NCBI GenBank assembly: GCA_048937405.1 | Contig: JBHLNF010000011.1 | Coordinates: 1-64,000 of the forward strand | DNA length: 64,000 nucleotides | Source: Promethearchaeota archaeon | GTDB taxonomy: Archaea > Asgardarchaeota > Lokiarchaeia > Sigyniarchaeales > SOKP01 | Direction of reading: 5' to 3' | Part shown: positions 1 to 64,000 of the stretch, one piece after another | How positions within the stretch are numbered: position 1 is the stretch's first letter | Layout of the letters: the number at the start of each line of letters is the position of its first letter | The notes under the pieces: model-generated | Told to the model about the DNA's origin: nothing | What the model saw: the letters and a program-made list of their open reading frames with translations, nothing else | Databases searched by the model: none | Translations under genes and position numbers: made by a program

Positions 1-1
1 A

Positions 2-1090
2 AAAGAGTTATTAGAAAATACAGAAAAAAACCTGAAAGATATCTATGAAACAAAAATAAAGGAATTATCTGATAAGAGTGAAGAATTTCAAAGAAAATAT
101 CAAAAATTGGAAGAAATATCAAATAATTATGAAGATAAAAATCGGGAACTAATCAAAAAAAGAAAAGAGTATGAACAATCTAAAGAAGAACTTATAATTA
201 GAATTCAAGACTTAGATGAGAGAAAAAGAGAATTACAGGATCGTGATAAAAAACTCCAAAAAGCAAGAGAGCAATTTCTGAATTTAAATACGGAGCTAGA
301 AGAAAAAAAGAAAGAATTTGAAAGAAGAGAAAACAATCTTATAAAAATAGAAAAAACATTGGAAAAGAGTAAATACGAACTTGAAAAAGATAAAATTGAT
401 TTTAAAAAAGAAAAATTAGAATTTGAAATTAAAAAAAAAGACATTGAAGACGAGATTTTAGAGACAGGTATCGAAGAATTTGATAAGGTTTCTGATGATA
501 ATGAATTAAATATTAATAAAGAAAGGAAATTTAAAGGTAAAGCAGAATTTTTATTTAATATCTTGCAAAATCTGTGTGAAGAAGGTTTCTTTCAATCTAG
601 TTTTTTAATAGACAGTAAAGGAATGTTGATTTCTGAATATAACGATAAAAAAAGAGAAACTATGGCGATTGGGGCTATGTTTTCGTTAATTTGTACATCA
701 GCATTAAGAACTGTTAAGAGTTTAAATTTACAGGAATTAATCTATTTAAAACTATCTTCAACAAATGGAGAGTTTATGGCTAAGAATATTAATATTAATA
801 ATTATGAGAGAAATTTTATACTTTTAACATATTTTGATAAATCTACTCCAACTATTCCAAAATCTAAGAAAATTGATAAAAAGATAACACATCAAATTAT
901 GAAAAATATAAAAAATGATTTTAAGAATATAAATCAAATAAATAAAATTCCTTGGATTTTGGATAAATTTAATAATGAAATGAACTATATTAAATCAAAC
1001 TTTGAAAGTCCACTATCTGATCTAGAGTTAGTTAGAGTAAACAAGATTAATGAAACCTCAATTAAGATTAGAGAATTATTTGACATGTAG
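2..1090 (+). CDS. 5'-truncated coiled-coil protein with C-terminal roadblock/LC7-like domain
   Basis: Frame is open from base 2. Long E/K heptad region, then FQSSFLIDSKGMLISE...AIGAMFSLICTSALRTVKSLNLQEL..LKLSSTNGEF, a roadblock pattern. Confidence 0.7.
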   Translation, partial: KELLENTEKNLKDIYETKIKELSDKSEEFQRKYQKLEEISNNYEDKNRELIKKRKEYEQSKEELIIRIQDLDERKRELQDRDKKLQKAREQFLNLNTELEEKKKEFERRENNLIKIEKTLEKSKYELEKDKIDFKKEKLEFEIKKKDIEDEILETGIEEFDKVSDDNELNINKERKFKGKAEFLFNILQNLCEEGFFQSSFLIDSKGMLISEYNDKKRETMAIGAMFSLICTSALRTVKSLNLQELIYLKLSSTNGEFMAKNININNYERNFILLTYFDKSTPTIPKSKKIDKKITHQIMKNIKNDFKNINQINKIPWILDKFNNEMNYIKSNFESPLSDLELVRVNKINETSIKIRELFDM

Positions 1091-1542
1091 ATTTATCTAA
1101 ATTCTTAAATTAATTAAATAGGTATAACTTCTATAATTTTTCAAATAGTTATAACAAAGAGGGAGGCTAAATACCTAGTATCTTTATTTTCTTTTGGAAC
1201 TAAAGACCTCAAATAATAAATTTATTATTATAATTGTTAGAATTGAATTAAAAATTACTAAAATAATCTATTTTCTAAGATTTAGGAAAAAAGTATAAAA
1301 CCAAAAAATTATCTTCTTAAGAGAATTATATTAAAATTATATTAATATAAACAAGATTATAGGAACTAAATATAAGTAGTGTAATATCCATTACAAAAAT
1401 ATATAATTTTCTTCTAATTTAAATAAATTTAACATTGCTTATGTTAAAAAAAAAATTTAAATAAGCTTAATATAATAAATTTTAGAGTAAAAAAAAATGG
1501 GTTAGTATAGTTTAAATAAATTTTAACTAAATTCCAATTTCT

Positions 1543-4254
1543 ATGACTATGGAAGTAGACTATAGAGATTTTGCTATCAAATTAGAAAAAGATTTGGAAG
1601 AATCTGAGGAAAAATTTAAAGTTATAACTGAGCAATCAATTATTGGGATTGGAATTAGCCAAAGGAATTCTCTTTTATATGTTAACAAGGGAGTAGCCAA
1701 AATAAGTGAATATTCTATCCAGGAAATGCAAGATTGGAACTTTGATAATAATTTAAGCATTATTTATCCCGAGGATCTACATAATGTTAAAAATCAAATC
1801 AAAAAAAACCAATCAAGAGAAAAGAATAAAATCTTTAATTATGAATATAGAATTATTACAAAAACGGGGAAAATAAAGTGGATAGAACAGCATTCTAAAA
1901 TAATTTCATATAAAACGGAACCAGCATATCTCAATATTTGGATAGATATCACACAAAAAAAGAAAATTGAAGAAGCAATCAGTAAAACTCATTTTTCTAT
2001 TTTAAACGCGGTTGGAAATGCAATACGAGTTATAGATAAAGATTTCAATGTTACTCTAATGAACAAAGCTTTTGTTGAGCTCACAGGAGCAAATAAAAAT
2101 GAATTATTAGGAAAAAAATGTCATCAGCAATTTTCACACTCAAAATGTCATACCTCAGAATGCACTTTATATTGTATGAAAAAAGGTAAAGATTGTATTG
2201 AAATTAAAGTAGATAAAAAACGAAAGGATGGTACAAAGGTTTTATGTGATCTTGTAACAACAGCTGTTCGAACATCTTCAGGTGAACTCATTGGAATAGT
2301 GGAAATTTTTAAAGATTTAACTCAACAAAAGATAGCAGAAAGAAAGTTGAAAGTTTCTAAAAGTCAAATAAAGAGGGTAGAAAAAGATTTAATAGAAAAT
2401 GAACGGTTTCTGGCTAATATTTTCTCAAGTATCCAGGATGGATTATGTGTGATTGATAAAAATTATACCATTATTAGTGCGAATCCTACAATGAAACAAT
2501 GGTACCCACAAATGTTACCACTCGAAGGTAAAAAATGCTTTCAAGTTTATCAACATAGAAGAGATCCATGTATTGATTGTCTTTGCCAGCAAATTTATGA
2601 AACTTGTAAACCTATTACTAAATTCATTTTTAGAAAAGATCAATCAGGAGATCTTAAAACGATAGAAGTCTATACATTTCCTCTATTAGATCAATTAACA
2701 GGTAAAGTTAAAGGAGTTATTGAATACTTACGTGATGTTACCGAAAAATTGTCAGCAGAAAAAGAATTAAAGGAATCAGAAGAGAAATTTAGAAGAATCA
2801 CAGAAGAATCCCATTTAGCGATTTGTATCCTACAGGACAATGTTGTAAAATATGCAAATCAAAAAATTGCTGATTTATCTGAATATACAATAGAAGAAAT
2901 ATTAAACTGGAAACCTGGAGAATTTACTAAGATATTAACAGAAGATTCTTTAGATATTGTTTTGGAACAAGCTAAAAAAAAGCAAGCAGGAGATTCTGAC
3001 GTTGTTACTCAATATCAAATTAATTGTATTAAAAAATCTGGTAAATTATTTTGGGTTGATAACATATCAAAAACAATAACATTTCAAGAAAGACCAGCAG
3101 ATCTTATTACTTTAATAGATATAACTGAAAAAAAAAAAGCAGAACAAAAATTAAAGGAATCTGATTTAAAATGTCGTAGTATTTTGGAAAATATTAAAGA
3201 AGGTTTTTTTGAGACAGATTTAAGTGGAAATTTTACGTTTTTTAATAAAGCATTTTGTAATATTTTAAAGATGCCTAAAGATGAATTATTTGATAAGAAT
3301 TATTCAGATTTATTTGATAAAGAAACATCTATCAATATTTTTAAAAAATTTAATGAGGTATTTAAGTCTGAAATTCCAAAAGGGAATCTTGAATTGGAGA
3401 TAACATCAAAAACAGGAGAAAAGATATTTATTCAATCATCTGTATATTTGAGATATAATTCTGAAGGTAAAAAAAGAGGATTTTCTGGTATTATCAGGGA
3501 TATAACTGAAAAGAAAAAAGCTGAAACTATGATAAAAAAAGAGATAGAAAAGCTGAAAGAATTGGATGAAATCAAAACAGAATTTATCTCTAGAGCGTCT
3601 CATGAGTTAAAAACTCCACTTGTTTCTATAAATAGTGCTTGTGACTTATTATACCAATATAAAGAGAATTTTGATGAAGAATCTCAATTATTATTGAACA
3701 TAATAAAAAAAGGGGGAGAAAGGTTAGAAAATCTAATTAAAAAATTAATTGATGTATCAAGAATTAATTCAAATAATTTTAAGTTAAAGAAAAAAAAAGA
3801 AAATTTAGTAAAAATTATAATTAAATGCATAGACGATATAAAACAATTTGCACAATTAAGAAACTTAGCAGTAACTTATGACTTGCCCAAAAGAGTTTTT
3901 ATGAAAATTGACGTATTTAGGTTTAGACAGGTAATAATGAATATATTATGGAATGCTTTGAAAAATACACCTCCATTTGGTAAGATTTCCATCTTTTTAG
4001 AAAAAAAAAAAAAATTTGTTGACATTAAAGTTATGGATACTGGTGTTGGTTTTACCATAAAGGAGAAAATGATGATATTCAAAAAATTTGGGAAAATTGA
4101 ACGATATGGAAAAGGAATGAACGTTGACATTGAGGGATCTGGATTAGGATTATACATTTCTAAAGAAATCATTAATGCTCATAAAGGTAAGATTTGGGTT
4201 GAATCAAAAGGGAGAAATAAAGGATCTACATTTAATATTAGATTACCAAGGTAA
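1543..4254 (+). CDS. Cytoplasmic multi-PAS sensor histidine kinase
   Basis: About 5 PAS/PAC repeats (DIT..K motifs), H-box SHELKTPL, N-box NILWNALKNT, G1 DTGVG, G2 GSGLGLYISK; no TM segment. Confidence 0.95.
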   Translation: MTMEVDYRDFAIKLEKDLEESEEKFKVITEQSIIGIGISQRNSLLYVNKGVAKISEYSIQEMQDWNFDNNLSIIYPEDLHNVKNQIKKNQSREKNKIFNYEYRIITKTGKIKWIEQHSKIISYKTEPAYLNIWIDITQKKKIEEAISKTHFSILNAVGNAIRVIDKDFNVTLMNKAFVELTGANKNELLGKKCHQQFSHSKCHTSECTLYCMKKGKDCIEIKVDKKRKDGTKVLCDLVTTAVRTSSGELIGIVEIFKDLTQQKIAERKLKVSKSQIKRVEKDLIENERFLANIFSSIQDGLCVIDKNYTIISANPTMKQWYPQMLPLEGKKCFQVYQHRRDPCIDCLCQQIYETCKPITKFIFRKDQSGDLKTIEVYTFPLLDQLTGKVKGVIEYLRDVTEKLSAEKELKESEEKFRRITEESHLAICILQDNVVKYANQKIADLSEYTIEEILNWKPGEFTKILTEDSLDIVLEQAKKKQAGDSDVVTQYQINCIKKSGKLFWVDNISKTITFQERPADLITLIDITEKKKAEQKLKESDLKCRSILENIKEGFFETDLSGNFTFFNKAFCNILKMPKDELFDKNYSDLFDKETSINIFKKFNEVFKSEIPKGNLELEITSKTGEKIFIQSSVYLRYNSEGKKRGFSGIIRDITEKKKAETMIKKEIEKLKELDEIKTEFISRASHELKTPLVSINSACDLLYQYKENFDEESQLLLNIIKKGGERLENLIKKLIDVSRINSNNFKLKKKKENLVKIIIKCIDDIKQFAQLRNLAVTYDLPKRVFMKIDVFRFRQVIMNILWNALKNTPPFGKISIFLEKKKKFVDIKVMDTGVGFTIKEKMMIFKKFGKIERYGKGMNVDIEGSGLGLYISKEIINAHKGKIWVESKGRNKGSTFNIRLPR

Positions 4255-4295
4255 TTTTAATTTTAAATATTAAATGAAATTCTAAATTTAAGTAT

Positions 4296-5129
4296 TTATA
4301 AATATTTATAAAGTTGTTCAAATTTATGAAATTTAAAAGGTTTTAAGAAAAATCCGTTCGCCTTTGTATCTTCTATCCGCTTGCTTACTTCAGATTCTGG
4401 TATTGCAGTGATATAAAATACTGGTAAATCCTTATATTTTTCAATATTCTTTATTTTTTTACATACTTCATAACCTTTTAAATCGGGAAGAATAATATCT
4501 AATAACACTATTTTGGGAGAAAATTTCTTTAATTTTTCAATTCCTTTTGATGCTGTTAATGCACTTATACATGAATAACCATTTCTCTCAAAAAATTTTG
4601 TTAAAACGGTAATAGCATAAGGATCGTCCTCTATAATTAAAATGTCGTACGATTTACTATTTGACTCTATCTCTTCTGAAAGATTGTTAATCCTATCTTC
4701 CAAAAGAAGACTTTGATCATAACTCTCTTTAAGCATCTTAAAAATGCTTGGTTCTAAATCTTTATATTCATTATCAATAATTAACTTTAAAAATCCTTGA
4801 ATAGATGTTAAGGGTTCTTTAAGATCATGAGTAATTTTTGATAAATCTGTTATCATTTTTTCATTAGAAATAAATTCTATGTAGAAATTAACTGCTTTTC
4901 TTAAAAATTTCGAAATAGTTGAAAACCCATTTTCTGTTGCAAACTCTTCCCATTTCTTCTTTATATCTTCAGAAACTAATGTTCCTATAAATTTTTTATC
5001 TAAATCATATAGTTTTTCTCCCTTTTTCCATTTGTTATAACCTTTTGTTATTTTTCCGCGCCATATTGCCTTTTTGCCTGTCTCTTTTTCATATATAATC
5101 ATATCTTTGCTTATTGTTTCTTCTGAAAT
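4296..5129 (-). CDS. Response regulator: N-terminal ETGKKAIWRG motif, RHH-like domain, HisKA(DHp)-like segment, C-terminal receiver
   Basis: TISKFLRKAV (RHH), THDLKEPLTSIQG (H-box), ILIIEDD...LLDIILPD..G...KPF (REC). Start extended from ATG 5102 to ATT 5129, 7 nt after GGTGA (inference). Confidence 0.8.
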   Translation of the reverse strand: MSEETISKDMIIYEKETGKKAIWRGKITKGYNKWKKGEKLYDLDKKFIGTLVSEDIKKKWEEFATENGFSTISKFLRKAVNFYIEFISNEKMITDLSKITHDLKEPLTSIQGFLKLIIDNEYKDLEPSIFKMLKESYDQSLLLEDRINNLSEEIESNSKSYDILIIEDDPYAITVLTKFFERNGYSCISALTASKGIEKLKKFSPKIVLLDIILPDLKGYEVCKKIKNIEKYKDLPVFYITAIPESEVSKRIEDTKANGFFLKPFKFHKFEQLYKYL

Positions 5130-5848
5130 AAGTTAATCACCAAATTATTTTTTTAATTGATTTATCACTAATTAAATAAAATAAAGATATTTTAATAAAT
5201 ATTATGTGAAATTTAATATTTTTATAGTAATATCATTTTTTTTATTAAAATTTACATATACCTTAAAGAAAGTAATTTCTTTTTTATTATAGAAATCTTT
5301 TATTAACAATTTTTTATATAGAATTTGTATATAAAAATAGCAGATATACAAAAATTTTGGAGAATATGTTGATAATCGAGTGTTAACAAGATGAAATCCA
5401 CAAATGATTCTAATTTTACAGAAAGATTAAATAGGTTTAATGATAGATGACTAAATACATTTAATAGAGCATTTAAACTATTTTTAATTGATAATTATAG
5501 TAGAGTGTATACTCCATACTACCAGAAAGTCAGACAAATTACATTAACCAAGATTTTAGCAAATCGAAGCGAATTAAATTTCTTATCCATTATTTATGGA
5601 AAAACTTTTACATTAAAACTAATATCAATGCGAATAAAATGAAGGTAAATGGAATTCGAAAAAGTATCATTCAGTAAAAATTAAATATTTCAGATTCCTT
5701 ATTTTTTGTACATATCAAGAAAGATACTAAAGCTTATGATGGTTTTGAAAAAAAAGCGAATTATAATTATAAAAAACTCCTATTTGAGAAGAATATGGAA
5801 TAATCTTAGAGTTCTATTGATAGAAGTAAGTGTGAGTGAACAACAAAA

Positions 5849-6040
5849 ATACAAAATCAAAAATCAGAATTAAGAAAGAATGAAAATTTTTATGAAGATG
5901 AGAAATGTCGAAGATTGAATCAAAATCTTAATGAACAATTTTGGGTTTTTGAATGTCCGCTGAAAATTTCGATTTTTTTCTGTTCTGTGTGTTTTAAAAA
6001 CATTAGAGATATGATATATTCTCTTATGCATAAGACATGA
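5849..6040 (+). CDS. Possible small Cys-containing protein (63 aa, non-canonical ATA start)
   Basis: Open frame IQNQKSELRKNENFYEDEKCRR...FECPLKISIFFCSVCFKNIRDMIYSLMHKT* preceded by GAGTGA; 4 Cys including CxxC. Confidence 0.3.
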   Translation: MQNQKSELRKNENFYEDEKCRRLNQNLNEQFWVFECPLKISIFFCSVCFKNIRDMIYSLMHKT

Positions 6041-6335
6041 TACTGTACTTAATGCTCTTAAGTCCTCAAAAAAGGAAATTAAGAACGAGGAATTCCAGAG
6101 GAATTCCATTGAATCTCTTTTTTTACTATTTCTAATATAAATTAAAATTAATCCTATTAATTTGATATGAAAAATTTATAAGTTTAGAACTTCTTATAAA
6201 TTCAGATTTTATTCAAAAAATATATATATTGTAGAATTTAATTAAATTTGTAATTATAAATTTTTTTTTTTTAAAACCTATATTATGGGTTGATTCATTC
6301 CAAAATTTGAGCTGATTAACCGAATTGGTGATAAG

Positions 6336-6884
6336 ATGGCTGAAGCAATAGACATACGCGAACTGTTCTTCGATATACTAGATATAGTTAAATTCGAGCT
6401 TAAATTTTACCGTTATAAAGAATCTCCAATGTTTGAACGTATAGTAAAAACGCGTATGTTTCAGCAGAAGCTTCAAAAATTAAAAGACTTTATCAATACG
6501 TATTTTGATATCATGTACAAAGATGAGAATAGCCCGATTAATCAAGCAGCACTCCAAACACAATTACAGAACATCGCAAGATTAACAAATTATTATGATG
6601 ATCTTTCAGATTTCTATACAGATCATACCCAAATAATGATAACTAAAGAAAAATTACAGGGTTTAATTGATTATTCGCACGTTGAGATACTGTTTTTGGT
6701 ATTTACTAATATCCTTGATTGGGAGCATTACAAGGCCAGTTTATTGTTCCCTACCGATAAAACTAAAGAAAAATTGCTGAAAGAGTTCCTTGGAAAGTTA
6801 GCAAGTGCTGATATAAAAGATGTAGATGACATTGTTGATTTGGAACAAACGATTGAAGACTTTGTACAAAGTATTGAGGTATGA
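6336..6884 (+). CDS. Hypothetical helical protein
   Basis: 182-aa ORF with GGTGA SD 4 nt before ATG; no recognised motif. Confidence 0.8.
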   Translation: MAEAIDIRELFFDILDIVKFELKFYRYKESPMFERIVKTRMFQQKLQKLKDFINTYFDIMYKDENSPINQAALQTQLQNIARLTNYYDDLSDFYTDHTQIMITKEKLQGLIDYSHVEILFLVFTNILDWEHYKASLLFPTDKTKEKLLKEFLGKLASADIKDVDDIVDLEQTIEDFVQSIEV

Positions 6885-7058
6885 TTTTTAAGCATAATTT
6901 TGTTAAATCTTTTCATATAATTTCCAAAAATAACTTTTTTCTTCAATTGGAAGTAATTTATATATGATTAAGAATGCATTTTTAATCTATAAAAGTAAAT
7001 AATATATTAATTTTGGCTTATTTTATTCATAAGTTCATAAATATTAAGGTAATATTGT

Positions 7059-7334
7059 GTGACAATAAAGCTAAAATTATATGGCGATTTGAGGGAAAAG
7101 ATAATTCAATCAAGCTATAGTATTGGAATTCCAAGTAGTATCGATATTAAAATAGAGGGGATTTCTACAGTATCAGATCTTTTAAACAAATTTGGAATTA
7201 ATAAGGAGGAAATTAGTCACATTTTTGTTAATAATATATATTCTACTCCTAAAAAAGAAATAAAAGATGGTGATCGGATTGGAATATTTCCAAAAAGAAT
7301 GGGTATAATTTTTGTTGAAATCAAGAATCCATAA
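7059..7334 (+). CDS. MoaD/ThiS (beta-grasp) family protein lacking terminal GG
   Basis: IKLKLYGDLRE...TVSDLL..FGI...IFVN......IKDGDRIGIFP pattern. Confidence 0.75.
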   Translation: MTIKLKLYGDLREKIIQSSYSIGIPSSIDIKIEGISTVSDLLNKFGINKEEISHIFVNNIYSTPKKEIKDGDRIGIFPKRMGIIFVEIKNP

Positions 7335-7477
7335 TAGAGATATAAGTCTTTTAAATACTTTTTTTCCCATGAGAAAATAGACAATGAATACAATTAAATA
7401 TATGATTTTTTATCTATCAGCTTAAGCACTTCAGAAATAATTAAATTCGTAGGAGAATTCGGAAATTTATTTTTAAA

Positions 7478-7744
7478 ATGGCGGACTGCATCGACAAGAT
7501 ATTGGATGTTTGTGAAAATTCTGAAATAAAAAGATATGAGGCTTTAATTCAATTGATGAATGATCTCGATAAAGAAATATCAGATGCAATACGAGTTAGA
7601 AATTGTTTAATTTTATTAATTAATTTATGTTTTAATCCAGATTCCCCTGATTATGCATATAATAGAGGTAAAACATCAAAGATCCTTTCTGGGGAGGAAA
7701 AACTAATGATGCAAGAATTACTAAGATGCGAATTTAATAATTGA
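7478..7744 (+). CDS. Hypothetical protein (88 aa)
   Basis: ORF with ATG start; no motif recognised. Confidence 0.7.
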   Translation: MADCIDKILDVCENSEIKRYEALIQLMNDLDKEISDAIRVRNCLILLINLCFNPDSPDYAYNRGKTSKILSGEEKLMMQELLRCEFNN

Positions 7745-7751
7745 ATATCTA

Positions 7752-10025
7752 TTAAAAAACAGCAAAATCAGTTTCTTTCCACTTTTCATATAACGTAAAA
7801 ATATTTTCAATTTTACCTAATGTATCAATAAGTACTTTTTTTGTTTTTTTATCATCTTGAAAAGTGTCAACAATTACATCATAAATTTTAACATTATACT
7901 CTTGGGTAAGATCAGATATTTTTCTGATATCTTCCATTTGTATATCTTCTTCCTTTAATTTGTTGAAAGCTTTTTCTACTTCTTCTCTTAATTTAATAGT
8001 AGCATTTAATGATTTGGTGCATTTATCCAATAATTCTTGTTCCTTATCACGCACAATTGATTCTTCTTCTGATAAATCTGGTTTTTCTTCGACAATTTCA
8101 AGTCTTTCATTCAATAAATATTTCACACGTTCATAGATTTTAATTGCTTCATCTATCTTATTTAACCCTTTTATCAAATGATTGGTACTATTGAGTCTAG
8201 CTTCAATAATTTTTAAATAAGCATCTTCATAATAAGTTTGAATTTCACCGAATGTACTTTTTTCATATTCGCTAATTCTCTCATAAATTTTTTTTAATTC
8301 ATATCTTAGCTGAAGGGTTTCTTGAGACGTTATATTTTCATTACTAAGCTTTTTATAGATATTATTCGTCTCTTGCCTAACAAGCAAAACTCTCAAATAC
8401 ATAATATGAGCCTTTTTTTCTATATTTGTAATACTACGAGTTTCTCCCTCATGTTCACAGAATTTAAAAATTTTTAAAGCGTCATTCATTAGCTTATTAA
8501 ATTTATTTTGATTAGTCCTAATATAATATTTCGAATCTTGTACTTTTTGAATACCTCTATCCATTTGAATTTCTAATTCAAAGATATAATCAATTAAACT
8601 AACTTGTTTTCTTTCAGAAAGAATTCTTGACTTATAAGACATATCTTTTTCTACATTTCTGCTAGCTAAAAGCCAAAATATAGCTGCAGGGAACCAAAAG
8701 AATATACTAAAAAAGATCATATTAAAAGTACTTCCCAATAAAAAAATAAGAGAATATGACAGTAGCAATGTAACACCTTTGCTAATTTGTTCGGATAACT
8801 TAAAGAAAGAAGCAGCAGTTCCTTTATGTTCTGGCATATTTACATCAATCATAACCGCATTTCGGTTAGCAACAGGACCAGCACCTAACATTGAAGCCAA
8901 TAAGGCAAAAAAGAAAAAAATAATATAATTTGGATAAGCTACGAATATTTGACTAATTGTTCGTACAATGTAAGAAAATAGGGCACCAGTAGGAATTGGA
9001 TCTGGATAAGCAATACCTAAAACAGTTGGATCTATAGGTCTTAATGAGAGGAGCAATATAATAGAAAAAGGAATTGAAAAAATCAAACATACAGTAGCTA
9101 GTCTAACTCTATTTTTTTTATTTCGCCGAAATAATATATCCCCTAAGCGCGCAAATACAGCATTTCCAAGAAGATATCCAACTCCAATCATTCCAGCAAA
9201 TATTGCGGCTGTTTGCAATCTGATTTCTATAGGTATTTGGTTAAAATATTGTAACGTCAGCATTGAAGTCATAAAATATACCAAAACTGTACCAGGAATT
9301 ATAGAAAAGAAACCTTGGACGATCAAATAAAGATTTGTTTTCTTTTTTATGATAAATCCCAGATCTTTTTTTGAAATTCGATAGCTATATTCTAAATCTA
9401 ATTCAATCAATTCCAACAGCTCATCTTCACCTGCTCCACGCTTAGGGATTTTGACAAAAAACAGAATAAAAATTACAATAACACTTATTCCAGATAAAAG
9501 AAGAAAAGGAAATCGCCATGTGAAAATAGGACCAAGAAAGGAAGATAAACCCTGTCCTGCACCATTGGATATGGAACTTAAGATTGCTAATGTTCCAAAC
9601 CAACCAGATCTTTCTTCAGCAGGTATTGCATCAGAAATAACTGAATATCCGATTGGTAATACACATCCTAAACCCGCTCCGCTTGACACCCTTGATATTA
9701 ATAACATATAGTATGTAGAAGAAAACGCAGTTAATATCATTCCTATCGTCCATGAAAAGGCGCCCACTAGAAGTACTTTCCCTCGATCAACTCGATCTGC
9801 CCAATATCCCCATAATAAAGCAAAAAAAGCACTAATTAAAACAAAAAAAGCATCTGGAATTGCTATTAACGCTTCAGGTATATTAAACTCTTGTTGAATT
9901 ACAGCATAACTAGGGATTAGCATATTAGCACATGCTGTCGAAACAAAAAGTAAAAGCATGACTAAGATAATTGGTGTTAGATCTTTGAATTTCACTGATG
10001 TAAGTTGAAAGCGTCCAATAAGCAA
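7752..10025 (-). CDS. MFS transporter with ~300-aa C-terminal soluble helical extension
   Basis: MFS motif A WGYWADRVDRGK, 12 hydrophobic segments, ISDAIPAEERS..FG; E/K-rich helical tail. Confidence 0.85.
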   Translation of the reverse strand: MLIGRFQLTSVKFKDLTPIILVMLLLFVSTACANMLIPSYAVIQQEFNIPEALIAIPDAFFVLISAFFALLWGYWADRVDRGKVLLVGAFSWTIGMILTAFSSTYYMLLISRVSSGAGLGCVLPIGYSVISDAIPAEERSGWFGTLAILSSISNGAGQGLSSFLGPIFTWRFPFLLLSGISVIVIFILFFVKIPKRGAGEDELLELIELDLEYSYRISKKDLGFIIKKKTNLYLIVQGFFSIIPGTVLVYFMTSMLTLQYFNQIPIEIRLQTAAIFAGMIGVGYLLGNAVFARLGDILFRRNKKNRVRLATVCLIFSIPFSIILLLSLRPIDPTVLGIAYPDPIPTGALFSYIVRTISQIFVAYPNYIIFFFFALLASMLGAGPVANRNAVMIDVNMPEHKGTAASFFKLSEQISKGVTLLLSYSLIFLLGSTFNMIFFSIFFWFPAAIFWLLASRNVEKDMSYKSRILSERKQVSLIDYIFELEIQMDRGIQKVQDSKYYIRTNQNKFNKLMNDALKIFKFCEHEGETRSITNIEKKAHIMYLRVLLVRQETNNIYKKLSNENITSQETLQLRYELKKIYERISEYEKSTFGEIQTYYEDAYLKIIEARLNSTNHLIKGLNKIDEAIKIYERVKYLLNERLEIVEEKPDLSEEESIVRDKEQELLDKCTKSLNATIKLREEVEKAFNKLKEEDIQMEDIRKISDLTQEYNVKIYDVIVDTFQDDKKTKKVLIDTLGKIENIFTLYEKWKETDFAVF

Positions 10026-10177
10026 TTACCACTAGTATGTGATTATAATAAATAGCACTTGAAAGTTAAAAAAACTTACAATGATTTATTTTAATGATAA
10101 GTAATGGTATAGTATATTAAAAATAATGTCATTTAATTCATATTTTTTTAACAACCTATCAGTTTTATTATAGATAA

Positions 10178-10735
10178 CTAGTAATAAATTCTATCTGTAA
10201 TGACTCTCCCTTTCTCTGAAATCTTAACTCCTTCTATTTCTAATAATCTTTGTTTCATCTTTATCCCACCTTGATATCCTCCAAGTTCACCGTTTGTTTT
10301 AATTGCTCGATGACATGGAATGACAATGGGAAATGGATTTCTAGCTAGAGCGTTTCCAACAACTCGAGCGCCTTTAGATAAGCCAATATGATCAGCAATT
10401 CTTTTGTAGGTACTTATCCACCCTCTTGGTATCTTATATTCTGCTAATAGTACCTCCTTTTGAATATCAAAACATTTACTGAAATCAAGAAAATCAAGTT
10501 TTAACTCTACCCGTTCACCTCTCAAAAAATACTGAATTTGCTCACCTAGCAATTTAATTGATGAGTTTAATCCTTTTTTAATCTGTTTAAATGATTCTCG
10601 AGCTTTAATTTCAGAATTAATCTCAGGATCACTAAGAAATATTCGTTGGATTTGTAAATTAGAATCGGTTTCCTTCCAGATAATTGTAAAAGTATCAAAT
10701 GGAGAACTATAAGTAGCATAAAATAAGAAATCCAT
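10178..10735 (-). CDS. ogt: Methylated-DNA-[protein]-cysteine S-methyltransferase
   Basis: IPRGWISTY, ARVVGNALARNP..IVIPCHRAI, GGYQGG. Confidence 0.95.
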   Translation of the reverse strand: MDFLFYATYSSPFDTFTIIWKETDSNLQIQRIFLSDPEINSEIKARESFKQIKKGLNSSIKLLGEQIQYFLRGERVELKLDFLDFSKCFDIQKEVLLAEYKIPRGWISTYKRIADHIGLSKGARVVGNALARNPFPIVIPCHRAIKTNGELGGYQGGIKMKQRLLEIEGVKISEKGRVITDRIYY

Positions 10736-10954
10736 CCCTTGTAATTATATTTGATAAAATTTAAAATTTGTTGTATTGTCTATTCGCACAGTAATCAGAG
10801 TAATTCAACTTTTTATTATATAATATTATTAAACCTTGATTTTAGTTTAAAAAACGAATTTAAAAATTAGTCAAAAAGAAAATTAAAAAAATTATAAAGG
10901 AAAAAAAAGATTACAAATAAACAATTCTAAAATCTAAAATTAGAGTTGAAAAGA

Positions 10955-11449
10955 ATGAAAACTCTTGTAACCTATATGTCACAAACAGGCAATACTAAAA
11001 AGATTGCTGAAGCTATATATGAAACAATTTCAGGAGACAAAGAAATTAAACCTTTAAATGAAGTTGAAAGTTTGGAGAATTATGGATTTACGTTTATAGG
11101 TTTTCCCATTCATCAAATGGGACCACCACAAATAGCGTCAAAGTTCATTGAAACGAAAGCAAAAAATCGAAAAATAGCGCTTTTTGTCACTCACGCTTCT
11201 CCTCTAGGAACCCCATTCATTGAACCCTTATTAGGTAAATGCAAAGAATGTGCCGATGATTCGGATATGGTCGGCATTTATAATTGTCAAGGAGTACTTG
11301 CCCAACAAGTAGCAGATATGCTCTTAAAAGTAGATAATCCTAGACTTCAACAGTTTGGAAAAATGCGAGATGCAACAGTTGGACATCCGAATGAACAAGA
11401 AGTAGAAAACGCTCGCAATTTTGCAAAAGAAATAATGGGAAATCTTTAA
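10955..11449 (+). CDS. Flavodoxin family protein
   Basis: YMSQTGNTKKIAEAI FMN-binding loop; GHP...E..NARNFA. ATG 10955 preferred to TTG 10946. Confidence 0.9.
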   Translation: MKTLVTYMSQTGNTKKIAEAIYETISGDKEIKPLNEVESLENYGFTFIGFPIHQMGPPQIASKFIETKAKNRKIALFVTHASPLGTPFIEPLLGKCKECADDSDMVGIYNCQGVLAQQVADMLLKVDNPRLQQFGKMRDATVGHPNEQEVENARNFAKEIMGNL

Positions 11450-12480
11450 TTATTTTTTTTTAATTTTTTACCTAAAATGATTGTAATAACAATAACCCCA
11501 TTAATTATTAAAAAAGGATAATATCCTAGAATCGATTCATTGTCACAATTGTTATTTTCAATAATATTTCCTATACTATTTTCTTCTATGATACACTCAT
11601 CATTTCCAAATAATTTATTCCTTGAAATAATATTATTATTACAATTATAAGATAACCAAATTCCCCTTCTATTATTATTAATAGTGTTTTTAGTTATTAC
11701 GTTATCATTACTAAACGATAAAATTATACCTGCATCATAATTGTTGTTTACAATATTTTCCGAAATGAAATTAGAACTACTATTCATTAAATCGATTCCT
11801 ATTCCTGAAAGATTACTACCGTCTATTGTGATGCTATCAACGAAAAACTTAAAGTTTTGTGAAATATTATTCTTTAAAATATTATTTTTATAACAATTAG
11901 TAAAGAACAGCCCTATAAAATTATTATAGATATTATTTTCTGAAAAGGTATTATTATAACAATAGTATACAATTAGTCCCCTATCATCGTTATTAAAAAT
12001 ATTGTTATGTGAAAAATTATTATTATAACAAGCAAATAAGGCAACTCCCCATATATTATCGTATAATTTGTTATATATTAATTGGGAATTATTAACATTC
12101 TCTAAAACGATCCCCCCTAGACAATTGAAGATTGTACAATTATTAATCTTAAAATAATTACTAGAATTTGTGATATATATACCTCTGTCCGTTTCTCCTC
12201 CATTAATCACTAAATCTTCAATAACATATGGATTGGAATAAGTACCTTCACCTGAACAAATTCCAGCATCTTTAGCCTCAGACCAATTATTATTGATATA
12301 AATTCTTCCTAAGCTATCAGAAAGTTTTATATTTCTTTTTTCTAAAAAAGAATTTTTGTTATCATCTTCAAAATTTTTAGTGGTTTTAATAGAATAAATA
12401 GAGTTGTTTATTGATAAGATTAAGAATAAAGTAAGTAATATTAATAATAGTATGGTATTTGCTTTTGGAATTGATTTCAT
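11446..12480 (-). CDS. Secreted parallel beta-helix (NosD/CASH-like) protein with C-terminal membrane anchor
   Basis: Signal-like N-terminus, GTYSNPYVIE, Asn-rich NNxIxNNxxGI repeats, ILGYYP-hydrophobic-KKLKK tail. Confidence 0.85.
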   Translation of the reverse strand: MKSIPKANTILLLILLTLFLILSINNSIYSIKTTKNFEDDNKNSFLEKRNIKLSDSLGRIYINNNWSEAKDAGICSGEGTYSNPYVIEDLVINGGETDRGIYITNSSNYFKINNCTIFNCLGGIVLENVNNSQLIYNKLYDNIWGVALFACYNNNFSHNNIFNNDDRGLIVYYCYNNTFSENNIYNNFIGLFFTNCYKNNILKNNISQNFKFFVDSITIDGSNLSGIGIDLMNSSSNFISENIVNNNYDAGIILSFSNDNVITKNTINNNRRGIWLSYNCNNNIISRNKLFGNDECIIEENSIGNIIENNNCDNESILGYYPFLIINGVIVITIILGKKLKKNN

Positions 12481-12715
12481 CTTTTAACTAAATAATTTTA
12501 TGGATTTTAATATTATAACTTAAGAAGAAACTCAATTTATAGTTATACCTTCTCAAACCTATTTTAATTTACTTTTAAGATATTGAAAAAATTAGATTTT
12601 TGAGATGATCTTCGTGAAATCATCGTTTCACGAACTTTTGTAAGTAATAAACAAGTCTCTTTACTAGTTTAACTCAGAAGTGAGAGGATAATATTCTGTA
12701 AAATTTGATTAGAAC

Positions 12716-13243
12716 CTAAAATACCATTTTTTGCTTAATTTCCTGAACCATCTTAGTTCCTTCTTCATTTATTTCTGTTAAGATATCTCTTAAGATTTCA
12801 TTAATTGCAATTCCACGTAATTCGCATGAGATATATAATAGTGAGAGTATTTGTTTAGACAAGACACGAATATTCTTAATATCACTTATTGGAATTCTAA
12901 TCCCAAGAGCTTTTAAATCCATATGAGTTTCTTTCTCTTGCTGTCTAATTGTAATAAGAATATCATTCTTTCTTCCTTTCCATTCTTCAGTTACTGCTCT
13001 TAATGACATAAGATATCTTTTAGTGGGACTTCCAATTCCCATGACATCTCTGGCAAAGTCTAAGGGTTCAGAATTTCTGACAGTTTTTAAACCGAAAGTT
13101 CTATTAATTTTATAGTTCTTATCTAATTTTGATTTCATTTTCGAAATTTCATCTGTCAATTTTTCAATATTTAAAGCTAACTTTTCAAATTTCTTAAGAA
13201 AGATTTCCTCAGAATTAATTTCAAAATTACTCATATCAAACAC
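12716..13243 (-). CDS. Hypothetical protein with N-terminal coiled coil
   Basis: 175-aa ORF; no recognised motif. Confidence 0.7.
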   Translation of the reverse strand: MFDMSNFEINSEEIFLKKFEKLALNIEKLTDEISKMKSKLDKNYKINRTFGLKTVRNSEPLDFARDVMGIGSPTKRYLMSLRAVTEEWKGRKNDILITIRQQEKETHMDLKALGIRIPISDIKNIRVLSKQILSLLYISCELRGIAINEILRDILTEINEEGTKMVQEIKQKMVF

Positions 13244-13427
13244 GGATTATAGATTAAGTATGATATTTTTTGAATTAGTCTTTAATAAAACTAATTATTA
13301 AACTATTAATCTATGAGAGTTTTTTGATTTATTCATAATCAATTGCCTAGAACATAAGAGAAAATATATTAAAAAAAATCAATAAAATATATGTAAGGGT
13401 TCTAATTTAAATGGTTTTGTTATTACT

Positions 13428-14663
13428 CTAATTGTCAGATTCTTCTTTTCTATAAAATTCAGTATTATTTATTTCAATAATATCTGTTTCTTGTTTATTT
13501 ACCTCAGACTCTTTATTATCAGACTCAATTTCTTTGAGAATAGTCTCAGAATGTGCTATTTCCTGCATCTCATCTTTAATACCTTCTTCTAGTTTTGATT
13601 TATCTTTAGAATATTTCCTTATTTCATATATTCCAATAATAAGTAGAAGCAGAATAAAAAAGCCTAATACAGCAATATCCTTTATTAGGTTTACCATATC
13701 GTTATCTATTCTTGCAAACCATTGAATCCAAGGTATTGGAACCTCATTTAAAAGATCATATGGAAAATAATGTATGAATTCATAAGCTACTTTAGATAAG
13801 ATTAACCAAACTATTATAGTGTCAAGTCCAAATCTCTTTACTCTCTTACTCAGCATTTCTGCTTGAGAACCCATAAGAGTACTTAGAGAGTAAAAGATAA
13901 TAAACATATCAGGAACAATTACTGCAATATAAGCCCAAATAGACCCAATTGCTCGAGGTTCTGTATCTACAATTCCTAAATAAATCTTAAGTGCTAAAAA
14001 AAGTGTATAGAAAGTAACTAGTAATGCAAAAATTCCAAACCATCCATTGAAAATCTTTTTAAAGTTATATACAATGACAATAATCGCTAAGCCAATAAGA
14101 ATTCCACCAACTATTATATAAACTAGATTTAAATACCAAGGAAACACTATTGGAGTTTCTGTTATAACGGATAAATCTACTAATCTAGGGGTTATTATAA
14201 ACAAGAATAATAAAGCTAAAGACCCTGCTAATCCACCTATAAAAATGATGGTTCTTAGGAATGGTTTTGCTCTAGACGCTTTAGAGACTTGATTATCAAC
14301 TTGTCTTCCCATTAAAAAGCAACCATACAAGATAAACCAAGATGTAAATATGAAATAACTAATGACTGAAATTAAGAATAAAACTATTAGAATTATTGAG
14401 ATTAACAACATAATAGGTAGTGATATTAATAGAAATAACATTACTTTCCAGGGTGGAAATTCAAAGATGTTTTTTTTAGAAACCAGAGAAAGTAAAAATA
14501 AGAACATTAAAAAAACTAAAAATGGGAAAAATATAATAATACCAATCAAAGAAACAATAGGATCGGGGTAAGGTATAATAGCTACTCCGACTAATAGCCA
14601 AATTACAACAACTAATAATCTCCAATTTTTACTTAACTTCTTTAAATTATCAATAAAATCCAT
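13428..14663 (-). CDS. Multi-pass membrane protein of unknown function
   Basis: About 9-10 hydrophobic segments, acidic C-tail. Confidence 0.8.
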   Translation of the reverse strand: MDFIDNLKKLSKNWRLLVVVIWLLVGVAIIPYPDPIVSLIGIIIFFPFLVFLMFLFLLSLVSKKNIFEFPPWKVMLFLLISLPIMLLISIILIVLFLISVISYFIFTSWFILYGCFLMGRQVDNQVSKASRAKPFLRTIIFIGGLAGSLALLFLFIITPRLVDLSVITETPIVFPWYLNLVYIIVGGILIGLAIIVIVYNFKKIFNGWFGIFALLVTFYTLFLALKIYLGIVDTEPRAIGSIWAYIAVIVPDMFIIFYSLSTLMGSQAEMLSKRVKRFGLDTIIVWLILSKVAYEFIHYFPYDLLNEVPIPWIQWFARIDNDMVNLIKDIAVLGFFILLLLIIGIYEIRKYSKDKSKLEEGIKDEMQEIAHSETILKEIESDNKESEVNKQETDIIEINNTEFYRKEESDN

Positions 14664-14727
14664 AAAAAAATAGTTAAATCAAATCTATTTAAAATTTTCT
14701 TATTCTTCGATAATAAATGATGGTTAA

Positions 14728-15531
14728 TTATTTGATAAAATCAATTATACTTTTTTGATCATTAAAACCGTGATATGATAATCCTAGCTTCTGTTTAATT
14801 ATATTGATTGACTCAGGAGCATGACCTTGGAAATGGTTATTAACAATAATAAATATTTCATAGATCCTTGGATTTTGTTTCAATATTTGAATTCTTTTTA
14901 TGAAATTATCAATTAGATCTTTTTGGTTTCTTTGAATTCGATTAAATTCTGTAAGTATTCTATCTCCTATCAGCCGAATGTAATAAAAATTTTGATTTTG
15001 CAAATAATATGGCTTAATGTTTGGCATATAAGTAGTTCCAAGTATTAAATTTTGTCCATCAATCACATTTAGAAACGCATTAGTATTAAACCAAGAATTA
15101 TCTCGTAATTCAATTATGTATTTATATTGGGATGGAAGAATTTTGATTAAAAAAATTAATTGATCAAAATGTTTTTCTGTGAATTTAAACCATGGTGGAA
15201 ATTGAAGAAGGATTCCAAATATTTTTTCTTTTAAAGGAATTAGTCGACTAAAAAATTCTTGTATTCTATTGTCAAGTTCAGGTTCATTAAGTTCATGAGT
15301 TATTTTTTGCCATATTTTAATTACAAACCGAAATTTATCTGGTACACGATTGTACCAGTTTATCACCATTTCTAGAGATGGTAAATTGTAAAATGTTGAA
15401 TTAATTTCGACAATATTGAAAGATTCAGAAAAATATCTTAAAAGTTGGGATTTTTCTAGCTGTTTCGGATAAAATGAACCGAACCAATCCTTATAAAAGA
15501 ATCCTGCTGTCCCGAAGGTAATTTTAGCCAT
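14728..15531 (-). CDS. DUF72 family protein
   Basis: GTAGFFYKDWFGSFYP, VEINSTFY..P, LLQFPP, YIRLIG, VNNHFQGHAP. Confidence 0.95.
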   Translation of the reverse strand: MAKITFGTAGFFYKDWFGSFYPKQLEKSQLLRYFSESFNIVEINSTFYNLPSLEMVINWYNRVPDKFRFVIKIWQKITHELNEPELDNRIQEFFSRLIPLKEKIFGILLQFPPWFKFTEKHFDQLIFLIKILPSQYKYIIELRDNSWFNTNAFLNVIDGQNLILGTTYMPNIKPYYLQNQNFYYIRLIGDRILTEFNRIQRNQKDLIDNFIKRIQILKQNPRIYEIFIIVNNHFQGHAPESINIIKQKLGLSYHGFNDQKSIIDFIK

Positions 15532-15657
15532 TAATTCTAAGATAAAACTATATGCTTTTAATCAATCAATTTTTTGTTATTAAAAAAAATTTTTTTTATG
15601 AAATATTATAAATAGTTTAAATATTCTCAAGAATTACGATTAAAAGGTGATTGAAAA

Positions 15658-16386
15658 ATTTCAATTGACTGGGTTAAAGTTGAGGAGAAGCCTGAAAAGA
15701 AGTTCTCTACAGAAGGAAAAATTCTTCTAGAACTAAGAGCTAAAATAGAGGATTTAGAATCCGAATTAAAAAAGAACAAAAGATTATTGGAAAAAACACA
15801 AAATGAGTTAAATATAACAAAGGAAAAATTGAGTGGTCGAGAAATCAGTTTAACAGAACTAACAGAAAGAAGATCTTCTGCTAGAAAATCTTTGGATGAA
15901 ATTAAGGAGGAAAAGCTACTCTTAGATATTGAATTTACAAAGGTGAAAAAGGAAAACTCAAACTTGAGTGATAAACTCACTGATGCATTGACTAAAGTTT
16001 CAGATCTTGAAAAGCAATTAAATTATATGGTTGAGAATTCAAAAAATATAGATCAAAAAATCCTTGAGAAAAATAAAGAAATTCAGATTAAGGAAGAAGA
16101 TATTCTAAATAAAGCTAAAGAGCTTTTAAATAAGGATGAAGAAATTCAAGAATACAAGAATAAAATAAATCAAAAACTTGAAATTATTGAAGATCTTAAA
16201 AACGAAATAAATATGGAGAAAAAGAATACTGAAGAACAGATTAATAAATTACATGATTTTGAATTGAAAGTATCAAAAATTATTAATGCATCTAAAATCA
16301 TAGATAGAATAAAGAATCTGTTAGAAATAAAAGGATTTTTATCAGATAAGGAGCTTGAACCATTATTAAAAGAAATAGAAGATTAA
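15658..16386 (+). CDS. Coiled-coil protein, paralog 1 (probable ATT start)
   Basis: Similarity to the next gene extends 43 codons upstream of the track's TTG 15787, to ATT TCA ATT GAC TGG; in-frame TGA at 15652; C-terminal KGFLSDKE motif. Confidence 0.8.
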   Translation: MSIDWVKVEEKPEKKFSTEGKILLELRAKIEDLESELKKNKRLLEKTQNELNITKEKLSGREISLTELTERRSSARKSLDEIKEEKLLLDIEFTKVKKENSNLSDKLTDALTKVSDLEKQLNYMVENSKNIDQKILEKNKEIQIKEEDILNKAKELLNKDEEIQEYKNKINQKLEIIEDLKNEINMEKKNTEEQINKLHDFELKVSKIINASKIIDRIKNLLEIKGFLSDKELEPLLKEIED

Positions 16387-16540
16387 AAAATTATTTATAC
16401 TTCATTTTCTCTAATTTATATTAAATATTGTGATGTAAATCTTATATAAAATCAATTTTAAGTAAACAAATATATAATGATACAAAATTACAATTATCAA
16501 AAAAATAAAAATTACCAAAAATTGTAAAGGTGAAAGAGAA

Positions 16541-17272
16541 ATTTCAATTGATTGGGCAAAAGCAGAAGAAAAACCAGAAAAGAAGCTAGCTGTAGAAGGG
16601 AGATTTTTGCTGGATCTTAGATCAAAAGTCAATAGTATTGAAAAGCAATTAGCTCAAAAAAAGAAAGATTTAGAAAATACTTCAAATGAATTAAAGACAA
16701 CAAAAGAAGAATTAACGAAGGTTAATAATAAATTAGAAGAAATAAATAGTAAGTTTATGGAAAGTAATAAAAACTATGAAAGGGTAAAAGATGAGAAGCT
16801 TTATGGGGATGCTGAAATTAATAAGTTAAAAACCGCAAAATCGGATTTAGAAAACAAAATAACCGAATCTACTTCAAAGGTAGAGGATTTGGATAATAAG
16901 TTGAAAGAAGCTACTATTAAGATTGAAATACTAGAAAAGGGGGAAAGTGAACTTAAAACTAAGTTTGAAAAAGAAATAGAAGAAATTAAAGCAAATTTAC
17001 AACAACGAGAAAATGAACTTGAGAGCGTAAAAAAGGAATTACAGACATCAGTTTCAGATAAATATGTAGAAACAGAAAGTTTTAAAGAAGAAATAGACGC
17101 GAAGGAAAAAGAACTTATAGAATTAAAGCAAAAAGTGTCCACTCTTGAAGAAAAGATTGCAGAAGCTAAAGGAGCACCCCAACTTATTGAAAAAATTAAA
17201 GATATTATGATTCACAAAGGTTTCTTAAGCGATAGAGAATTTGATGAACTTTTACTTCAACCAGGCGATTAA
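16541..17272 (+). CDS. Coiled-coil protein, paralog 2 (probable ATT start)
   Basis: ISIDWAKAEEKPEKK N-terminus, 22 codons upstream of TTG 16607; C-terminal KGFLSDRE motif. Confidence 0.8.
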   Translation: MSIDWAKAEEKPEKKLAVEGRFLLDLRSKVNSIEKQLAQKKKDLENTSNELKTTKEELTKVNNKLEEINSKFMESNKNYERVKDEKLYGDAEINKLKTAKSDLENKITESTSKVEDLDNKLKEATIKIEILEKGESELKTKFEKEIEEIKANLQQRENELESVKKELQTSVSDKYVETESFKEEIDAKEKELIELKQKVSTLEEKIAEAKGAPQLIEKIKDIMIHKGFLSDREFDELLLQPGD

Positions 17273-17298
17273 CTACATAATTTTTTTTTATTATTAGA

Positions 17299-18393
17299 AT
17301 GGTAAAATTAATCTGGAAAAATAAAAGAGATACAACTTTTAAATTAGAGGATCTAAAAGAATTTTCTCCAGATTACTTTAAAACTTTTGAATATCATGGA
17401 ATTAATTTCGATGAAAAAAGTGAAAATGTAAAAAATTTAAATTTTTGGAGAAATAAAATTTTTTGGGGAGATAATGTAAAAGTTTTAAGCTTTTTGTTAA
17501 AAAATTATAGCGAAAAAATCGATTTAATTTATATAGATCCCCCTTTCTTCTCAGGAACTAATTATCACATACAAATAAAAGAACAAGATAATTTTTATGA
17601 TTCTATGGCATATTATGACCATTGGGACAGAGATTTAGACTCCTACTTACATATGTTATATGAAAGAATAATTTTATTCAAAGAATTGCTATCAAAAAAA
17701 GGATTAATATTTATTCATTCAGACTGGCATGCAAATCATTATATTAGATTAATTCTTGATGAAATTTTTGGAGAGAGAAGATTTGTAAATACTATTATCT
17801 GGTATTATTATAACAAATATTCAGCAGGAAAGAAAAATCTACCAAGAGCCTATGATACAATTTTAGTATATTCAAAATCTAATAATTATACTTTCAATCA
17901 AATTAGGATACCTCGAAAAGAGCCTCGAAAACAATTAAAAAGAGAGATGGTAAATGGAGTCTTAAAAAATGCTAAAGATAAGAATGGACATGTTATATAT
18001 AGAATTGTTACAGACAAAAAAATGGATGATGTTTGGAAAATACCTTGTTTACAACCCGCTTCAAAAGAATATACAGGTTTTCCTACTCAAAAGCACCATA
18101 AGTTACTTGAAAGAATTATTAAAATAGGATCTAATGAAGGAGATCTAGTTGCTGACTTTTTTTGCGGTTCTGGTACAACTTTATTAATGGCTGAAAAATT
18201 AAAGAGGAGATGGATAGGGTGTGATATTTCAGAATATTCGATATATTTAACTAGAAAAAGAGTATTAAATTATCAAAAAGACACAAAAATTTATTATCCA
18301 TTTGAAATTCTCTCAGACTTTAGTGAAAGGAAGAATGAAATTCTTAAATCAGGTTTTTTTCAGAAAGATTTTTCAATAAATAGAAAGAAATAG
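17299..18393 (+). CDS. Orphan beta-class amino (probably N6-adenine) DNA methyltransferase, Mod-like
   Basis: IDLIYIDPPF (motif IV) precedes FPTQK and VADFFCGSGTT (motif I). Confidence 0.9.
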   Translation: MVKLIWKNKRDTTFKLEDLKEFSPDYFKTFEYHGINFDEKSENVKNLNFWRNKIFWGDNVKVLSFLLKNYSEKIDLIYIDPPFFSGTNYHIQIKEQDNFYDSMAYYDHWDRDLDSYLHMLYERIILFKELLSKKGLIFIHSDWHANHYIRLILDEIFGERRFVNTIIWYYYNKYSAGKKNLPRAYDTILVYSKSNNYTFNQIRIPRKEPRKQLKREMVNGVLKNAKDKNGHVIYRIVTDKKMDDVWKIPCLQPASKEYTGFPTQKHHKLLERIIKIGSNEGDLVADFFCGSGTTLLMAEKLKRRWIGCDISEYSIYLTRKRVLNYQKDTKIYYPFEILSDFSERKNEILKSGFFQKDFSINRKK

Positions 18394-18535
18394 TGAGAAT
18401 TTCCTTAATTGTTAAATTCGATTTTATAATTAGAATATTTTAGAAGAGCTTTTTAATATAGGATATTACATAATTTAATTTATATTAAAAGTAATTTAAT
18501 TTAACAACCTAAAATTAAAATTTTATATTGGTTAA

Positions 18536-19810
18536 ATGAATTTAAAGTTCAATATCATTCATAAAATCAAGGATCTATGGGAACAAAAAATATTTAGGTA
18601 TGCTCTAATCCTTCATAGTTTTTATTTTATTCTTTCAATAATTCTTTTTTTTGCTTTTTTTCAAGAAAAAAATGATTTTATAATTTTTTATAATGCAGGA
18701 AATATCTTTATCAATGATATTGAGAATCTGTACAATCAAAATTATTATTTATGGGATTTTAGATATTTACCATTTTCAGCATTATTTTTTATCCCATTTT
18801 CCTTTTTGAATTTTCAAGTGGCATTTATAATCTTTAATATTTGTAATTTAATCCTCAACTTTCTGATTTGTGTTATCCTTTTCAAGATAATATTATTAAT
18901 AAGAAATGAAGATCATGAAAAAGATGATAAAAGAGTTATTTTATATATATCTATTTACTTAATGGGGCTACCACATATACTAAATTATATATATGGTCAA
19001 ATAAATCTTTATATCACTTTTTTTATTTTAATTTCTCTCTATATTTTTCTTAAATATACAGAATTAAAATGGCAATTATTTGGAAGTATTATTCTAGGAA
19101 TAAGTATTATTATAAAACCTACAGCTTTTTTCTTGATACCATTTTTGATAATTCTTAATATTGATTTGGAGAATAAAAGAATAAGATTTGATTTTTTTAA
19201 AACTACAATTCGATTAATAGGAGTTATTATACCAATATTTTTTAATTTCATTCTATTTTTACTAATCCCTAGTATATGGAAAGGTTTTCTTGATACGAAT
19301 TTTACAGGTAATAATCCAATTGCTCTAAATTTTTCATTTAGTATAACTAAAATAATCACCAACTTTTGTTATTTTTACAATATTCCTTTTAATCAAATGT
19401 TTGTGTTATTAGGAGTAATTGGAATAGTTGGAGGTTTAGGATTCTTCATTTTTATTATAAATCGATTAGAAAAGGATTCTATTATATATGGTTATGCTTT
19501 TGGAATATTAATTATGTTATTAGCTTATTTTGATTCATGGGATCATCATTTGCTTAATTTAACACCCATTTTAATTATAATAATTTTTAACTTACCACGT
19601 AACTCTGAAATAACTAGTTCAATAAAATTAAATTTATTTTTCTTTAATTTTTTTGATCTTGCATTTGTAGGTATTTGGTACCTTATATATCCCTTATTTC
19701 CATATAATCTTATACCTACTTTTTTCTTGATTCTATCTTTCTATGGAATAAGTAAATATAGTCTATTAAAGCAGGAAGAGAGAAAAAAAAAAGGAGATGA
19801 GATCTTTTGA
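18536..19810 (+). CDS. GT87/DUF2029-like GT-C membrane glycosyltransferase
   Basis: NDF.IFY.AG, FRYLP, GQIN, IKP, SWDHH, multiple TMs. Confidence 0.85.
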   Translation: MNLKFNIIHKIKDLWEQKIFRYALILHSFYFILSIILFFAFFQEKNDFIIFYNAGNIFINDIENLYNQNYYLWDFRYLPFSALFFIPFSFLNFQVAFIIFNICNLILNFLICVILFKIILLIRNEDHEKDDKRVILYISIYLMGLPHILNYIYGQINLYITFFILISLYIFLKYTELKWQLFGSIILGISIIIKPTAFFLIPFLIILNIDLENKRIRFDFFKTTIRLIGVIIPIFFNFILFLLIPSIWKGFLDTNFTGNNPIALNFSFSITKIITNFCYFYNIPFNQMFVLLGVIGIVGGLGFFIFIINRLEKDSIIYGYAFGILIMLLAYFDSWDHHLLNLTPILIIIIFNLPRNSEITSSIKLNLFFFNFFDLAFVGIWYLIYPLFPYNLIPTFFLILSFYGISKYSLLKQEERKKKGDEIF

Positions 19811-20577
19811 AGAGGAAGGTTATTTTATTGAATTTTATATTTGTTTTGTTATCATTATATTACGGGATTTTATATGTAAACGCTAGTACCTATAGTATGG
19901 GCGTACAAAATGGTCAAGAATTGACATGGAAATGCAATGTGTGTAATGAAATGGAAATGACTAGTATTTTTGGTGAAGAATGGGATGATATAGGTTTTTT
20001 CAAAAATTTAAGTAAAGGTAAAAGTATGAAATGGCGAATCAATAACATAGAAATTTATGAATCTGTTATAAATCTTAATTTTAGCATATGGGTGTGGAAT
20101 AATAGAAAAGATTGGGGTGTTAAAGACAGTGATTCCCAAATTACATTTTTTTCCAATCCAAATGATTACTCTGAAATGATAAATTTTTCTGAATATTCAT
20201 CTCTAGTACCATTTTGGTTTCCTATTCCTGTAGGTGAATATATTGGTAGATTAAATCTTACTGATTGGTATGAGGTAGACAATAGAGTGTTGCCTACTAT
20301 AAATGTTAATATTGTAGAAAATGCAATTTCTCCTGAAGTTCCCTCAAAAGATATTAAAATTATCGCAATCTATAATGATCAAGGAGTACTAAATTCATAT
20401 AAACTCTATATAGGGCATTTTTATGTAATTCTAGATTTTAATTTAGATTCTTTACCTGTTTATGTTATACCTACATTAATTGGATTGGTATCGGTATTTC
20501 TTTTAGGATTAACAATATTTATAATAATGAAAAAAAAGAGAAATCTCTCAGAAGTAAAAAAGTTAGATAAAGATTGA
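19807..20577 (+). CDS. Secreted protein with C-terminal TM anchor
   Basis: Signal peptide (..YVNA), C-terminal hydrophobic helix followed by KKKR; overlaps both neighbours by TTGA. Confidence 0.8.
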   Translation: MKRKVILLNFIFVLLSLYYGILYVNASTYSMGVQNGQELTWKCNVCNEMEMTSIFGEEWDDIGFFKNLSKGKSMKWRINNIEIYESVINLNFSIWVWNNRKDWGVKDSDSQITFFSNPNDYSEMINFSEYSSLVPFWFPIPVGEYIGRLNLTDWYEVDNRVLPTINVNIVENAISPEVPSKDIKIIAIYNDQGVLNSYKLYIGHFYVILDFNLDSLPVYVIPTLIGLVSVFLLGLTIFIIMKKKRNLSEVKKLDKD

Positions 20578-21872
20578 GCATGAGAAATAATATTAATAGA
20601 ATAAAAAAAATGTTTAGGGACTTATGGAAATACAAGATTTTTCGTTATGCTATATTAATTAATATATTTTACTTTATATTATCTTTAATTTTAACTCTGT
20701 TTTTTTTAAGAAATAGAAATGATTTTTTAGTATATTATGAAGGAGGGAAAGTTTTCATCAATAATGTGAATGAACTTTATAATAACGATTATTATACTTC
20801 CGATTGGCCATTCAGATATTTCCCAATATCAGCTATCTTTTTTGTCCCTTTTTATTTAATGGGTTTTGATTTAGGATTTATCATATTTAATTTCATTAAT
20901 CTGATACTGAATATTATAATCTGTTTTGTTCTTTATAAATTAATTATTCTCATTAGAAGTGAAGACCATGAACAAAAGGATAAAAGAATTGTATTGTATA
21001 TTAGCATGTTTTTAATGGGTTTACCTAACATATTTAATTATATTTTAGGACAAATTAATCTATATATTACTCTTTTAATTTTAGTATCACTTTACCTCTT
21101 CCTAAAATTTGAAGATACTAAGTATAATTTGATAGCTAGTATTATTTTAGGGATTAGTATATTATTTAAACCTATTACTATCTTTTTAATCCCTTTTTTA
21201 ATGGTTATTCATTTTGATTTAGAGCAAAAGAAATTTGAACTTAAATTTTTTAAGTCAATAATTCGTTTAATTGGTTTTCTAATACCAGTATCACTAAATT
21301 TTTTGGTGTTTTTAATGTATCCTGAATTATTAAAAGGATTTTTAGATGTAAACCTTACTGGAGAGGATACTGTGATTGTAAATCACTCATTTAGTATAAC
21401 CAAACTCATTCAAAATTTCTTTATAGTTATAGGTTTTTCGCAAGAACAATTATTAAGTTTTCAATTACCAATTTTTCTAATTATTATTATTATTTTAGGT
21501 GGAATAGGATTCAGTTTCTATATAATGAGGAAATTTGAGAATTATTCTTTAATTTATGGATATACTTTTGGAATTTTAATTATGCTTCTTGGATATTTTG
21601 ATTCTTGGGATCATCACCTCTTGATTCTAACACCTCTTTTGATAATTATCATATTTAATTTACCAAGAAGATCAGATTTAACAAGAAAATTCAATAAACC
21701 TAGTTTTTTCTTCTTAAATTTCTTTGATTTAGCTTTTTTTGGAGTATGGGTTCTTATTCAAGACTGGTTTCCATTTAATTTTGCGAGTACTATCTTTTTA
21801 TTACTATTATTTTATAGCAATTGTAAATGTTGTTTAATAAAAGTTATGCCCATAAATAATAATAAATTCTAA
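20574..21872 (+). CDS. GT87/DUF2029-like GT-C glycosyltransferase, paralog of 18536..19810
   Basis: NDFLVYY, FRYFP, EDHE.(D/K)DKR, GQINLYIT, FDSWDHHLL shared with the paralog. Confidence 0.85.
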   Translation: MSMRNNINRIKKMFRDLWKYKIFRYAILINIFYFILSLILTLFFLRNRNDFLVYYEGGKVFINNVNELYNNDYYTSDWPFRYFPISAIFFVPFYLMGFDLGFIIFNFINLILNIIICFVLYKLIILIRSEDHEQKDKRIVLYISMFLMGLPNIFNYILGQINLYITLLILVSLYLFLKFEDTKYNLIASIILGISILFKPITIFLIPFLMVIHFDLEQKKFELKFFKSIIRLIGFLIPVSLNFLVFLMYPELLKGFLDVNLTGEDTVIVNHSFSITKLIQNFFIVIGFSQEQLLSFQLPIFLIIIIILGGIGFSFYIMRKFENYSLIYGYTFGILIMLLGYFDSWDHHLLILTPLLIIIIFNLPRRSDLTRKFNKPSFFFLNFFDLAFFGVWVLIQDWFPFNFASTIFLLLLFYSNCKCCLIKVMPINNNKF

Positions 21873-21946
21873 ATATGATAATTGAAGATATATAAACAGA
21901 TAATAAAATCCGATATTTTATCATCAAACTAAAATTTAAAACAAAA

Positions 21947-22678
21947 ATGTTAGAATTTTATCCTCAGCCATTATTACTAATTTTTGCTCCAGCTTTTACT
22001 TTGGGAATTCTTCATACTCTAATGCCTTGTGAGGATAAAGCAATATTTTTTTTTTGGTCATTTGGTATCTCAAAAACTCTTAAAAAAAGTGTTTATATCT
22101 TGGTGCTTTATGGATTAGGTTTAATGACTTCAAATATGGTACTTGCTACTATCACTATTTTAATAAGTTTTATTCCTCGCCTTTTGATACCAGGAATACA
22201 TCAAATACCACCTAATATAATTAACTTTTTTGGAGCTATGACATCTATGTTTGCAGGATTTATTTTGTTATTATTTTATACAAGTAAGGGTTATATGCCT
22301 CATTCAAAAAGAAAAGATGAAATTTTTGAATTTAACTGGGAAAAAAAGAAGACTCCTTATTTATTTGGAATATTAGCAGGATTTGCTCCATGTATTTTTG
22401 AGTTTTTTATTTATTCTCAATGTTTAACATATTCGTTAGGTGCTTGGTGGGGATTTATTGATGGAATTTTTACTGTGTTTTATTTTTCATTAGGTACATT
22501 TATCGGATTATTTCCTTTAGCTTTAGCTAAACACGGGACATCTCAAATTATGAAATCTACTTCATCAAAAAGGAACTGGACATTAATAACTATGTTCGTC
22601 ATAATAATATTAGTTAATACTTTAATTATGATCTTATCATTTTTAGGGGTTTATATGTTCCCAGAATCTACTTTTTAG
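21947..22678 (+). CDS. NiCoT/DsbD_2 (RcnA/UreH-like) membrane protein
   Basis: GILHTLMPCEDK, GILAGFAPC, FSLGT motifs; about 6 TMs. Confidence 0.65.
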   Translation: MLEFYPQPLLLIFAPAFTLGILHTLMPCEDKAIFFFWSFGISKTLKKSVYILVLYGLGLMTSNMVLATITILISFIPRLLIPGIHQIPPNIINFFGAMTSMFAGFILLLFYTSKGYMPHSKRKDEIFEFNWEKKKTPYLFGILAGFAPCIFEFFIYSQCLTYSLGAWWGFIDGIFTVFYFSLGTFIGLFPLALAKHGTSQIMKSTSSKRNWTLITMFVIIILVNTLIMILSFLGVYMFPESTF

Positions 22679-22838
22679 TTTATTTCAGAAATATCTCTCA
22701 CAATATAATTGCAAAATTTAAAAGCCTATAGAAAATTCCATTGATAATAAAAAAATAAATTGGACTCCCAATAAAATATTAAGCAAGTTTTTTTTTAAAT
22801 ATAATATAGATTCAAAAATAAAAATTTTATTTCGAACT

Positions 22839-25211
22839 ATGAAATGTTTATTCTGTGAAAGCCAAAGAATTGACTTTACCTGTGAAAAATGTAAATCGAG
22901 TTTTTGTATCAATCATATAGCAACCACAGAAACTCATGAATGTCGAAAGCACAATCTTTTCTATTCAAAAGTAAAGGCATTAGAAAGAAATTATAAGTGT
23001 ACAGTTATAGAAAATAGTGAATGTCCTGTTTGTAAACATGTTCTAAGATTAGAACGATTATCTTCAGGTCAATACTATTTGGAATGTACTAACACCGAAT
23101 GCCCGGAAGCATGGAATTCATATTTAAAGACACCAGGCTTATTTTTTCCCTCAAAAGAAAAATTAGCTAGAGAAGCAATAAGATATAACCTTATGAGAGG
23201 AAATAAAATGATATTATGTAGTAAGAAATTGAGGCATATTATAGGGAGGGAAATCTGTCCTAAATGCTTTTTGGATCTATTAAAAAGAGCTCCGATAATT
23301 AACTTTTCAACAATTATTAATTCATTTAATATTTCAACAGATCAAATGATCAAATTCATCAATAAATATATGGAAGAAGAAAGAATTTATGGAATTGTTG
23401 ATCAAAAAAACCAGATGTTTTATTATATCTCCACCGAAATACGGAAAAAAGTACTAGCAAAGTTTCAGAGTGAAGGTATAATAAAGGTAGCAGATCTAGG
23501 AATAATGCTTGACATGAGTTCTGAAATTGCTCTCAAGGTGATTTATAAATTAATTAATCAATTCCAAATAAAAGGTTCTTTCTCATTAGATAAACAGACA
23601 TATTATACTCAAAAATATATCCTAGATAATTTAATTAAAGAAATTAAAGCTAAAGGAAGGGCCTCTTTAAAAGAACTTGCTAATAATTTCCATATTCCAA
23701 AAGAACTTGTAAAATCATTTTGCGTTAATATAATGAGGACAAAATCCATAAATGGATTTTTTGCAGATCGTGGAAATGAAATTATTACAGCAGATCAGAT
23801 TAATAAGGATATCAAACTTTTTTCTAAAGAGGCGGGATTATTTGAGCTTTCAAAACTAGCCACTAAATTGAAAATTGCTGTTGAGTTAGCACGAAAAAGC
23901 CTTCATGAACTTATTAAAACAGGTTCAATAAAAGGACTCTTTACACAAAGAAGAGAATTTATGACAAATAAATATATGGAGAAAAAAATAAAAGAACTTG
24001 CTCGAGCATACAGAACTATGCCTTTAAGAGAATTATCTAATAGATTAGGAGTAACTGAATCAAGTATTGAAGAGAATTTAGCGCAGATTATTGCTCGAGG
24101 TGATATTGATGGATATATTGATATGTCAAAGAGAACATTTGTAGCTTACAGTGTACCAATGGAGGTAAAAGCTCAATCAAAACAGAAAATAACTAAAGAC
24201 CCTACTGATGGTGGGAAAATTGAAGTAGTTCGTGAATACGATTTTATTGGAGGACAATTACACTATAAAGTAGTCATCCGCAATCAGGGCAATATGGCAA
24301 TAAACTCAGTCAAAGTACTCCTGGACGTACCAACTAGTTATAAAGCTAAGGATCATTTAATTAATATACCAGTTATTGAAGCTAAAAATTCTAGGGGCGT
24401 TGATTTCTATTTGGAACCAAAAGAATGTGGAATATCGAATATAGGTGGTGATGTAATCTATAAAACAGCATCAGGCGACAAAAAAACTGTCCATATTAGA
24501 AAAAAAGAAGTGCAAATAAAATGTCCATTGGTAGTCTCTTGTCTAGCTACAATTGAAGATATTCAAATTGCAATTGCAGATCTTCCTAATGATGCTCGAG
24601 CATTTTTAATTGCCGATTTAGACCCCCGCTTGGCATTTAGAGCGGCAGTAAGAACAATAAAGCGTTTTGAAGTAAGTACAGTAACTTCTCACGAAGGCAA
24701 TGATGCGAAAGGTAAATATGAAGCAGAAAGTTGGCATTGTTCAGAAGCAAAGGTTGGTGGTGGAAGGATTATAACACGAGTTTATGTATCTGAAGCAAAT
24801 CAGTCTTTGGAGGTTAGAGTTTGGTGTAACCACCCAGGTCAACTCACTGGTTTCCTTGCCAAAATAATAGAGCTTTTATTTGAGGAAATAAATATAATAA
24901 GGAAGATTAAATCCGAGGAACGAGAAAAAACAATTGATGTCATGGCGATTACCCAAAATTTGGCAGAAATTTCTGACTATTGTATGTTAAGATGGAAAGC
25001 TCAAAATATAAGAAACAAATTACATGATACTTTTGTACGACTACGAAAAGTATTAGGTGAAAAAGAAGCCATTCTTGGTAGAATTGAGTTTTGGCTTACT
25101 CAATTGAATAAATACGGCAAAGATGATAAAATTAGTGATGAAGACGCTGATAAATTAGTAAATGATGTTGAAAATTTTAGAAATGTTATTGCAAGATCTA
25201 TTAAATTATAA
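22839..25211 (+). CDS. Multidomain protein: Zn fingers, UFL1/PCI-like winged-helix repeats, Ig/platform-like C-terminus
   Basis: CxxC/CxxH clusters; repeats such as GSFSLDKQTYYTQKYI...GRASLKELA; PCI-type YRTMPLRELSNRLG...IARGDIDGYID; beta-sandwich YKVVIRN..VKVLLDVP. Confidence 0.65.
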   Translation: MKCLFCESQRIDFTCEKCKSSFCINHIATTETHECRKHNLFYSKVKALERNYKCTVIENSECPVCKHVLRLERLSSGQYYLECTNTECPEAWNSYLKTPGLFFPSKEKLAREAIRYNLMRGNKMILCSKKLRHIIGREICPKCFLDLLKRAPIINFSTIINSFNISTDQMIKFINKYMEEERIYGIVDQKNQMFYYISTEIRKKVLAKFQSEGIIKVADLGIMLDMSSEIALKVIYKLINQFQIKGSFSLDKQTYYTQKYILDNLIKEIKAKGRASLKELANNFHIPKELVKSFCVNIMRTKSINGFFADRGNEIITADQINKDIKLFSKEAGLFELSKLATKLKIAVELARKSLHELIKTGSIKGLFTQRREFMTNKYMEKKIKELARAYRTMPLRELSNRLGVTESSIEENLAQIIARGDIDGYIDMSKRTFVAYSVPMEVKAQSKQKITKDPTDGGKIEVVREYDFIGGQLHYKVVIRNQGNMAINSVKVLLDVPTSYKAKDHLINIPVIEAKNSRGVDFYLEPKECGISNIGGDVIYKTASGDKKTVHIRKKEVQIKCPLVVSCLATIEDIQIAIADLPNDARAFLIADLDPRLAFRAAVRTIKRFEVSTVTSHEGNDAKGKYEAESWHCSEAKVGGGRIITRVYVSEANQSLEVRVWCNHPGQLTGFLAKIIELLFEEINIIRKIKSEEREKTIDVMAITQNLAEISDYCMLRWKAQNIRNKLHDTFVRLRKVLGEKEAILGRIEFWLTQLNKYGKDDKISDEDADKLVNDVENFRNVIARSIKL

Positions 25212-25290
25212 TAGTATTTTATCAAAAAAAAATTTATAAATCTATATATCTAGTATTATTATTAAATAGGAAACAAAGAGGAATAAAAAA

Positions 25291-25707
25291 ATGCCTATAA
25301 TTAGCATTAGTATTAATGAGAGTCTTAAAAAATTTATAAATAAACTTGTTTCAAAAAATCACTATGATAATAAATCTAAATTGATCCGAGATGCTTTATT
25401 ACGCTTGATGTCAACAGAAGATATATCCTCTAGTCTCGATTCATCAAGCGAGTTAATCCCCATTACAAAAAATATAATTGGTAATATGATCATCGTCGCT
25501 CCAAATGAGCAATATGTTCAAAAGAAATTAAACAGAATTGAAAACGAATATATAGAGGAAATAGTAAGTAAAAATCAACATTTTGTAAATAATAGTTGTA
25601 TCACATTCATGGTTTATGATGGAAATCTTCAAGGATTCCAAAAACTTGTTGTTGAAATAAATAGCATTGAAGAGATTAAGAATTTCCGGTATCTTATAAT
25701 CAATTAA
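25291..25707 (+). CDS. NikR/CopG-like RHH transcription regulator with ACT-like domain
   Basis: IISISI...NKSKLIRDAL; C-terminal domain has only partial NikR metal ligands (QH...C). Confidence 0.8.
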   Translation: MPIISISINESLKKFINKLVSKNHYDNKSKLIRDALLRLMSTEDISSSLDSSSELIPITKNIIGNMIIVAPNEQYVQKKLNRIENEYIEEIVSKNQHFVNNSCITFMVYDGNLQGFQKLVVEINSIEEIKNFRYLIIN

Positions 25708-25787
25708 ACTATTTAATTTATTGTTTGATTTATAATAATTATTTAATGAAATTTGGAATATTATATATTCAATTTTGGTGAATTTCT

Positions 25788-26147
25788 ATGGGAAAAAATA
25801 AATATGGAAAGGGATTTCAAAAAGGATCACAATCAAAAGGAAGAGGTTCTAAAACAGGAGGTGCTCCTATTCGCGGAGGTAAAATTAAAGCTAGTCACAT
25901 TTTAGTAGAAAAATTTACTAAAGCTCAAGAGATTTATGAAGATTTAAAGACAGGTGAAAAATTTGAGGAATTAGCAAGCAATTATTCCACATGTTCGAGT
26001 AAGAAAAGAGGTGGTAATTTAGGTGAATTTGCTAAAGGAGATATGGTTCCAGAGTTCTGGAATGCATGCACGAAGCTGAAAATAGGTGAGATTTCCCAAC
26101 CAGTAAAATCCAAATTTGGATACCATATAATTAAAAGAACTGGTTGA
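25788..26147 (+). CDS. Parvulin-type peptidyl-prolyl isomerase with basic Gly/Lys N-terminal tail
   Basis: ASHILV, FEELA..YS.C.S...GGNLG.F..G.MV.EF, PVKSKFGYHII. Confidence 0.95.
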   Translation: MGKNKYGKGFQKGSQSKGRGSKTGGAPIRGGKIKASHILVEKFTKAQEIYEDLKTGEKFEELASNYSTCSSKKRGGNLGEFAKGDMVPEFWNACTKLKIGEISQPVKSKFGYHIIKRTG

Positions 26148-26153
26148 AAAGAA

Positions 26154-26224
26154 AATCTGAATCCCTTGCGGGGATAATCATCCAATAACTAAAGTTTTTT
26201 TATAGGAATCATTTTTCTCAGATT
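26154..26224 (-). ncRNA. Structured RNA element copy 1 (SECIS/K-turn-like)
   Basis: AATCTGAG/TTCAGATT closing stem; ATGAT-TCCTATAA-AAAAACTTTAG-TTATTGGA-TGAT; ATCCC-CGCAA-GGGAT hairpin; near-identical copy at 26616..26685. Confidence 0.55.
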
Positions 26225-26289
26225 AAGTATAATAAAAATCTTTAATTTTTTTCAGAATTTTTGGTTTGTAATATTTATTCTTTATCTCT

Positions 26290-26490
26290 CTATCCTTCTT
26301 TTACTTCTTTTCTGTAGAATACAATGGAAACTATCGCACCAATATAACAAAATATTGCGGGAATCATTAAATATTCAAATGTCATTCCTCATGATTTTAT
26401 AAAAATAGCGTAGTAAAGAAGAGCAGTACCAATAATTATGAATAAAAAAGTGGCAGTAATAAATATGCTTTTTCGATTGCTATTATCCAT
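26290..26490 (-). CDS. 66-codon two-TM protein with in-frame TGA (candidate selenoprotein, or nonsense pseudogene)
   Basis: MDNSNRKSIFITATFLFIIIGTALLYYAIFIKS-TGA-GMTFEYLMIPAIFCYIGAIVSIVFYRKEVKEG-TAG; AAGGT SD and TTTATAAA box upstream. Confidence 0.5.
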
Positions 26491-26615
26491 TGAATTTTAA
26501 CCTTTACTTTTTATTTATTATGTAATTAGTTTATAAAAATCAATCTTTTCTTTTATATTTAAAGAAGCAATTCTTGATTTTTTCATTACTGTAAATTGTA
26601 AATAAAAGGTAAAAA

Positions 26616-26685
26616 AACTGAATCCCTGACATGGATAATCATCCTATAACTAAGATTTTTTTATAGGAATCATTTTTCTCAAGCC
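26616..26685 (-). ncRNA. Structured RNA element copy 2 (SECIS/K-turn-like)
   Basis: ATGAT-TCCTATAA-AAAAATCTTAG-TTATAGGA-TGAT with a perfect 8-bp stem; ATCC..GGAT hairpin; followed by a T7 run. Confidence 0.55.
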
Positions 26686-26814
26686 ATACCTTGTAGATTC
26701 CCATAATTTCTTGGTATAATTTCTAATTTGTATGATTTATTCTTTTCATTCGAAATTGAATTATAACTACTATTAATATAAAAAGCTATTGCTAAATATT
26801 TAGAAAAGTAGTTT

Positions 26815-26945
26815 TAGCCCAGCACGGAATTTCGATATACGATATATTCGTGAGTTTTTCGAACCGTGGTCCAGGGGTATCTCCAAGATCGTAGATGTTT
26901 GGACTTATCAGGGCCCCCGATGCTTGACCGCTACACCACTGGGCT
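26815..26945 (-). tRNA. tRNA-Gln(CTG) with two 29-nt introns (37/38: 26907-26879; 59/60: 26857-26829)
   Basis: A1-U72 acceptor AGCCCAG/CTGGGCT-A, D-arm GTGTAGCGGTCAAGCAT, T-arm CACGG TTCGAAT CCGTG after splicing; BHB-like junctions at both introns; 73-nt spliced product. Confidence 0.85.
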
Positions 26946-27105
26946 GATTTGATTATTATTAATCTGATAACTCTAAAAAACTTTCTTAATCTGAATAAAA
27001 ATAAGTCAATACAGAAAAATAACTTCTTTTTTATAAAAAATAATAATTTTTCATTTTTTTGTCAAATAGGATAAATTTATTTACTAAGATCGATATTAAT
27101 TTAAT

Positions 27106-27246
27106 TGGATTACACACACTTGATTTGGAGGACTTTAAAAAGATATCAGTTTAAAAAAAACTAGTTTTTAAAACCCCGTGTGACTGAAAAAAAACCCCAT
27201 GTAAACTGAAAACACTTTTTTACAATAATCCTCCTAGTGTAATCCA
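27106..27246. ncRNA. Putative long-hairpin non-coding RNA or inverted-repeat element
   Basis: Nested pairs TGGATTACAC/GTGTAATCCA, GGAGGA/TCCTCC, AAAAAG/CTTTTT, CAGTTTA/TAAACTG. Confidence 0.5.
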
Positions 27247-27422
27247 CCCTTTATGATAAAATATCAATATGATATTAGTATAATATAATCAAATTTGATT
27301 ATAAAAGAATTTAAAAGCATTTATTTTAATAAGGATGTTGAGTCATCTAAAATTATAATATGAGATTAAAATTACTATTATAGAGATAATATAGAATAAT
27401 ATACTCTCAAGAATCAATTTAG

Positions 27423-28622
27423 TTAAATTGATTTATTTTGATATCGGTTAAATATTTCATTAAAATATTTATCAGACATTCCTGCAATATAATCTCTTGC
27501 TATTAAAGTTAGCTTTTTATCATTTTTAAGTGGTTTATAATAAGTAGCATAATTTTTATCGTCAATATATTCAATATGATCTTTAAAGATGGGGGCTTGA
27601 TAATTTTCTTCCTCCAAATCTATTAATGATCTTTCAAAAATTAATAAGAACCTATCTTTTAGTTCATCTAAGTATGTTTTTGTAGATGATATCTCTTCTA
27701 AATCTCTTCTAACATATATATTCTCATAATTAAATGTTTTTAGTTCTTTTAAAGCTTGAAAAATTTCATCACTATAACCAATAATATCATTATCTAAACT
27801 GAAATTCAACAGATCTGTTATAAGTGTATTAATTATTTTCGGATTAGTATCCCCTAATACCTCTATACAGTTTTTAGGAATTTCATTTCGGTTTATTAAC
27901 TTTAATAAAATGGCATCCTCAATATCTCTCCCTATATATGAAATTGTATCTGCAAAACGTACAGAAATTCCTTCATATGTCATAGGTATTCTCTTAATTT
28001 TATTTTCATGAAAACAGTCATTATATTCTTTAAAATGATCCTCCCAAGATTTTCCATTTCTTTTAATGGGTTTTAATTTTTGTTCATTTACTTCACCGTC
28101 ATGACATAAAATGCCATCAAGAACTTGTAGAGTCAAGTTAAGCCCTTTAGCGGGTCTATTAGGAAATCTTTTTTCTAAGCGTGAAAGCCATCTTATTCCC
28201 TGAGCATTATGACTAAATGCTCCCATATTATATTGATTACTGATTTCATTCAATATATCTTCTCCTAAATGTCCAAATGGAGAATGTCCTATATCATGTC
28301 CTAAAGCAATAGCTTCTATTAAATCAGTATTTAACCTTAATACACGACCTATTTGCCTACTGAGTCTTGAAACCAAAGTAACATGTAGGGACCTATGTGT
28401 AATATTAGCATTATTAATATCAAAAAATACTTGAGACTTATCGATATATCTAGCAAATGCCTTGCTATGAACTATTCTATCTACATCTCTAAAGAAAGCA
28501 GGTCTGATTTCTTCACTTTCTTCTTCATAGTATCTTGTAGCTTCAGAATCTAATATACCATGAATTCCAACATCATCTCTTTTCATGCGTGTCTGTAAAA
28601 GTTCAATTGTTCGTTTATCCAT
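27423..28622 (-). CDS. dgt: dGTP triphosphohydrolase-like HD-domain protein
   Basis: FFRDVDRIVHSKAF.R..DKSQVF, HDIGHSPFGHLGE, F.HNAQG.R, DYIAGMSD.Y. Confidence 0.9.
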   Translation of the reverse strand: MDKRTIELLQTRMKRDDVGIHGILDSEATRYYEEESEEIRPAFFRDVDRIVHSKAFARYIDKSQVFFDINNANITHRSLHVTLVSRLSRQIGRVLRLNTDLIEAIALGHDIGHSPFGHLGEDILNEISNQYNMGAFSHNAQGIRWLSRLEKRFPNRPAKGLNLTLQVLDGILCHDGEVNEQKLKPIKRNGKSWEDHFKEYNDCFHENKIKRIPMTYEGISVRFADTISYIGRDIEDAILLKLINRNEIPKNCIEVLGDTNPKIINTLITDLLNFSLDNDIIGYSDEIFQALKELKTFNYENIYVRRDLEEISSTKTYLDELKDRFLLIFERSLIDLEEENYQAPIFKDHIEYIDDKNYATYYKPLKNDKKLTLIARDYIAGMSDKYFNEIFNRYQNKSI

Positions 28623-28784
28623 GGCTGTAAAAAACTGGTGATTTTGTATTTATCTTAAAGATATGCATAATAAAAGATTGAATAAAATCTTAAGAAGATT
28701 ATGCCATTTCACTATTAAAATTTATCGGATTTAAGTCGAAATTTAGATAAATATTCTTAATTTATTATATTCGATAATAATTTT

Positions 28785-29741
28785 TTAACCGAATTTAACA
28801 TTTATTGCGTTATATGGACAAGCTTCTTTACATTTCAGACAATAGTTGCATTCACCTTTTCCTGTAAAAAACTCAAAAGGCTCATCCAGAATTCTTATTT
28901 GTTTTGGGCATACTTTTTCACATTTACCACATTCTGTTCTTCCTATACATCTAACAGGGCTTCTTGATAACTTAAGGAAAGAATACTCACTTATAACAGA
29001 AGATAATGCTGCAAAGGGACAAATATATCTACAATAAACTCTTGGATACCAAACAGATAAAACTATAAGAATTAAATAAAAAATACTGATGAAGAAAACT
29101 ATAAAATTTTTAAAAAGAGGTACTAAGCTGGCATTATTAAAGATATCTTTTGCTAAATTTGGAAAAAATACAAAAATATATTCTGAAAGGGAAAAATAAG
29201 ATAAAGGTTTTTCCCCTAAATCTCCTAAATTATTTCTGAAATCTAAATAAAAATTATAATTAACATCATAGGTAATAGCTAATGGAATTAGAAGAATTCC
29301 CAAAAAAATTATTATAAAATATTTAAGTTTTAATAAAGAATTATGAGTACTTATCTTTATAGGTCTTTTTTCTATTGGAATTGCAGCACACGCATCTTGA
29401 ATGGTACCAATAGGGCATAACCACCCGCAAAAAAATCTATTTGTAAATAGTATAATTAATATAAAAACCCCTAACAAAAATGTTGGGAAGATTCCTTCAA
29501 CCATAGAAAAGAAAATATATTCCATAATTCCTGCTCCGTTTGAAATTGGATTTCGAGGAGAATTCAAGACTGGTAGTATCTTAAAGATACTCTCCAAACC
29601 AACTAAATTAATATTAAAAATCAATTCTATAATTAAATAATTTATAAAGATAAAAGCGATAATTTGTATAATATGTCTTGCAATAGTTATCAGATGATTC
29701 TTAATCTTATAATCTTTTAAAAAATTCAATGAATACCACAA
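28785..29741 (-). CDS. NapH/MauN-like membrane 4Fe-4S polyferredoxin
   Basis: RFFCGWLCPIGTIQD, RVYCRYICP, C...CGKCEKVCP, CNYCLKCKEACP; start uncertain. Confidence 0.85.
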   Translation of the reverse strand: MWYSLNFLKDYKIKNHLITIARHIIQIIAFIFINYLIIELIFNINLVGLESIFKILPVLNSPRNPISNGAGIMEYIFFSMVEGIFPTFLLGVFILIILFTNRFFCGWLCPIGTIQDACAAIPIEKRPIKISTHNSLLKLKYFIIIFLGILLIPLAITYDVNYNFYLDFRNNLGDLGEKPLSYFSLSEYIFVFFPNLAKDIFNNASLVPLFKNFIVFFISIFYLILIVLSVWYPRVYCRYICPFAALSSVISEYSFLKLSRSPVRCIGRTECGKCEKVCPKQIRILDEPFEFFTGKGECNYCLKCKEACPYNAINVKFG

Positions 29742-29815
29742 AATACATTTTAAAAAGAGTAATTAATGCTATTTAAAAAAATTATTTTTTCTCTAAAAAA
29801 CAAAAGAATGGATAG

Positions 29816-31726
29816 TTATTTCAAAAATACAGTCTCTAAATTCTTTGGAGATTTCGTACTCTTTCTGAGTTTCTTATGTATCATTGTTGAAAGACTTATA
29901 CATTTACTTTCTTCTCCATGATTTACTATAATTGTTTTAGGGCGGGGTTGAATCCTTCTCAAAAACTGAGATATTTGACTACGAGATGAATGGCCACTAA
30001 ATCCTTCAAGAGTAAAAACTTTTAAATTCAATTTTACGAGTTGGGTTCGACCTTTCGCATCTACATATTGAAATTCACGAAAACCTCGCTGAATCCGGCT
30101 TCCGAGTGTTCCCGAAACTTGATAAGATACAAAAACCAATGAATTTTTTGCATCATTAGCTAACCCCTTTAAATATTGCACAGATGGACCTCCAATAAGC
30201 ATCCCACTGGTAGCCATAATAATACATGGTCCGCCTTTTATAATATCTAATCTTTCTTCTTGTGCTGAAACAGTTTCAAAGTAATCACTTAAAAAAGGAT
30301 TCTTCCCTTGATGCAAGATTTTTTCTCTTAAATCACTACTAAGAAAATCAGGATTAGCAGTATGAATTGCGGTAGCTTCACTTATCAATCCATCAATAAA
30401 TATTGGTACTTTATCAATAAAACCCTTTGAAATATATTCTTCTAAAACTATCAATAATTCTTGAGCTCTACCAACAGCTAATACCGGAATTAACACCTTT
30501 CCTCCTCTTTTAAGAGTAGAATTTAAAATCTGTTTAAGTTCTCTCTCTGATTCCTGTCTGCTAGGAATACGATCTTGAGGACCACCATAAGTGGCTTCAA
30601 TTAAAAGACTTTCTACCCTTGGAAATTTGACAGTTGCCTTCTCTAATAATCGTGTTTTTTGAAATTTAAAATCTCCAGTATAAACAAAATTATAGTCTCC
30701 TTTTCCAAAATGCAAATGTATCATTGATGATCCTAAAATATGACCAGAATTATGAAGTGTTAATTTAATGTCTGGTGCGATATCTGTTACTTTTCCCCAA
30801 GAAAGTGGGATTGTATGAAGAACTGTTGATTTTACATCTCTTTTTGAGTATGGTGATGGAACTCCTTCTTTTTCACAAACCTGAATGAAATCTAATTGAT
30901 GCATTGTTGAAAGATTTCGTGTTGGTAATGTGGAATAAATTGGTCCACGATACCCATATTTATATAGAAATGGAACAAGTCCACAATGATCCATATGGGC
31001 ATGAGATATAATAACTGCATCTAGATCTCTTAATGAAAATTCAGGAACATCAAAGTAAGGAAATCTATCATTAATATTCCCAACATTTAATCCACAATCT
31101 AGTAGTACATTACTATCCCTTGTTTGCATTAATATACAGGATCTACCCACTTCTCTAAAGCCACCTAATGCACTCAACCTGATATTTAAATTTTTAAAGA
31201 GCGCTGGTCTATGAATTCTCTTACCAATTCTTAATAAAATATCCTTTTGAGTTTGACGTTCTTTTGAAAGCATCCCTCTAATTAATTGAATTGTTCTAGA
31301 TGTTAATGGGGGTGTTCTTATAGTTCTAGGTTGCCAATATGTATTAGTCCTAATTTCTTTTAAATTAACTCCTTTTTTTCCAATAACGAGTCCTGGTTTC
31401 CCAGACTCTATTATTACTTCTCCTCGGGTATGATCAAATTCGATATTGGAGATTTCAGCATCCTCATTTACTAAATTCCTAATATAACTTTCTGTCTCAG
31501 CAGGATCCTTACGTTTATCAACATTCCACCGAAATACAACTCGTTTTCGCATAGTTTTTGCTAAATCTTTTAAAATAGTTGAACTTTCAATCGTATCTAC
31601 ATCTGAATTCTCAGAATATACAGCGATTTCGGGGCCCTCAAATTCTATCTTCTTAACAGTTATTTCTGAAGGAAGATTTTGGGTTATATCCTCTTTAATT
31701 CGTTTCAATTCACTTTCAAAACTCAT
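29816..31726 (-). CDS. fttA: aCPSF1/FttA beta-CASP ribonuclease (transcription termination factor) with KH domains
   Basis: IEFEGPEI, KPGLVIGKKG, GGFREVGRSC, SHAHMDHCG, GHILGS, EATYGG, GFSGHS, NHGE. Confidence 0.97.
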   Translation of the reverse strand: MSFESELKRIKEDITQNLPSEITVKKIEFEGPEIAVYSENSDVDTIESSTILKDLAKTMRKRVVFRWNVDKRKDPAETESYIRNLVNEDAEISNIEFDHTRGEVIIESGKPGLVIGKKGVNLKEIRTNTYWQPRTIRTPPLTSRTIQLIRGMLSKERQTQKDILLRIGKRIHRPALFKNLNIRLSALGGFREVGRSCILMQTRDSNVLLDCGLNVGNINDRFPYFDVPEFSLRDLDAVIISHAHMDHCGLVPFLYKYGYRGPIYSTLPTRNLSTMHQLDFIQVCEKEGVPSPYSKRDVKSTVLHTIPLSWGKVTDIAPDIKLTLHNSGHILGSSMIHLHFGKGDYNFVYTGDFKFQKTRLLEKATVKFPRVESLLIEATYGGPQDRIPSRQESERELKQILNSTLKRGGKVLIPVLAVGRAQELLIVLEEYISKGFIDKVPIFIDGLISEATAIHTANPDFLSSDLREKILHQGKNPFLSDYFETVSAQEERLDIIKGGPCIIMATSGMLIGGPSVQYLKGLANDAKNSLVFVSYQVSGTLGSRIQRGFREFQYVDAKGRTQLVKLNLKVFTLEGFSGHSSRSQISQFLRRIQPRPKTIIVNHGEESKCISLSTMIHKKLRKSTKSPKNLETVFLK

Positions 31727-32145
31727 AAATCTTCATTTCGTGAGTTATTTTTTTTAATACTATTTTAATCAGTATTTCTAAATCGTAAGATTTCTATTTT
31801 TACTCCAAATTTTTGGTTTTTTGTTATGAATATAATAATATGTCTATGAATTCAAGAATAACACTTGAAATTTTATTTATATGTAAATGTGGTTTGGTTA
31901 TTTGTAAATACTTATTTTAAATAAATAGTTTAATATTCTCTTACATTGTAGTTTTTTTTGGAAGAGAATTAATTTTAGAATGAAATATTACTAAATTTCT
32001 ATGATAAATATGAATTTATCAAATAAAAACATTTTCATTATGTATTAACAATAAAATTCTCAAATAATCTTTTTCTATCTCTTTTACATTTTAAAATTAT
32101 TCTTATTTAGTTATATTTTTTTGTGAGAATGTCTTAGATTGCATT

Positions 32146-32778
32146 ATGAGTTTATTAAAATTAGGCGCAATTGCTTCTGGTTCAGGCTCAAATTTTGAAT
32201 CAATAGTTAATGCATGTGAAAATGGGATTTTAAAAGATAAGGCAATAGTAGAAGTATTAATTTGTAATAAAGCGGGAGCTTTTTGTATGGAAAGAGCTAA
32301 AAATCATAATATTCCTTATTTTTTGATTGAATCGGATAATTATACAGGTACAAGAGAAGAATTTGACCAAAAAATGATAGAAATATTGGATAATTATAAA
32401 TGTGAACTTATTGTACTAGTTGGTTATATGCGTTTTGTTAGTGAAATATTCATAAATCATTTTAAAGGAAAGATCATGAACATTCATCCCGCTCTTCTTC
32501 CGAGTTTTAAAGGTATGCACGCCCATGAAGATGCATTAGCCTATGGTGTTAAAATTTCGGGAGTTACTGTTCATTTCGTTGATATTCATGAAGATCATGG
32601 TCCAATAATAATTCAAAAATGCGTACCTGTCTATGATACAGATACGAAAGAAACTTTAGGAACGAGAATTTTAGAATGGGAACATAAAGCTTTTCCTAAA
32701 GCTATAGAACTTTTCTATGATGGAAAATTGCATGTTGATGGAAGAATTGTTAAAATAGATGGAGAAGTTAAATTATAA
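32146..32778 (+). CDS. purN: Phosphoribosylglycinamide formyltransferase
   Basis: ASGSGSNF, NIHPALLPSFKG, SGVTVHFV...DHGPIIIQ. Confidence 0.95.
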   Translation: MSLLKLGAIASGSGSNFESIVNACENGILKDKAIVEVLICNKAGAFCMERAKNHNIPYFLIESDNYTGTREEFDQKMIEILDNYKCELIVLVGYMRFVSEIFINHFKGKIMNIHPALLPSFKGMHAHEDALAYGVKISGVTVHFVDIHEDHGPIIIQKCVPVYDTDTKETLGTRILEWEHKAFPKAIELFYDGKLHVDGRIVKIDGEVKL

Positions 32779-32797
32779 CTTTTACTTTATTTACTTA

Positions 32798-32899
32798 GGG
32801 AAATGACTTTTTCTTTGACCTATCTGACCCAACTGAGATTGATTATTAAATTATCAATTAAATGAAGAAGATCTTGAGTAGTGAGAAAATTCATTTCCC
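32798..32899. ncRNA. Possible structured RNA in purN/EF-2 paralog intergenic region
   Basis: GGGAAATGA/TCATTTCCC and TTTTCT/AGAAAA closing stem; inner ATTGAT/ATCAAT hairpin. Confidence 0.35.
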
Positions 32900-32986
32900 G
32901 CTAATTTCATTTCTTAGAAATCCTAAAATTTTAATCAGAGTAATTATAATCCTTAATAAAATTACAGATAATTTATTAGTTGAATA

Positions 32987-35176
32987 ATGCCTCGTAGAAA
33001 GGAAATCGCAGAAATACTAAAGCTTATGGAAAAAACTAAAAATATCAGAAATTTTGGTTTAGTTGGACATATAGATCATGGAAAAACAACACTTTCAGAT
33101 TCTCTACTAAGCGAAGCGGGTTTTTTATCCTCAGATTTAGCAGGAGAGGCACGTGCTTTAGATTTTCTTGAGGAAGAACAAAGACGTGGTATTACTATGA
33201 AATCCGCGAACATTTCTTTATACTATGAAAAATCTCTAGAAGGTTATGATCCTTTTCTAATTAATTTAGTAGATACACCAGGTCATTTAGACTTCAGTGG
33301 AAAAGTAACCCGGGCACTTAGGTTGGTAGATGGAGTGGTAGTTGTAGTTGATGCTGTTGAAGAAGTAATAACTCAATCTGAAACGGTAATAAAACAGGCT
33401 TTACAGGAGGGTGTCAAACCTGTACTGTTTATTAATAAAATCGATCGTCTAATTAGAGAATTAAGGCTTTCAGATGGAGAAATTAAAGAAAAATATATAA
33501 GAATTATAAAATCATTCAATACACTTATAGAAAGATTTGCCACACATCCTTTTAATAAAAAATGGAAAGTTTCCCCTCTTGCGGGTAATGTTGCGTTTGG
33601 TTCAGCACTTCATAAATGGGGTTTTACATTAAACATTTTGGAAAAAAGTAGTTTAAAATTCCGTGATATTAGAGAAAGATATAATAAAGAGACCTATACA
33701 AAAGAAACTTATGCAGATTTAGCTACCTATTTTCCAATTCATAAAGCTATATTGGAAATGGTTGTTGATCATTTACCAAATCCTATAGAAGCTCAAAAAT
33801 ATAGAATTAAGAAAATATGGGACGGGGATATTAATTCTGAGTTAGGAAAAGCAATGGTTAATTGTGATCCTAATGGTCCCTTAATTGTATGTTTAAGTAA
33901 AGTTCAAGTTGATAAACATGGTTTAATATCCACAGGAAGGATATTTTCAGGTAGTTGTACAAATAAGAAGGAAATCTTTCTTTTAAATGAAAATACTTAT
34001 GAGAGAATTCAACGTCTTGCCATTTTTATGGGACAAAGAAGGGAACACGCAGAGAAAATACCTGTTGGTAATATTGTAGCAATAGAAGGTCTCAAGAAGA
34101 TTAAAAGCGGAGAAACCATAATAGAAAGTGAAAAAATTGATAAAATGGTACCATTTGAAAGTGTAAAGTATATTACTACTCCAGTTGTAACTGTCTCAAT
34201 TGAACCTGAGTATCTAAGAGATCTAGATAAAATGAAGGAGTTAATAGAAAATCTATTAATAGAAGATCCAAATTTGAAATTCGATATAAATAAAGAAAAT
34301 GGTGAATTTCTTTTATCTGGTGCGGGACCTCTCCACCTGGAGGTAACAGCAAATGAAATTGGAAAGAGAGGGATAAATGTTTCAATTTCTGAGCCTAGAG
34401 CCGTTTTTAAAGAATCCTGTCGAAAAAAGTCCCCTTTAATCTCAGTAACCTCACCTAATAGTACTAGCTTTCTTAAATTAAGAATTGAGCGGTTAGATGA
34501 GATAACTATAAAGTTTTTTCAAGATGTTGATTATAAGACAATAAAACCATTTACAAAACTAAAAGAGATCCTCAGAGAAAAAACTTCACTTAATGAAGAG
34601 GAAATTGAGAACTTTTGGATGTGTGATTATGATCAAAACATCTTAATATATAAGTGTGAATTTGAATTAAAGGAATTTTATAAAAATGCAATCCAAGAAA
34701 TCATTGAAAAGATCCATTTAAATGGTCCTTTATGTGCTGAAAAAATAGCAGAAATTAAAATTACAATTGAAGGATTAAATATATCTGATATACCAGACGA
34801 AAATATTTTTACCGAATTATCAGTTATGTTTTATGACGCTATTAAAAAAGGATTAAATGAAGCAGAATTAATTCTTCTTGAGCCAATATATCATACTATC
34901 ATCCAACTTCCTCCAGATTATATTAAAAATACTATGTCATTACTTACTAAATATTCTGCTAAGATTAAGATGGTAGATCAAGATAAAGATTATCAAGCAG
35001 TTATGGAAATTTTAATTCCTGTGAGGCATTCAATAAAGTTTGCTGAAGAAATTCGGTCAACAAGTTCAGGAAGAGCATTTTGGCAAAATGAATTTTATGC
35101 TTTTATGGAAGTTCCACCGCATGAATCTCAAAAATTAATTCAAGAAATTAAATTTTTCAAAGGAATATCTTGGTAG
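32987..35176 (+). CDS. Elongation factor 2 paralog (aEF-2p-like), lacking diphthamide motif
   Basis: GHIDHGKTTLSD, RGITMK, DTPGHLDF, NKID, EDP, GPLHLEV; domain IV reads LNISDIPDENIF in place of ..HED..HRG; not next to ribosomal protein genes. Confidence 0.9.
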   Translation: MPRRKEIAEILKLMEKTKNIRNFGLVGHIDHGKTTLSDSLLSEAGFLSSDLAGEARALDFLEEEQRRGITMKSANISLYYEKSLEGYDPFLINLVDTPGHLDFSGKVTRALRLVDGVVVVVDAVEEVITQSETVIKQALQEGVKPVLFINKIDRLIRELRLSDGEIKEKYIRIIKSFNTLIERFATHPFNKKWKVSPLAGNVAFGSALHKWGFTLNILEKSSLKFRDIRERYNKETYTKETYADLATYFPIHKAILEMVVDHLPNPIEAQKYRIKKIWDGDINSELGKAMVNCDPNGPLIVCLSKVQVDKHGLISTGRIFSGSCTNKKEIFLLNENTYERIQRLAIFMGQRREHAEKIPVGNIVAIEGLKKIKSGETIIESEKIDKMVPFESVKYITTPVVTVSIEPEYLRDLDKMKELIENLLIEDPNLKFDINKENGEFLLSGAGPLHLEVTANEIGKRGINVSISEPRAVFKESCRKKSPLISVTSPNSTSFLKLRIERLDEITIKFFQDVDYKTIKPFTKLKEILREKTSLNEEEIENFWMCDYDQNILIYKCEFELKEFYKNAIQEIIEKIHLNGPLCAEKIAEIKITIEGLNISDIPDENIFTELSVMFYDAIKKGLNEAELILLEPIYHTIIQLPPDYIKNTMSLLTKYSAKIKMVDQDKDYQAVMEILIPVRHSIKFAEEIRSTSSGRAFWQNEFYAFMEVPPHESQKLIQEIKFFKGISW

Positions 35177-35206
35177 AATGGATTTTTAATTTTAAGTAAT
35201 TAAAGA

Positions 35207-36565
35207 TTAAGTTCCAATGAATTTAATAATTTTATCTTTGATTTCATAATTTGGTAGGATATAATCTGCATAACCTTTTTCTGCAGCGAACTTAGGCATT
35301 GCATACAATATACACGTTTCTTCTGCCTCAGCAATTGTTTTTCCGCCTACTTTTTTAATTGCCCCTAAACCTTCTACTCCATCTGATCCCATCCCGGTTA
35401 GAATTACCCCCATAGCACGATTTCTATAAATTTTTGCTGCCGAAAAAAATAATACATCTATGGAAGGCATACAAAAGTTAACTGGAGTTCCTTTATAAAT
35501 TTTAATTGAAGGTGTTTTATTTTTTACAGAAATTTCCATATGCATATCACCTGGAGCAAGATACACATGTCCTGGTTGAAGAAATTCTCCATTTTTTGCT
35601 ACTTTTATTTTAAGAACACATTCCATATCTAAATTATCTGCAAATGCATCAGTAAAATGAGAAGATAAATGCTGAACAATTAAGATTGGAGCATTAATAC
35701 TTCTTGGAATTTCTTTTAATATTGTTGTGATAGTTCTAGGACCCCCAACACTAGCGCCTATAACAATAATATTTGAAGATATAGTAGATCCTTTGATCGG
35801 TGCAAGATCGAGAGTCCTACCAATTTTTCTCTTTTTGATTGGTGTTGATATTGATTTTTTTTGTAAAGTAGATTTAGCTATTTTCTTTTTTGCCTTTTTT
35901 TCTTCTGTTTCTGATTTGATAATTGGTGGTTTAGTAATTTCTTCTTCTGATACTTCTTCTACCATTTGGATATTTTTTTCATCCTTAAGGATTGCCTTGA
36001 CTTTCATAACCTCAAAGGCATCATGTTCTGGTTTTTCTTCAATTTCTTCAATTGGAGTTAATCTATTAAGATATTGTCCAAAATCGAATATACGATCAAC
36101 CATTTCTTGTCGAAGAGATCTACTTTTTTTCAATATACTCTCTTCTTTCCTGAAAATACGTTTAATCTGGGATTGTGATGCTAACAGTACCTTTGCAAGT
36201 AATTCCTCACGAAATCTTGGTAAATCTTTTGCCCCAATACCTCCAGGTTTTATAATATAATCAAATGCTCCCATCAAAAGTGCTTGAATGGAAGAATCTA
36301 GATTCTTTGGACTTATAGCTGAAAGGATAATTGTAGGCGTGGGATGTTCTTCCATAACTAACTTGAATGCATCTAATCCGTTCATTTTAGGCATTACCAA
36401 ATCTAAGACTAATACATCTGGGCTATGTTTTTTATTAAGTTCTACTGCTTCTTTTCCATCCTTTGCAAAGTCAACAATATTTATCGAATCATGTTCTTTA
36501 AGAATATCTGCAATACTCTTTCTTAAATATTGCGAATCATCCGCTATTAATACATCAATCGTCAA
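35207..36565 (-). CDS. cheB: Chemotaxis methylesterase CheB (paralog 2, long linker)
   Basis: REC (ADDS, LDLVMP), GASVGG, VQHL, PSIDVLF, LTGMGSDG. Confidence 0.95.
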   Translation of the reverse strand: MTIDVLIADDSQYLRKSIADILKEHDSINIVDFAKDGKEAVELNKKHSPDVLVLDLVMPKMNGLDAFKLVMEEHPTPTIILSAISPKNLDSSIQALLMGAFDYIIKPGGIGAKDLPRFREELLAKVLLASQSQIKRIFRKEESILKKSRSLRQEMVDRIFDFGQYLNRLTPIEEIEEKPEHDAFEVMKVKAILKDEKNIQMVEEVSEEEITKPPIIKSETEEKKAKKKIAKSTLQKKSISTPIKKRKIGRTLDLAPIKGSTISSNIIVIGASVGGPRTITTILKEIPRSINAPILIVQHLSSHFTDAFADNLDMECVLKIKVAKNGEFLQPGHVYLAPGDMHMEISVKNKTPSIKIYKGTPVNFCMPSIDVLFFSAAKIYRNRAMGVILTGMGSDGVEGLGAIKKVGGKTIAEAEETCILYAMPKFAAEKGYADYILPNYEIKDKIIKFIGT

Positions 36566-36639
36566 ATAAATTTCCTATTTGCTATTAATTAAATATTCTA
36601 ATAATTAGTAAAGTAAGAAAATTTATATGTTACTAAAAG

Positions 36640-36807
36640 TTAAAAAGGGATTGCTATAATTGCCCCAACTAATTCATCCTTAAATCCTTCTACTGAAGCT
36701 CGAGTAATTATCAAACCATCCAGATTAACGATTAAGACTGCTAAGAGGTTCTGCGCTTCATTCAATAATTTAGTAAGTAATTCTTCAAGATCAGTTACTT
36801 GAGATAT
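36640..36807 (-). pseudogene. Truncated roadblock/LC7 (MglB-like) ORF, 55 aa, ATA start
   Basis: ISQVTDLEELLTKLLNEAQNLLAVLIVNLDGLIITRASVEGFKDELVGAIIAIPF*; covers only the first half of the fold; absent from the ORF track. Confidence 0.65.
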
Positions 36808-36846
36808 TTCTCATTCCCTTTGATAGTGTTTTGTTGCTTCCACATT

Positions 36847-37506
36847 TCACAAATTAAGATCATATTTTAAGTTTAAAATCTCAAAAAGGCTCTTTAAAAT
36901 ACTAACAGAAGGTATAAGACAAATAATTCCTTCCAGATTTATTTCAGATACAGTTATTTTTGTATTTATTATAATCAAGTAATCTGATAATTGTGCATAT
37001 TTGGCAATTATAATATCTAAAATGGCATTTAAAGTATCTATTGCTATTTTTGGAATATTTGGAACCAACTTAATTGATAACATATCTGCTAAGGCATTTG
37101 TATAATGACCAGATAAAATGTTTCCTATTTCACTTATAATACTTAATGAAAATTCATCTAAATCCTCAATAGATTTTAGATCCTCAATCGTAAATCTTTC
37201 AGAATTTGTTAATATATTGATTAAATTAACGATTGATTCTTTGGTAAATATCTGAACAATTGCTAAATCTGATTTAAATTGAATTTCTGAATAGATTCCA
37301 ACCATATCAATTGATGTCTTCTCAAATAATTCAGGAACTTTCCAAAAAGAAACAATATCTATGGATGTTAATGAAACTTCAACCTTATTGTTAAGTAATT
37401 TTGATAGTGCTGTTATTGCATGTCCAGAGCCAATATTGCCAAGTTCTTTTAAAATATCTAGTTGTTCATAGCTTAATTTTATATCCCTTGAATCATTCAT
37501 CTTCAA
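36847..37506 (-). CDS. cheC: CheY-P phosphatase CheC
   Basis: DILKELGNIGSGHAITALS and SEIGNIL (two ExxN motifs). Confidence 0.92.
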   Translation of the reverse strand: MKMNDSRDIKLSYEQLDILKELGNIGSGHAITALSKLLNNKVEVSLTSIDIVSFWKVPELFEKTSIDMVGIYSEIQFKSDLAIVQIFTKESIVNLINILTNSERFTIEDLKSIEDLDEFSLSIISEIGNILSGHYTNALADMLSIKLVPNIPKIAIDTLNAILDIIIAKYAQLSDYLIIINTKITVSEINLEGIICLIPSVSILKSLFEILNLKYDLNL

Positions 37507-37543
37507 TCATCTCAATTTTATATTCTTTTCATAAAAATCTTTT

Positions 37544-38092
37544 TTATTCACGTAATTTTTTAAATTTTGATTCTTTTGTCGAACTAACATATACAGAGAA
37601 TTCTTTAGTGTTAAACTTTACAACTCTACCTTCAGATCCTCCCGTATTTTCTCCAATAATTTTAATTTGTAATTCCTTCAATTTTTTTTTGATTGCATTA
37701 ATGTTTTCAGTGCCTATTGTATTGCCTTCGATATCAAAAATCTTAGAACCTCCAATTATAATTGCTTTTATATTTTTCTTTATAGCCCCATGTTTTATTA
37801 ATTCTTGAACTAATAATTTTACGGAGAGATCGGCATATTTATGAGGAAATTCAATATTTTTATGAAGTTTAGAATTAGAAAGTAATACATGAGACATTCC
37901 ACCAACTCTTTTGAGGGAGTCAAAAAGTATTAAAGCAATACAAGAACCTAATCCAATTATTGATATTTTTGGATCGAAATTTCTCACTTTATTTGTACTA
38001 TGTACAATTACATAATGCCCTATTGGTAAGGCAATTTCACCATCCTTACCTGTTATTTCAATACGTCCATTTGAATTTATCTTTTCCATCAT
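37544..38092 (-). CDS. cheD: Chemoreceptor glutamine deamidase CheD
   Basis: GLGSCIALILFD...GGMSHVLL, KYAD, IIGGS, IG.EN, TGG..GR.V.F. Confidence 0.92.
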   Translation of the reverse strand: MMEKINSNGRIEITGKDGEIALPIGHYVIVHSTNKVRNFDPKISIIGLGSCIALILFDSLKRVGGMSHVLLSNSKLHKNIEFPHKYADLSVKLLVQELIKHGAIKKNIKAIIIGGSKIFDIEGNTIGTENINAIKKKLKELQIKIIGENTGGSEGRVVKFNTKEFSVYVSSTKESKFKKLRE

Positions 38093-38109
38093 AAAGAATT
38101 GATATACAC

Positions 38110-39267
38110 TTATATTTCATCTTGAGAAATTGAATAATTACTAGCGAATTTTAACATCTGATCTTTAATTTCATAATTTGGAACTATTAATTTAGCAGCT
38201 CCTCTTTTTATGGCTGCTTTGGGCATACCAAAAACCACACAGGTCTGTTCTGATTCTGCAATTGTTTGACCTCCATTTTTTTTAATCGCTTCTAAACCAG
38301 CAGCACCATCCTGTCCCAATCCTGTTAGTAAAATTCCTAAAATTTGACTTTTATATACTTTTGCTGCTGAAAGAAATAACACATCCACCGAAGGCATACA
38401 AAAATTTACAGGTTCTCCATCTACAATCCTAATAAATTGTTGATTATTTCTTTCCACAACCTCCATATGTTTTCCTCCGGGACTAAGATATGTAATACCA
38501 GGAAGAATTTTTTCACCATTTACAGGGATTTTAACTTCAATATTACAGATCTCATTTAATGATTTTGTGAGTTCTTTCATGAAAAATGCATCTAAATGTT
38601 GAACAACTAAAATTGGCATAGGGAAATTTTTTGGAATATCTTTCAAAATTGTTCTTAAGGTTTTTGGTCCACCAGTACTAGTTCCGATTACTATTGCATT
38701 GGATTTAAATCTCGCTTTAGGTATTGGTTTCTTTTTTGGAATTTTTTCAATCTTCGTTTTTGGTTTTTTAGTTATTTGATATTCGGCACTATCTATAGTA
38801 GAATCAAAAGTTTTCTTAATTGATTTTTTTATTAATAAATTTCTTTTTTCATAAGTCTTTTTAATTTTACTAGCATAAAGCGTACTTAAAATTAATTTTT
38901 CTTTTAATTTGGGGAATTCTTTTTTCCATACTCCTTTTGGTTTCACAATAAAATCAAATGCTCCCAAAAGTAACGCTTGAACAGAATCATCTAATGTTTC
39001 TGGAGATTTAGATGTAAATATTATTGTAGGTATAGGATAATGTTCTGAAAGAAATTTAAAGACAGTTATTCCATCTACTTCAGGCATCATTAAATCCAAA
39101 ATTAGTACATCTGGATTAATAGTCTCAATTTTTTCAATTACTTCTCTTCCATTTATTGCAATATCTACTTTAGCTATTTCATCGCTTGATAATAACATAT
39201 TAGTGACTAATTTTCTCTGAAATGTTGAATCTTCTGCTAGTAACACTTTAATTGGTACTATAATCAC
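38110..39267 (-). CDS. cheB: Chemotaxis methylesterase CheB (paralog 1)
   Basis: REC (AEDS, LDLMMP), GTSTGG, VQHL, PSVDVLF, LTGLGQDG, VFGMPK. Confidence 0.95.
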   Translation of the reverse strand: MIIVPIKVLLAEDSTFQRKLVTNMLLSSDEIAKVDIAINGREVIEKIETINPDVLILDLMMPEVDGITVFKFLSEHYPIPTIIFTSKSPETLDDSVQALLLGAFDFIVKPKGVWKKEFPKLKEKLILSTLYASKIKKTYEKRNLLIKKSIKKTFDSTIDSAEYQITKKPKTKIEKIPKKKPIPKARFKSNAIVIGTSTGGPKTLRTILKDIPKNFPMPILVVQHLDAFFMKELTKSLNEICNIEVKIPVNGEKILPGITYLSPGGKHMEVVERNNQQFIRIVDGEPVNFCMPSVDVLFLSAAKVYKSQILGILLTGLGQDGAAGLEAIKKNGGQTIAESEQTCVVFGMPKAAIKRGAAKLIVPNYEIKDQMLKFASNYSISQDEI

Positions 39268-39393
39268 CTTTTTTTAAATATTTTCGACAACTAATTTAAT
39301 TGAAACCAGTTATTTTCATCGATAAGTGAATCAGAAAATTATGATAATTCAATTCAAATCGAATATCATTATTAGGTCTCAATTTTAAACACT

Positions 39394-39945
39394 TTATTTT
39401 TCTAATAATTTTTCAATTTCAGCAAAACGTTGTTGAATATGAGTAATTGAATAAGTTATATGAGCTTGAATTTCCTTAATCTCAGAGAGGATTTTTCTAA
39501 TGCGAGATTTGACTGTTTTAGATAATTCTTTACCATCTCCCATTATTTCAGATTCCAAACTTTGTTCTGAGGATAAGTTTGCCCCATATATAGAAGACGC
39601 TTGAGTTTGAATTACATATCTAGATTGTCCTGGATATTGTAAGTTAGAATTTTGTTCTTTAATTTCTTTGAATATTATATGAAACTCTGAGGGTTCAAGA
39701 CCTTCTTTAATAACTTCATATTTAAAATTATAAAATTTTTTTTTTGTTTTAAGTTTTCCAGCAAAATTAGCTGCCATGTAACGATGGAATAATCGAGAAT
39801 GACTACCTGCCCAAATCCAAATTAGTTTTAATTCTTTGTCTACAATTAAATATACACTATTAGGATCAAAAATCTTCTCTGGTCTTAATTTTAGTGTTTC
39901 ACCTTGCACTTCGTAAATGTAATCGTAATAACCGCTTTTTAACAT
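39394..39945 (-). CDS. Single gelsolin-like domain protein with C-terminal coiled coil
   Basis: FDPNSVYLIVD..LIWIWAG..S....Y.AA..A..L....EVIKEGLEPSEF follows the gelsolin-repeat consensus. Confidence 0.75.
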   Translation of the reverse strand: MLKSGYYDYIYEVQGETLKLRPEKIFDPNSVYLIVDKELKLIWIWAGSHSRLFHRYMAANFAGKLKTKKKFYNFKYEVIKEGLEPSEFHIIFKEIKEQNSNLQYPGQSRYVIQTQASSIYGANLSSEQSLESEIMGDGKELSKTVKSRIRKILSEIKEIQAHITYSITHIQQRFAEIEKLLEK

Positions 39946-40068
39946 GACATTTCAGTAGATATTGGTTTTGTTGATATATTAAGACTTATTATAAATTTGG
40001 GTTTTTATATTTATTTTAGAAAATTTTATAAAAAAAAAAAATAATTGTTTGATAGCTAGTAATAGATT

Positions 40069-42054
40069 TTAAGAATAAAACCTTAAAAGTGCCTCCAATA
40101 ATTCTTGCAGTGTTTCTAAGTTAGGGATAAATAAAAAAGTTCCAGTGACTTTTATATCTGTTATTATTACATTAGTAGTAATTACCAGTGATAATTTTTT
40201 AAGTAAACCAATTTCTTCTTTTAAAATTTTAAATAATTGACGTCCAGTATCTACACTCATATCTGGAGGTTCTGTCATTAATCTTATACCTAGTAGATCT
40301 CCAATAGCACTTACATAATGGCTACCCAATATATGCCCTAGTTCTGATATTGCACTATGATATAATTCAGGAAAATCGGATGCTTTATTTAACTTTTTTC
40401 TTAAATCGATTTGTTTTTTGTCATAATCATCCACTATTATAGAAGTTATATCTATAGCATCTTTCAAATTAAATAAAGTAAGTACCGTAGCTCTTGTTTT
40501 ACCAATTACATTACTCCAAGCAACCAAAAGTTTCTCATTTTTATTACTAATAGAATTCGCATATTCATCTAATTCAACCATCTCGACTGAGGGAATATTT
40601 ATATCTACTCGTTTATTAATCATCTGAGCTAAGGCATTAGCGGCATTTCCTGCACCAATATTTCCGACTTCTTGTAATGCATCTCTTTGTACTTCTGTAA
40701 GTTTTATCTTATCGAGATTAGGGACTTTTGATACTCTCTTTGTTGTCATTGTCTTGACAGCTATATCATGTTCAATTCCTAATCTGTTGAAAAATATCTT
40801 TAAGGTTTCGAGATCAGGAATAAAGAAGAACATACCGGTCAATTTCAAATCTGCTACTTTTATTGAAGTTTTTATTATTATAAAATATTGAGCAATAGAT
40901 TTTAATTCTTGAGAAAGAAATTCTCCGATTTCTCCGGCTTCGCTCATTGTAAATTCAGGAATATCAATCATCATTTTTGTTTCTAGTAAATCAGCTAAGG
41001 CTGAAGCATAATGTCCAGCCATGATATTACCCATCTCTACAATAGTAGAAACTGCAAAATCATCAAGATCCTTTTTAGATTTCACAGATTTAGGATCGAT
41101 TTTAGATTGATTCCCAGCTAAATCCGCAATCAATTTCATTAATGGGTGCATTTCAAAAATATTTAATATAGTTGCTTGAGAAGGTTTATCTATATGACAA
41201 AATATCCCACATACCTTTTCCTTATGTCCTCCAAATTGTTTTGGTAATTCATTTAAGGGTATAATACCTACATCTGTGAGAGAAACATCAATTTTCTTTT
41301 TAACTAATCTTGATAAGGCTGTAACCGCATTACCCGTTCCAATATTACCAAGTTCTTTAAGAATATCTTGCTGTTCCTCTGATAAAGATATTTGTTGAGG
41401 TTTTTTTTCTTCTGGAATTTTTGTTAATTTCATTTCGGACGATATGTTTTGAGGGATTACAACAGTTGATTCAATTGTAGGCTCTATTTTTGGTTTAGAT
41501 TTCAATTTAGGTTGTACTTTAGCACGTTCAAGGACTTTAGGCTTTAATTCTTGCTTCTTATCCGTTTTTTTTCCACTACCTTGTAGATACGGTTGGATTA
41601 AGGCATCTAAATCTAATAATATTAGTGCTTCATCCTGAAAAATTCCTGTTAATTTTATCAATCTAAAATCAATATTAGTTTTAACGATAGTACCCTGCTT
41701 TTTAAAGATTGAAAGGGGAATATCTCTAACACCAATTACAGCATCGACTAATAAAGCAATCTTCAAATCCTCATATTCTAATAGTAAAATTCGTGATGTA
41801 TTAGTGAATCCATAATCAATATCAATATCAGATATATTATGTCTTAAAGAGATAATCGAATAAATTTCTCCTCTTATATTAATAATTCCAACAAGAGATT
41901 TTTCTGCTAGTGGAACAGGAATGATATTTTCTCCTGGAACATATATTTCCTTTACATTTTCAACTTCTATAAGATATCTCTCATCAAGAACTTGAATAAT
42001 CACTACATTTAAAGTATCATTAAATTCCTCATTTTTAGCGTTTATTTCTAACAT
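40069..42054 (-). CDS. CheW-CheC-CheC fusion protein
   Basis: N-terminal CheW (IIPVP...VGIINIRGEI, ALLVDAV), K/P-rich linker, two CheC domains (ELGN/EMGN; EVGN/ELGH). Confidence 0.88.
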   Translation of the reverse strand: MLEINAKNEEFNDTLNVVIIQVLDERYLIEVENVKEIYVPGENIIPVPLAEKSLVGIINIRGEIYSIISLRHNISDIDIDYGFTNTSRILLLEYEDLKIALLVDAVIGVRDIPLSIFKKQGTIVKTNIDFRLIKLTGIFQDEALILLDLDALIQPYLQGSGKKTDKKQELKPKVLERAKVQPKLKSKPKIEPTIESTVVIPQNISSEMKLTKIPEEKKPQQISLSEEQQDILKELGNIGTGNAVTALSRLVKKKIDVSLTDVGIIPLNELPKQFGGHKEKVCGIFCHIDKPSQATILNIFEMHPLMKLIADLAGNQSKIDPKSVKSKKDLDDFAVSTIVEMGNIMAGHYASALADLLETKMMIDIPEFTMSEAGEIGEFLSQELKSIAQYFIIIKTSIKVADLKLTGMFFFIPDLETLKIFFNRLGIEHDIAVKTMTTKRVSKVPNLDKIKLTEVQRDALQEVGNIGAGNAANALAQMINKRVDINIPSVEMVELDEYANSISNKNEKLLVAWSNVIGKTRATVLTLFNLKDAIDITSIIVDDYDKKQIDLRKKLNKASDFPELYHSAISELGHILGSHYVSAIGDLLGIRLMTEPPDMSVDTGRQLFKILKEEIGLLKKLSLVITTNVIITDIKVTGTFLFIPNLETLQELLEALLRFYS

Positions 42055-42100
42055 TTTATTTACCTTTTTATTTCTCCTTTTTAATAAATAACTTTGATTT

Positions 42101-42934
42101 TCATTTTAACATAATCCCTTTCCAAATTAATTCTAATTCAGGTTCATCTTCGTTTACTTCTGTAAAAAAATCTACTTGTCTATGTACTGATATTTGCCCA
42201 CCTTTAGAATATTTAAATACATAATTTAACATATCATCTGTATTAGTAAAGTTAAAACCCGCAAGTTTTAATTCAGCATCATTAATAATAATTAAATCTT
42301 CTCTATTAAAAGGACGGTTTTCTTCAATCCATTCAATCCATATCTCTGAATTAAGTTCTTTATTGATAATTTTTATTGATTTATCAATTGGTATATTGCG
42401 GAATGATTTACCTACAGCAAATATGATTTTATCAGGAATTAAATTTTCATTCTTTGCAAATTCATTTATCTTAGCTATTGCTTTATTATAACTATCAATA
42501 TCTAAAACATCATAACATAGAGTTAAAATCACTTCATTTTCTTCAGTTTCAAGAATAAAATCAATTAATAAGTCTGGATTAAGATCTGCGTTAACTTTTA
42601 TCGTTTTGATATTTACGTCTGGTATATATTTAAGATATTGATAAAATCGCCACTTAATGCTTAATTTATCACTTTTTTCCCTGCTAATAAAAATTTGAAA
42701 CATTAATTTTAACTGTTCTATAGTCATTTTTGATAAATTAGCTAGTTTTTCCACATCTTTTCCTAGTTCGACATAATTAATTTTTGATTTTGCATTTGAA
42801 GTTTTTTTTCCAGAAAAATCTTCTAAAAAAATCTTTAATTCATTTTCAGTGAATTGGGGTAGTACTTGTTCAATAAGATATAATAAATATTCTTTTGATT
42901 TGTCATCCATCATTTCATAATACTGTAATTTCAT
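42101..42934 (-). CDS. Hypothetical protein (possible degenerate restriction-endonuclease-like alpha/beta fold)
   Basis: ATG 42934 follows GGAGG SD (preferred to TTG 42976); IDFILET..EVILTLC segment; fold is a guess. Confidence 0.65.
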   Translation of the reverse strand: MKLQYYEMMDDKSKEYLLYLIEQVLPQFTENELKIFLEDFSGKKTSNAKSKINYVELGKDVEKLANLSKMTIEQLKLMFQIFISREKSDKLSIKWRFYQYLKYIPDVNIKTIKVNADLNPDLLIDFILETEENEVILTLCYDVLDIDSYNKAIAKINEFAKNENLIPDKIIFAVGKSFRNIPIDKSIKIINKELNSEIWIEWIEENRPFNREDLIIINDAELKLAGFNFTNTDDMLNYVFKYSKGGQISVHRQVDFFTEVNEDEPELELIWKGIMLK

Positions 42935-42968
42935 ATTATTTCCTCCTAAATTTTTCTTAATTGTTTTT

Positions 42969-44996
42969 TTATCCAACGAAAAATGATTCTAACTCTGAAA
43001 ATTTTTTATCCTTTCCTGTTATGCTTTTTAGATAATACATTATCTCTCTTTCTTGGTAAGGTAAAAGAGTATCAATTGTGAAAGATATCTTTTGTTCACT
43101 ATTTTTCTTTGATTTACTCAGTTTATATTCTATATTTGAGGATATCATTTCAAAAGACCCTGGAAAAGAATCTGTAATATTAACATCATTCAATTTCATA
43201 TTTGAACCATTTTTTGCAGTAATATATATAGCAAATTCATTAGCATTCCTTCCTGGATAAATTTGTTTTCCAACAATTACTTTACGTCTCTTATGAGAAA
43301 TTCTTATTTTAGATTTATCTGTTTTAGATATCTCATCCGAGATCATAAAATATTCTTTTATATAACGATTTTTATATTTTGAATAAAATGTATAAACTCT
43401 AAGTGGGAAAATATAATCTTTTTTATAATCTGGGTTGACTGCTTTGATAGGATATTTCAATTCCAAGAAATCATCCACAGCAATAATTGATTCCAAAGGA
43501 CTTTTCTTTAAATTGATATTTAATTCAATCGTATGCTCATGAGATGAATCTTCATCATCAGGTTTTAGATTCATCTCAATATCCTCAATATCTAATTTAC
43601 CCGACGATTTGGATAATACAAATTCAGAAATATCTCTTGGAGGTAAAAAGTTTTCAGGGATTTTTTCAATAATTTGAAGACCGTTGATTGGAAGTGATCC
43701 TTGATTATTAATAATTATTTGTGAATGTATTAATGTTTCTTCAAATGATTTAACCTCTTCTTCTGATAATTTCTTTTTTATTGACGAATAAGCAACTTTA
43801 AAGAAATTGTCATCGAATCTAGAAGTAATCATTGAATTCTTCTCAGTTTCGTAACCAACTGTATATCCTACTTTTCTTGAAAAGATTGGCTCCTTCTCAT
43901 CAGTAACATAAAAATAATCTGATTTATATTTACCATGTGGATTAATTACTTTTTTACGTAATACTGATCTATCTAATTCTAGGATTTTGTTTTTTTTTGT
44001 CTTATCAAATATTGTTATAGAGTTTAATTTTAATGTAAAATCACTAAGGTTTTCGAATCTAAGAGAACATTTCCAATTATTAGGTTCATGAATTTTCTCT
44101 GTTTTCTTAATGGCATGCATTGCGTGTGAATATGCTGAGAAATGATCGACTCTTACACCTGATATTACTTTCTTTGATAAATTAAAGGTTACTTCAATGT
44201 TTCCTGTGTTGATATTTTCCTTCTTCTTAGGAAATATTTTCGCATAGATAATAATTTCAGCACTTTCTCCTGGATTTAAATCTTTTAATTGGCTCTCGAT
44301 AGAATTTCTTAAAATTTTAAATTCATTACTTTTATTGCTTTCAAACTCAAAATCATAAAAAGCTGGTACGAACGATTTTTTAAACTTAACATTATCAATT
44401 TTTGTGTTTGAAATGTTAATAATATAAATTGTAAATTTAATTGTATTTTCTTTTCCCCATAAAAGTAAATAATGTTTAGTAGGATTTTTTTTCGAGGATT
44501 CTATTTCATTTAACTCCATATCTTCAAAACTACTTTTAAAGAACCCAATATCTTCACTAAGATTTTCAATACTTTCGTTAACTTCTATTAAATCTGGTAA
44601 ATCTTCAGAATTTACAATTTCATATTTCAATACTTTATTTGAATTAGGCTCAAAGACACCTAAATTAAGATTATTTTCTGCTTTTTGATTATCAAATTGT
44701 GAACCAGAGAATTGTAAATTTGCATCCCAAATTCTATCTTTAACAGAATTATTAAAAATTGAAATATTCCCATTCCCTATAACTGATTTTCTTGTTCTAT
44801 CGTTTTGATAATGATATTCCAAGAATTCTTCATTCAATATTAATACTTCTGATGCAGTACCCATATAACTTGATTCAATTTTTTGTTCTCTATGATTTTT
44901 TTGGATAAGTTTACCGCCTTCCCTGATGGGGATACCAAGAAAATTTGGGCTTATTTTTGTTTTTAATTCGTCAAGATCAATTTTTTTAAAACCCAT
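42969..44996 (-). CDS. Cytoplasmic beta-sandwich repeat protein (DUF11/Ig-like)
   Basis: Repeats of I.I.N.S...I..V.I.(D/E/K).(I/F)P..F; no signal peptide or TM. Confidence 0.65.
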   Translation of the reverse strand: MGFKKIDLDELKTKISPNFLGIPIREGGKLIQKNHREQKIESSYMGTASEVLILNEEFLEYHYQNDRTRKSVIGNGNISIFNNSVKDRIWDANLQFSGSQFDNQKAENNLNLGVFEPNSNKVLKYEIVNSEDLPDLIEVNESIENLSEDIGFFKSSFEDMELNEIESSKKNPTKHYLLLWGKENTIKFTIYIINISNTKIDNVKFKKSFVPAFYDFEFESNKSNEFKILRNSIESQLKDLNPGESAEIIIYAKIFPKKKENINTGNIEVTFNLSKKVISGVRVDHFSAYSHAMHAIKKTEKIHEPNNWKCSLRFENLSDFTLKLNSITIFDKTKKNKILELDRSVLRKKVINPHGKYKSDYFYVTDEKEPIFSRKVGYTVGYETEKNSMITSRFDDNFFKVAYSSIKKKLSEEEVKSFEETLIHSQIIINNQGSLPINGLQIIEKIPENFLPPRDISEFVLSKSSGKLDIEDIEMNLKPDDEDSSHEHTIELNINLKKSPLESIIAVDDFLELKYPIKAVNPDYKKDYIFPLRVYTFYSKYKNRYIKEYFMISDEISKTDKSKIRISHKRRKVIVGKQIYPGRNANEFAIYITAKNGSNMKLNDVNITDSFPGSFEMISSNIEYKLSKSKKNSEQKISFTIDTLLPYQEREIMYYLKSITGKDKKFSELESFFVG

Positions 44997-45049
44997 TGCT
45001 TATTTCCTCTAAATTTTTCTTTTTGTGATATATTTATTATTTTAAAAAA

Positions 45050-47122
45050 TTAATTTAAATTAGTAATTATATTTTCTTCTGTTTTAGAGCTAATAATACT
45101 TAAAACATCAAGTATTAAACAAATTGTTCCTTCACCTGTAATTGTAGAGCCTAATATCTCGCGAGAATCAGAATAATTGGATTTAAAAGGTTTTACAACT
45201 ACATCCAGTTGTTGAAGTTGTTTATCGGCAACAAATATAGCTGAATTATCTTCATCCTTTTGACACCATATTGCAATTTTCTTATGAGAATTTGGAGTGC
45301 TTTCAGATCCCATGTTTAGATATTCATTTAAATGAATTAAAGGTATTGTATTTGAATCTATTTTATAATATTGTTCTCCGTCAATATATTCAACTTGGTT
45401 AGGATTGAAAAAATAAATTTGTTTAATATTTTCAGTTGGAATCGCAAATAAATCATCTGCTATTTGGATTAATTGTGCTCTTAAAATTGCCCTTGTAAAG
45501 GGTACGTCTATAGTAAATTTAGTACCTATGTCTTTTTCTGAATGGATTCTTAAATTACCACCTAAATCCTTAATTTTTTCAGCTACAATAGCTAAGCCCA
45601 TACCTCTTCCTGAAATAATATCCGCATCTCCTAATGTAGAAAAGCCGGGTAAAAGAATATAGTGGTGAAGATCTTCTTTTGTTAATTGTTGTGCTTCCTC
45701 GGAGTTATAATAACCTTTGCTTATAACTTTTGCTCTTATTTTATCATAATTAATTCCAGCACCATCATCTTGAATTTCTATGAAAATTGAGCCTGCCCTT
45801 CTGTATGTTTTTAGTTTTAAAACACCAAGTTCATTCTTCCCTTTTTTTTTCCGATTCTTAGGTAATTCAATTCCATGATAAATTGCATTTCTAATTAAAT
45901 GGACTAATGGAGAATTAATTTCTTCTAAGATTTTTCTATCAATTTCAACATTAGTTCCCTCTAGAATAAGCCTAATTTTTTTCCCAGTTTCATTTGCAAC
46001 ATCTCGGACTAATCGTTTATACTTTCTAAATGTTGATTCAACCCTTACTAGTTTTAATTTGAACAGAATTTCTTGAATATCCAAGAAGGGTTTATCCATT
46101 TGATCAATTAACCTTATTATTGTTCTGTCTTCTTTTTCCTTTAAAAGTTGACTAATATGATTTTTCATTATTACGAGTTCTCCGAAGTAATTCATGAGTT
46201 CCTCTAGATATTCAATGTTAACTTTAACACTCATGATTTTTATGTTTTGATCCGAATAACTACCTACAATCCGGGAAACACTCTCTACTTCTTCAATATC
46301 AGCTTCTTCATCAAAATCCTCAATAAGTATTTCCTCACTCATAGATTTTGACTTTTCAAGTTCCCATTTTTCTTTAAGATCATCTATAGTCTTACTAAAT
46401 TCTTCAGATTTTATTGGAGTGATTACTATACTTTCAATTTCAAGAATTTCATCTAAAATCTGAAAAAGATTATCTTTGGTAGTCTGAGTGATGTAAAAGA
46501 TTTCAAACTCACTTCTAATTGTAGCTTTTTCTAGCTCTTCAGGAGTAGGATTAGTCCAACATATTTTACCATTTTCATTTAATGCTCTAAATATTATGAA
46601 TAATCTTACTTTTTTAAAAACACAAGTTTCTTCAAGACGAATATAAATCTTAAATGATTTATTTTTATTTTGACTTAATAATTTTGTAATTTCATCTGAT
46701 TCTAAAGGTTGAATAAAAGTAATACTATAATCCGTTTCAAAAGTATCAAAGCTATTTTTTATATCTTCAACGAAATTTGCATCAAGATCATTCATATTTC
46801 CAGTTTTTACTCGCTTTAAAATATTTCTTAACACATCTAGACTCTCAAATAACATATCTATGAAATTTCCTTGTTTGGTTTTAGAAACATTATTATCTTT
46901 AGCATTATCTAAAAAAGATTCAAAATGATGGCAAAACTTAGACAAATTCTCAAAACCTGCCATAGCAGTTAATCCTTTTAATGTATGAAATGTAAAGAAT
47001 AGTTCTTTAATTGGTTTAGGATTATCTGGATTTTCTTCTAAAGCAAGAATTTCTTCTTCAGTCTTTTGAATTAAATCCTCTGCTTCACTTATGAAAAGCT
47101 TTATATCGTCATCAGATGACAC
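45050..47122 (-). CDS. cheA: Chemotaxis histidine kinase CheA
   Basis: Hpt FHTLKG, P2 (IRLEETCVFKKVR), dimerisation LMNYFGELVI, HLIRNAIYHGIE, DDGAGI, GFST, SGRGMGL, C-terminal CheW-like domain. Confidence 0.97.
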   Translation of the reverse strand: MSSDDDIKLFISEAEDLIQKTEEEILALEENPDNPKPIKELFFTFHTLKGLTAMAGFENLSKFCHHFESFLDNAKDNNVSKTKQGNFIDMLFESLDVLRNILKRVKTGNMNDLDANFVEDIKNSFDTFETDYSITFIQPLESDEITKLLSQNKNKSFKIYIRLEETCVFKKVRLFIIFRALNENGKICWTNPTPEELEKATIRSEFEIFYITQTTKDNLFQILDEILEIESIVITPIKSEEFSKTIDDLKEKWELEKSKSMSEEILIEDFDEEADIEEVESVSRIVGSYSDQNIKIMSVKVNIEYLEELMNYFGELVIMKNHISQLLKEKEDRTIIRLIDQMDKPFLDIQEILFKLKLVRVESTFRKYKRLVRDVANETGKKIRLILEGTNVEIDRKILEEINSPLVHLIRNAIYHGIELPKNRKKKGKNELGVLKLKTYRRAGSIFIEIQDDGAGINYDKIRAKVISKGYYNSEEAQQLTKEDLHHYILLPGFSTLGDADIISGRGMGLAIVAEKIKDLGGNLRIHSEKDIGTKFTIDVPFTRAILRAQLIQIADDLFAIPTENIKQIYFFNPNQVEYIDGEQYYKIDSNTIPLIHLNEYLNMGSESTPNSHKKIAIWCQKDEDNSAIFVADKQLQQLDVVVKPFKSNYSDSREILGSTITGEGTICLILDVLSIISSKTEENIITNLN

Positions 47123-47151
47123 ATAATCACCTTAATTCCTCTTTATTATAA

Positions 47152-47550
47152 TTATTTCTTCTCTACTGGTTTATTTTTAAGTATTCGGTCCATGACCTCT
47201 AATATTTGCTCGGTCTTGAAGGGCTTTTGTATAAAGTCTTTTGCCCCTTTCTTCGCTGCTTCAAGAACTAAAGCTTCCTGACCTAGCGCAGAAACTACTA
47301 TAATTACTGCTTTCGGGTTTATTTTTAAAATCTCCTCTGTTGCTTCAATACCACCCTTTTCTGGCATTACTAAATCCATGGTTACTAAATCAGGATTTAA
47401 TTTCTTATATAGGGAGATTGCTTCTACACCATTCGAAGCTTCGCCTACAACCTCAATTTGTTCGATTTTATTAATTATGTTTTTCAACATATTCCGGGTG
47501 AATTGTGCGTCATCTACTATTAGGACCTTTTTTTTATTATTCTTTGACAT
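47152..47550 (-). CDS. cheY: Chemotaxis response regulator CheY
   Basis: VLIVDDAQFTR, PDLVTMDLVMP, VSALGQ, GAKDFIQKPF (archaeal/Firmicute CheY pattern). Confidence 0.95.
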   Translation of the reverse strand: MSKNNKKKVLIVDDAQFTRNMLKNIINKIEQIEVVGEASNGVEAISLYKKLNPDLVTMDLVMPEKGGIEATEEILKINPKAVIIVVSALGQEALVLEAAKKGAKDFIQKPFKTEQILEVMDRILKNKPVEKK

Positions 47551-47577
47551 TTTATCAACTCCTATTTTTATTTAAGT

Positions 47578-48111
47578 TTAGGTTGATGCCGATAAATCTT
47601 TCTGGATTTTGAGTTTATCTACATCACTAAAAATCTTACTTAAATCAAGCAATATCCTTGGTCTTTCTTCAAATTTAATAATTCCCTTGATATATTCCAT
47701 TGCAACACTGGTCTGAAATATTGGACTCAATCCTATTATTTCAGCTGGTTTTATATGATCAATACTAAGGATAGAATCTGAATAAAAACCGATTAAATCA
47801 TTATCTATTTTTAGAATTATTATAAATTTTTTATTAGTTTTTGAATCTTGCTTAAATGAAGAACGCCTTGATTGATACAATTCTGAGTTAGTTAATTCTA
47901 ATTTTTTCGTCAGGTTAATTACATGAATAATTTCTCCTCTATAATTGTAAATGCCATCTATATAATCCACACTTTTGGGTAGTTTTCTAACTAAACCTGC
48001 TTGAATTATCTCCTTTACATCATATAAATCTATACAGAACTCTTCCCATCCAATTTGAAAGGATAGGATAGAAACTTGATTCAGTCCTTCATAATTTTGT
48101 TTTTGGCTCAT
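47578..48111 (-). CDS. cheW: Chemotaxis adaptor CheW
   Basis: FQIG.EEFCI...VKEII, LP...YIDGIYNYRGEII.VINL, YIKGIIK...ILLDL. Confidence 0.92.
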   Translation of the reverse strand: MSQKQNYEGLNQVSILSFQIGWEEFCIDLYDVKEIIQAGLVRKLPKSVDYIDGIYNYRGEIIHVINLTKKLELTNSELYQSRRSSFKQDSKTNKKFIIILKIDNDLIGFYSDSILSIDHIKPAEIIGLSPIFQTSVAMEYIKGIIKFEERPRILLDLSKIFSDVDKLKIQKDLSAST

Positions 48112-48129
48112 TTTTTTATAACCTATTTT

Positions 48130-48948
48130 TTATATTATAAAATATTGATTAATTTTTTTTTCAAATTCGTTAAATGGAGTAACATCTCCATTAAAATCTT
48201 TTATATAATCGCGGAAATCGAAGATAAATTCGTCCGCGATAAGATACATATACCTTTGAAGTAATGAATTCATATTTTCAACCAAGAAAGCAAAGATAAC
48301 ATTACTTTTTGATATTACATAAAATTGTTGGTTCCCAAAATTAATTTCCTTAAGCTTTGCTCCCGTTTCCTCACCAATTATCGTATTTGAAAATGACAAT
48401 AAAGCGGATATAAATCCACCTATGTGAACTTCGTGCTCGGCTATATTTGATCGATTTTTATTAATTTTAGATACAAATGGACTTCCTGTAGAACCTATAA
48501 TGAATATTGCAATAACACCATCAGATTTTGGAATTTCAATCTCAGATTTAAAAACATTTTTTATTTCTGATAAAGGAGCATTAGAGAGAATTTGTTTATT
48601 TATTTTTTTCGACAAAAAATATAATTTTGGATAATTAACTGGAACATTTGGTTCTTTTTCTTCCATATACACTATAACAGAAATATTTTTTTCTCCATTT
48701 CTAAAATATTGTATATAAATTGTAAAATCCTCTAATGGAATAATTGAGTTTCCCTGCCTTTTATCAACAATTTCATTTTTATATAACTCAAAAATATTTT
48801 GAATTAACGATACTCCAATGCCCTTCTGAAAAACTACATTGAGCTTTCCACCATTCTCGAGGTCTGAAATGTCCAATAGACCATAACCGAGCATATGTAA
48901 TTTTTCAATTGGTTTACTTGAATTTCGATTTGTATCCATAGCGATCAT
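48130..48948 (-). CDS. Longin-like domain protein
   Basis: C-terminal IFIIGSTGSPF...IGGFISALLSFS.....LKEINFG..FYV......FAFLV.....EF...F...FNGDVTPF, an Asgard longin pattern. Confidence 0.7.
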   Translation of the reverse strand: MIAMDTNRNSSKPIEKLHMLGYGLLDISDLENGGKLNVVFQKGIGVSLIQNIFELYKNEIVDKRQGNSIIPLEDFTIYIQYFRNGEKNISVIVYMEEKEPNVPVNYPKLYFLSKKINKQILSNAPLSEIKNVFKSEIEIPKSDGVIAIFIIGSTGSPFVSKINKNRSNIAEHEVHIGGFISALLSFSNTIIGEETGAKLKEINFGNQQFYVISKSNVIFAFLVENMNSLLQRYMYLIADEFIFDFRDYIKDFNGDVTPFNEFEKKINQYFII

Positions 48949-49420
48949 ATTAGAGTCATATTTAGATTTTTGTGGAACTTCTGTTTAAATGGACTAATTT
49001 TAGAAATCTTTTCGAATAAATTAATTCGTGTTGTAAAAAATTAATTATTCAAAGATTTTTTTATATTCTCTACTTTGCTTTGAACTAAAAAAAATATAAT
49101 AAAAAGGATTTATAAAATTTCGTTTAACAAAAAATGTGATAAGAAGAAAAAAAACAAAATAATAGGATGTTGGGTTAAATATGTTAAAAAGTTTTAGTAT
49201 GATAAATATTTAAATACTTTGAATAAATTACATAAATAGTAATATTTTGAATGCCAAAATATATAATTTTAAAATAGTTTTGCATCCAAAAAAAGGGTTT
49301 TACATACATACTATATTATTTTATAGTTGTCTTTAAGTGGTATTATAAATAGTGTATAGAATATTTTTAAAATTGAAAATATGTTTAATTTAAACTACTC
49401 TAAAATTAAGGAGTATAAAA

Positions 49421-50065
49421 ATGAATGCTCAAGAGGACCTAAATCAGGGAAATGAAATCTATTTACATGAGATTAATATTCGATGCCCACAATGCTCATC
49501 CAATAAGAATTTGAAGATACCAAAAAAAGTCATCGATCAAAGCAAACAGTTGACTACAATCTCAATTCCTTCAAATTTATGTTGCGAACATAGTTTTCAA
49601 GCTTTTGTGGATAAAAACTTTATTGTTAGAGGCTATCAAAAAGTAGATTTTGAATTCTCACATATGGAATTTTATGAAAGTGGTGATGATACTTCTGATA
49701 CCCTTGAATTTACTTCTTTACCAGTTTTTCAGAATATAATCCAATTATTAAGAGATTGTGTAGATGATAATGAAATAATAGGGTCAGGAATCTTTACCGA
49801 TGAGGGAAAAGTATTATATTCTTCTTTACCGCAAACTACTTTATTCAATACAATTAAAGAATTTGAAGTTCGAAATCAGAAGAACCTAATTAGTGTAAAA
49901 AAAATGTATCTCGAATTAGAGAATAACGAGAAGTTTATCTCGAATGTTTTTTCTTTTAATGGAAATAAATTTAATTTGGTCTTAATGTTTGCTTTTAGAG
50001 TAAAATTTGGGATGGGCAACCTTCACATGCGTGATCTCTTAAAAAAGATAAAAAAAATTCATTGA
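49421..50065 (+). CDS. Zn-ribbon plus roadblock-like domain protein
   Basis: CPQC...CCEH.FQAFVDKNF.VRGYQ; C-terminal IGSGIFTDEGKVLYSSL. Confidence 0.65.
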   Translation: MNAQEDLNQGNEIYLHEINIRCPQCSSNKNLKIPKKVIDQSKQLTTISIPSNLCCEHSFQAFVDKNFIVRGYQKVDFEFSHMEFYESGDDTSDTLEFTSLPVFQNIIQLLRDCVDDNEIIGSGIFTDEGKVLYSSLPQTTLFNTIKEFEVRNQKNLISVKKMYLELENNEKFISNVFSFNGNKFNLVLMFAFRVKFGMGNLHMRDLLKKIKKIH

Positions 50066-50436
50066 AAAAATTAATTCATTTCATTTTATAATTAGATTAA
50101 TTTATTGTAAAATTTAAAATCGAGATTCTTGATTTGAAATTTTTTAATAATAGGAAGTTTTCAGACAACGTGATTTTGTTTAGTTTTTTACTCACAAATT
50201 TCAAATAGAAATAGGATTATTGATAAAATTTAAAGAGAAACTGAATATTGTGTTTACTTATATTATTTATTATTTATCCCAAAAAATGAATCTAATAAAA
50301 TAATTTGCCACAAAAAAAGTTTCTAAATCTTTATTAAGATATTTTTGTATGTAAAGTTATTTTTATTAAAAATATAAACGAAATATTTAAGAAGATATAT
50401 TCTAAAATATACTTAATCAAAAAGATTTAAAAATTA

Positions 50437-50706
50437 ATGAGAAAAATCTCAATGATAACAAATGAAGATGAAATTAATAAAAAAATTAAGCTAACCAGCA
50501 AGATCTTAAGTAATGTTCATGAAATATTGGAATTATTTAAACCACTTCTAATTAAAATGATTAATATGCCAGAGGCTGAAGATTATAAAAAAAATGGAAA
50601 TTTTTTAAGAGCTGCATCATTATTTAGTAAAATCTCTGATTTATGTGAAGAGATTGAAACCATTTCCTTTTGTTCAGTAGATTTTCTTAAAAGCCTAGGT
50701 AACTAA
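50437..50706 (+). CDS. Hypothetical small helical protein
   Basis: 89-aa ORF; no motif. Confidence 0.6.
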   Translation: MRKISMITNEDEINKKIKLTSKILSNVHEILELFKPLLIKMINMPEAEDYKKNGNFLRAASLFSKISDLCEEIETISFCSVDFLKSLGN

Positions 50707-50805
50707 ACTTATTGCTAAATCTATTTATCTTCTTTTAAAGAAAAGGTTTATAAAATAAAGATTCACCTTTTTATCGAAATATCGTAATTTGAAAGGTTTC
50801 AAGAG

Positions 50806-50876
50806 TGCGCCCGCCGGGAATTGAACCCGGGACGCTGGCTTGGGAAGCCAGCATATTACCACTATACTACGAGCGC
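50806..50876 (-). tRNA. tRNA-Gly(CCC)
   Basis: GCGCTCG/CGGGCGC-A acceptor; CTGGC TTCCCAA GCCAG anticodon arm; CCGGG TTCAATT CCCGG T-arm; CCA not encoded. Confidence 0.97.
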
Positions 50877-51201
50877 CAATTTATATGAGATTTGTGCTAT
50901 TGAGGGGACTTTTTTTGGGATATATATTAATTAAATTTGATTACCTAATTAAAACTTTTTGATAACTGACAGAAGTATTTATTTTGTATCAGTATATAGA
51001 ACAATTAGATAATCTCCATACAAATATAACATTAAGTTACTATGTTTTTCATATTTTATACATCAATATTAAAAATATTTACTTTGTTTTTGAAATCATA
51101 GCTGTGATATACTAAATAATGAACATTCATTAAAAATTCAATAAAAAAAAAGTTATAATAAAAAAGAATACATTGAGGATATTATATGGTGAAGCAGATT
51201 T

Positions 51202-52320
51202 ATGAGAAATGAAGAATTATTAAGAAATTCAGAGGAAAAATATAAGTTAATTTTAGATAATGCTAATGACTTAATTACAATTTTAAATGATAAATTAGAG
51301 CATGAATATATTAATGAGAAAGCAGTTTTTGAATGTTTGGGCTATTTAAGAGAAGATCTAATTGGAAAATCCGCACTTATTAACATTCATCCAGACGATG
51401 TGAAAATCGCCACTAAAACTATAAGGAATTTATTTAAATATGGGGAAAGTAGAAATGAAATGAGACTGAAGCATAAAGATGGACATTATCTTTGGTTTGA
51501 ACATAAAGGGAAAAAATTCATTGATACAGAGGGAACAGCTAAAGCAATAATAATTTCCCGAGATATAACTGAACGCAAGAAGGCTGAAAGTATTCAACTT
51601 GAAGAATATAAAAAATTAGAAGAATTAAGTCAAATAAAAAGTGAATTAATAATGAAAGCATCTCATGAACTCAAAACTCCATTGAACTCTGTTTATGCCG
51701 CATCGCAGCTTCTTTTAAGAAATTTCAAAAATAAATTTGAAGAGAATGAATTGAATTTTCTTGAAATTATATATAGAGGAAGTCAAAAATTAAGACTTTT
51801 GATTGATAATCTGCTTGACATATCTAAATTAGAATCAGATGAATTGAAACTGGACTTGAAAGATGAGGATCTTGTTGAATTAATAAAAGATTGCGTTAAC
51901 GATTTAAAACTTAGAGCGGATAAAAAAAAGCTTAATATTAAAGTTAATTTACCTGAAAAATGTATTTTGTGTATTGATAGAATTAGATTAGAGCAAGTGA
52001 TAATTAATCTGTTATCTAATGCAATAAAATATACACCTTCTGAGGGAGCTATTTTTATAAATTTAAATGACAAAAAAGAAAACATAGAATTCTCAGTTAA
52101 AGATACTGGGATTGGAATTACAAAGAAAGAAAAAGGACAATTGTTTAAAAAGTTTGGTAAAATCAATAGAATTAATTATTATTCTGATATTAGTACTGAA
52201 GGAGCTGGTTTGGGGTTATATATTTCTAAAGAAATTGTTGAACTTCATAAGGGTAAAATAATTGTACAATCTCAAGGTAGAAATAAAGGATCAACTTTTA
52301 TAATTAGTTTCCCTAAATAA
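51202..52320 (+). CDS. PAS-domain sensor histidine kinase
   Basis: IHPDD PAS, SHELKTPL, NLLSNAIKYT, DTGIG, GAGLGLYISK. Confidence 0.95.
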   Translation: MRNEELLRNSEEKYKLILDNANDLITILNDKLEHEYINEKAVFECLGYLREDLIGKSALINIHPDDVKIATKTIRNLFKYGESRNEMRLKHKDGHYLWFEHKGKKFIDTEGTAKAIIISRDITERKKAESIQLEEYKKLEELSQIKSELIMKASHELKTPLNSVYAASQLLLRNFKNKFEENELNFLEIIYRGSQKLRLLIDNLLDISKLESDELKLDLKDEDLVELIKDCVNDLKLRADKKKLNIKVNLPEKCILCIDRIRLEQVIINLLSNAIKYTPSEGAIFINLNDKKENIEFSVKDTGIGITKKEKGQLFKKFGKINRINYYSDISTEGAGLGLYISKEIVELHKGKIIVQSQGRNKGSTFIISFPK

Positions 52321-52482
52321 CTTGTTTTCAATATTCTGAACAGCTCTAATTTGAAATATAAATGAGTTTATAAGGAGTATTACTTTTTAAGGTCTTAATT
52401 TAGTTTCCCCATCACAAAAAGACATTTATAATTAACCTATTAAATTATATTCTTTTTTAAGTCAATTTACGAGCATTTTAAA

Positions 52483-53133
52483 ATGGAAAATTTCAGGATA
52501 AACATTAATAAAACTTTACAGAAAATATCATTTGGTGCATATGGATTAATATCTATTATATTTGGAGCTATAGGTGATTTAATTGCATATTTGATGTATC
52601 CAGGATATAATCCTTTACGAAGAGCTGTAAGTTCATTATGTTTAGGGCCAGGTTGGTTATTTTTTCAATCAGGTACCGTAATTTCAGGTTTCTTTGCACT
52701 TTTATATTTAATTTCTCTTGAAAAAACATTTAATAAGGAAGAAGTCAATAATAATGTTAGAAAGTATGCTAAAATTTCAGGAACAATTTCCTGTACAACT
52801 TTTATGACATTAGGTGTTTTTTGCGGTTCTAATCTAATAATTGCATACATTCATGGAATTAGTGCTTTGATCACTTGGATTTCTGGTTTATTATATATTA
52901 GTTTTTATAATTTTTTAATAATTAATTCATCAAATTATTCAAAAAAACTAGGTTATTGTGGATTAATTACAACCTTTACTTTGGGTTTAATGTTGGTTTT
53001 CTTTTTATTACATTTATTTCCAGCTTTGAGATTTTTAATGATTATTTTACCTAGTTTGGAATGGTTGAATACGTTATCACTAATTGTATGGTATCTGATT
53101 ACATCGATTTATGTTATTCATAAAAAATATTAA
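52483..53133 (+). CDS. DUF998-family membrane protein
   Basis: YPGYNP....VSSL..GP, conserved His (YIHG), LEW; about 6 TMs. Confidence 0.75.
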   Translation: MENFRININKTLQKISFGAYGLISIIFGAIGDLIAYLMYPGYNPLRRAVSSLCLGPGWLFFQSGTVISGFFALLYLISLEKTFNKEEVNNNVRKYAKISGTISCTTFMTLGVFCGSNLIIAYIHGISALITWISGLLYISFYNFLIINSSNYSKKLGYCGLITTFTLGLMLVFFLLHLFPALRFLMIILPSLEWLNTLSLIVWYLITSIYVIHKKY

Positions 53134-53216
53134 GGATCTATTAGAAAGATATTTTTACTATTATAATTTTTAAGCTATTATATGATTTTTAAAGTAATAA
53201 ATGGAGATTGTTTATT

Positions 53217-53918
53217 ATGAAAAAAGTAAATGAATTTTTTGATAATATCTTTAATTACACTTCTGGATATAATTTTGGTTTCCTTGCATTTATAATAGGT
53301 TATTCAGGAATTTATTTAGCACTTTTAATATCTGCTTTAATGGGAGAGTATATAATGTGGGAGGAATCGATTAGTGTATTAGGACTTGTTGCAGGGGGAC
53401 CTTATTTAAGAGTTGGATTAATAAGTTCTTATATTCTTGCAATTCCATTTATTATTTATTTAGGAAGACTATTGAAAAATGAGAATATTAATGAAAATTT
53501 AAGAAAGATAACTATTGTAGTTAGTATTTTTTCTTCTATAACTGCTGTATTAACAGGAATATTTTCAGGTATAAATGAGTTCATCAGTAGCTTACATGGT
53601 TTATTTGCTCTTCTAAGTTGGATTGGAGGGGCTATAGCATGTAGTCTTTTTGGTTGCTTAATGTTAAAAAATCCGAAATTTTCAAAATCTATTATTTATT
53701 TTAATTTTATAATTGCTGGGATTTTTGTTTCTTATCTAATACCATTTTTCATAACAAATTTCTGTGATTGTTTTTCTGAGATATGCTATTCATTTGGTCG
53801 TGCTATATACACCATAATGCCTATTTATGAATGGACAGTAATGTTTTCCATTTTGATCTGGTATTTTGGCAACGCTACTTATCTATTAAATAATAAATCT
53901 ATAACTGTGAATGATTAA
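53217..53918 (+). CDS. DUF998-family membrane protein (paralog)
   Basis: SISVLG, LHG, YEW; about 6 TMs; ATG 53217 or TTG 53208. Confidence 0.7.
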   Translation: MKKVNEFFDNIFNYTSGYNFGFLAFIIGYSGIYLALLISALMGEYIMWEESISVLGLVAGGPYLRVGLISSYILAIPFIIYLGRLLKNENINENLRKITIVVSIFSSITAVLTGIFSGINEFISSLHGLFALLSWIGGAIACSLFGCLMLKNPKFSKSIIYFNFIIAGIFVSYLIPFFITNFCDCFSEICYSFGRAIYTIMPIYEWTVMFSILIWYFGNATYLLNNKSITVND

Positions 53919-54041
53919 ATTATAGTTTTTCTAAAAATTTATATAGTTCTCTGATTTTATTTCGGGGTATAATCAATACTTTATTTAATCTTTAAAAGGA
54001 TTTAATTATTATAGGAACCTACATCATATTAAAATAAAATA

Positions 54042-54731
54042 ATGAAAGCGATTATTGAAATGCAAATTAAATATGAAAGAAATATTCAAATTAATAAAAA
54101 GGATGCATTGATAATTGTTGATATACAAAACGATTTTCTTCCCGGAGGCGCATTAGCGGTAAATGAGGGAGACTTAATTATTGATGATATTAATAAACTC
54201 GCTCAAAAATTTAAAGATAATAAGGTTATCATTGTATTAACTCAAGATTGGCATCCAAAAAATCATTTATCGTTTGCTAGTAATCATAAAGGGAAAAAAC
54301 CAGGAGATGAATATACATCGAAAAATGGAGCTATTGGTCCAGTTTTATGGCCTGATCACTGTATACAAGGTACTAATGGGGCAAAATTTCATAAAGATCT
54401 AAATACACAATTAGCAAATAAGATTATTCAAAAAGGTATACGTCGCAAGGTTGATAGTTATTCTGGATTTCGGGATAATGATAAAAAAACTGAAACTGGT
54501 TTGAGAAAATATCTCAACTCAAAAAAAATTCAGCGAATTTTTATTTGTGGCTTAGCTCTAGATTATTGTTGCTACTATACAGCGATGGACGGTCTTGAGT
54601 TTGGTTATGAAGTATATTTCATAGAGCGATTAACAAGGGGAGTTGATTTACCAGAAGGTAATATAAATAATGCTCTTAGTAATATGAAGAAATCAGGTAT
54701 CACATTTGCGGATATTGATAGTTTCAAATAA
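54042..54731 (+). CDS. pncA: Nicotinamidase/pyrazinamidase
   Basis: VDIQNDFLPGGAL, TQDWHP..H.SF, WPDHCIQGT.GA, DSYSGF, GLALDYC. Confidence 0.95.
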   Translation: MKAIIEMQIKYERNIQINKKDALIIVDIQNDFLPGGALAVNEGDLIIDDINKLAQKFKDNKVIIVLTQDWHPKNHLSFASNHKGKKPGDEYTSKNGAIGPVLWPDHCIQGTNGAKFHKDLNTQLANKIIQKGIRRKVDSYSGFRDNDKKTETGLRKYLNSKKIQRIFICGLALDYCCYYTAMDGLEFGYEVYFIERLTRGVDLPEGNINNALSNMKKSGITFADIDSFK

Positions 54732-54770
54732 TAATAACAGTTTTTTTTAATCTTTCTTTTTAACTTCATA

Positions 54771-55247
54771 ATGGTTAATAAATTCCCTTATCACTCTATT
54801 TTGGTAGTATGTTCTGTAAACACTGCTAGATCAAGAATGGCAGAAGGTTTTTTAAGAGATTTTTTCAAAAAAATGAATTTTGGAATTAAAGTGAATTCTG
54901 GGGGTATTGCTCCTAATGCCAGAGATGGAATGACAATATCAATGGATGCAAAACTAGTTATGGAAGAAGTTGGAATTAAATTATCAGATAGTGCTTTATC
55001 AATTGATTTAAAGAGGCATCATGAATATATAAAGGATGCTGATTTAATTCTCACCTTAACAAACAAACACAAAGAAGATATCCAAAATATTTTTAATATA
55101 AATAGTAAAGATATTTTAACAATAAAAGAATTTGCTGAAGAAAAGGGAGATATTGAAGATCCTTCAATGAATGAAGCACTTTTTCGAGCAGTAAGAGATG
55201 AAATTATCAATAGTTTAATGAAAGGATTAAATAAATATGAGTTTTAA
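54771..55247 (+). CDS. Low-molecular-weight protein phosphatase/ArsC family
   Basis: VCSVNTARSRMAEG (Cx5R P-loop), ADLILTL, DIEDP. Confidence 0.85.
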   Translation: MVNKFPYHSILVVCSVNTARSRMAEGFLRDFFKKMNFGIKVNSGGIAPNARDGMTISMDAKLVMEEVGIKLSDSALSIDLKRHHEYIKDADLILTLTNKHKEDIQNIFNINSKDILTIKEFAEEKGDIEDPSMNEALFRAVRDEIINSLMKGLNKYEF

Positions 55248-55250
55248 ATC

Positions 55251-56096
55251 ATGATTGAGTACATCATAATTGCTATTCTTCAAGGTTTATTTGAATGGCT
55301 TCCAATATCCTCTAGCGGTCAAACTATGATTATTTCTATGAATATATTTGGTATATCTGCTGATGAAGCATTCAGTCTTAGCATATGGTTACATTTAGGT
55401 ACAACCTTAGCTGTTTTATTGAAGTTTAAAACAGATTATATTAAGATTATAAAAAGTATTATACCACGGACATTTATCATAGATGAAATTGATATCAGAA
55501 AGAGAAATTGGTTGATATATGCTACGATTGGGACAGCAATTACAGCCTTACCACTTTATTTTATCTTTAGATTTATCATTTCAGGCGCATTTACTCCATT
55601 CCAAGGGGACTTAATCACTCTATTAGTTTGTGGATTATTGATTATTACTGGTATAATTTTATTGAAATCAAGAAAAATCTATGGAGAAAATTCTATAGAA
55701 AAAGTGCCAGAAAAATTCATACGAAAAGATAGTTTTGTATCTGGGCTAATTCAAGGTTTCTCGATATTACCTGGTATCTCCCGTTCTGGAGTTACTGTTT
55801 CATCAATTCTAATAGAAAATTATGACCAAGATAATGCTCTAAGATTAAGTTTTTTAATGTCTGCACCTGTTGTTATTGCTTCAATCATAGTTGATATAAT
55901 TTTTGGGGGGAATTCAATATTTCGAGTAATTAGTCCTGTTATTATTGTTATCACGGTATTGATTTCTTTTATAATTGGCTATTTATCCATAGAGTTCTTA
56001 CTTAAAATAGCTCAAAAAATTAGCTTTGGTTATTTCTGCATTTTATATGGTGTAATAGCTTGTTTGATTATTATTCCTTTTATGATAATATCTTAA
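55251..56096 (+). CDS. uppP: Polyprenyl-diphosphate phosphatase (UppP/BacA)
   Basis: QGLFEWLPISSSG, HLGT, PGISRSG.T, SFLMS.P. Confidence 0.92.
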   Translation: MIEYIIIAILQGLFEWLPISSSGQTMIISMNIFGISADEAFSLSIWLHLGTTLAVLLKFKTDYIKIIKSIIPRTFIIDEIDIRKRNWLIYATIGTAITALPLYFIFRFIISGAFTPFQGDLITLLVCGLLIITGIILLKSRKIYGENSIEKVPEKFIRKDSFVSGLIQGFSILPGISRSGVTVSSILIENYDQDNALRLSFLMSAPVVIASIIVDIIFGGNSIFRVISPVIIVITVLISFIIGYLSIEFLLKIAQKISFGYFCILYGVIACLIIIPFMIIS

Positions 56097-56986
56097 AGGT
56101 TTTCTATAAAGTTCTCAATAAAATTTTTTAACTCTAAATCTGCTTTGGGAATTCCTTTAAAACTTGGAAAATCATTTAAATCTATAATATAATATTTATC
56201 AAAGTCAACTGGTCGAACTAAATCAAATCCGAAAATCTTGAGATTTAATTCTTTAGATAAAATTTTTGATAATTTCTTAATATCTTCTGTTACTTCAAAC
56301 TCTTCTCGCTCAATTAAACTTACATCAATATTTTCTGGTTTATCTCTTAAATAAATATAAATAGGATTTTCCCTCTCAATACCGAATACCTTATCACCAA
56401 TCACATATATTTTTCTCTCAATACCATCACATTCTATAAATTCTTGAATATATACATCATAAGATAGGAATTCTTTATATCTCTCACAAAATTTATCTAT
56501 ATCCTCAATCTTTTGAACCAAAAAGTTGAATCTATTGTATTTATCATGTTGATAATGACTTTTAATAACTATAGGTAACTTTTTTGATACCCATTTCTTA
56601 AATTTTTCAAGATCAGACAATGACTGGTTCCAAGAATTGGGTAGTAAAAAATTTTCAAGAACTTTTTTATGTGTATTGAATATTTTTCTTATAGCATAAT
56701 CAAGAGCAATTTTATTCATACATAATAATACAGTATCTATATTGTGAAGTGTGGGGAGATTATAGATTTTAGCATAATGTAATAAATCTATAGAACATTC
56801 ATTCCTGACTTTTACTATAATTAAGTCTGTTTCTAATAATTCTGGCGGCATTTCAGAAAGACAGTAGAAATGTTTTGTCGGATCATGCAATATCAGTTTA
56901 ATATTTTTAATCTCCTTTAACTTCTTAATTAACTTTGTAATAACTTCATGATCTTGTCTTGCGGAAAAAAAAATTTTTTTTTTCAT
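56093..56986 (-). CDS. ATP-grasp protein, ITPK1-like inositol phosphate kinase
   Basis: YIQEFI..DG.ERKIYVIGD, IFGFDLV, YYIIDLNDFPSF (compare ITPK1 QEF..KVYVVG, FGFD, IDINYFPGY); next to ino1. ATG 56986 preferred to TTG 57043. Confidence 0.75.
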   Translation of the reverse strand: MKKKIFFSARQDHEVITKLIKKLKEIKNIKLILHDPTKHFYCLSEMPPELLETDLIIVKVRNECSIDLLHYAKIYNLPTLHNIDTVLLCMNKIALDYAIRKIFNTHKKVLENFLLPNSWNQSLSDLEKFKKWVSKKLPIVIKSHYQHDKYNRFNFLVQKIEDIDKFCERYKEFLSYDVYIQEFIECDGIERKIYVIGDKVFGIERENPIYIYLRDKPENIDVSLIEREEFEVTEDIKKLSKILSKELNLKIFGFDLVRPVDFDKYYIIDLNDFPSFKGIPKADLELKNFIENFIENL

Positions 56987-57242
56987 TGATTTGGTAATAG
57001 TTTTTATCCCATATTTATTGTTATAATATTTTAATGCTTTCAATCCACATATAGTATATTTAATAATAATTTAATAATTAAAACATCATTTATAGGTTAA
57101 GATTACTTAATTAAAATTAAAACTTGAGTTCAATTCTATTAAATTCACCTTTATTTATCTTTATGATTCATACATCTAAGTATTAAATCTTTATGGTATT
57201 TTAAAATGATTTAAATATTATTACTATATTATACAAAATATC

Positions 57243-58337
57243 ATGGCTAATAATATTATTAATGTTGCTTTAATTGGTGTTGGTGATGTAGCTTCAGCTC
57301 TCGTTCAGGGTGTTGAAAATTACAAGAAAAATCCAGAAAAAACAATAGGCATAATTCCAGAAATTACTCAATATAGTATACATGATATCAATTTTGTTTT
57401 AGGAATTGATGTTAATTCAAATAAAGTCGGAAAAGATATGAGTGAAGCAATTTTTGAACCACCAAATTGTAATATGAAACTATTTGAGCCTGAGTTTTTA
57501 AATGCTCCAGTGCTTAAAGGACCAGTTATGGATGGTTTAGATAGCAACATCAAAAATATTATACCTGTAGATGAATCCCAAGAACCAGTAAACATTACCA
57601 ATGAAATAAAGAGTAGGAAAATAGACGTTACAGTAATACTACTCCCTACTGGTTCTCATAAAGCAGTAAAATTTTATGCTATGAGTGCACTTGATGCCGG
57701 ATCATGTATTGTAAATGGAATGCCATCCTACGTAGTTAAAGATCCAGAAATCGTCGAAAAAGCTGAGAAATTAAAGCTTTCCTTAATTGGTGATGATGTA
57801 AAATCACAAATTGGAGCTACTATCATTCATCGCGCATTAGCTAATCTTTTTCCGATGCGTGGTGCTATATTGGACAAAACAATTCAATTAGATTGGGGTG
57901 GCTCGAGTGATTTCTGTAATCTTTTAACGACAATGCCAGATGGTTCTTTAAGATATGAAGAAGGAAAACGTCAATCTAAAACTGAAGCTGTGATTTCTAA
58001 TCTCCAAAATAAAAATACGGTTGATTGTCAAATTTCTGCTGTAGATTACATACCTTTTTTAAAGAATCAGAAAGAGGCTTATATGAGATTAGAAGGCCAA
58101 ATTTTTGGGGGTGCCCCAGTAAGAGTAGATATTACAATGTTTGTTGAGGATGGAAATAATTCGGCGGGAATTATTACAGATTGTATTAGGGTTACTCAAA
58201 TTGCTAGAGATAGAAAAATTGGGGGCGTTCTTAATTCCGCTTGTTCTTTTTTTGCTAAACATCCTACAGAGCAGTTAGAAGACTATATTGCTAAAAAAAG
58301 ATTATTAGAATTTTTAGAAAACAAGATAGAAAGGTAG
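57243..58337 (+). CDS. ino1: myo-Inositol-1-phosphate synthase
   Basis: VALIGVGDVASALVQG, KVGKD, LLPTGS, IGDDVKSQIGATIIHR, QLDWGGSSDF, NSAG. Confidence 0.93.
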   Translation: MANNIINVALIGVGDVASALVQGVENYKKNPEKTIGIIPEITQYSIHDINFVLGIDVNSNKVGKDMSEAIFEPPNCNMKLFEPEFLNAPVLKGPVMDGLDSNIKNIIPVDESQEPVNITNEIKSRKIDVTVILLPTGSHKAVKFYAMSALDAGSCIVNGMPSYVVKDPEIVEKAEKLKLSLIGDDVKSQIGATIIHRALANLFPMRGAILDKTIQLDWGGSSDFCNLLTTMPDGSLRYEEGKRQSKTEAVISNLQNKNTVDCQISAVDYIPFLKNQKEAYMRLEGQIFGGAPVRVDITMFVEDGNNSAGIITDCIRVTQIARDRKIGGVLNSACSFFAKHPTEQLEDYIAKKRLLEFLENKIER

Positions 58338-58376
58338 ATATATTTTAAGGTTGGAATAGTCTTCTAAACTTTATTC

Positions 58377-59285
58377 TCAAACTTTAATTGGTGTTTTATA
58401 TACTTGTTGCTGTAATATTACAAGATTGTATATATAATCAGAAATTAAACTCACTGCTTCAGGAATGCTTCTAAAACTTGGAAAATCATTAACATCGATA
58501 ATCTTTGGAATTCCATTTTTAGTTAATACATAATCAATTCCAAAAATAGATAATCCCATTTTTCTACCCAATCTTAATATTCTTCTTTTTAACTGTTTTT
58601 CTATTGGAACACGGATGTGAATCAATTCTAAAGGAGATAAATTTTCATTTAGTTGCAAACGGTTATGAGAAGTTATTGAGACCATCCAACGACCGATGAC
58701 ATAAATCTTGTATATAATTTCATATTCTCCTAAATATTCTTGGAAAAACAAATCATTTTCATTGAATTCTTCTTTTAAATTATTAAAATTTTCTAAATTT
58801 TCAGCAATTCCGATGATTCTTTCATTTTTTGGCAGTTCTGGTATATTATGTTTATCTAATTTAATTATAATTTTAGATCCATTAGAACATGCTTTCTTAG
58901 CTTCAATCAAGGAATAATAAGATTGAGGAATATCTAGATTTTTACATTTTTGTGATATTTTTCTAAAAGTTTCTCTCCTACTTTCGCAAATCTTAACAGC
59001 ATTAATACTATTAAGAAGAGGAATATTTGGAGCAATTTCTCTAATTGCTTGGTAAATTTCTTGATTATGATTATCAGACAATAATTTGATAATGATGAAT
59101 GAAATAGGGTATCTTTTAAGCTGTTTTTTTAAAAACTTAGCACTAAATGTATCTGATCCTTTCTTAAGTAGGTTTATTATAGAAATATTATAGTTTTTAC
59201 TACAGAACTTCTTGATTTTTTCAAAAACAATGAGGTCTCGATTACAAATAGAGCCTATATAGATCCTATTAAGCTTATTTGACAT
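58377..59285 (-). CDS. ATP-grasp protein, ITPK1-like
   Basis: FFQEYLG....YKIYVIG, GLSIFGIDYV, IIDVNDFPSF. Confidence 0.75.
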   Translation of the reverse strand: MSNKLNRIYIGSICNRDLIVFEKIKKFCSKNYNISIINLLKKGSDTFSAKFLKKQLKRYPISFIIIKLLSDNHNQEIYQAIREIAPNIPLLNSINAVKICESRRETFRKISQKCKNLDIPQSYYSLIEAKKACSNGSKIIIKLDKHNIPELPKNERIIGIAENLENFNNLKEEFNENDLFFQEYLGEYEIIYKIYVIGRWMVSITSHNRLQLNENLSPLELIHIRVPIEKQLKRRILRLGRKMGLSIFGIDYVLTKNGIPKIIDVNDFPSFRSIPEAVSLISDYIYNLVILQQQVYKTPIKV

Positions 59286-59537
59286 GTAAAAATCCCTAAT
59301 ATTTTGATGAATTATGAGTTAATTATGTTATTTAAATATATTGATTAATTCCTGTTGTTAAACGCTTTAGTAGTAAAAAATCCTTACAATTTCAACTTAC
59401 TTGAAAATCACCAGTTTAATTTCAGAATTAATAGTTTAAATTTTAATTCTAAGTGTATTTATTTTAAATATTTTTTTTATTTAATATTAAATAAATTAAC
59501 CGTTTTTTTTTTATAAAATATACTCAAGGTAAATTAT

Positions 59538-60353
59538 GTGACAAAAATAGGAATACTAATCGATAAATACCATCTAGAAAATAAAGTCACTGATTTTATA
59601 CAATATTTAAAATCGAAAGCAGAAATAAAAATATATATTGAGGAATCTTATTTATTTAATAGTTCCAAATCTACTTTCGATGAAGATTTATTCTTTACAA
59701 AAGCGAAGGGAGATTTAATTTTAGCATTTATTAAATTAATTGAAGAAGAATCTTCTATTCCCATAATAAATTCTTTTAAAGGTACTTGGTTGGCAATTAA
59801 TAGATTCTTAAATAGTGTTTTTTTAAAAAAAGCAGGAATTCCGATTGCTGAATTCTCGTTGAATCCTAAAGGAAGCGATCCTCCGTTTAGAGATTTTATT
59901 ATAAAAAATATTATAGATCAGAAAAATTATAAATTTAAACCAATAGTAAATAAAGTTAATGGAAGACTCAATGTAGCTGATGAAAGAGCTTTAAATGAAG
60001 TTGATAAAACTAATCCAAAATATAATTATCTTTATTATCAAAAATTCATAAAAAGCAAATGGGAATATAAAATCTATGGTATTGGGGAAGAAGTTTTTTT
60101 CTATAAGCAATTACCTATATTAGTAAATCCTAATAAAACAGAATCTAGAAAAAAAATTGATGACATTCCTGAATTAAAAGAATATTGCTATAAAGCAATG
60201 GAAGTTATGGATTTAAAATTAACTTCATTAGATTTTTTAAAATCAAAAGATCAATTTTATTTAACAGACATTAATTGTACTCCAAATTTTAATTATATAA
60301 AAGATGGTCATAAAATAGTTGCGAATTATTTATTAAAACAAGCAAAACAGTAA
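59538..60353 (+). CDS. ATP-grasp protein, ITPK1/RimK-like
   Basis: YYQKFI...EYKIYGIG, TSLDFL, FYLTDINCTPNF. Confidence 0.7.
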   Translation: MTKIGILIDKYHLENKVTDFIQYLKSKAEIKIYIEESYLFNSSKSTFDEDLFFTKAKGDLILAFIKLIEEESSIPIINSFKGTWLAINRFLNSVFLKKAGIPIAEFSLNPKGSDPPFRDFIIKNIIDQKNYKFKPIVNKVNGRLNVADERALNEVDKTNPKYNYLYYQKFIKSKWEYKIYGIGEEVFFYKQLPILVNPNKTESRKKIDDIPELKEYCYKAMEVMDLKLTSLDFLKSKDQFYLTDINCTPNFNYIKDGHKIVANYLLKQAKQ

Positions 60354-60358
60354 AGTTT

Positions 60359-61159
60359 ATGAGAAATATGAATATCGGAATTTTATCAAAAAGAACAACC
60401 ATGCTCACTGGTAAACTAAAAAAGTGTTTAGAGAATAGAGGATTTAATGTTTCAATATATACTTTAGATAATTTAGTGATTAATCAAAACCTCTTAAATC
60501 AAGATTTTTATATACTGAAATCAAAAAACTTATTTTTTCTTTATGCGGGATATTTTTTAGAGGCAAATGGTATCCCAGTTATTCCAAAACCAGATATCTC
60601 TTTTGTACAAAAACATCGCATACATTCTAATTTAGTAATGAAAAAAATAGGTTTAACGACTCCAGAAATTTATCTTGGTACATTTGATACATTTAAAAAA
60701 CAATTTAAATTAGAAGATTTTCCTTTTATTTTAAAACCAATAATGGGTTCAGGAAGTAAGGGTGTTAAAATTATTAGATCATTTAAAGATTTGAATTCAA
60801 AAGATAAAGCCATATTATACTTAGAGAAATTTATTAACGGTGTTCATTACAATGTATATTTCATTGATAATGAAATATGCACATTAATTAAACCTCCATT
60901 ATCGCATGAACATGTTGATATGAAATTAATTGAAACTCCAGATGATATACAGAATCTAATACAAAAATGGAGAAATTACTTCAATGGAGATTTATTATTT
61001 GGACACTTAGATATTGTAAGAGAGGAATTTACTAATAAATTATATGTTGTGGATCCTGGTTCATTTCCAGAATTTACTAATTGGAAGTGTAAAATTTCAC
61101 CCATTGAAAATATTTGTAATATTATTTTAGAAAAATATCAAGATTTAAATAAAAAATAA
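60359..61159 (+). CDS. ATP-grasp protein, divergent ITPK1/RimK-like
   Basis: FPFILKPIMGSGSKGV, YLEKFI, FGHLDIV, YVVDPGSFPEF. Confidence 0.7.
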   Translation: MRNMNIGILSKRTTMLTGKLKKCLENRGFNVSIYTLDNLVINQNLLNQDFYILKSKNLFFLYAGYFLEANGIPVIPKPDISFVQKHRIHSNLVMKKIGLTTPEIYLGTFDTFKKQFKLEDFPFILKPIMGSGSKGVKIIRSFKDLNSKDKAILYLEKFINGVHYNVYFIDNEICTLIKPPLSHEHVDMKLIETPDDIQNLIQKWRNYFNGDLLFGHLDIVREEFTNKLYVVDPGSFPEFTNWKCKISPIENICNIILEKYQDLNKK

Positions 61160-61195
61160 AATAATTTATGATTTTTGATTAATAGTTTTTGAAAA

Positions 61196-62158
61196 ATGAG
61201 CAAACAGAAACAAATTGAGAAGTTAATAGTTGAACAACAAAAAGTACGATTATACAAAATAAAACATTTTATTTTTGATTTTGGAGGCGTATTAATAGAA
61301 AAGACTTTTGTATTAAAAAATTTACTTGATATTATTGAGGCAGATTTGAATATATCTATACCACGTGATGAGAATTCATTTATAAGAAAAATCAAAAGAG
61401 GATTAAGTTCTGGAAGAATTTCTAGTAATGAATTTTTAGAAAAGATTTTCGATAAGTATTATTATCCATTTCAGGAAAAAGGCGGAGCTTTACCTCCTAA
61501 AAAGGTAAATGCGGAATATTATGTTGAGCTTTGGTTTGATTTATACTCACAAGTCACAAATATATCTTCAGAAATGGAAGAGATAATAGAACGTTTACAC
61601 CAAGCAGATTATACAGTGAGTCTAATGTCTAATACTCATGATATCCATGCTAAGTCAAATTATTTAAGAGGATTCTATGACATTTTTGATAATGTTTTCT
61701 TATCCAACGAAATTGGCTTTATTAAACCAGAAATGGCGAAATATAAATACGTATTAAAAAAATTAGATACAAAACCGAAAAAATGCATCTTTATTGATGA
61801 TAAAATTCAGAATCTAGTCCCCGCTAGAGAATTAGGAATAATTGTAATTAGATTTGAATCCTTTGAAAAATTTAAAGCTAAATTAAACGAATTGGGAATA
61901 GGAAATATTAGCAAGGATATTCGTCATAAAATAAAGAAAAAATATAAGAAATATAAAAAGACAAAAAAGGAATATAAGAAAGCTAAGAAGGAATATAAGA
62001 AAGCTAAAAAAGAGTACTTTAAAAAGAAAGGTAAAGCACCAAAAAAAAGAAAGGAGTATCAACAAAAACGAGCACAATATAAGAAAAAAAAGACAGAATA
62101 TAAGCAACAGAAAGATAAGAAAAAGGAGGAACTAGTTTCAAAAATACGAATTACTTAG
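61196..62158 (+). CDS. HAD-superfamily phosphatase (YihX-like) with Lys-rich C-terminal tail
   Basis: FIFDFGGVL, LMSNT, LS.EIG.IKP, FIDD...N; tail of KKEYKKA repeats. Confidence 0.85.
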   Translation: MSKQKQIEKLIVEQQKVRLYKIKHFIFDFGGVLIEKTFVLKNLLDIIEADLNISIPRDENSFIRKIKRGLSSGRISSNEFLEKIFDKYYYPFQEKGGALPPKKVNAEYYVELWFDLYSQVTNISSEMEEIIERLHQADYTVSLMSNTHDIHAKSNYLRGFYDIFDNVFLSNEIGFIKPEMAKYKYVLKKLDTKPKKCIFIDDKIQNLVPARELGIIVIRFESFEKFKAKLNELGIGNISKDIRHKIKKKYKKYKKTKKEYKKAKKEYKKAKKEYFKKKGKAPKKRKEYQQKRAQYKKKKTEYKQQKDKKKEELVSKIRIT

Positions 62159-62179
62159 GAACTAATTAATTAATTTTAG

Positions 62180-63310
62180 TTACTCTTTACTTTCTTCCTT
62201 TTCTTCTTGTTCTTTGTTGAATTCTTCAACCTTCTTCATAACACTTTCAGATGGTGTTTCTGGTAAAGAAATTTTTTCAAAGATTTCTATAAATTTAACA
62301 TCGTCAATTTCATCAGTCATATGTGTTTGTAAATCCATTGCTAACCCGAATTTAACATAAGTTAAATTTTGGAAAAGAAACATTTTTGGAATCGTAATCT
62401 CAAGAGTTTTACTCTTAGGAATATAACTAACTTGAAAATCGGAAATGCTTTCTTTTGGGATTCCTTTATTCATCATAAAATATTCTATCTTTTCATTAAA
62501 GTCTTCAATTTTATCTATTATTTCTAAATTGTAATCGATACTTTGACCTGCTAAAGGATGGTTATAATCAACAATAACTCTTCCTTGCAGAACATTTGTA
62601 ACTGTTCCCCTTTGTGTTTGTCCTTGAGTTTGTTTAACAAATTCTTGTCCTATCTCCGGATTTTTTCCTTCATTCATTCTTCTAAATTTGGCAATACCGA
62701 TTCTTTCAATCTTTTGAGGATCGCGTTTTCCAAAAGCTTTGGTAGGTGGTATTCTAACTGATTTTTTTTCAAAAAAATTCATTCCTTTGACTGTCTCAGT
62801 AAGGCCTTCATTTAAAAATCCTGGTTTGCCCACTATAACAAATTCCGGAGTATAATATCCTTGTTTAGCCTGATTTTCATCATAAATTCCTGCTTTTTTT
62901 GCATCTTCTTCTGAAGAAACTCGAAAAATTTTCCCTTTTTGTGTTCGAGCAGTGATTTTAATGATAACGAAATCTCCTTCTTCAACTTTCTTGCCTTGTA
63001 ATTTTGATTTTTTTTGTTCTAATTTTTTAATCTCTTCTTGAATTTTCTTTTCTTCTTCATCCCCTTCCTTCTTAGTCTGATCAACTTCTTCTTTCTTATT
63101 TGGTTCAGTTTTTCCTTTTTCAGTTTTGCTTTGTATCATTTCTTTAGCATTTTCAATAACTTTTTCGGCTGTAGCTTTCCCAAATCCTTTAAGATCAGTT
63201 AATTCTTCTAATTTTGAGTTTGCTAATTTTTCAACTGTATCAATTCCAGCTTCTTTTAATGTGTCAATCTTTTTGCCTAGACCCTTGATATCTTCTAATT
63301 TAAGAGACAT
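62180..63310 (-). CDS. Long archaeal FKBP-type PPIase with N-terminal helix-hairpin-helix domain
   Basis: IKGLG...LKGFGKATA (HhH), EGDFV.I, IPP.KAFG.RDP, VDYNHPLAG. ATG 63310 preferred to 63424, which overlaps the neighbour. Confidence 0.88.
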   Translation of the reverse strand: MSLKLEDIKGLGKKIDTLKEAGIDTVEKLANSKLEELTDLKGFGKATAEKVIENAKEMIQSKTEKGKTEPNKKEEVDQTKKEGDEEEKKIQEEIKKLEQKKSKLQGKKVEEGDFVIIKITARTQKGKIFRVSSEEDAKKAGIYDENQAKQGYYTPEFVIVGKPGFLNEGLTETVKGMNFFEKKSVRIPPTKAFGKRDPQKIERIGIAKFRRMNEGKNPEIGQEFVKQTQGQTQRGTVTNVLQGRVIVDYNHPLAGQSIDYNLEIIDKIEDFNEKIEYFMMNKGIPKESISDFQVSYIPKSKTLEITIPKMFLFQNLTYVKFGLAMDLQTHMTDEIDDVKFIEIFEKISLPETPSESVMKKVEEFNKEQEEKEESKE

Positions 63311-63407
63311 TTCAACTCGATTAATTTCCTTTTTAAAAGTAGAATCGTTAAAAGTTAATTCAAGCAATATTTGATTACTTATAGATTTTACTAAAATAGA
63401 GAATTCC

Positions 63408-63998
63408 TTATGACACAGGTTCAAATATTATTCCTAATCCTTTTGCATATAATTTTACTTCACGTATTTCATCCGGTGTAGGTCGTCTATTTATCTCTTC
63501 ATGATTAAAAGCTTTGTATTGAGGACGATATTGTTTCATAATATTCATTACAGCATTGGGAAGTTCTTTAGCAACATAATCTAATATTGGTTTAGAACAG
63601 CATTCAATATGATTTGGCATAACTAAATGTCTAATACAGATTTCTCCACTTCCCTCATCATGGATTCTTTTATGATTTCTGGCTATAACATCAAAGTAGT
63701 TATCAATACCAGAATATTTTTTTCCACACTCATTATTTCCATACTTCCAGTCTGGCAACCAAAAATCCATAAAATCGATAATTAAAGATAAAGCTTTATC
63801 TGTTAAGAAAAAGTTTGAATTCCATAATTGGCAAATATTGGATTTTTGAAATTTTAAACTCCCAATTATTGTGTGAATGTTTGGAATGGGATCCCCCCCA
63901 ACATAATTTATATTTATTGCTCCCCGATCAACTAATTTTTCTGCAATTCCTGCTAAAGATATAGAATTAACTTTCTGTGCAACATCTTCAATGTTTTT
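63408..63998 (-). CDS. PflX-like radical SAM protein, 5'-truncated by the window edge
   Basis: Frame open to the edge: NINYVGGDP, QLWNSN, DFWLPDWKYGN, IRHLVMPNHIECC, NIM.QYRP. Confidence 0.85.
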   Translation of the reverse strand, partial: KNIEDVAQKVNSISLAGIAEKLVDRGAININYVGGDPIPNIHTIIGSLKFQKSNICQLWNSNFFLTDKALSLIIDFMDFWLPDWKYGNNECGKKYSGIDNYFDVIARNHKRIHDEGSGEICIRHLVMPNHIECCSKPILDYVAKELPNAVMNIMKQYRPQYKAFNHEEINRRPTPDEIREVKLYAKGLGIIFEPVS

Positions 63999-64000
63999 AC

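Follow-up and report, generated by a model that had tools for sequence, protein, structure and literature searches.

Asgard archaea possess a type I element that resembles the eukaryotic SECIS, the lokiSECIS, which serves the HdrA-VhuD, VhuU and Prx-like selenoprotein genes (PMC4989117, Mariotti et al. 2016; PMC11227280, Huang et al. 2024). The element has been defined by an AUGA, a stem of nine positions, an apical loop of 11 nt with five leading adenines and with its last G preceded by an A, and a GA (PMC4989117). A review of May 2026 recognises 11 archaeal selenoprotein families, all of them soluble redox or hydrogenase-related proteins that were found by homology to known families, and none of them a membrane protein (PMC13188914). 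No membrane selenoprotein is listed in the two surveys dedicated to this subject (PMC4989117, PMC11227280).

We report here on a locus in a genome of 4.47 Mb (29 contigs, about 29% G+C) in which the open reading frame (ORF) at 26490-26290 is very probably an unannotated selenoprotein gene, its in-frame UGA being read through by means of a lokiSECIS. Coordinates given without a contig name are those of the window, that is the whole stretch of 64,000 nt that was analysed, on contig C16. A full-text search of the literature returned nothing relevant to the membrane-hairpin family to which the product would belong.

A short open reading frame with an in-frame UGA

The features of the gene, all on the minus strand, are as follows.

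26290 to 26490, minus strand: probable selenoprotein gene of 66 codons plus a TAG stop, encoding a predicted two-helix membrane hairpin with both ends inside (N-in/C-in)
26389 to 26391, minus strand: in-frame UGA, codon 34, probably read as selenocysteine (Sec) and followed by an almost invariant Gly codon
26529 to 26538, minus strand: TATA-like box, putative promoter, about 44 nt upstream of the ATG, read directly from the sequence
10 to 14 nt upstream of the ATG, minus strand: AAGG Shine-Dalgarno-like motif, putative ribosome-binding site, likewise a direct reading
26140 to 26153, minus strand: T-runs immediately 3' of the element called SECIS B below, a likely archaeal oligo-T terminator

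The first-pass annotation of this DNA had drawn attention to a minus-strand ORF at 26490-26290 carrying a UGA at 26391-26389, in the context K-S-U-G-M and between two hydrophobic stretches, and it had noted a Cys 14 residues further on. Frame, codon and context are all as it claimed. The ORF starts with the ATG at 26490-26488 and stops with the TAG at 26292-26290, UGA34 is its sole in-frame TGA, and hydrophobic segments flank the K-S-U-G-M residues on either side. The Cys is likewise present (C48), but it is not conserved family-wide, being replaced by Ser or Leu in members of other subgroups. TGA is a normal stop elsewhere in this genome, closing 324 of 2255 long open frames. The orthologue in the related genome G036 is preceded by the same TATA-like and AAGG layout, and homologues show the same T-runs after their SECIS. 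The neighbours of the locus within the window (a convergent parvulin gene, a tRNA gene and an HD-domain hydrolase) offer no functional clue.

The duplicated element and the SECIS of the genome

Two copies of one element lie at the locus, both on the minus strand; the bit scores are those of the covariance model R1 described below.

26154 to 26224, minus strand: SECIS B, the probable working lokiSECIS of the gene (R1 39.4 bits, E 7e-5 genome-wide; constrained fold)
26613 to 26681, minus strand: SECIS A, an orphan copy of the lokiSECIS whose core is perfect, followed by a run of seven T (R1 44.3 bits; fold)

An element of about 70 nt, duplicated and with weaker similarity over about 130 nt, had been described in the first-pass annotation as AUGAU, an 8-bp stem, an A-rich loop of 11 nt, the stem again and UGAU. 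Repeat comparison confirmed the duplication (26152-26220 against 26613-26681, 88% identity over 69 nt); a second repeat of 28 nt (26256-26283 and 26718-26745, 82%) stretches the similarity to about 130 nt. The structural description was correct for both copies, each of which reads AUGA-U, 8-bp stem, 11-nt loop AAAAAnnnUAG, stem, U-GA-U, the two apical loops being AAAAAUCUUAG and AAAAACUUUAG. Both copies fit a fixed geometry with a stem of nine positions (U-U plus 8 bp) and an 11-nt loop, and AUGA stands directly before the stem and GA, for which elements of this type rarely have AA, directly after it in both of them as well as in 33 distinct aligned elements. All the features of the published lokiSECIS (PMC4989117) are found in the elements of the locus.

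SECIS B begins 64 nt past the stop of the ORF and lies 177 nt after the UGA. It comprises a lower stem, an A-rich internal loop, the AUGA core (26212-26209), a helix II of 8 bp with one U-U mismatch, an apical loop of 11 nt that begins with AAAAA and finishes with UAG, the GA after the stem, and a side hairpin of 5 bp ahead of the 3' strand of the lower stem. Under constrained folding, its lower stem (7-8 bp) and side hairpin are intact, while SECIS A combines a perfect helix II stem with a weakened lower stem and side hairpin. SECIS B scores below the orphan SECIS A in R1 (39.4 against 44.3 bits). The helix II of the SECIS of the Prx-like gene (prxL) also bears a single mismatch.

The element is rare in the genome, and it is found where a SECIS would be expected. 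A strict pattern of it occurs seven times in the 4.47 Mb and never in a reversed-sequence control; the seven matches lie behind the hdrA-vhuD pair (two), hdrA, prxL (whose product has the motif W-U-S-H-C) and a small UGA-containing ORF with the motif GG-U-GC, the remaining two being the copies in the window. A genome-wide blastn search with the element itself returned a single further copy, at C19:204996-205047, which corresponds to a vhuD SECIS (79% over 52 nt) and is located immediately 3' of hdrA and vhuD, a pair of genes with in-frame TGAs at known Sec sites. The covariance model R1 was trained solely on the SECIS of hdrA, vhuD and prxL and was used to search the whole genome. As full-length SECIS were misaligned by MAFFT, modelling was limited to the fixed-length core. 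Nine matches reached at least 38 bits, and the next-best, at 23.6 bits, marks the noise ceiling. Six of the nine follow known selenoprotein genes, one follows the small UGA-containing ORF and two are the window copies; those outside the training set are two vhuD, one vhuU, the GG-U-GC ORF and both window copies. Alignment with the SECIS of known selenoprotein genes, the check proposed in the first-pass annotation, thus favours its reading (79% over 52 nt to vhuD; 44.3 and 39.4 bits in R1). Nor is the element scattered over the genome away from UGA-containing ORFs, which it had named as a ground for rejection: every strong R1 match lies just 3' of such an ORF except SECIS A, and no UGA-containing ORF is present between SECIS A and the tRNA gene upstream.

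In an alignment that was fitted to the model and that contains 33 distinct elements of this genome and related ones, helix II is paired in 96.6% of cases, with double-sided changes at 8 of its 8 pairs, whereas partners slid out of register pair in just 30-63% of cells. In constrained folds, the SECIS of hdrA, vhuD and prxL and those of the membrane-hairpin family share one three-part shape, made of a covarying lower stem, a K-turn hairpin and, ahead of the 3' strand of that stem, a short side hairpin. The Rfam SECIS models, including RF00031, gave no match at E up to 10 over 24000-29000; as the SECIS of the selenoprotein genes already known in this genome likewise escape these models, Rfam is uninformative here.

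Selenocysteine machinery of the genome

The following components of selenocysteine synthesis and insertion were located.

C7:230659-231960: SepSecS, 474 bits, above cut-off
C18:246170-247018: SelD with an in-frame TGA, 185 bits, above cut-off
C7:223955-224791: SelB-like factor, full length, 231.8 bits against an NCBIfam cut-off of 242
C28:261612-262364: PSTK-like kinase, full length, 154 bits against an NCBIfam cut-off of 290
C7:230424-230576: tRNA-Sec (UCA), just upstream of SepSecS, found by blast, with the tRNA-Sec genes from two relatives as queries

The machinery that a selenoprotein requires, and that the first-pass annotation had asked to see confirmed, is therefore present; its SelB-like and PSTK-like proteins are full-length but score below their curated cut-offs. 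The tRNA-Sec gene carries two introns, in the D arm and the T loop, which is why it was found by blast alone: searches of this genome with RF01852, ARAGORN and a custom descriptor all missed it. Once spliced, the tRNA is 89 nt long, with the anticodon UCA and a 9/4 cloverleaf at -40.9 kcal/mol. A tRNA-Sec candidate proposed by ARAGORN at C13:36431 has no Rfam match and was rejected.

A fast-evolving family that retains the UGA

Of 54 genomes from the genus, profile searches detected homologues in 16; the 100 genomes searched from 23 further genera of the order had none. When the read-through protein was the query in a six-frame search, same-genus homologues were likewise recovered, each with one TGA at the matching column. 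TGA is kept at 25 of the 30 homologous loci in the 16 genomes, and also in a family member on a metagenome contig; TGG and Cys codons, which the first-pass annotation had suggested looking for at the aligned position, occur at none of the loci. Over 154 genomes and 1.84 billion representative proteins, no Cys was found aligned with the main Sec position, an absence that is unusual for selenoproteins. Paralogues without the TGA carry Ser, Ala or Pro instead. One subfamily has a second such site, at which G007 carries U and its G028 orthologue carries C.

In an alignment of 17 members, Sec is the only invariant column, and the Gly that follows it is present in 16 of 17. The frame is continuous across the UGA in 25 loci, the two halves never shifting relative to each other, and a conserved block, F/Y-x-x-L-x-I/V-P-A, lies past the UGA. 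A start codon past the UGA is not conserved, the ATG found two codons downstream in this genome being absent from most homologues. Selection on the part downstream of the UGA was estimated from the two most diverged ungapped pairs, over about 35 codons each: dN is 0.081 and dS 1.61 for G028_a and G007_a (dN/dS 0.05; 18 synonymous against 6 non-synonymous changes), and dN is 0.245 and dS 1.38 for G028_a and G017 (dN/dS 0.18). Two other pairs of about the same length give a weaker signal downstream of the UGA (dN/dS 0.44 and 0.64), and the pair G028_c and G007_c, which was out of register, was discarded.

Nearly every TGA-bearing member, or adjacent pair of members, has the same SECIS some 10-100 nt further 3', and it stands in the orthologous position in G036, G009, G070, G001, G062 and others. 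Copy number varies from a single gene in some genomes to arrays of 4-6 paralogues sharing SECIS in others. No other member has a C-terminal tail as short as that of the protein studied here. The membrane-hairpin family is fast-evolving and, among the genomes searched, confined to one Lokiarchaeial genus.

A conserved P-loop ATPase of about 240 residues (RadB-like?; 'AAA_22/STAND' match) adjoins the arrays that were checked (G028, G007 and G065). The sole array checked on both sides, that of G028, stands between the ATPase and RadA. A reading of the arrays as a defence system was considered and set aside, and these neighbours were read as ordinary synteny.

Origin of the second SECIS

Upstream of SECIS A lies a further trace of the family.

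26720 to 26780, minus strand: remnant of a deleted tandem paralogue ('copy 1'), corresponding to the last 18 or so codons plus 3' UTR, with a small frame-breaking deletion

From 26780 to 25700 the window is collinear with G036 (79% over 1102 nt). The order in the G036 stretch is the 3' end of paralogue 1, SECIS 1, paralogue 2, SECIS 2 and the convergent parvulin gene. Homology to G036 ends at 26780, beside an intron-bearing tRNA gene, so that the first 190 nt or so of paralogue 1 have been lost here. SECIS A thus belonged, on the evidence of this comparison, to the 3' UTR of a tandem paralogue, and it stayed behind when the ORF of that paralogue was deleted. The mRNA of the intact gene is unlikely to include it, since a run of seven T follows it and it lies upstream of the TATA-like box. 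A role as 5'-UTR SECIS of the gene was accordingly discarded, on account of its position before the TATA-like box, the T run and the collinearity with G036. The first-pass annotation had presented the ORF as flanked by two SECIS-like elements; both elements are real, but they do not amount to a functional two-SECIS design, the upstream one being what remains of the paralogue.

Predicted topology and structure of the protein

All 17 members of the alignment have N- and C-terminal tails rich in K and R and a loop that is almost uncharged, a distribution that points to an N-in/C-in topology. AlphaFold2, run on the family alignment, predicts a helix at 3-32, a loop at 33-41 and a helix at 42-65, with a mean pLDDT of 74.9. 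Topology and predicted helices together would place Sec34 where helix 1 exits the membrane, on the outer side, in the outer-face loop between the two helices. C48 would lie about one turn into helix 2. The classic redox motifs UxxC and CxxU are absent from the family alignment.

No Pfam match to the protein is significant; those below threshold fall in unrelated two-helix families, among them TMEM230/134, DUF2269 and the holins, and were rejected. Kinship to the one-helix GG-U-GC selenoprotein encoded at C19:94854-95099 was rejected as well, with an hhalign probability of 0.2% over 4 aligned columns. The protein has no sequence similarity to SELENOK or SELENOS.

A probable membrane selenoprotein and the alternatives to it

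The central proposal of the first-pass annotation, a small unannotated membrane selenoprotein, is supported by the SECIS match, the conservation of the TGA and the presence of the Sec machinery. The mRNA would probably run from about 20 nt before the ATG to the T-runs past 26154. The lokiSECIS in its 3' UTR, a eukaryote-like K-turn element, would recruit the Sec-specific elongation factor with Sec-tRNA(Sec), and UGA34 would then be decoded as selenocysteine instead of stop, as the role established for such elements would lead one to expect. The product would be a helical hairpin of 66 residues, both K/R-rich ends of which are predicted to be cytoplasmic. The outer-face loop of nine residues would open with a small residue, Sec and Gly, and lead to the conserved (I/V)-P-A at the start of helix 2. 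The most tentative step concerns the selenol thus exposed at the membrane surface. Our best guess is that it serves redox chemistry or chalcogen exchange, or else the binding of a soft metal or metalloid, at the outer face; in this subgroup C48, about one turn into helix 2, may act together with it.

It is highly improbable that the UGA is a true stop, which would end a type I toxin-like peptide of 33 residues or separate two mini-ORFs, the element being an L7Ae-binding K-turn sRNA. The succession TGA-GGA-ATG in this genome would suit such a reading, as would the resemblance of arrays of small hydrophobic peptides to toxin/immunity genes and the ability that a K-turn core could have to bind L7Ae-type proteins. 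The ATG after the UGA is, however, missing in most homologues, which removes the two-mini-ORF version, and against a stop of any kind stand the constant frame across 25 loci and the purifying selection downstream of the UGA. Moreover, the element is the same as that behind hdrA, vhuD, vhuU and prxL, its strong matches lie behind UGA-containing ORFs except for the orphan, and neither C/D boxes, with no D box (CUGA) on the strand of the element, nor an Rfam sRNA match (over 24000-29000) were found. More improbable still is a TGG-to-TGA pseudogene of a Trp-containing membrane protein, which we consider hardly credible. A lone nonsense mutation is not expected to persist in 16 genomes. What speaks for it is that six of the ten relatives obtained in a profile search over 1.84 billion representative proteins have W at the Sec column. 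All six, however, are on contigs of at most 1.4 kb. For JGI contig Ga0114922_10272968, the only one of these cases for which the DNA was read, the W column corresponds to TGA and there is a lokiSECIS past the gene, so that its W is a miscall under translation table 4; close orthologues of four of the other W proteins, in readable genomes, have TGA.

Two further readings accept the read-through or the family and differ on what the UGA or this copy is for. The UGA could be a selenium-dependent switch, Sec being inserted only when selenium is available, so that either a one-helix peptide of 33 residues or the 66-residue hairpin is made and the UGA is there for regulation. This reading stays alive because a Cys form is absent and Ser, Ala or Pro is tolerated at this position in paralogues; no redox motif is present either, and the first half by itself makes a complete N-terminal tail and helix. 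We know of no precedent for such a switch, and we consider it unlikely: the (near-)invariant U-Gly with a conserved small residue beside it suggests a constrained chemical site, and the U/C pair at the second site points to chalcogen chemistry. It is also improbable that the family is real but the present copy is decaying, with the ORF and SECIS B as relics of recent origin whose expression has ceased. Every conserved position (U, G, I-P-A and A52) is retained in an unbroken ORF, promoter-like and terminator-like signals are present, SECIS B keeps its lower stem and side hairpin, and a helix II mismatch is seen in the prxL SECIS too. Some room for decay is nevertheless left by that mismatch, by a C-terminal tail shorter than any other in the family and by the deletion of the sister copy, which is cut down to a 3' stump; SECIS B has, in addition, the lowest R1 score among the strong matches of the genome save one vhuD.

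Returning to the selenoprotein reading, one might speculate that a lineage-specific and repeatedly duplicated hairpin family shows Sec, and never Cys, on the outer membrane face for a chemistry that is impossible with sulfur. We put this forward tentatively and hold it to be doubtful. If true, a surface selenol could capture a soft metal or metalloid, or exchange redox equivalents extracellularly with syntrophic partners, and this would be the first prokaryotic family of integral-membrane selenoproteins without a Cys form.

Significance and comparison with known selenoprotein systems

The locus illustrates how small, lineage-specific Asgard selenoproteins are overlooked by homology-based surveys and by gene callers, which either end the protein at the UGA or render it as Trp (table 4). 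A membrane-embedded family without a Cys form raises the question of the role of selenium in it. The family also provides some 30 more natural variants of the lokiSECIS with clear covariation, which are useful for studying the origin of the eukaryote-like SECIS, and the hairpin protein is a defined target for selenium labelling or proteomics in Lokiarchaeial enrichments.

The SECIS of Methanococcales is of the GAA_A bulge type, and that of fdhA is located in the 5' UTR. Those systems and, as proposed, the present one have in common that Sec insertion in an archaeon is directed from an untranslated region, but the RNA motif differs. In principle the fdhA precedent could have accounted for an upstream SECIS; SECIS A, however, lies ahead of the promoter-like box, is followed by a run of seven T and is explained by the deletion of a gene. 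With the eukaryotic SECIS (RF00031) the lokiSECIS of this locus shares the AUGA/GA K-turn core, the apical adenines and the location in the 3' UTR; helix II is shorter here.

Among eukaryotic proteins, SELENOK and SELENOS have one helix and carry their Sec near the C-terminus, in the cytosol. They and the present protein are all small membrane-anchored selenoproteins, the present one by prediction, but here Sec is predicted to lie between two helices and at the outer face. Within the genome itself, the nearest counterpart is the GG-U-GC selenoprotein. Both are tiny membrane proteins that gene callers truncate at the UGA, both have Sec-Gly outside helix 1, as predicted for the hairpin, and each has its own lokiSECIS. 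The GG-U-GC protein, however, has one helix and a U-x-C motif, whereas the hairpin family has two helices and the pattern U-G...I-P-A, and is found in 16 of 154 genomes.

The decoding would be the same as in the selenoprotein genes already known to be served by the lokiSECIS, with an in-frame UGA and an element in the 3' UTR shortly after the stop, and the arrays of related genomes likewise share one SECIS between adjacent UGA genes. It is the protein that sets the locus apart. None of the 11 archaeal families on the list of 2026 (PMC13188914) is related to the hairpin, which is no soluble redox enzyme but a predicted membrane protein of 66 residues, often multi-copy and restricted to one genus. 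The hairpin would be a new protein family within the known lokiSECIS decoding system.

Family paralogues and Trp calls in public proteins

Diverged paralogues of the two-helix membrane selenoprotein family are arranged in arrays in three related genomes of the same Lokiarchaeial genus (G007, G028 and G065), each array holding 3 to 6 of them:

G007:C17:12780-14480, paralogue array
G028:C70:123390-125480, paralogue array
G065:C99:63660-65070, paralogue array

In these arrays neighbouring UGA-containing ORFs have one SECIS in common, and Sec is replaced by Ser in one paralogue; at a second site, U in G007 corresponds to C in G028. A P-loop ATPase gene, possibly RadB-like, adjoins the array in all three genomes, with RadA on the opposite side in G028.

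Among the public relatives, the Sec UGA is rendered as Trp in gene calls from short, AT-rich metagenomic contigs (P0002-P0004, P0007, P0008 and P0010; locus L086:665-883), apparently through translation under table 4. For P0010, the codon at the W column was confirmed to be TGA. Such database entries could mislead the test proposed in the first-pass annotation, in which Trp at this site refutes Sec.

tRNA genes of the source genome

The tRNA-Sec gene of the source genome (G000) lies outside the window and was detected neither by RF01852 nor by ARAGORN:

G000:C7:230424-230576, plus strand, tRNA-Sec, anticodon UCA

It contains two introns: one of 34 nt interrupts the D arm, the other, of 30 nt, the T loop. 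SepSecS is directly downstream, and a SelB-like gene is about 6 kb away. On the whole genome, which is rated 100% complete, ARAGORN reported only 7 tRNA genes at default settings and 46 at a lowered threshold. Non-canonical intron positions were seen by eye in several tRNAs (e.g. C7:8384, C29:60636, C20:35158).

Another tRNA gene, missed by ARAGORN and Rfam, is found in the window, directly upstream of the relic of paralogue 1, the deleted tandem copy:

26815-26945, minus strand, tRNA gene

Two or more introns interrupt it, among them one in the T loop and another in the anticodon region. Homology with the related genome G036 stops exactly at this gene, which, judging by its position, may mark the rearrangement that deleted paralogue 1.

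SECIS elements and a second small membrane ORF

The vhuD stop UGA falls within the AUGA core of the vhuD SECIS (G000:C19:205043-205046, minus strand), so that stop codon and SECIS core overlap. R1, the covariance model built from the hdrA, vhuD and prxL elements, gave two weak matches in the window, neither with a UGA-containing ORF upstream, which were taken as noise:

5317-5357, plus strand, 23.6 bits
62741-62788, minus strand, 23.3 bits

Elsewhere in the genome, a second small membrane ORF with an in-frame UGA has its own SECIS:

C19:94854-95099 (locus L027:255-500), plus strand, ORF of 81 codons
C19:95112-95146, its lokiSECIS, R1 47.5 bits

This ORF encodes one helix followed by GG-U-GC, and its sequence is unrelated to that of the two-helix family.

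Follow-up and report, generated by a model that had tools for sequence, protein, structure and literature searches.

A lineage-specific Asgard chemosensory operon with embedded longin, gelsolin and roadblock-Ras GTPase genes

Gene content and related chemosensory systems

Archaeal chemosensory pathways of the F1 type, as in Halobacterium and Haloferax, use the CheF adaptor and the ArlCDE switch. The Frz-MglA/MglB system of Myxococcus xanthus provides a functional analogy (PMC2907295, PMC9481161): a Che-type kinase and response regulator have a genetic link to a Ras-like GTPase and to regulators of the roadblock/longin type, and the cells move without flagella. Among Asgard archaea, 27 of 97 MAGs carry che genes, and 'Ca. 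Lokiarchaeum ossiferum' has been reported to possess both these genes and chemoreceptor arrays; functions in communication, interactions and motility have been suggested (PMC9834061). Asgard gelsolins bind or sever actin, among them 1DGelX, in which the gelsolin is joined to a coiled coil (PMC7444086), and gelsolins co-purify with Lokiactin from cultured Asgard cells, whose crawling is Lokiactin-dependent (PMC13716822).

The window analysed here is a 64,000-nucleotide stretch of the genome of a Loki-type Asgard archaeon, Promethearchaeota (contig JBHLNF010000011.1; assembly of 4.47 Mb, 100% complete by marker genes). Positions 35207-48948 contain 13 co-oriented items on the minus strand, one of which is a roadblock-Ras remnant, leaving 12 intact genes and one pseudogene. 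All 13 had been listed in this order by the first-pass annotation, and all of its gelsolin, longin, roadblock and Che domain calls were upheld. Intergenic gaps are 17-126 nt, except for 281 nt around the remnant.

The Che core comprises CheW (47578..48111; Pfam CheW, E 8e-23), CheY (47152..47550; Response_reg, E 6e-28), the histidine kinase CheA (45050..47122; Hpt, P2, H-kinase_dim, HATPase_c and CheW domains), a 661-residue CheW-CheC-CheC fusion (40069..42054; CheW, E 2e-19; CheC, E 5e-37, in three stretches), a first CheB methylesterase of 385 residues (38110..39267; Response_reg and CheB_methylest, E 8e-60), CheD (37544..38092; E 1e-22), a 219-residue CheC phosphatase (36847..37506; E 7e-19) and, as the last gene, a second CheB of 452 residues with a long linker (35207..36565; Response_reg and CheB_methylest, E 3e-60). 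This core, including the phosphatase/deamidase genes cheC and cheD, is common to the F1-type pathway. As in that pathway, CheY is a single-domain response regulator with canonical residues (D13, D14, D59, S87, F106 and K109 are all present), and the MCP receptors are encoded elsewhere, here by at least 10 genes. CheY evolves slowly (dN/dS approximately 0.06), and its 28-residue output face, residues 85-112, is invariant across 13 orthologs. Unlike the F1-type pathway, the operon has no CheR in this genome, two cheB genes, the CheW-CheC2 fusion and five or six embedded eukaryote-like or orphan genes. CheA is the only one in the genome. The operon is the genome's single chemosensory system and represents a variant, specific to this lineage, of the archaeal/Bacillus-type Che pathway.

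Neither cheF nor an archaellum gene had been seen in the window, and this holds genome-wide: CheF, archaellin and a type-IV/pilus platform protein (T2SSF, ArlJ-type) are all absent, which again sets the system apart from F1-type pathways. None of these is there to explain the output, and the proposed route to the cytoskeleton is not refuted on this point. CheF was found in none of 301 sampled Asgard genomes, and archaellin exceeded the cut-off in two, neither of them a che-positive genome of the window's family. The window's genome encodes five proteins of the actin family, two of them matching at E below 1e-126. L. ossiferum and the other che-positive MAGs likewise have many MCPs, and no motor is described for them. 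The published che list for these consists of cheA/B/C/D/R/W/Y and MCPs only (PMC9834061), whereas the present operon has embedded gelsolin, longin and orphan genes.

Conservation of the operon among relatives

We compared the operon with 16 related loci from four genera of one family. The block tandem longin-CheW-CheY-CheA-DUF11-orphan-CheW/CheC2-gelsolin is identical in all 16, with proteins 45-97% identical, and such a recurrent order is far beyond chance. The operon consists of four co-inherited non-Che genes (tandem longin, DUF11, orphan, and gelsolin plus helix) together with the Che core; cheR and the roadblock-Ras GTPase are two facultative genes. In the 301-genome sample, a gelsolin ortholog occurs in 12 of the 13 other CheA-positive genomes of the family, where it shares a contig with CheA at a distance of approximately 6.5 kb, and in none of the family's 55 CheA-negative ones; strong orthologs are restricted to this family. 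In relatives, too, close linkage thus joins the gelsolin, longin and roadblock genes to che genes, and the idea of a Che-to-cytoskeleton connection was not refuted by this comparison either.

The other Asgard che cluster types that we examined have CheA proteins only 26-33% identical and no gelsolin, tandem longin or orphan gene. A link between Che and actin, if there is one, is therefore not general. A literature search found no paper describing this operon type.

In bacteria, many Che-like systems regulate something other than motility, and no motility organelle is detectable in this genome. The pathway could accordingly have an alternative function in the cell, regulating for instance gene expression, contact between cells or development, with the non-Che genes as lineage-specific passengers that the operon structure retains and that have no direct signalling role. 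We consider this quite unlikely. Fixed order and purifying selection over four genera are not expected of passengers, while genuine Che genes such as cheR and cheB come and go, and the orphan and the gelsolin ortholog occur only with this operon.

The embedded proteins

The first gene of the operon (48130..48948) encodes a 272-residue protein that has no Pfam match and was assigned from its AlphaFold2 model (pLDDT 81, pTM 0.76). The model contains two beta-beta-alpha-beta-beta-beta-alpha-alpha units, corresponding to two longin folds. Compared using VIA, residues 143-272 match the Sec22b longin (Z 12.8, rmsd 2.9, 123 aligned residues), and residues 19-138 match the Lst4 longin (Z 10.7) and a Lokiarchaeota Roadblock-Longin protein (Z 10.3); Foldseek matches also include Fuzzy and Mon1-Ccz1. 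This tandem longin is the most constrained gene of the operon (dN/dS 0.03-0.08).

Two further non-Che genes directly follow cheA. The first (42969..44996) encodes a 675-residue multi-Ig, beta-sandwich protein with a Pfam DUF11 match (32.7 bits, cut-off 24.6), whose Atlas neighbours are archaeal DUF11 clusters and whose gene is present at every locus compared. A hydrophobicity scan found no hydrophobic segment (maximum KD19 0.76), so the protein is predicted to be cytoplasmic. The second (42101..42934) encodes an orphan protein of 277 residues. A start at TTG 42976 was rejected, as ortholog alignment fixes the ATG at 42934. The orphan has no match in a Pfam search and a low-confidence Atlas structure model. 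A set of 1.84 billion proteins contains just 60 cluster representatives of it, and a search of 28 CheA-positive Asgard genomes from other families did not recover it.

The gelsolin-domain protein (39394..39945) has 183 residues, with the gelsolin domain at 1-110, a disordered linker and a conserved helix at 143-182. The Pfam Gelsolin score is just 13.2 bits, under the cut-off. A family profile searched against the PDB matched Thorarchaeota ProGel (7c2f_B, E 7e-7), as well as 2DGel, villin and CapG, and the AlphaFold2 model (pLDDT 81) has the same ProGel-actin entry as its best Foldseek match (E 1.3e-6, TM 0.76, rmsd 2.1). These matches indicate that the protein is a true gelsolin domain with a conserved C-terminal helix. 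The long helix is its most conserved part, and in solved gelsolin-actin complexes the gelsolin long helix is the actin-binding element. The orthologs form a separate, highly conserved family confined to this che operon type, and a search for fused Che-gelsolin proteins found none.

The single gelsolin/cofilin-type domain is shared with the Asgard mini-gelsolins ProGel and 1DGelX (PMC7444086). It carries a helical or coiled-coil extension behind it, as it does in 1DGelX, but the protein is much shorter and has one helix in place of the whole domain X. ProGel, its nearest solved relative, binds rabbit actin weakly (Kd about 337 uM; PMC7444086); the present protein is a candidate actin binder. 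In che-negative relatives, a paralogous gelsolin-plus-helix gene has roadblock genes on one side and a FIST sensor gene on the other, making this a second sensor, roadblock and gelsolin neighbourhood.

The gene linkage is as compatible with positioning or scaffolding as it is with output. The embedded proteins might build or position the chemoreceptor array, with the gelsolin protein tethering arrays to actin, the DUF11, orphan and longin proteins serving as baseplate or localisation factors, and the target of CheY-P lying elsewhere. Strict co-inheritance with CheA, CheW and CheY is expected of structural partners, and so is consistent with such a role, as is the place of the DUF11 and orphan genes immediately after cheA. 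A DUF11 homolog also follows cheA in a genome of a sister family whose CheA has diverged strongly, and the additional CheW domain in the CheC2 fusion suggests that the array is elaborated in its architecture. We nevertheless find this explanation rather doubtful. No CheY target is detectable elsewhere in the genome, where CheF, archaellin and T2SSF are all missing, and the paralogous gelsolin module exists without any Che array. Longin and roadblock-GTPase proteins are, moreover, switch regulators rather than scaffolds.

Lost genes and the possible output

In relatives, the operon includes an intact, canonical Ras-family GTPase of about 319 residues with a roadblock-like N-terminus. The truncated roadblock gene noted earlier is real, and ortholog alignment identifies it as a dead stub of this GTPase. 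The stub (36640..36810, a 56-codon open frame) is 53% identical to residues 1-53 of the orthologs, has ATA in place of the ATG start, a change common to locus L050, and lacks about 262 codons. The deletion lies between repeats ATAGCAATC and ATATCAATC, so that codons 1-54 continue in frame into the final two codons and the original stop. In close relatives, the operon GTPase has been lost or inactivated in at least three separate ways and is therefore dispensable. At the place of cheR there is a 126-nt spacer (39268..39393, no strand), homologous to that of L050. The gene (about 343 residues) is intact at this position in nine loci, a stub in two and absent here, in L050 and in L051. Both lesions are bridged by contigs from other sediment samples: a contig of run X5 covers the stub without gaps (36585-37445), and contigs of X3 and X5 bridge the spacer. 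A full-length CheR paralog (48% identity) is encoded elsewhere in the genome.

Two lesions in one operon, with related lesions in the closest relatives and a patchy distribution of che operons in the genus (8 of 21 sampled species), might suggest a decaying relic in which the loss of cheR and the GTPase begins pseudogenisation of a system that no longer works. This is very improbable. Each of the 12 other reading frames is unbroken, dN/dS lies at 0.03-0.38 in comparisons with relatives carrying the same lesions, and the CheR paralog and MCP genes are still present. All 12 remaining genes are thus under purifying selection despite both losses. The operon is a natural knock-out, and herein lies its novelty: cheR is gone and the GTPase is dead, while the 12 other genes are kept.

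The output might instead be a small-GTPase/longin switch acting on membrane traffic, polarity or adhesion, with the gelsolin fold re-used for a non-actin partner and a paralogous roadblock-GTPase replacing the lost one. The highly constrained tandem longin resembles longin subunits of Rab GEFs (Fuzzy, Mon1-Ccz1), relatives encode the intact GTPase, and this genome holds five full-length roadblock-GTPase fusion paralogs and dozens of small GTPases. The fusion paralogs are only approximately 30% identical, however, and the operon GTPase decays while the longin and gelsolin genes remain intact. The conservation of the gelsolin's long helix, the element that contacts actin in solved complexes, also speaks against a non-actin partner, and we judge the switch explanation unlikely.

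Our preferred, though tentative, reading is that Che output may be coupled to the actin skeleton via the candidate embedded proteins. Receptor arrays would control CheA, and CheY-P would use its invariant alpha4-beta5-alpha5 face to act on an adaptor encoded in the operon, with the longin, orphan or DUF11 protein standing in for CheF. CheC and the CheW-CheC2 fusion would reset CheY-P. The signal would end at the gelsolin protein, where a local change in Lokiactin filament dynamics could bias crawling or protrusion. Relatives may gain a switch or polarity layer from the roadblock-Ras GTPase, with a logic like that of Frz-MglAB. In this genome that layer would be dead and adaptation would rest on the CheR paralog; the system therefore works, if at all, via the invariant longin, orphan and gelsolin proteins.

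The first-pass annotation had proposed that CheY-P controls actin-based protrusions or small-GTPase polarity. The general idea is partly supported: neither genomic comparison, of gene linkage and of CheF and archaellum genes, refuted it, but it is weakened by the dead GTPase branch and the missing operon cheR. With both gone, polarity through a small GTPase is not the output here unless a paralog substitutes. The functional analogy to Frz-MglAB gains weight because the stub is a remnant of a GTPase that relatives keep intact within the operon. No equivalents of FrzZ, FrzX or RomR were identified here. Unlike in Frz-MglAB, the GTPase and roadblock are fused, lie within the che operon, are facultative and are dead in this genome, and a gelsolin-domain protein is present.

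A candidate extra part, recognised by its conserved position, is divergent from the operon on the plus strand (49421..50065). It encodes a 214-residue protein with a Cys-rich, zinc-ribbon-like N-terminus and a roadblock-like C-terminal domain, which scored only 46.7% (E 2e-4) in hhalign against the genome's own Robl_LC7 proteins. The position is kept in loci L011, L012, L020, L051 and L052, and a paralog follows cheC in the loci of genus g7.

Organization and conservation of the che operon

The che operon lies on the minus strand at positions 35207-48948 and consists of 12 intact genes plus a single remnant. In order, these are the genes for a 272-aa protein (longin2), CheW, CheY, CheA, a 675-aa DUF11 protein, an orphan protein, a CheW-CheC-CheC fusion, a 183-aa protein, CheB, CheD and CheC, then a 56-codon remnant and a second cheB, exactly the 13 items and the order listed in the first-pass annotation. 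Every member of the Che core (CheA, CheW, CheY, CheB, CheC and CheD) scores above its Pfam cut-off. Ortholog alignment places the start of the orphan gene at the ATG at position 42934, giving a product of 277 aa. Intergenic gaps measure 17-126 nt, with the exception of 281 nt (36566-36846) around the remnant. The genome around the window, which is contig C16, spans 4.47 Mb in 29 contigs and is 100% complete and 5.7% contaminated. The GC content is approximately 27%, the nearest protein relatives in public records belong to Promethearchaeota or Lokiarchaeia MAGs, and other DNA contigs matching the operon stretch come from sediment or mangrove metagenomes.

We compared 16 related loci, drawn from public contigs and genomes and covering four genera of the window's family. 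The block encoding longin2, CheW, CheY, CheA, DUF11, orphan, CheW-CheC-CheC and the 183-aa gelsolin protein has the same order and orientation in all 16, with protein identities of 45-97%. The linkage of gelsolin and longin genes to che, proposed from this one sequence, is thus a constant feature of the related loci, and the synteny rules out chance juxtaposition of the embedded genes with che. Across 301 sampled genomes of the phylum, strong gelsolin orthologs (E<1e-60) are confined to the window's family, where 12 of the 13 other CheA-positive genomes have one and 0 of 55 CheA-negative genomes do; these counts come from kin and hence from genomes that are not independent. Where contigs permit, the ortholog is found approximately 6.5 kb from CheA; the sole CheA-positive genome without it is 84% complete and broken into 520 contigs. 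Within the genus the operon is patchy, being present in 8 of 21 species, and is always gained or lost as a unit.

The che clusters of other Asgard families are of different types, with CheA proteins 26-33% identical, and in those examined gelsolin, longin2 and orphan are all absent. A Che function other than motility in which the embedded genes of the window's operon are passengers is a reading that we regard as improbable, given the fixed order of the block across four genera. The orphan family is small, with only 60 cluster representatives in 1.84 billion proteins, and a search of 28 CheA-positive genomes from other Asgard families found no member of it. The orphan has no Pfam match, and its faint likeness to PD-(D/E)XK or DUF234 proteins, seen with a low-confidence Atlas model, did not lead to a fold assignment. 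Distant orphan relatives sit on contigs only about 1 kb long, which offer no gene context. In a sister family, a locus with a very divergent CheA (L048, G094:C202:9628-10929; 27% identity) carries a DUF11 homolog (24% identity, E 1e-18) directly after cheA, where the contig ends.

The operon is flanked by an EF-2 gene (32987-35176, plus strand), convergent with the last cheB, and by a formyltransferase-like gene (32146-32778, plus strand). Both adjoin the operon in most related loci, and the insertion site is therefore conserved within the genus. A PAS-HisKA-HATPase histidine kinase gene (51202-52320, plus strand) lies about 2 kb upstream on the opposite strand, and a similar kinase is also near the operon in a related locus (L014). 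Also upstream of the operon, a divergently transcribed gene (49421-50065, plus strand) encodes a 214-aa protein whose N-terminus is Cys-rich and zinc-ribbon-like and whose C-terminal domain weakly resembles roadblock (hhalign 46.7%). Five related loci keep this gene at the same position, and loci of one genus, g7, have a paralog after cheC (L023:5847-6455 and L024:6-272).

Predicted folds of longin2 and the gelsolin protein

The sequence of longin2 has no match in Pfam or PDB profile searches; the PDB searches with longin2, the 214-aa protein and the N-terminus of the GTPase found in related operons gave nothing usable, the one match being a designed repeat protein. The structural model of longin2 (pTM 0.76) has two units, each with longin topology (beta2-alpha-beta3-alpha2). 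The C-terminal unit matches the longin domains of Sec22b (Z 12.8), TRAPP (Z 12.7) and Fuzzy (Z 12.2), and the N-terminal unit matches the Lst4 longin (Z 10.7) and a Lokiarchaeota Roadblock-Longin protein (Z 10.3). By its predicted structure, then, longin2 is a tandem longin protein, and the earlier description of it as longin-like extends to both halves. Fuzzy and Mon1-Ccz1, multi-longin subunits of Rab GEFs, also rank high in Foldseek, a likeness to GEF/GAP platforms that holds at the level of the modelled fold only. A tandem-longin paralog (39% identity to longin2) is encoded elsewhere in the genome, at G000:C7:510632-511369, beside small zinc-ribbon or unknown genes that give no clue to its function.

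The 183-aa protein alone scores 13.2 bits against the Pfam Gelsolin profile (PF00626), under the cut-off of 21. A profile built from 36 of its orthologs retrieves the Thorarchaeota gelsolin ProGel (7c2f_B, E 7e-7), with 2DGel proteins, villin and CapG next in rank. The AF2 model has a pLDDT of 81 overall and about 90 for residues 1-110, and its best Foldseek match is again ProGel in complex with actin (7c2f_B; E 1.3e-6, TM 0.76, rmsd 2.1 Å over 80 columns), among 37 gelsolin-family chains at E<=1e-3. The modelled domain is a gelsolin fold, with a central sheet packed on a long helix, and the ortholog profile and the model together bear out the gelsolin call of the first-pass annotation. C-terminal to this domain are a disordered linker and a 40-residue helix that is conserved. 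Within the gelsolin domain itself, the long helix (residues 50-66) is almost invariant across the ortholog family; from this and from the Lokiactin-type genes in the genome, we infer that the protein may bind or regulate actin. Among longer proteins, a search that is weak as evidence found no gelsolin domain fused to other domains.

A gelsolin+helix paralog is present in che-negative genomes of the window's family, where it exceeds the Pfam cut-off (26.4 bits). In two such loci (L053:5986-9319 and L054:5995-9278) it belongs to a conserved row of Roadblock/LC7, a 312-aa protein, the gelsolin+helix paralog, a FIST sensor, LuxE and LuxC; the N-terminus of the 312-aa protein resembles roadblock by eye. 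That this gelsolin subfamily stands a second time beside roadblock and sensory proteins lends some support to a signalling role.

Loss of the Ras-like GTPase and of the operon cheR

Related operons contain two further genes, namely a cheR that follows the gelsolin gene and precedes cheB, and a roadblock-Ras GTPase gene that lies between cheC and the last cheB. The window has a 126-nt spacer (39268-39393) in place of cheR and, in place of the GTPase gene, the remnant (36640-36810, minus strand), which shares 53% identity with residues 1-53 of the 319-aa protein of the relatives. Codons 1-54 survive behind an ATA start in place of ATG, and the Ras-family G domain is deleted. The deletion is in frame, between the near-repeats ATAGCAATC and ATATCAATC, and fuses codon 54 to the two final codons, which are followed by the native stop and 3' flank. 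GTPase orthologs in relatives match Pfam Ras (E 3e-39) and have the P-loop and NKxD motifs. Their N-terminus is less clear: three orthologs match Robl_LC7 below the Pfam threshold (E 3e-4 to 4e-3), an hhalign comparison with Robl_LC7 proteins of the window's genome reaches 83.7% (E 8e-6) and spans only 56 columns, and PDB profiles give nothing relevant. The gene first read as a truncated roadblock is therefore the remnant of a Ras-family GTPase with a putative roadblock N-terminus. Its proposed linkage to che is upheld in relatives that carry the GTPase gene inside the operon; two further relatives (L051 and L016) lack the gene entirely.

The closest relative, L050 (gelsolin protein 90% identical), has the cheR deletion and the ATA start in common with the window. 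Its GTPase gene (L050:12176-13105) is otherwise full length with one in-frame TAG in the switch-I region, which either represents the same pseudogenisation at a less advanced stage or stems from a sequencing error. All nine loci with intact cheR have an intact GTPase, and L015 combines a cheR stub with an intact GTPase. The two losses go together: an intact GTPase is missing in four of the five loci without intact cheR, an observation on kin rather than a statistical test. Neither lesion of the window is an assembly artefact, because contigs from other sediment samples bridge both: a contig of metagenome run X5 spans 36585-37445 with 18 differences and no gaps, and contigs of X3 and X5 span the site of cheR loss (39125-39408 and 39125-39486, respectively). 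No translocated GTPase ortholog was found elsewhere in the genome, where GTPase paralogs are only about 30% identical. Two CheR matches were found outside the operon; one is full length, lies on another contig and shares 48% identity with the CheR that relatives encode in the operon.

The two lesions might suggest that the operon is a decaying relic. This is very improbable, as all 12 remaining genes have dN/dS values of 0.03-0.38 against L050 and L051, the most constrained being longin2 (0.03-0.08) and cheY (about 0.06). Since constraint persists after the losses, the GTPase and the operon cheR are dispensable accessories, and longin, DUF11, orphan and gelsolin the core. The genome is thus a natural experiment that separates core from accessory parts. 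A longin/GTPase switch with no relation to actin would fit the Rab-GEF-like fold of longin2 and the GTPase of relatives; we think it unlikely, given a gelsolin gene kept under selection where the GTPase has been lost.

Candidate output of the pathway

Neither the window's genome nor any of 301 Asgard genomes has a match to CheF (PF04283), with control matches in three archaea. Archaellin (PF01917; control matched in 4 of 14 genomes) and a T2SSF/ArlJ-type platform (PF00482; control matched in 13 of 14) likewise have no match in this genome, for which marker genes indicate 100% completeness. The lack of cheF and archaellum genes noted for the window thus applies to the whole genome. Archaellin exceeds the cut-off in only 2 of the 301 genomes and in no che-positive genome of the window's family. 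A type-IV pilus was rejected as the output, with T2SSF absent and T2SSE-type ATPases limited to an orphan 730-aa protein without pilus neighbours and a PIN-ATPase. CheA is present in 42 of the 301 genomes, so with these CheF and archaellin counts the question of a missing output is general to Asgard Che systems. Relative to archaeal F1 chemotaxis with an archaellum, the Che core is shared and CheR is present outside the operon, but CheF, archaellin and the ArlJ-type platform are missing.

Chemotaxis genes and chemoreceptor arrays have been described in L. ossiferum and in 27 of 97 Asgard MAGs (PMC9834061), and Asgard gelsolins, including a gelsolin + coiled-coil form, regulate actin (PMC7444086). 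Asgard archaea in culture crawl, in a Lokiactin-dependent manner, by means of dynamic protrusions filled with Lokiactin, as described in a report that mentions neither chemotaxis nor CheA (Nature 2026, PMC13716822). The published full texts that we searched contain no description of gelsolin, longin or GTPase genes within a che operon. What steers Asgard crawling, and what Che systems target without an archaellum, are to our knowledge matters on which nothing is in print.

The genome has at least 10 MCP genes, five actin-family genes and a single CheA, and no second che system was found. In CheY, residues D13, D14, D59, S87, F106 and K109 are all present. Residues 85-112, which include the alpha4-beta5-alpha5 face used by response regulators for target binding, are invariant in 13 orthologs, and the N-terminal half varies. 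Our direct results are genomic alone, and the reading that we tentatively place first is that receptors would control CheA, and that CheY-P would act on an operon-encoded adaptor in place of CheF; the signal would then reach the gelsolin protein, which would alter Lokiactin dynamics locally. The embedded proteins might instead scaffold or position the array on actin, a reading to which we give slightly less weight. A four-chain prediction of CheY, gelsolin protein, orphan and longin2 in one job scored 0.00 (mark 0.32), an outcome that counts neither for nor against an interaction.

In relatives, the roadblock-Ras GTPase could add a switch layer to the route from CheY-P to gelsolin, as in Frz-MglAB, where a Ras-like GTPase and a roadblock GAP are the targets of Che-type response regulators. 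The operon may work like Frz-MglAB and is not classed as a member, being a genomic association only with the GTPase inactive in this genome. In the most far-reaching reading, which we think unlikely, a prokaryotic two-component chemotaxis pathway would guide crawling or protrusion driven by actin in the prokaryotes nearest to eukaryotes. CheY-P would act via a longin/orphan adaptor on a gelsolin dedicated to the pathway, and it would follow from GTPase-null variants like the present genome that this gelsolin route needs no Ras-like switch. If true, signalling of a bacterial type would be connected to a cytoskeleton of a eukaryote type, with a bearing on the origin of directed cell movement before eukaryotes. 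The operon ties five or six concrete proteins to CheA and CheY, physically and evolutionarily, and by naming these candidates reduces the output question to ordinary binding and actin assays. A CheY paralog (66% identity) with uninformative neighbours is also encoded in the genome, at G000:C7:766411-766770, among metabolic genes.

Follow-up and report, generated by a model that had tools for sequence, protein, structure and literature searches.

Annotation of the window, i.e., the whole stretch of 64,000 nucleotides analysed, showed a chemotaxis (che) gene cluster on the minus strand that contains a short gene, P0001, which codes for a protein of 183 amino acids with a gelsolin-homology domain. 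The coordinates of the cluster genes, of the parts of P0001 and of the gaps beside it are shown in Table 1. The host genome had a size of 4.47 Mb in 29 contigs and was 100% complete by marker genes, and the GC content of the window was low (about 27-28%). The window also contained typical Asgard signature genes, such as that of a PCI/UFM1-ligase/DDRGK/VPS28 protein at 22839-25211.

The P0001 ORF is a real protein-coding gene and is under purifying selection. A total of 147 full-length homologs (170-200 aa) were found, every one of them from Asgard MAGs and all annotated as "hypothetical". The overall dN/dS against the nearest orthologs was 0.12-0.16. Measured against two orthologs (L001 and L004), it was 0.05-0.07 for residues 1-109 and 0.12-0.22 for residues 141-183. 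The linker (residues 110-140) gave 0.6-0.7 against these two, and 0.6-1.2 in ortholog comparisons overall. Fused or longer forms of the protein, searched at lengths of 322-2000 aa, were not found, which is weak evidence.

Table 1. Features of the che cluster and of the P0001 gene in the window
Feature	Position	Strand	Evidence or content
unk272	48130-48948	-	che cluster gene
CheW	47578-48111	-	che cluster gene
CheY	47152-47550	-	che cluster gene
CheA	45050-47122	-	che cluster gene
DUF11 protein, 675 aa	42969-44996	-	che cluster gene
unk291	42101-42976	-	che cluster gene
CheW-CheC-CheC fusion, 661 aa	40069-42054	-	Pfam CheW 1.9e-19, CheC 4.8e-37; upstream neighbour
Intergenic region, CheW-CheC-CheC/gelsolin	39946-40068	-	T12 at 40030-40041; A/T-rich CCAAAT/TATA-like stretch at about 39985-40000
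P0001, che-linked gelsolin-domain gene	39394-39945	-	Complete 183-aa ORF and translation
Gelsolin-homology domain, aa 10-98	39652-39918	-	AF2, VIA-align, Foldseek, profile search
Post-domain motif L-x-Y-P-G-Q-S-R, aa 99-109	39619-39651	-	Conservation in orthologs
Variable linker, aa 110-140	39526-39618	-	AF2 pLDDT, column identity, dN/dS
Predicted C-terminal amphipathic heptad helix, aa 141-183	39397-39525	-	AF2, heptad pattern, conservation
Candidate cheR-start relic	39299-39370	-	tblastn of L004 CheR: 24 aa, 50% identity, E 0.04; weak alone
CheB methylesterase, 385 aa	38110-39267	-	Pfam CheB_methylest 8.5e-60, Response_reg 7.7e-20; downstream neighbour
CheD	37544-38092	-	che cluster gene
CheC	36847-37506	-	che cluster gene
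Second CheB	35207-36565	-	che cluster gene

Gelsolin fold, linker and C-terminal helix

The AF2 model, built on 55 orthologs, had a pLDDT above 90 across residues 10-97. The domain showed strands at residues 10-14, 17-20, 31-36, 41-46, and 75-80, with a long helix at 52-65 and a short helix at 86-97, and the central beta-sheet lies between the long and the short helix in the model, as the gelsolin fold requires. All 43 Foldseek matches with E below 1e-3 were gelsolin, villin, adseverin or CapG domains; the Foldseek E value for the domain was 1.6e-6. The best structural match on VIA-align was ProGel (7c2f_B), with a Z score of 11.9 and an rmsd of 2.0 over 85 of 88 residues, while about 50 further gelsolin-family entries had Z scores of 9.4-10.4. 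ProGel was also the best sequence match, with an E value of 3.6e-5 for the single sequence in phmmer and of 1.4e-6 for the family profile (25% identity), and further PDB sequence matches by phmmer or profile were Heimdall 2DGel (7whf_G), Thor 2DGel3 (7c2h_G), and villin (9jus). The Pfam scan of P0001 listed Gelsolin (PF00626) alone, at 13.2 bits and E 0.08, below the gathering threshold of 21 bits, and the score in the scan of the whole genome was 14.6 bits. PF00626 was the sole family that matched the orthologs repeatedly (40 of 55 members at E<=0.1, best 1.9e-4).

The gelsolin motif is D...W.G, and cofilins have WP (PMC7444086). The residues D36, W45, and G47 of P0001 form this motif and were invariant in the 55 orthologs, which are 46-90% identical. 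The long helix (S50-K66) was almost wholly invariant among the same orthologs; its equivalent binds actin in ProGel and in G1 (PMC7444086), and no other element of P0001 is as conserved as this helix, which contacts actin in the solved relatives. Conservation on every face of this helix points to a conserved partner. The domain also carried a basic loop, K64-L-K-T-K-K-K70, which is specific to the P0001 family and which ProGel does not have.

In gelsolins, the acidic ligands of the type-2 calcium site are an Asp that precedes the second strand and a Glu with which the long helix opens. When P0001 was aligned to 2DGel3 and villin, the Asp of this site fell on S30, at a variable position (G, S, D or E), and the Asp-Glu pair of the site aligned with F53-H54. 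The acidic ligands of the calcium-regulated gelsolins, both Asgard 2DGel and eukaryotic, are thus replaced in P0001, which makes calcium control of its domain improbable; going by the alignments, the gelsolin domain of P0001, like that of ProGel, probably has no calcium control.

Behind the domain, P105, G106, and R109 of the short motif were invariant in the 55 orthologs, and L102 and S108 were nearly so. The profile alignment to the 361-aa and 403-aa gelsolin paralogs of the same genome continued through these residues (99-109). The linker that follows was near-neutral, with a pLDDT below 50 over residues 115-136, a column identity of 26%, and a length of 20-33 aa across the family, and it is probably disordered. 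The C-terminal helix (residues 143-182) had a pLDDT of 75-93 and a column identity of 75%, with Q160 and Y165 invariant in the orthologs. Its hydrophobic residues are spaced by three and four, and 9 of 12 a/d positions were hydrophobic in each of two registers, a spacing that would fit a heptad pattern with one stutter. A profile of the helix alone gave 20 matches among 1.84 billion representative proteins. All matches were at most 205 aa long with the helix at the C-terminus, and are therefore members or fragments of this family. The search thus ruled out the helix as a module common to other proteins, and it pointed to no partner.

The sequence-only reading had described about 90 residues in the gelsolin repeat pattern, followed by a linker and a coiled coil. 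Its three strings (VYLIVD, IWIWAG, and EGLEPSEF) are all present; the fold was supported by AF2, phmmer, and Foldseek, where the matches below 1e-3 were exclusively to the gelsolin family, with PF00626 itself remaining under its threshold. The predicted helix and its heptad spacing likewise agree with the linker-plus-helix architecture.

The genome encoded several other gelsolin-domain proteins, namely a two-domain form of 338 aa with a zinc ribbon, a single-domain form of 195 aa, the forms of 361 and 403 aa, each with a domain and a long extension, and one that includes a membrane part. The closest paralogs of P0001 were the 361-aa and 403-aa forms, with 23-25% identity limited to the domain and the motif that follows it, and P0001 was the most divergent gelsolin paralog of the genome by Pfam score (13-15 bits). 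The second-tier paralogs (GEL2) were considered as members of che clusters and rejected, with no che gene within about 9 kb of them.

Gene order, co-occurrence and flanking gaps

The synteny scan, with one genome per species, covered 27 loci with an ortholog at 45-84% identity. The gelsolin gene directly followed the CheW-CheC-CheC gene in all of them (27/27). As far as the contigs reach, all 27 also had the order unk272-CheW-CheY-CheA-DUF11 protein-unk291-CheW-CheC-CheC-gelsolin-(CheR)-CheB-CheD-CheC-(Roadblock-Ras)-CheB. On the closed chromosome of L009, the half of the cluster with CheA was about 1 Mb away, and the gelsolin gene stayed with CheW-CheC-CheC and the adaptation genes. A Roadblock-Ras GTPase fusion was located between cheC and the second cheB in most relatives; it is gone from the window, where a Roadblock relic of 53 aa with 70% identity was found at 36649-36807. 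A phmmer search of unk272 and unk291 against PDB sequences returned nothing usable.

The ortholog survey covered 399 Asgard genomes at a threshold of E<1e-30. An ortholog was present in 41 of these, and all 41 had CheA. Within the GTDB family of the window, the ortholog was found in 39 of the 42 genomes with CheA and in 0 of the 92 genomes without it, counts that are overstated as related genomes are non-independent samples and to which no statistic is attached. The presence of the gene was patchy even inside a genus, which shows that it was lost together with the che cluster. A search at a looser threshold in five of the genomes with CheA and no ortholog recovered distant gelsolin paralogs alone, and in the one of these that was compared (G138) the paralog was far from both CheA genes. 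No P0001 ortholog was found in the other Asgard lineages with CheA (f2, f3, f11, f14-f16, and f24), in which CheF and archaellin were mostly absent too; the gelsolin gene is therefore no general requirement for Asgard Che signalling.

A conventional output of chemotaxis was not found. In the host genome, complete by its markers, no CheF above the cut-off and no archaellin were detected, and among the 399 Asgard genomes CheF was found in 1 and archaellin in 2-3. CheF was also considered as a separator of archaellum-coupled from gelsolin-linked Asgard Che systems and was rejected for this purpose, as it is absent nearly everywhere in the phylum. Outside the cluster, the host genome contained about 11 MCP genes and two cheR genes, and its actin set consisted of two actins (Lokiactin) and three actin-related proteins. 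The gelsolin gene is a fixed member of the che cluster in one Asgard group that shows no swimming motor: neither CheF nor archaellin was seen in the genomes with the gene.

Upstream of the gelsolin gene the gap is 123 nt long, and downstream of it 126 nt. The start of cheR was 10-30 nt past the gelsolin stop in 17 related loci (about 11 nt in 15 of them), and the gelsolin gene thus normally heads a cheR-cheB-cheD-cheC unit. The usual 11-nt spacer before cheR in the relatives is AGTGTTTAGAA gtg, and it is matched by the sequence after the gelsolin stop in the window, AGTGTTTAAAA ttg. Given the short distance to cheR in the relatives, the retained spacer, and the candidate relic of the cheR start, the downstream gap is read as the scar of a cheR deletion and not as a promoter region.

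Transcription in archaea terminates at oligo-T tracts, and archaeal promoters have TATA boxes. The upstream gap, with its T12 run and its A/T-rich stretch, fits a putative terminator together with a promoter of the gene's own under these general rules. A run of at least six T after the CheW-CheC-CheC stop was present in 24 of 27 related loci. An A/T-rich stretch with a recurring CCAAAT element comes next, and a similar "ATATCCAAAT" stretch was present in many of the loci. The oligo-T tract and the A/T-rich stretch suggest that the gelsolin gene opens a second transcription unit, gelsolin-cheR-cheB-cheD-cheC. A scan with models of sigma-70 promoters and hairpin terminators gave counts at the level of shuffled sequence, and such models are uninformative for an archaeon. 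The sequence-only reading had placed the gene between the CheW-CheC fusion and CheB, which the coordinates bear out, and had asked for a survey of the gene's surroundings in relatives, which proved non-random, with the same upstream neighbour at all 27 loci and strict co-occurrence with CheA. It had further taken the gaps on both sides as room for independent transcription; this part may hold for the upstream gap, with its T tract and A/T-rich stretch, and falls for the downstream gap, which is the presumed cheR scar.

A candidate link between chemosensing and actin

Asgard archaea crawl by Lokiactin-dependent protrusions and have a dynamic Lokiactin cytoskeleton, and five of nine gelsolin homologues of L. 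ossiferum co-precipitate with Lokiactin (PMC13716822). The same paper names no steering pathway and makes no mention of chemotaxis (PMC13716822). Chemoreceptor arrays, a che gene set, and eight gelsolin-like proteins have been reported for L. ossiferum (PMC9834061), and Asgard gelsolins regulate actin in vitro (PMC7444086). Full-text searches of a literature library found no paper that links a gelsolin gene to a che cluster. Many Lokiarchaeia have a full Che system, although hardly any genome of the phylum has CheF or archaellin; the question is therefore which target these systems control. A protein of gelsolin fold whose retention, position, and loss follow those of the che genes is a small, expressible candidate for the missing output.

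P0001 is a two-module, dedicated component of the chemosensory system of the Lokiarchaeia type. We tentatively propose, as quite possible though not yet probable, that it serves as adaptor or effector between the Che apparatus and Lokiactin. The gelsolin domain would bind Lokiactin without calcium control, and the C-terminal helix would either form a dimer or attach to a Che protein, for which CheW-CheC-CheC would be the best candidate by gene order. P0001 may in this manner anchor the chemosensory apparatus on actin filaments or relay chemosensory output to them, and would then play the part of the CheF adaptor of swimming archaea. P0001 is hence a concrete but unproven candidate link from chemical sensing to the actin skeleton. 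A further step, that the state of the Che array or CheY-P controls where P0001 acts on Lokiactin and so biases protrusion growth and crawling, is speculative and on balance improbable.

The proposal of an adaptor is weakened by the divergence of P0001 from its paralogs, by the precedent of gelsolin-like domains without known actin binding, such as that of Sec23 (PMC7444086), and by ProGel, which binds rabbit actin weakly, with a Kd of about 337 uM (PMC7444086). It is weakened as well by other candidates for the output: unk272, unk291, the DUF11 protein, and, in relatives, Roadblock-Ras are equally possible carriers.

A doubtful but serious alternative is that the Che apparatus has taken over the gelsolin fold for a use unrelated to actin. 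P0001 would then bind a receptor or a Che protein, for instance to act as a scaffold or to regulate the adaptation enzymes CheR, CheB or CheC-CheD, with which it would be co-transcribed. The tight junction to cheR with its spacer of about 11 nt, the constant position beside CheW-CheC-CheC, and the absence of the gene from every surveyed genome without che genes would all be expected of such a protein, as would its rank as the most divergent paralog by Pfam score, the family-specific basic loop that ProGel lacks, and the existence of Sec23-type domains (PMC7444086). Against it, the nearest relatives in sequence and structure are all actin-binding gelsolins solved in complex with actin, and the helix by which they contact actin is the very element that P0001 conserves most. 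No Che system is known to use a gelsolin fold, and the literature searches found no paper on one, which also counts against this alternative.

It is rather unlikely that P0001 regulates actin in the ordinary way, adjusting actin dynamics whenever the che genes are expressed without contact with any Che protein, its helix serving for self-association or for binding to the sides of filaments. Its architecture does resemble that of 1DGelX, whose domain X has been proposed as a binder of F-actin sides (PMC7444086), GEL2 paralogs of the same build are located outside che clusters, and the genome has several other gelsolin-domain proteins. However, the strict co-occurrence and the fixed position at 45-90% identity, maintained even in the split cluster of L009, exceed what co-expression needs, and the C-terminal helix is unique to the che-linked family. 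A chance or decaying ORF in an AT-rich intergenic stretch, to which the low GC of about 28% and the prior loss of cheR and the Roadblock-Ras gene from this cluster might point, is refuted by the 147 full-length homologs, the confidently predicted AF2 fold, and the dN/dS of 0.05-0.22 in both conserved modules.

If the adaptor proposal describes a true link, relatives of the ancestor of eukaryotes already had signalling of a prokaryotic kind connected with an actin cytoskeleton. If the Che state also steers the gelsolin protein on Lokiactin, P0001 would physically join a two-component chemosensory pathway of bacterial type to an actin cytoskeleton of eukaryotic type, a mechanism of chemotaxis output without known bacterial or archaeal counterpart. 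Even without actin binding, P0001 is a new accessory chemosensory component, and its fold has no known use in such a role.

Comparison with known systems

In euryarchaeal chemotaxis, CheY-P acts through the CheF adaptor on the ArlCDE switch of the archaellum. P0001 resembles CheF in being a small, lineage-specific protein that is encoded with the che genes and is a candidate connector of the Che core to a motility machinery; it differs in that CheF (PF04283) has no relation to it in sequence or fold, and P0001 is no CheF homolog. The Frz pathway of Myxococcus xanthus acts on the polarity switch of MglA (Ras-like) and MglB (Roadblock). By analogy, it offers a Che-type pathway that acts on cell polarity and surface motility with no rotary motor, and the cluster of the relatives has a Roadblock-Ras gene; Frz is not known to involve a gelsolin or a eukaryote-type actin.

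Eukaryotic gelsolin, CapG, and severin have the gelsolin-homology domain in common with P0001 and, conceptually, the severing or capping of actin downstream of chemical sensing. They differ in having 3-6 domains, control by calcium and PIP2, and genes that lie apart from those of two-component signalling.

Among Asgard proteins, ProGel of Thorarchaeota (PDB 7C2F; Akil et al. 2020, PMC7444086) is the best match of P0001 in both sequence and structure. The two have a single domain of the gelsolin/cofilin type in common, and neither has the acidic calcium ligands in the alignments. ProGel is a bare domain of about 90 aa, whereas P0001 adds the L-x-YPGQSR motif, a linker of 30 aa, a heptad helix of 40 aa, and the KLKTKKK loop, and is tied to a che operon, a context undescribed for ProGel. 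1DGelX, also of Thorarchaeota, consists of a gelsolin domain and a coiled-coil "domain X" and severs rabbit F-actin without calcium control (PMC7444086). By its published description, 1DGelX has the same build as P0001 in architecture alone; it runs near actin on gels, at about twice the 21 kDa of P0001, and its size is fitted better by the 361-aa and 403-aa paralogs of the genome than by the 183 aa of P0001. Set beside these proteins, the P0001 family forms a new subfamily among the single-domain gelsolins of Asgard archaea, marked by its unique tail and its fixed place in a chemosensory operon.

Members of the che cluster and a split cluster

The che cluster was found to be split in a closed chromosome (CP070831.1, locus L009) and in another Asgard genome (G188). 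In the split cluster, CheA was located about 1.08 Mb from a block made up of CheW-CheC-CheC, the gelsolin gene, cheR, cheB, cheD, cheC, Roadblock-Ras and cheB. The gelsolin gene was kept in the CheW-CheC-CheC block and therefore travels with the CheC/adaptation half of the cluster.

Three other genes, the unassigned unk272 and unk291 and the gene for the DUF11 protein, were each present in 19-24 of the 27 related loci (che clusters with an ortholog of the gelsolin gene, one genome per species), their position being constant wherever the contig reached, and are anchored in the che cluster as firmly as the gelsolin gene. Both unk272 and unk291 produced no match to Pfam or to PDB sequences. In 17 related loci, an intact gene for a Roadblock/LC7-Ras-family GTPase fusion (318 aa) separated cheC from the second cheB. 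Only a relic was found in the window, and the gene is gone from this che cluster. An extra CheY gene was located between cheC and cheB of the same cluster in one distant relative, LW40_45. The coordinates of all features are shown in the table below.

Coordinates of features in the window and in related loci
Feature	Location	Strand	Description
unk272	window 48130-48948	-	fixed che-cluster member
unk291	window 42101-42976	-	fixed che-cluster member
DUF11 protein	window 42969-44996	-	fixed che-cluster member; 675 aa, DUF11 beta-sandwich repeats
Roadblock/LC7-Ras relic	window 36649-36807	-	53 N-terminal aa, 70% identity
Extra CheY	L022:12971-13339		
GEL2	L044:9034-9570		
GEL2	L045:9212-9727		
GEL2	L048:9392-9940		
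GEL2	L046, L047, L049		
Two-domain gelsolin	G000:C14 (L028:1438-2454)		338 aa, C-terminal zinc-ribbon-like CxxC...CxxC tail
Gelsolin-like N-terminus	G000:C28 (L034:1429-2214)		261 aa, fused to multi-pass membrane region
Multidomain protein	window 22839-25211	+	790 aa; PCI, UFM1-ligase-like, DDRGK and VPS28-like regions
Inositol gene pair	window 56093-58337		myo-inositol-1-phosphate synthase gene adjoining inositol-trisphosphate-kinase-like ATP-grasp gene

Gelsolin paralogs outside the che clusters

GEL2 (165-182 aa), a paralog family of the che-linked gelsolin protein, showed an identical architecture, in which the gelsolin domain (identity 31-44%; 23.4 bits against Pfam Gelsolin, above the cut-off) was followed by an acidic linker and then by an amphipathic helix at the C-terminus. 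GEL2 was carried by other genomes from the same family as the genome of the window, in which no GEL2 was found at E<=1e-10, and no che genes were found near GEL2 in the loci examined. The neighbourhood in L044 contained, in this order, two Roadblock/LC7 genes, GEL2, a FIST sensor-domain gene immediately following it, and then LuxE- and LuxC-like genes; the ORF sizes and order around GEL2 in L045 and L048 were the same. The genome of the window contained two unusual gelsolin paralogs of its own, on contigs C14 and C28.

Other genes in the window

Because the gelsolin protein has a basic loop, KLKTKKK, the inositol gene pair may be of relevance to inositol lipids, a link that is conjectural. The 790-aa product encoded on the forward strand at 22839-25211 is a eukaryotic-signature multidomain protein.
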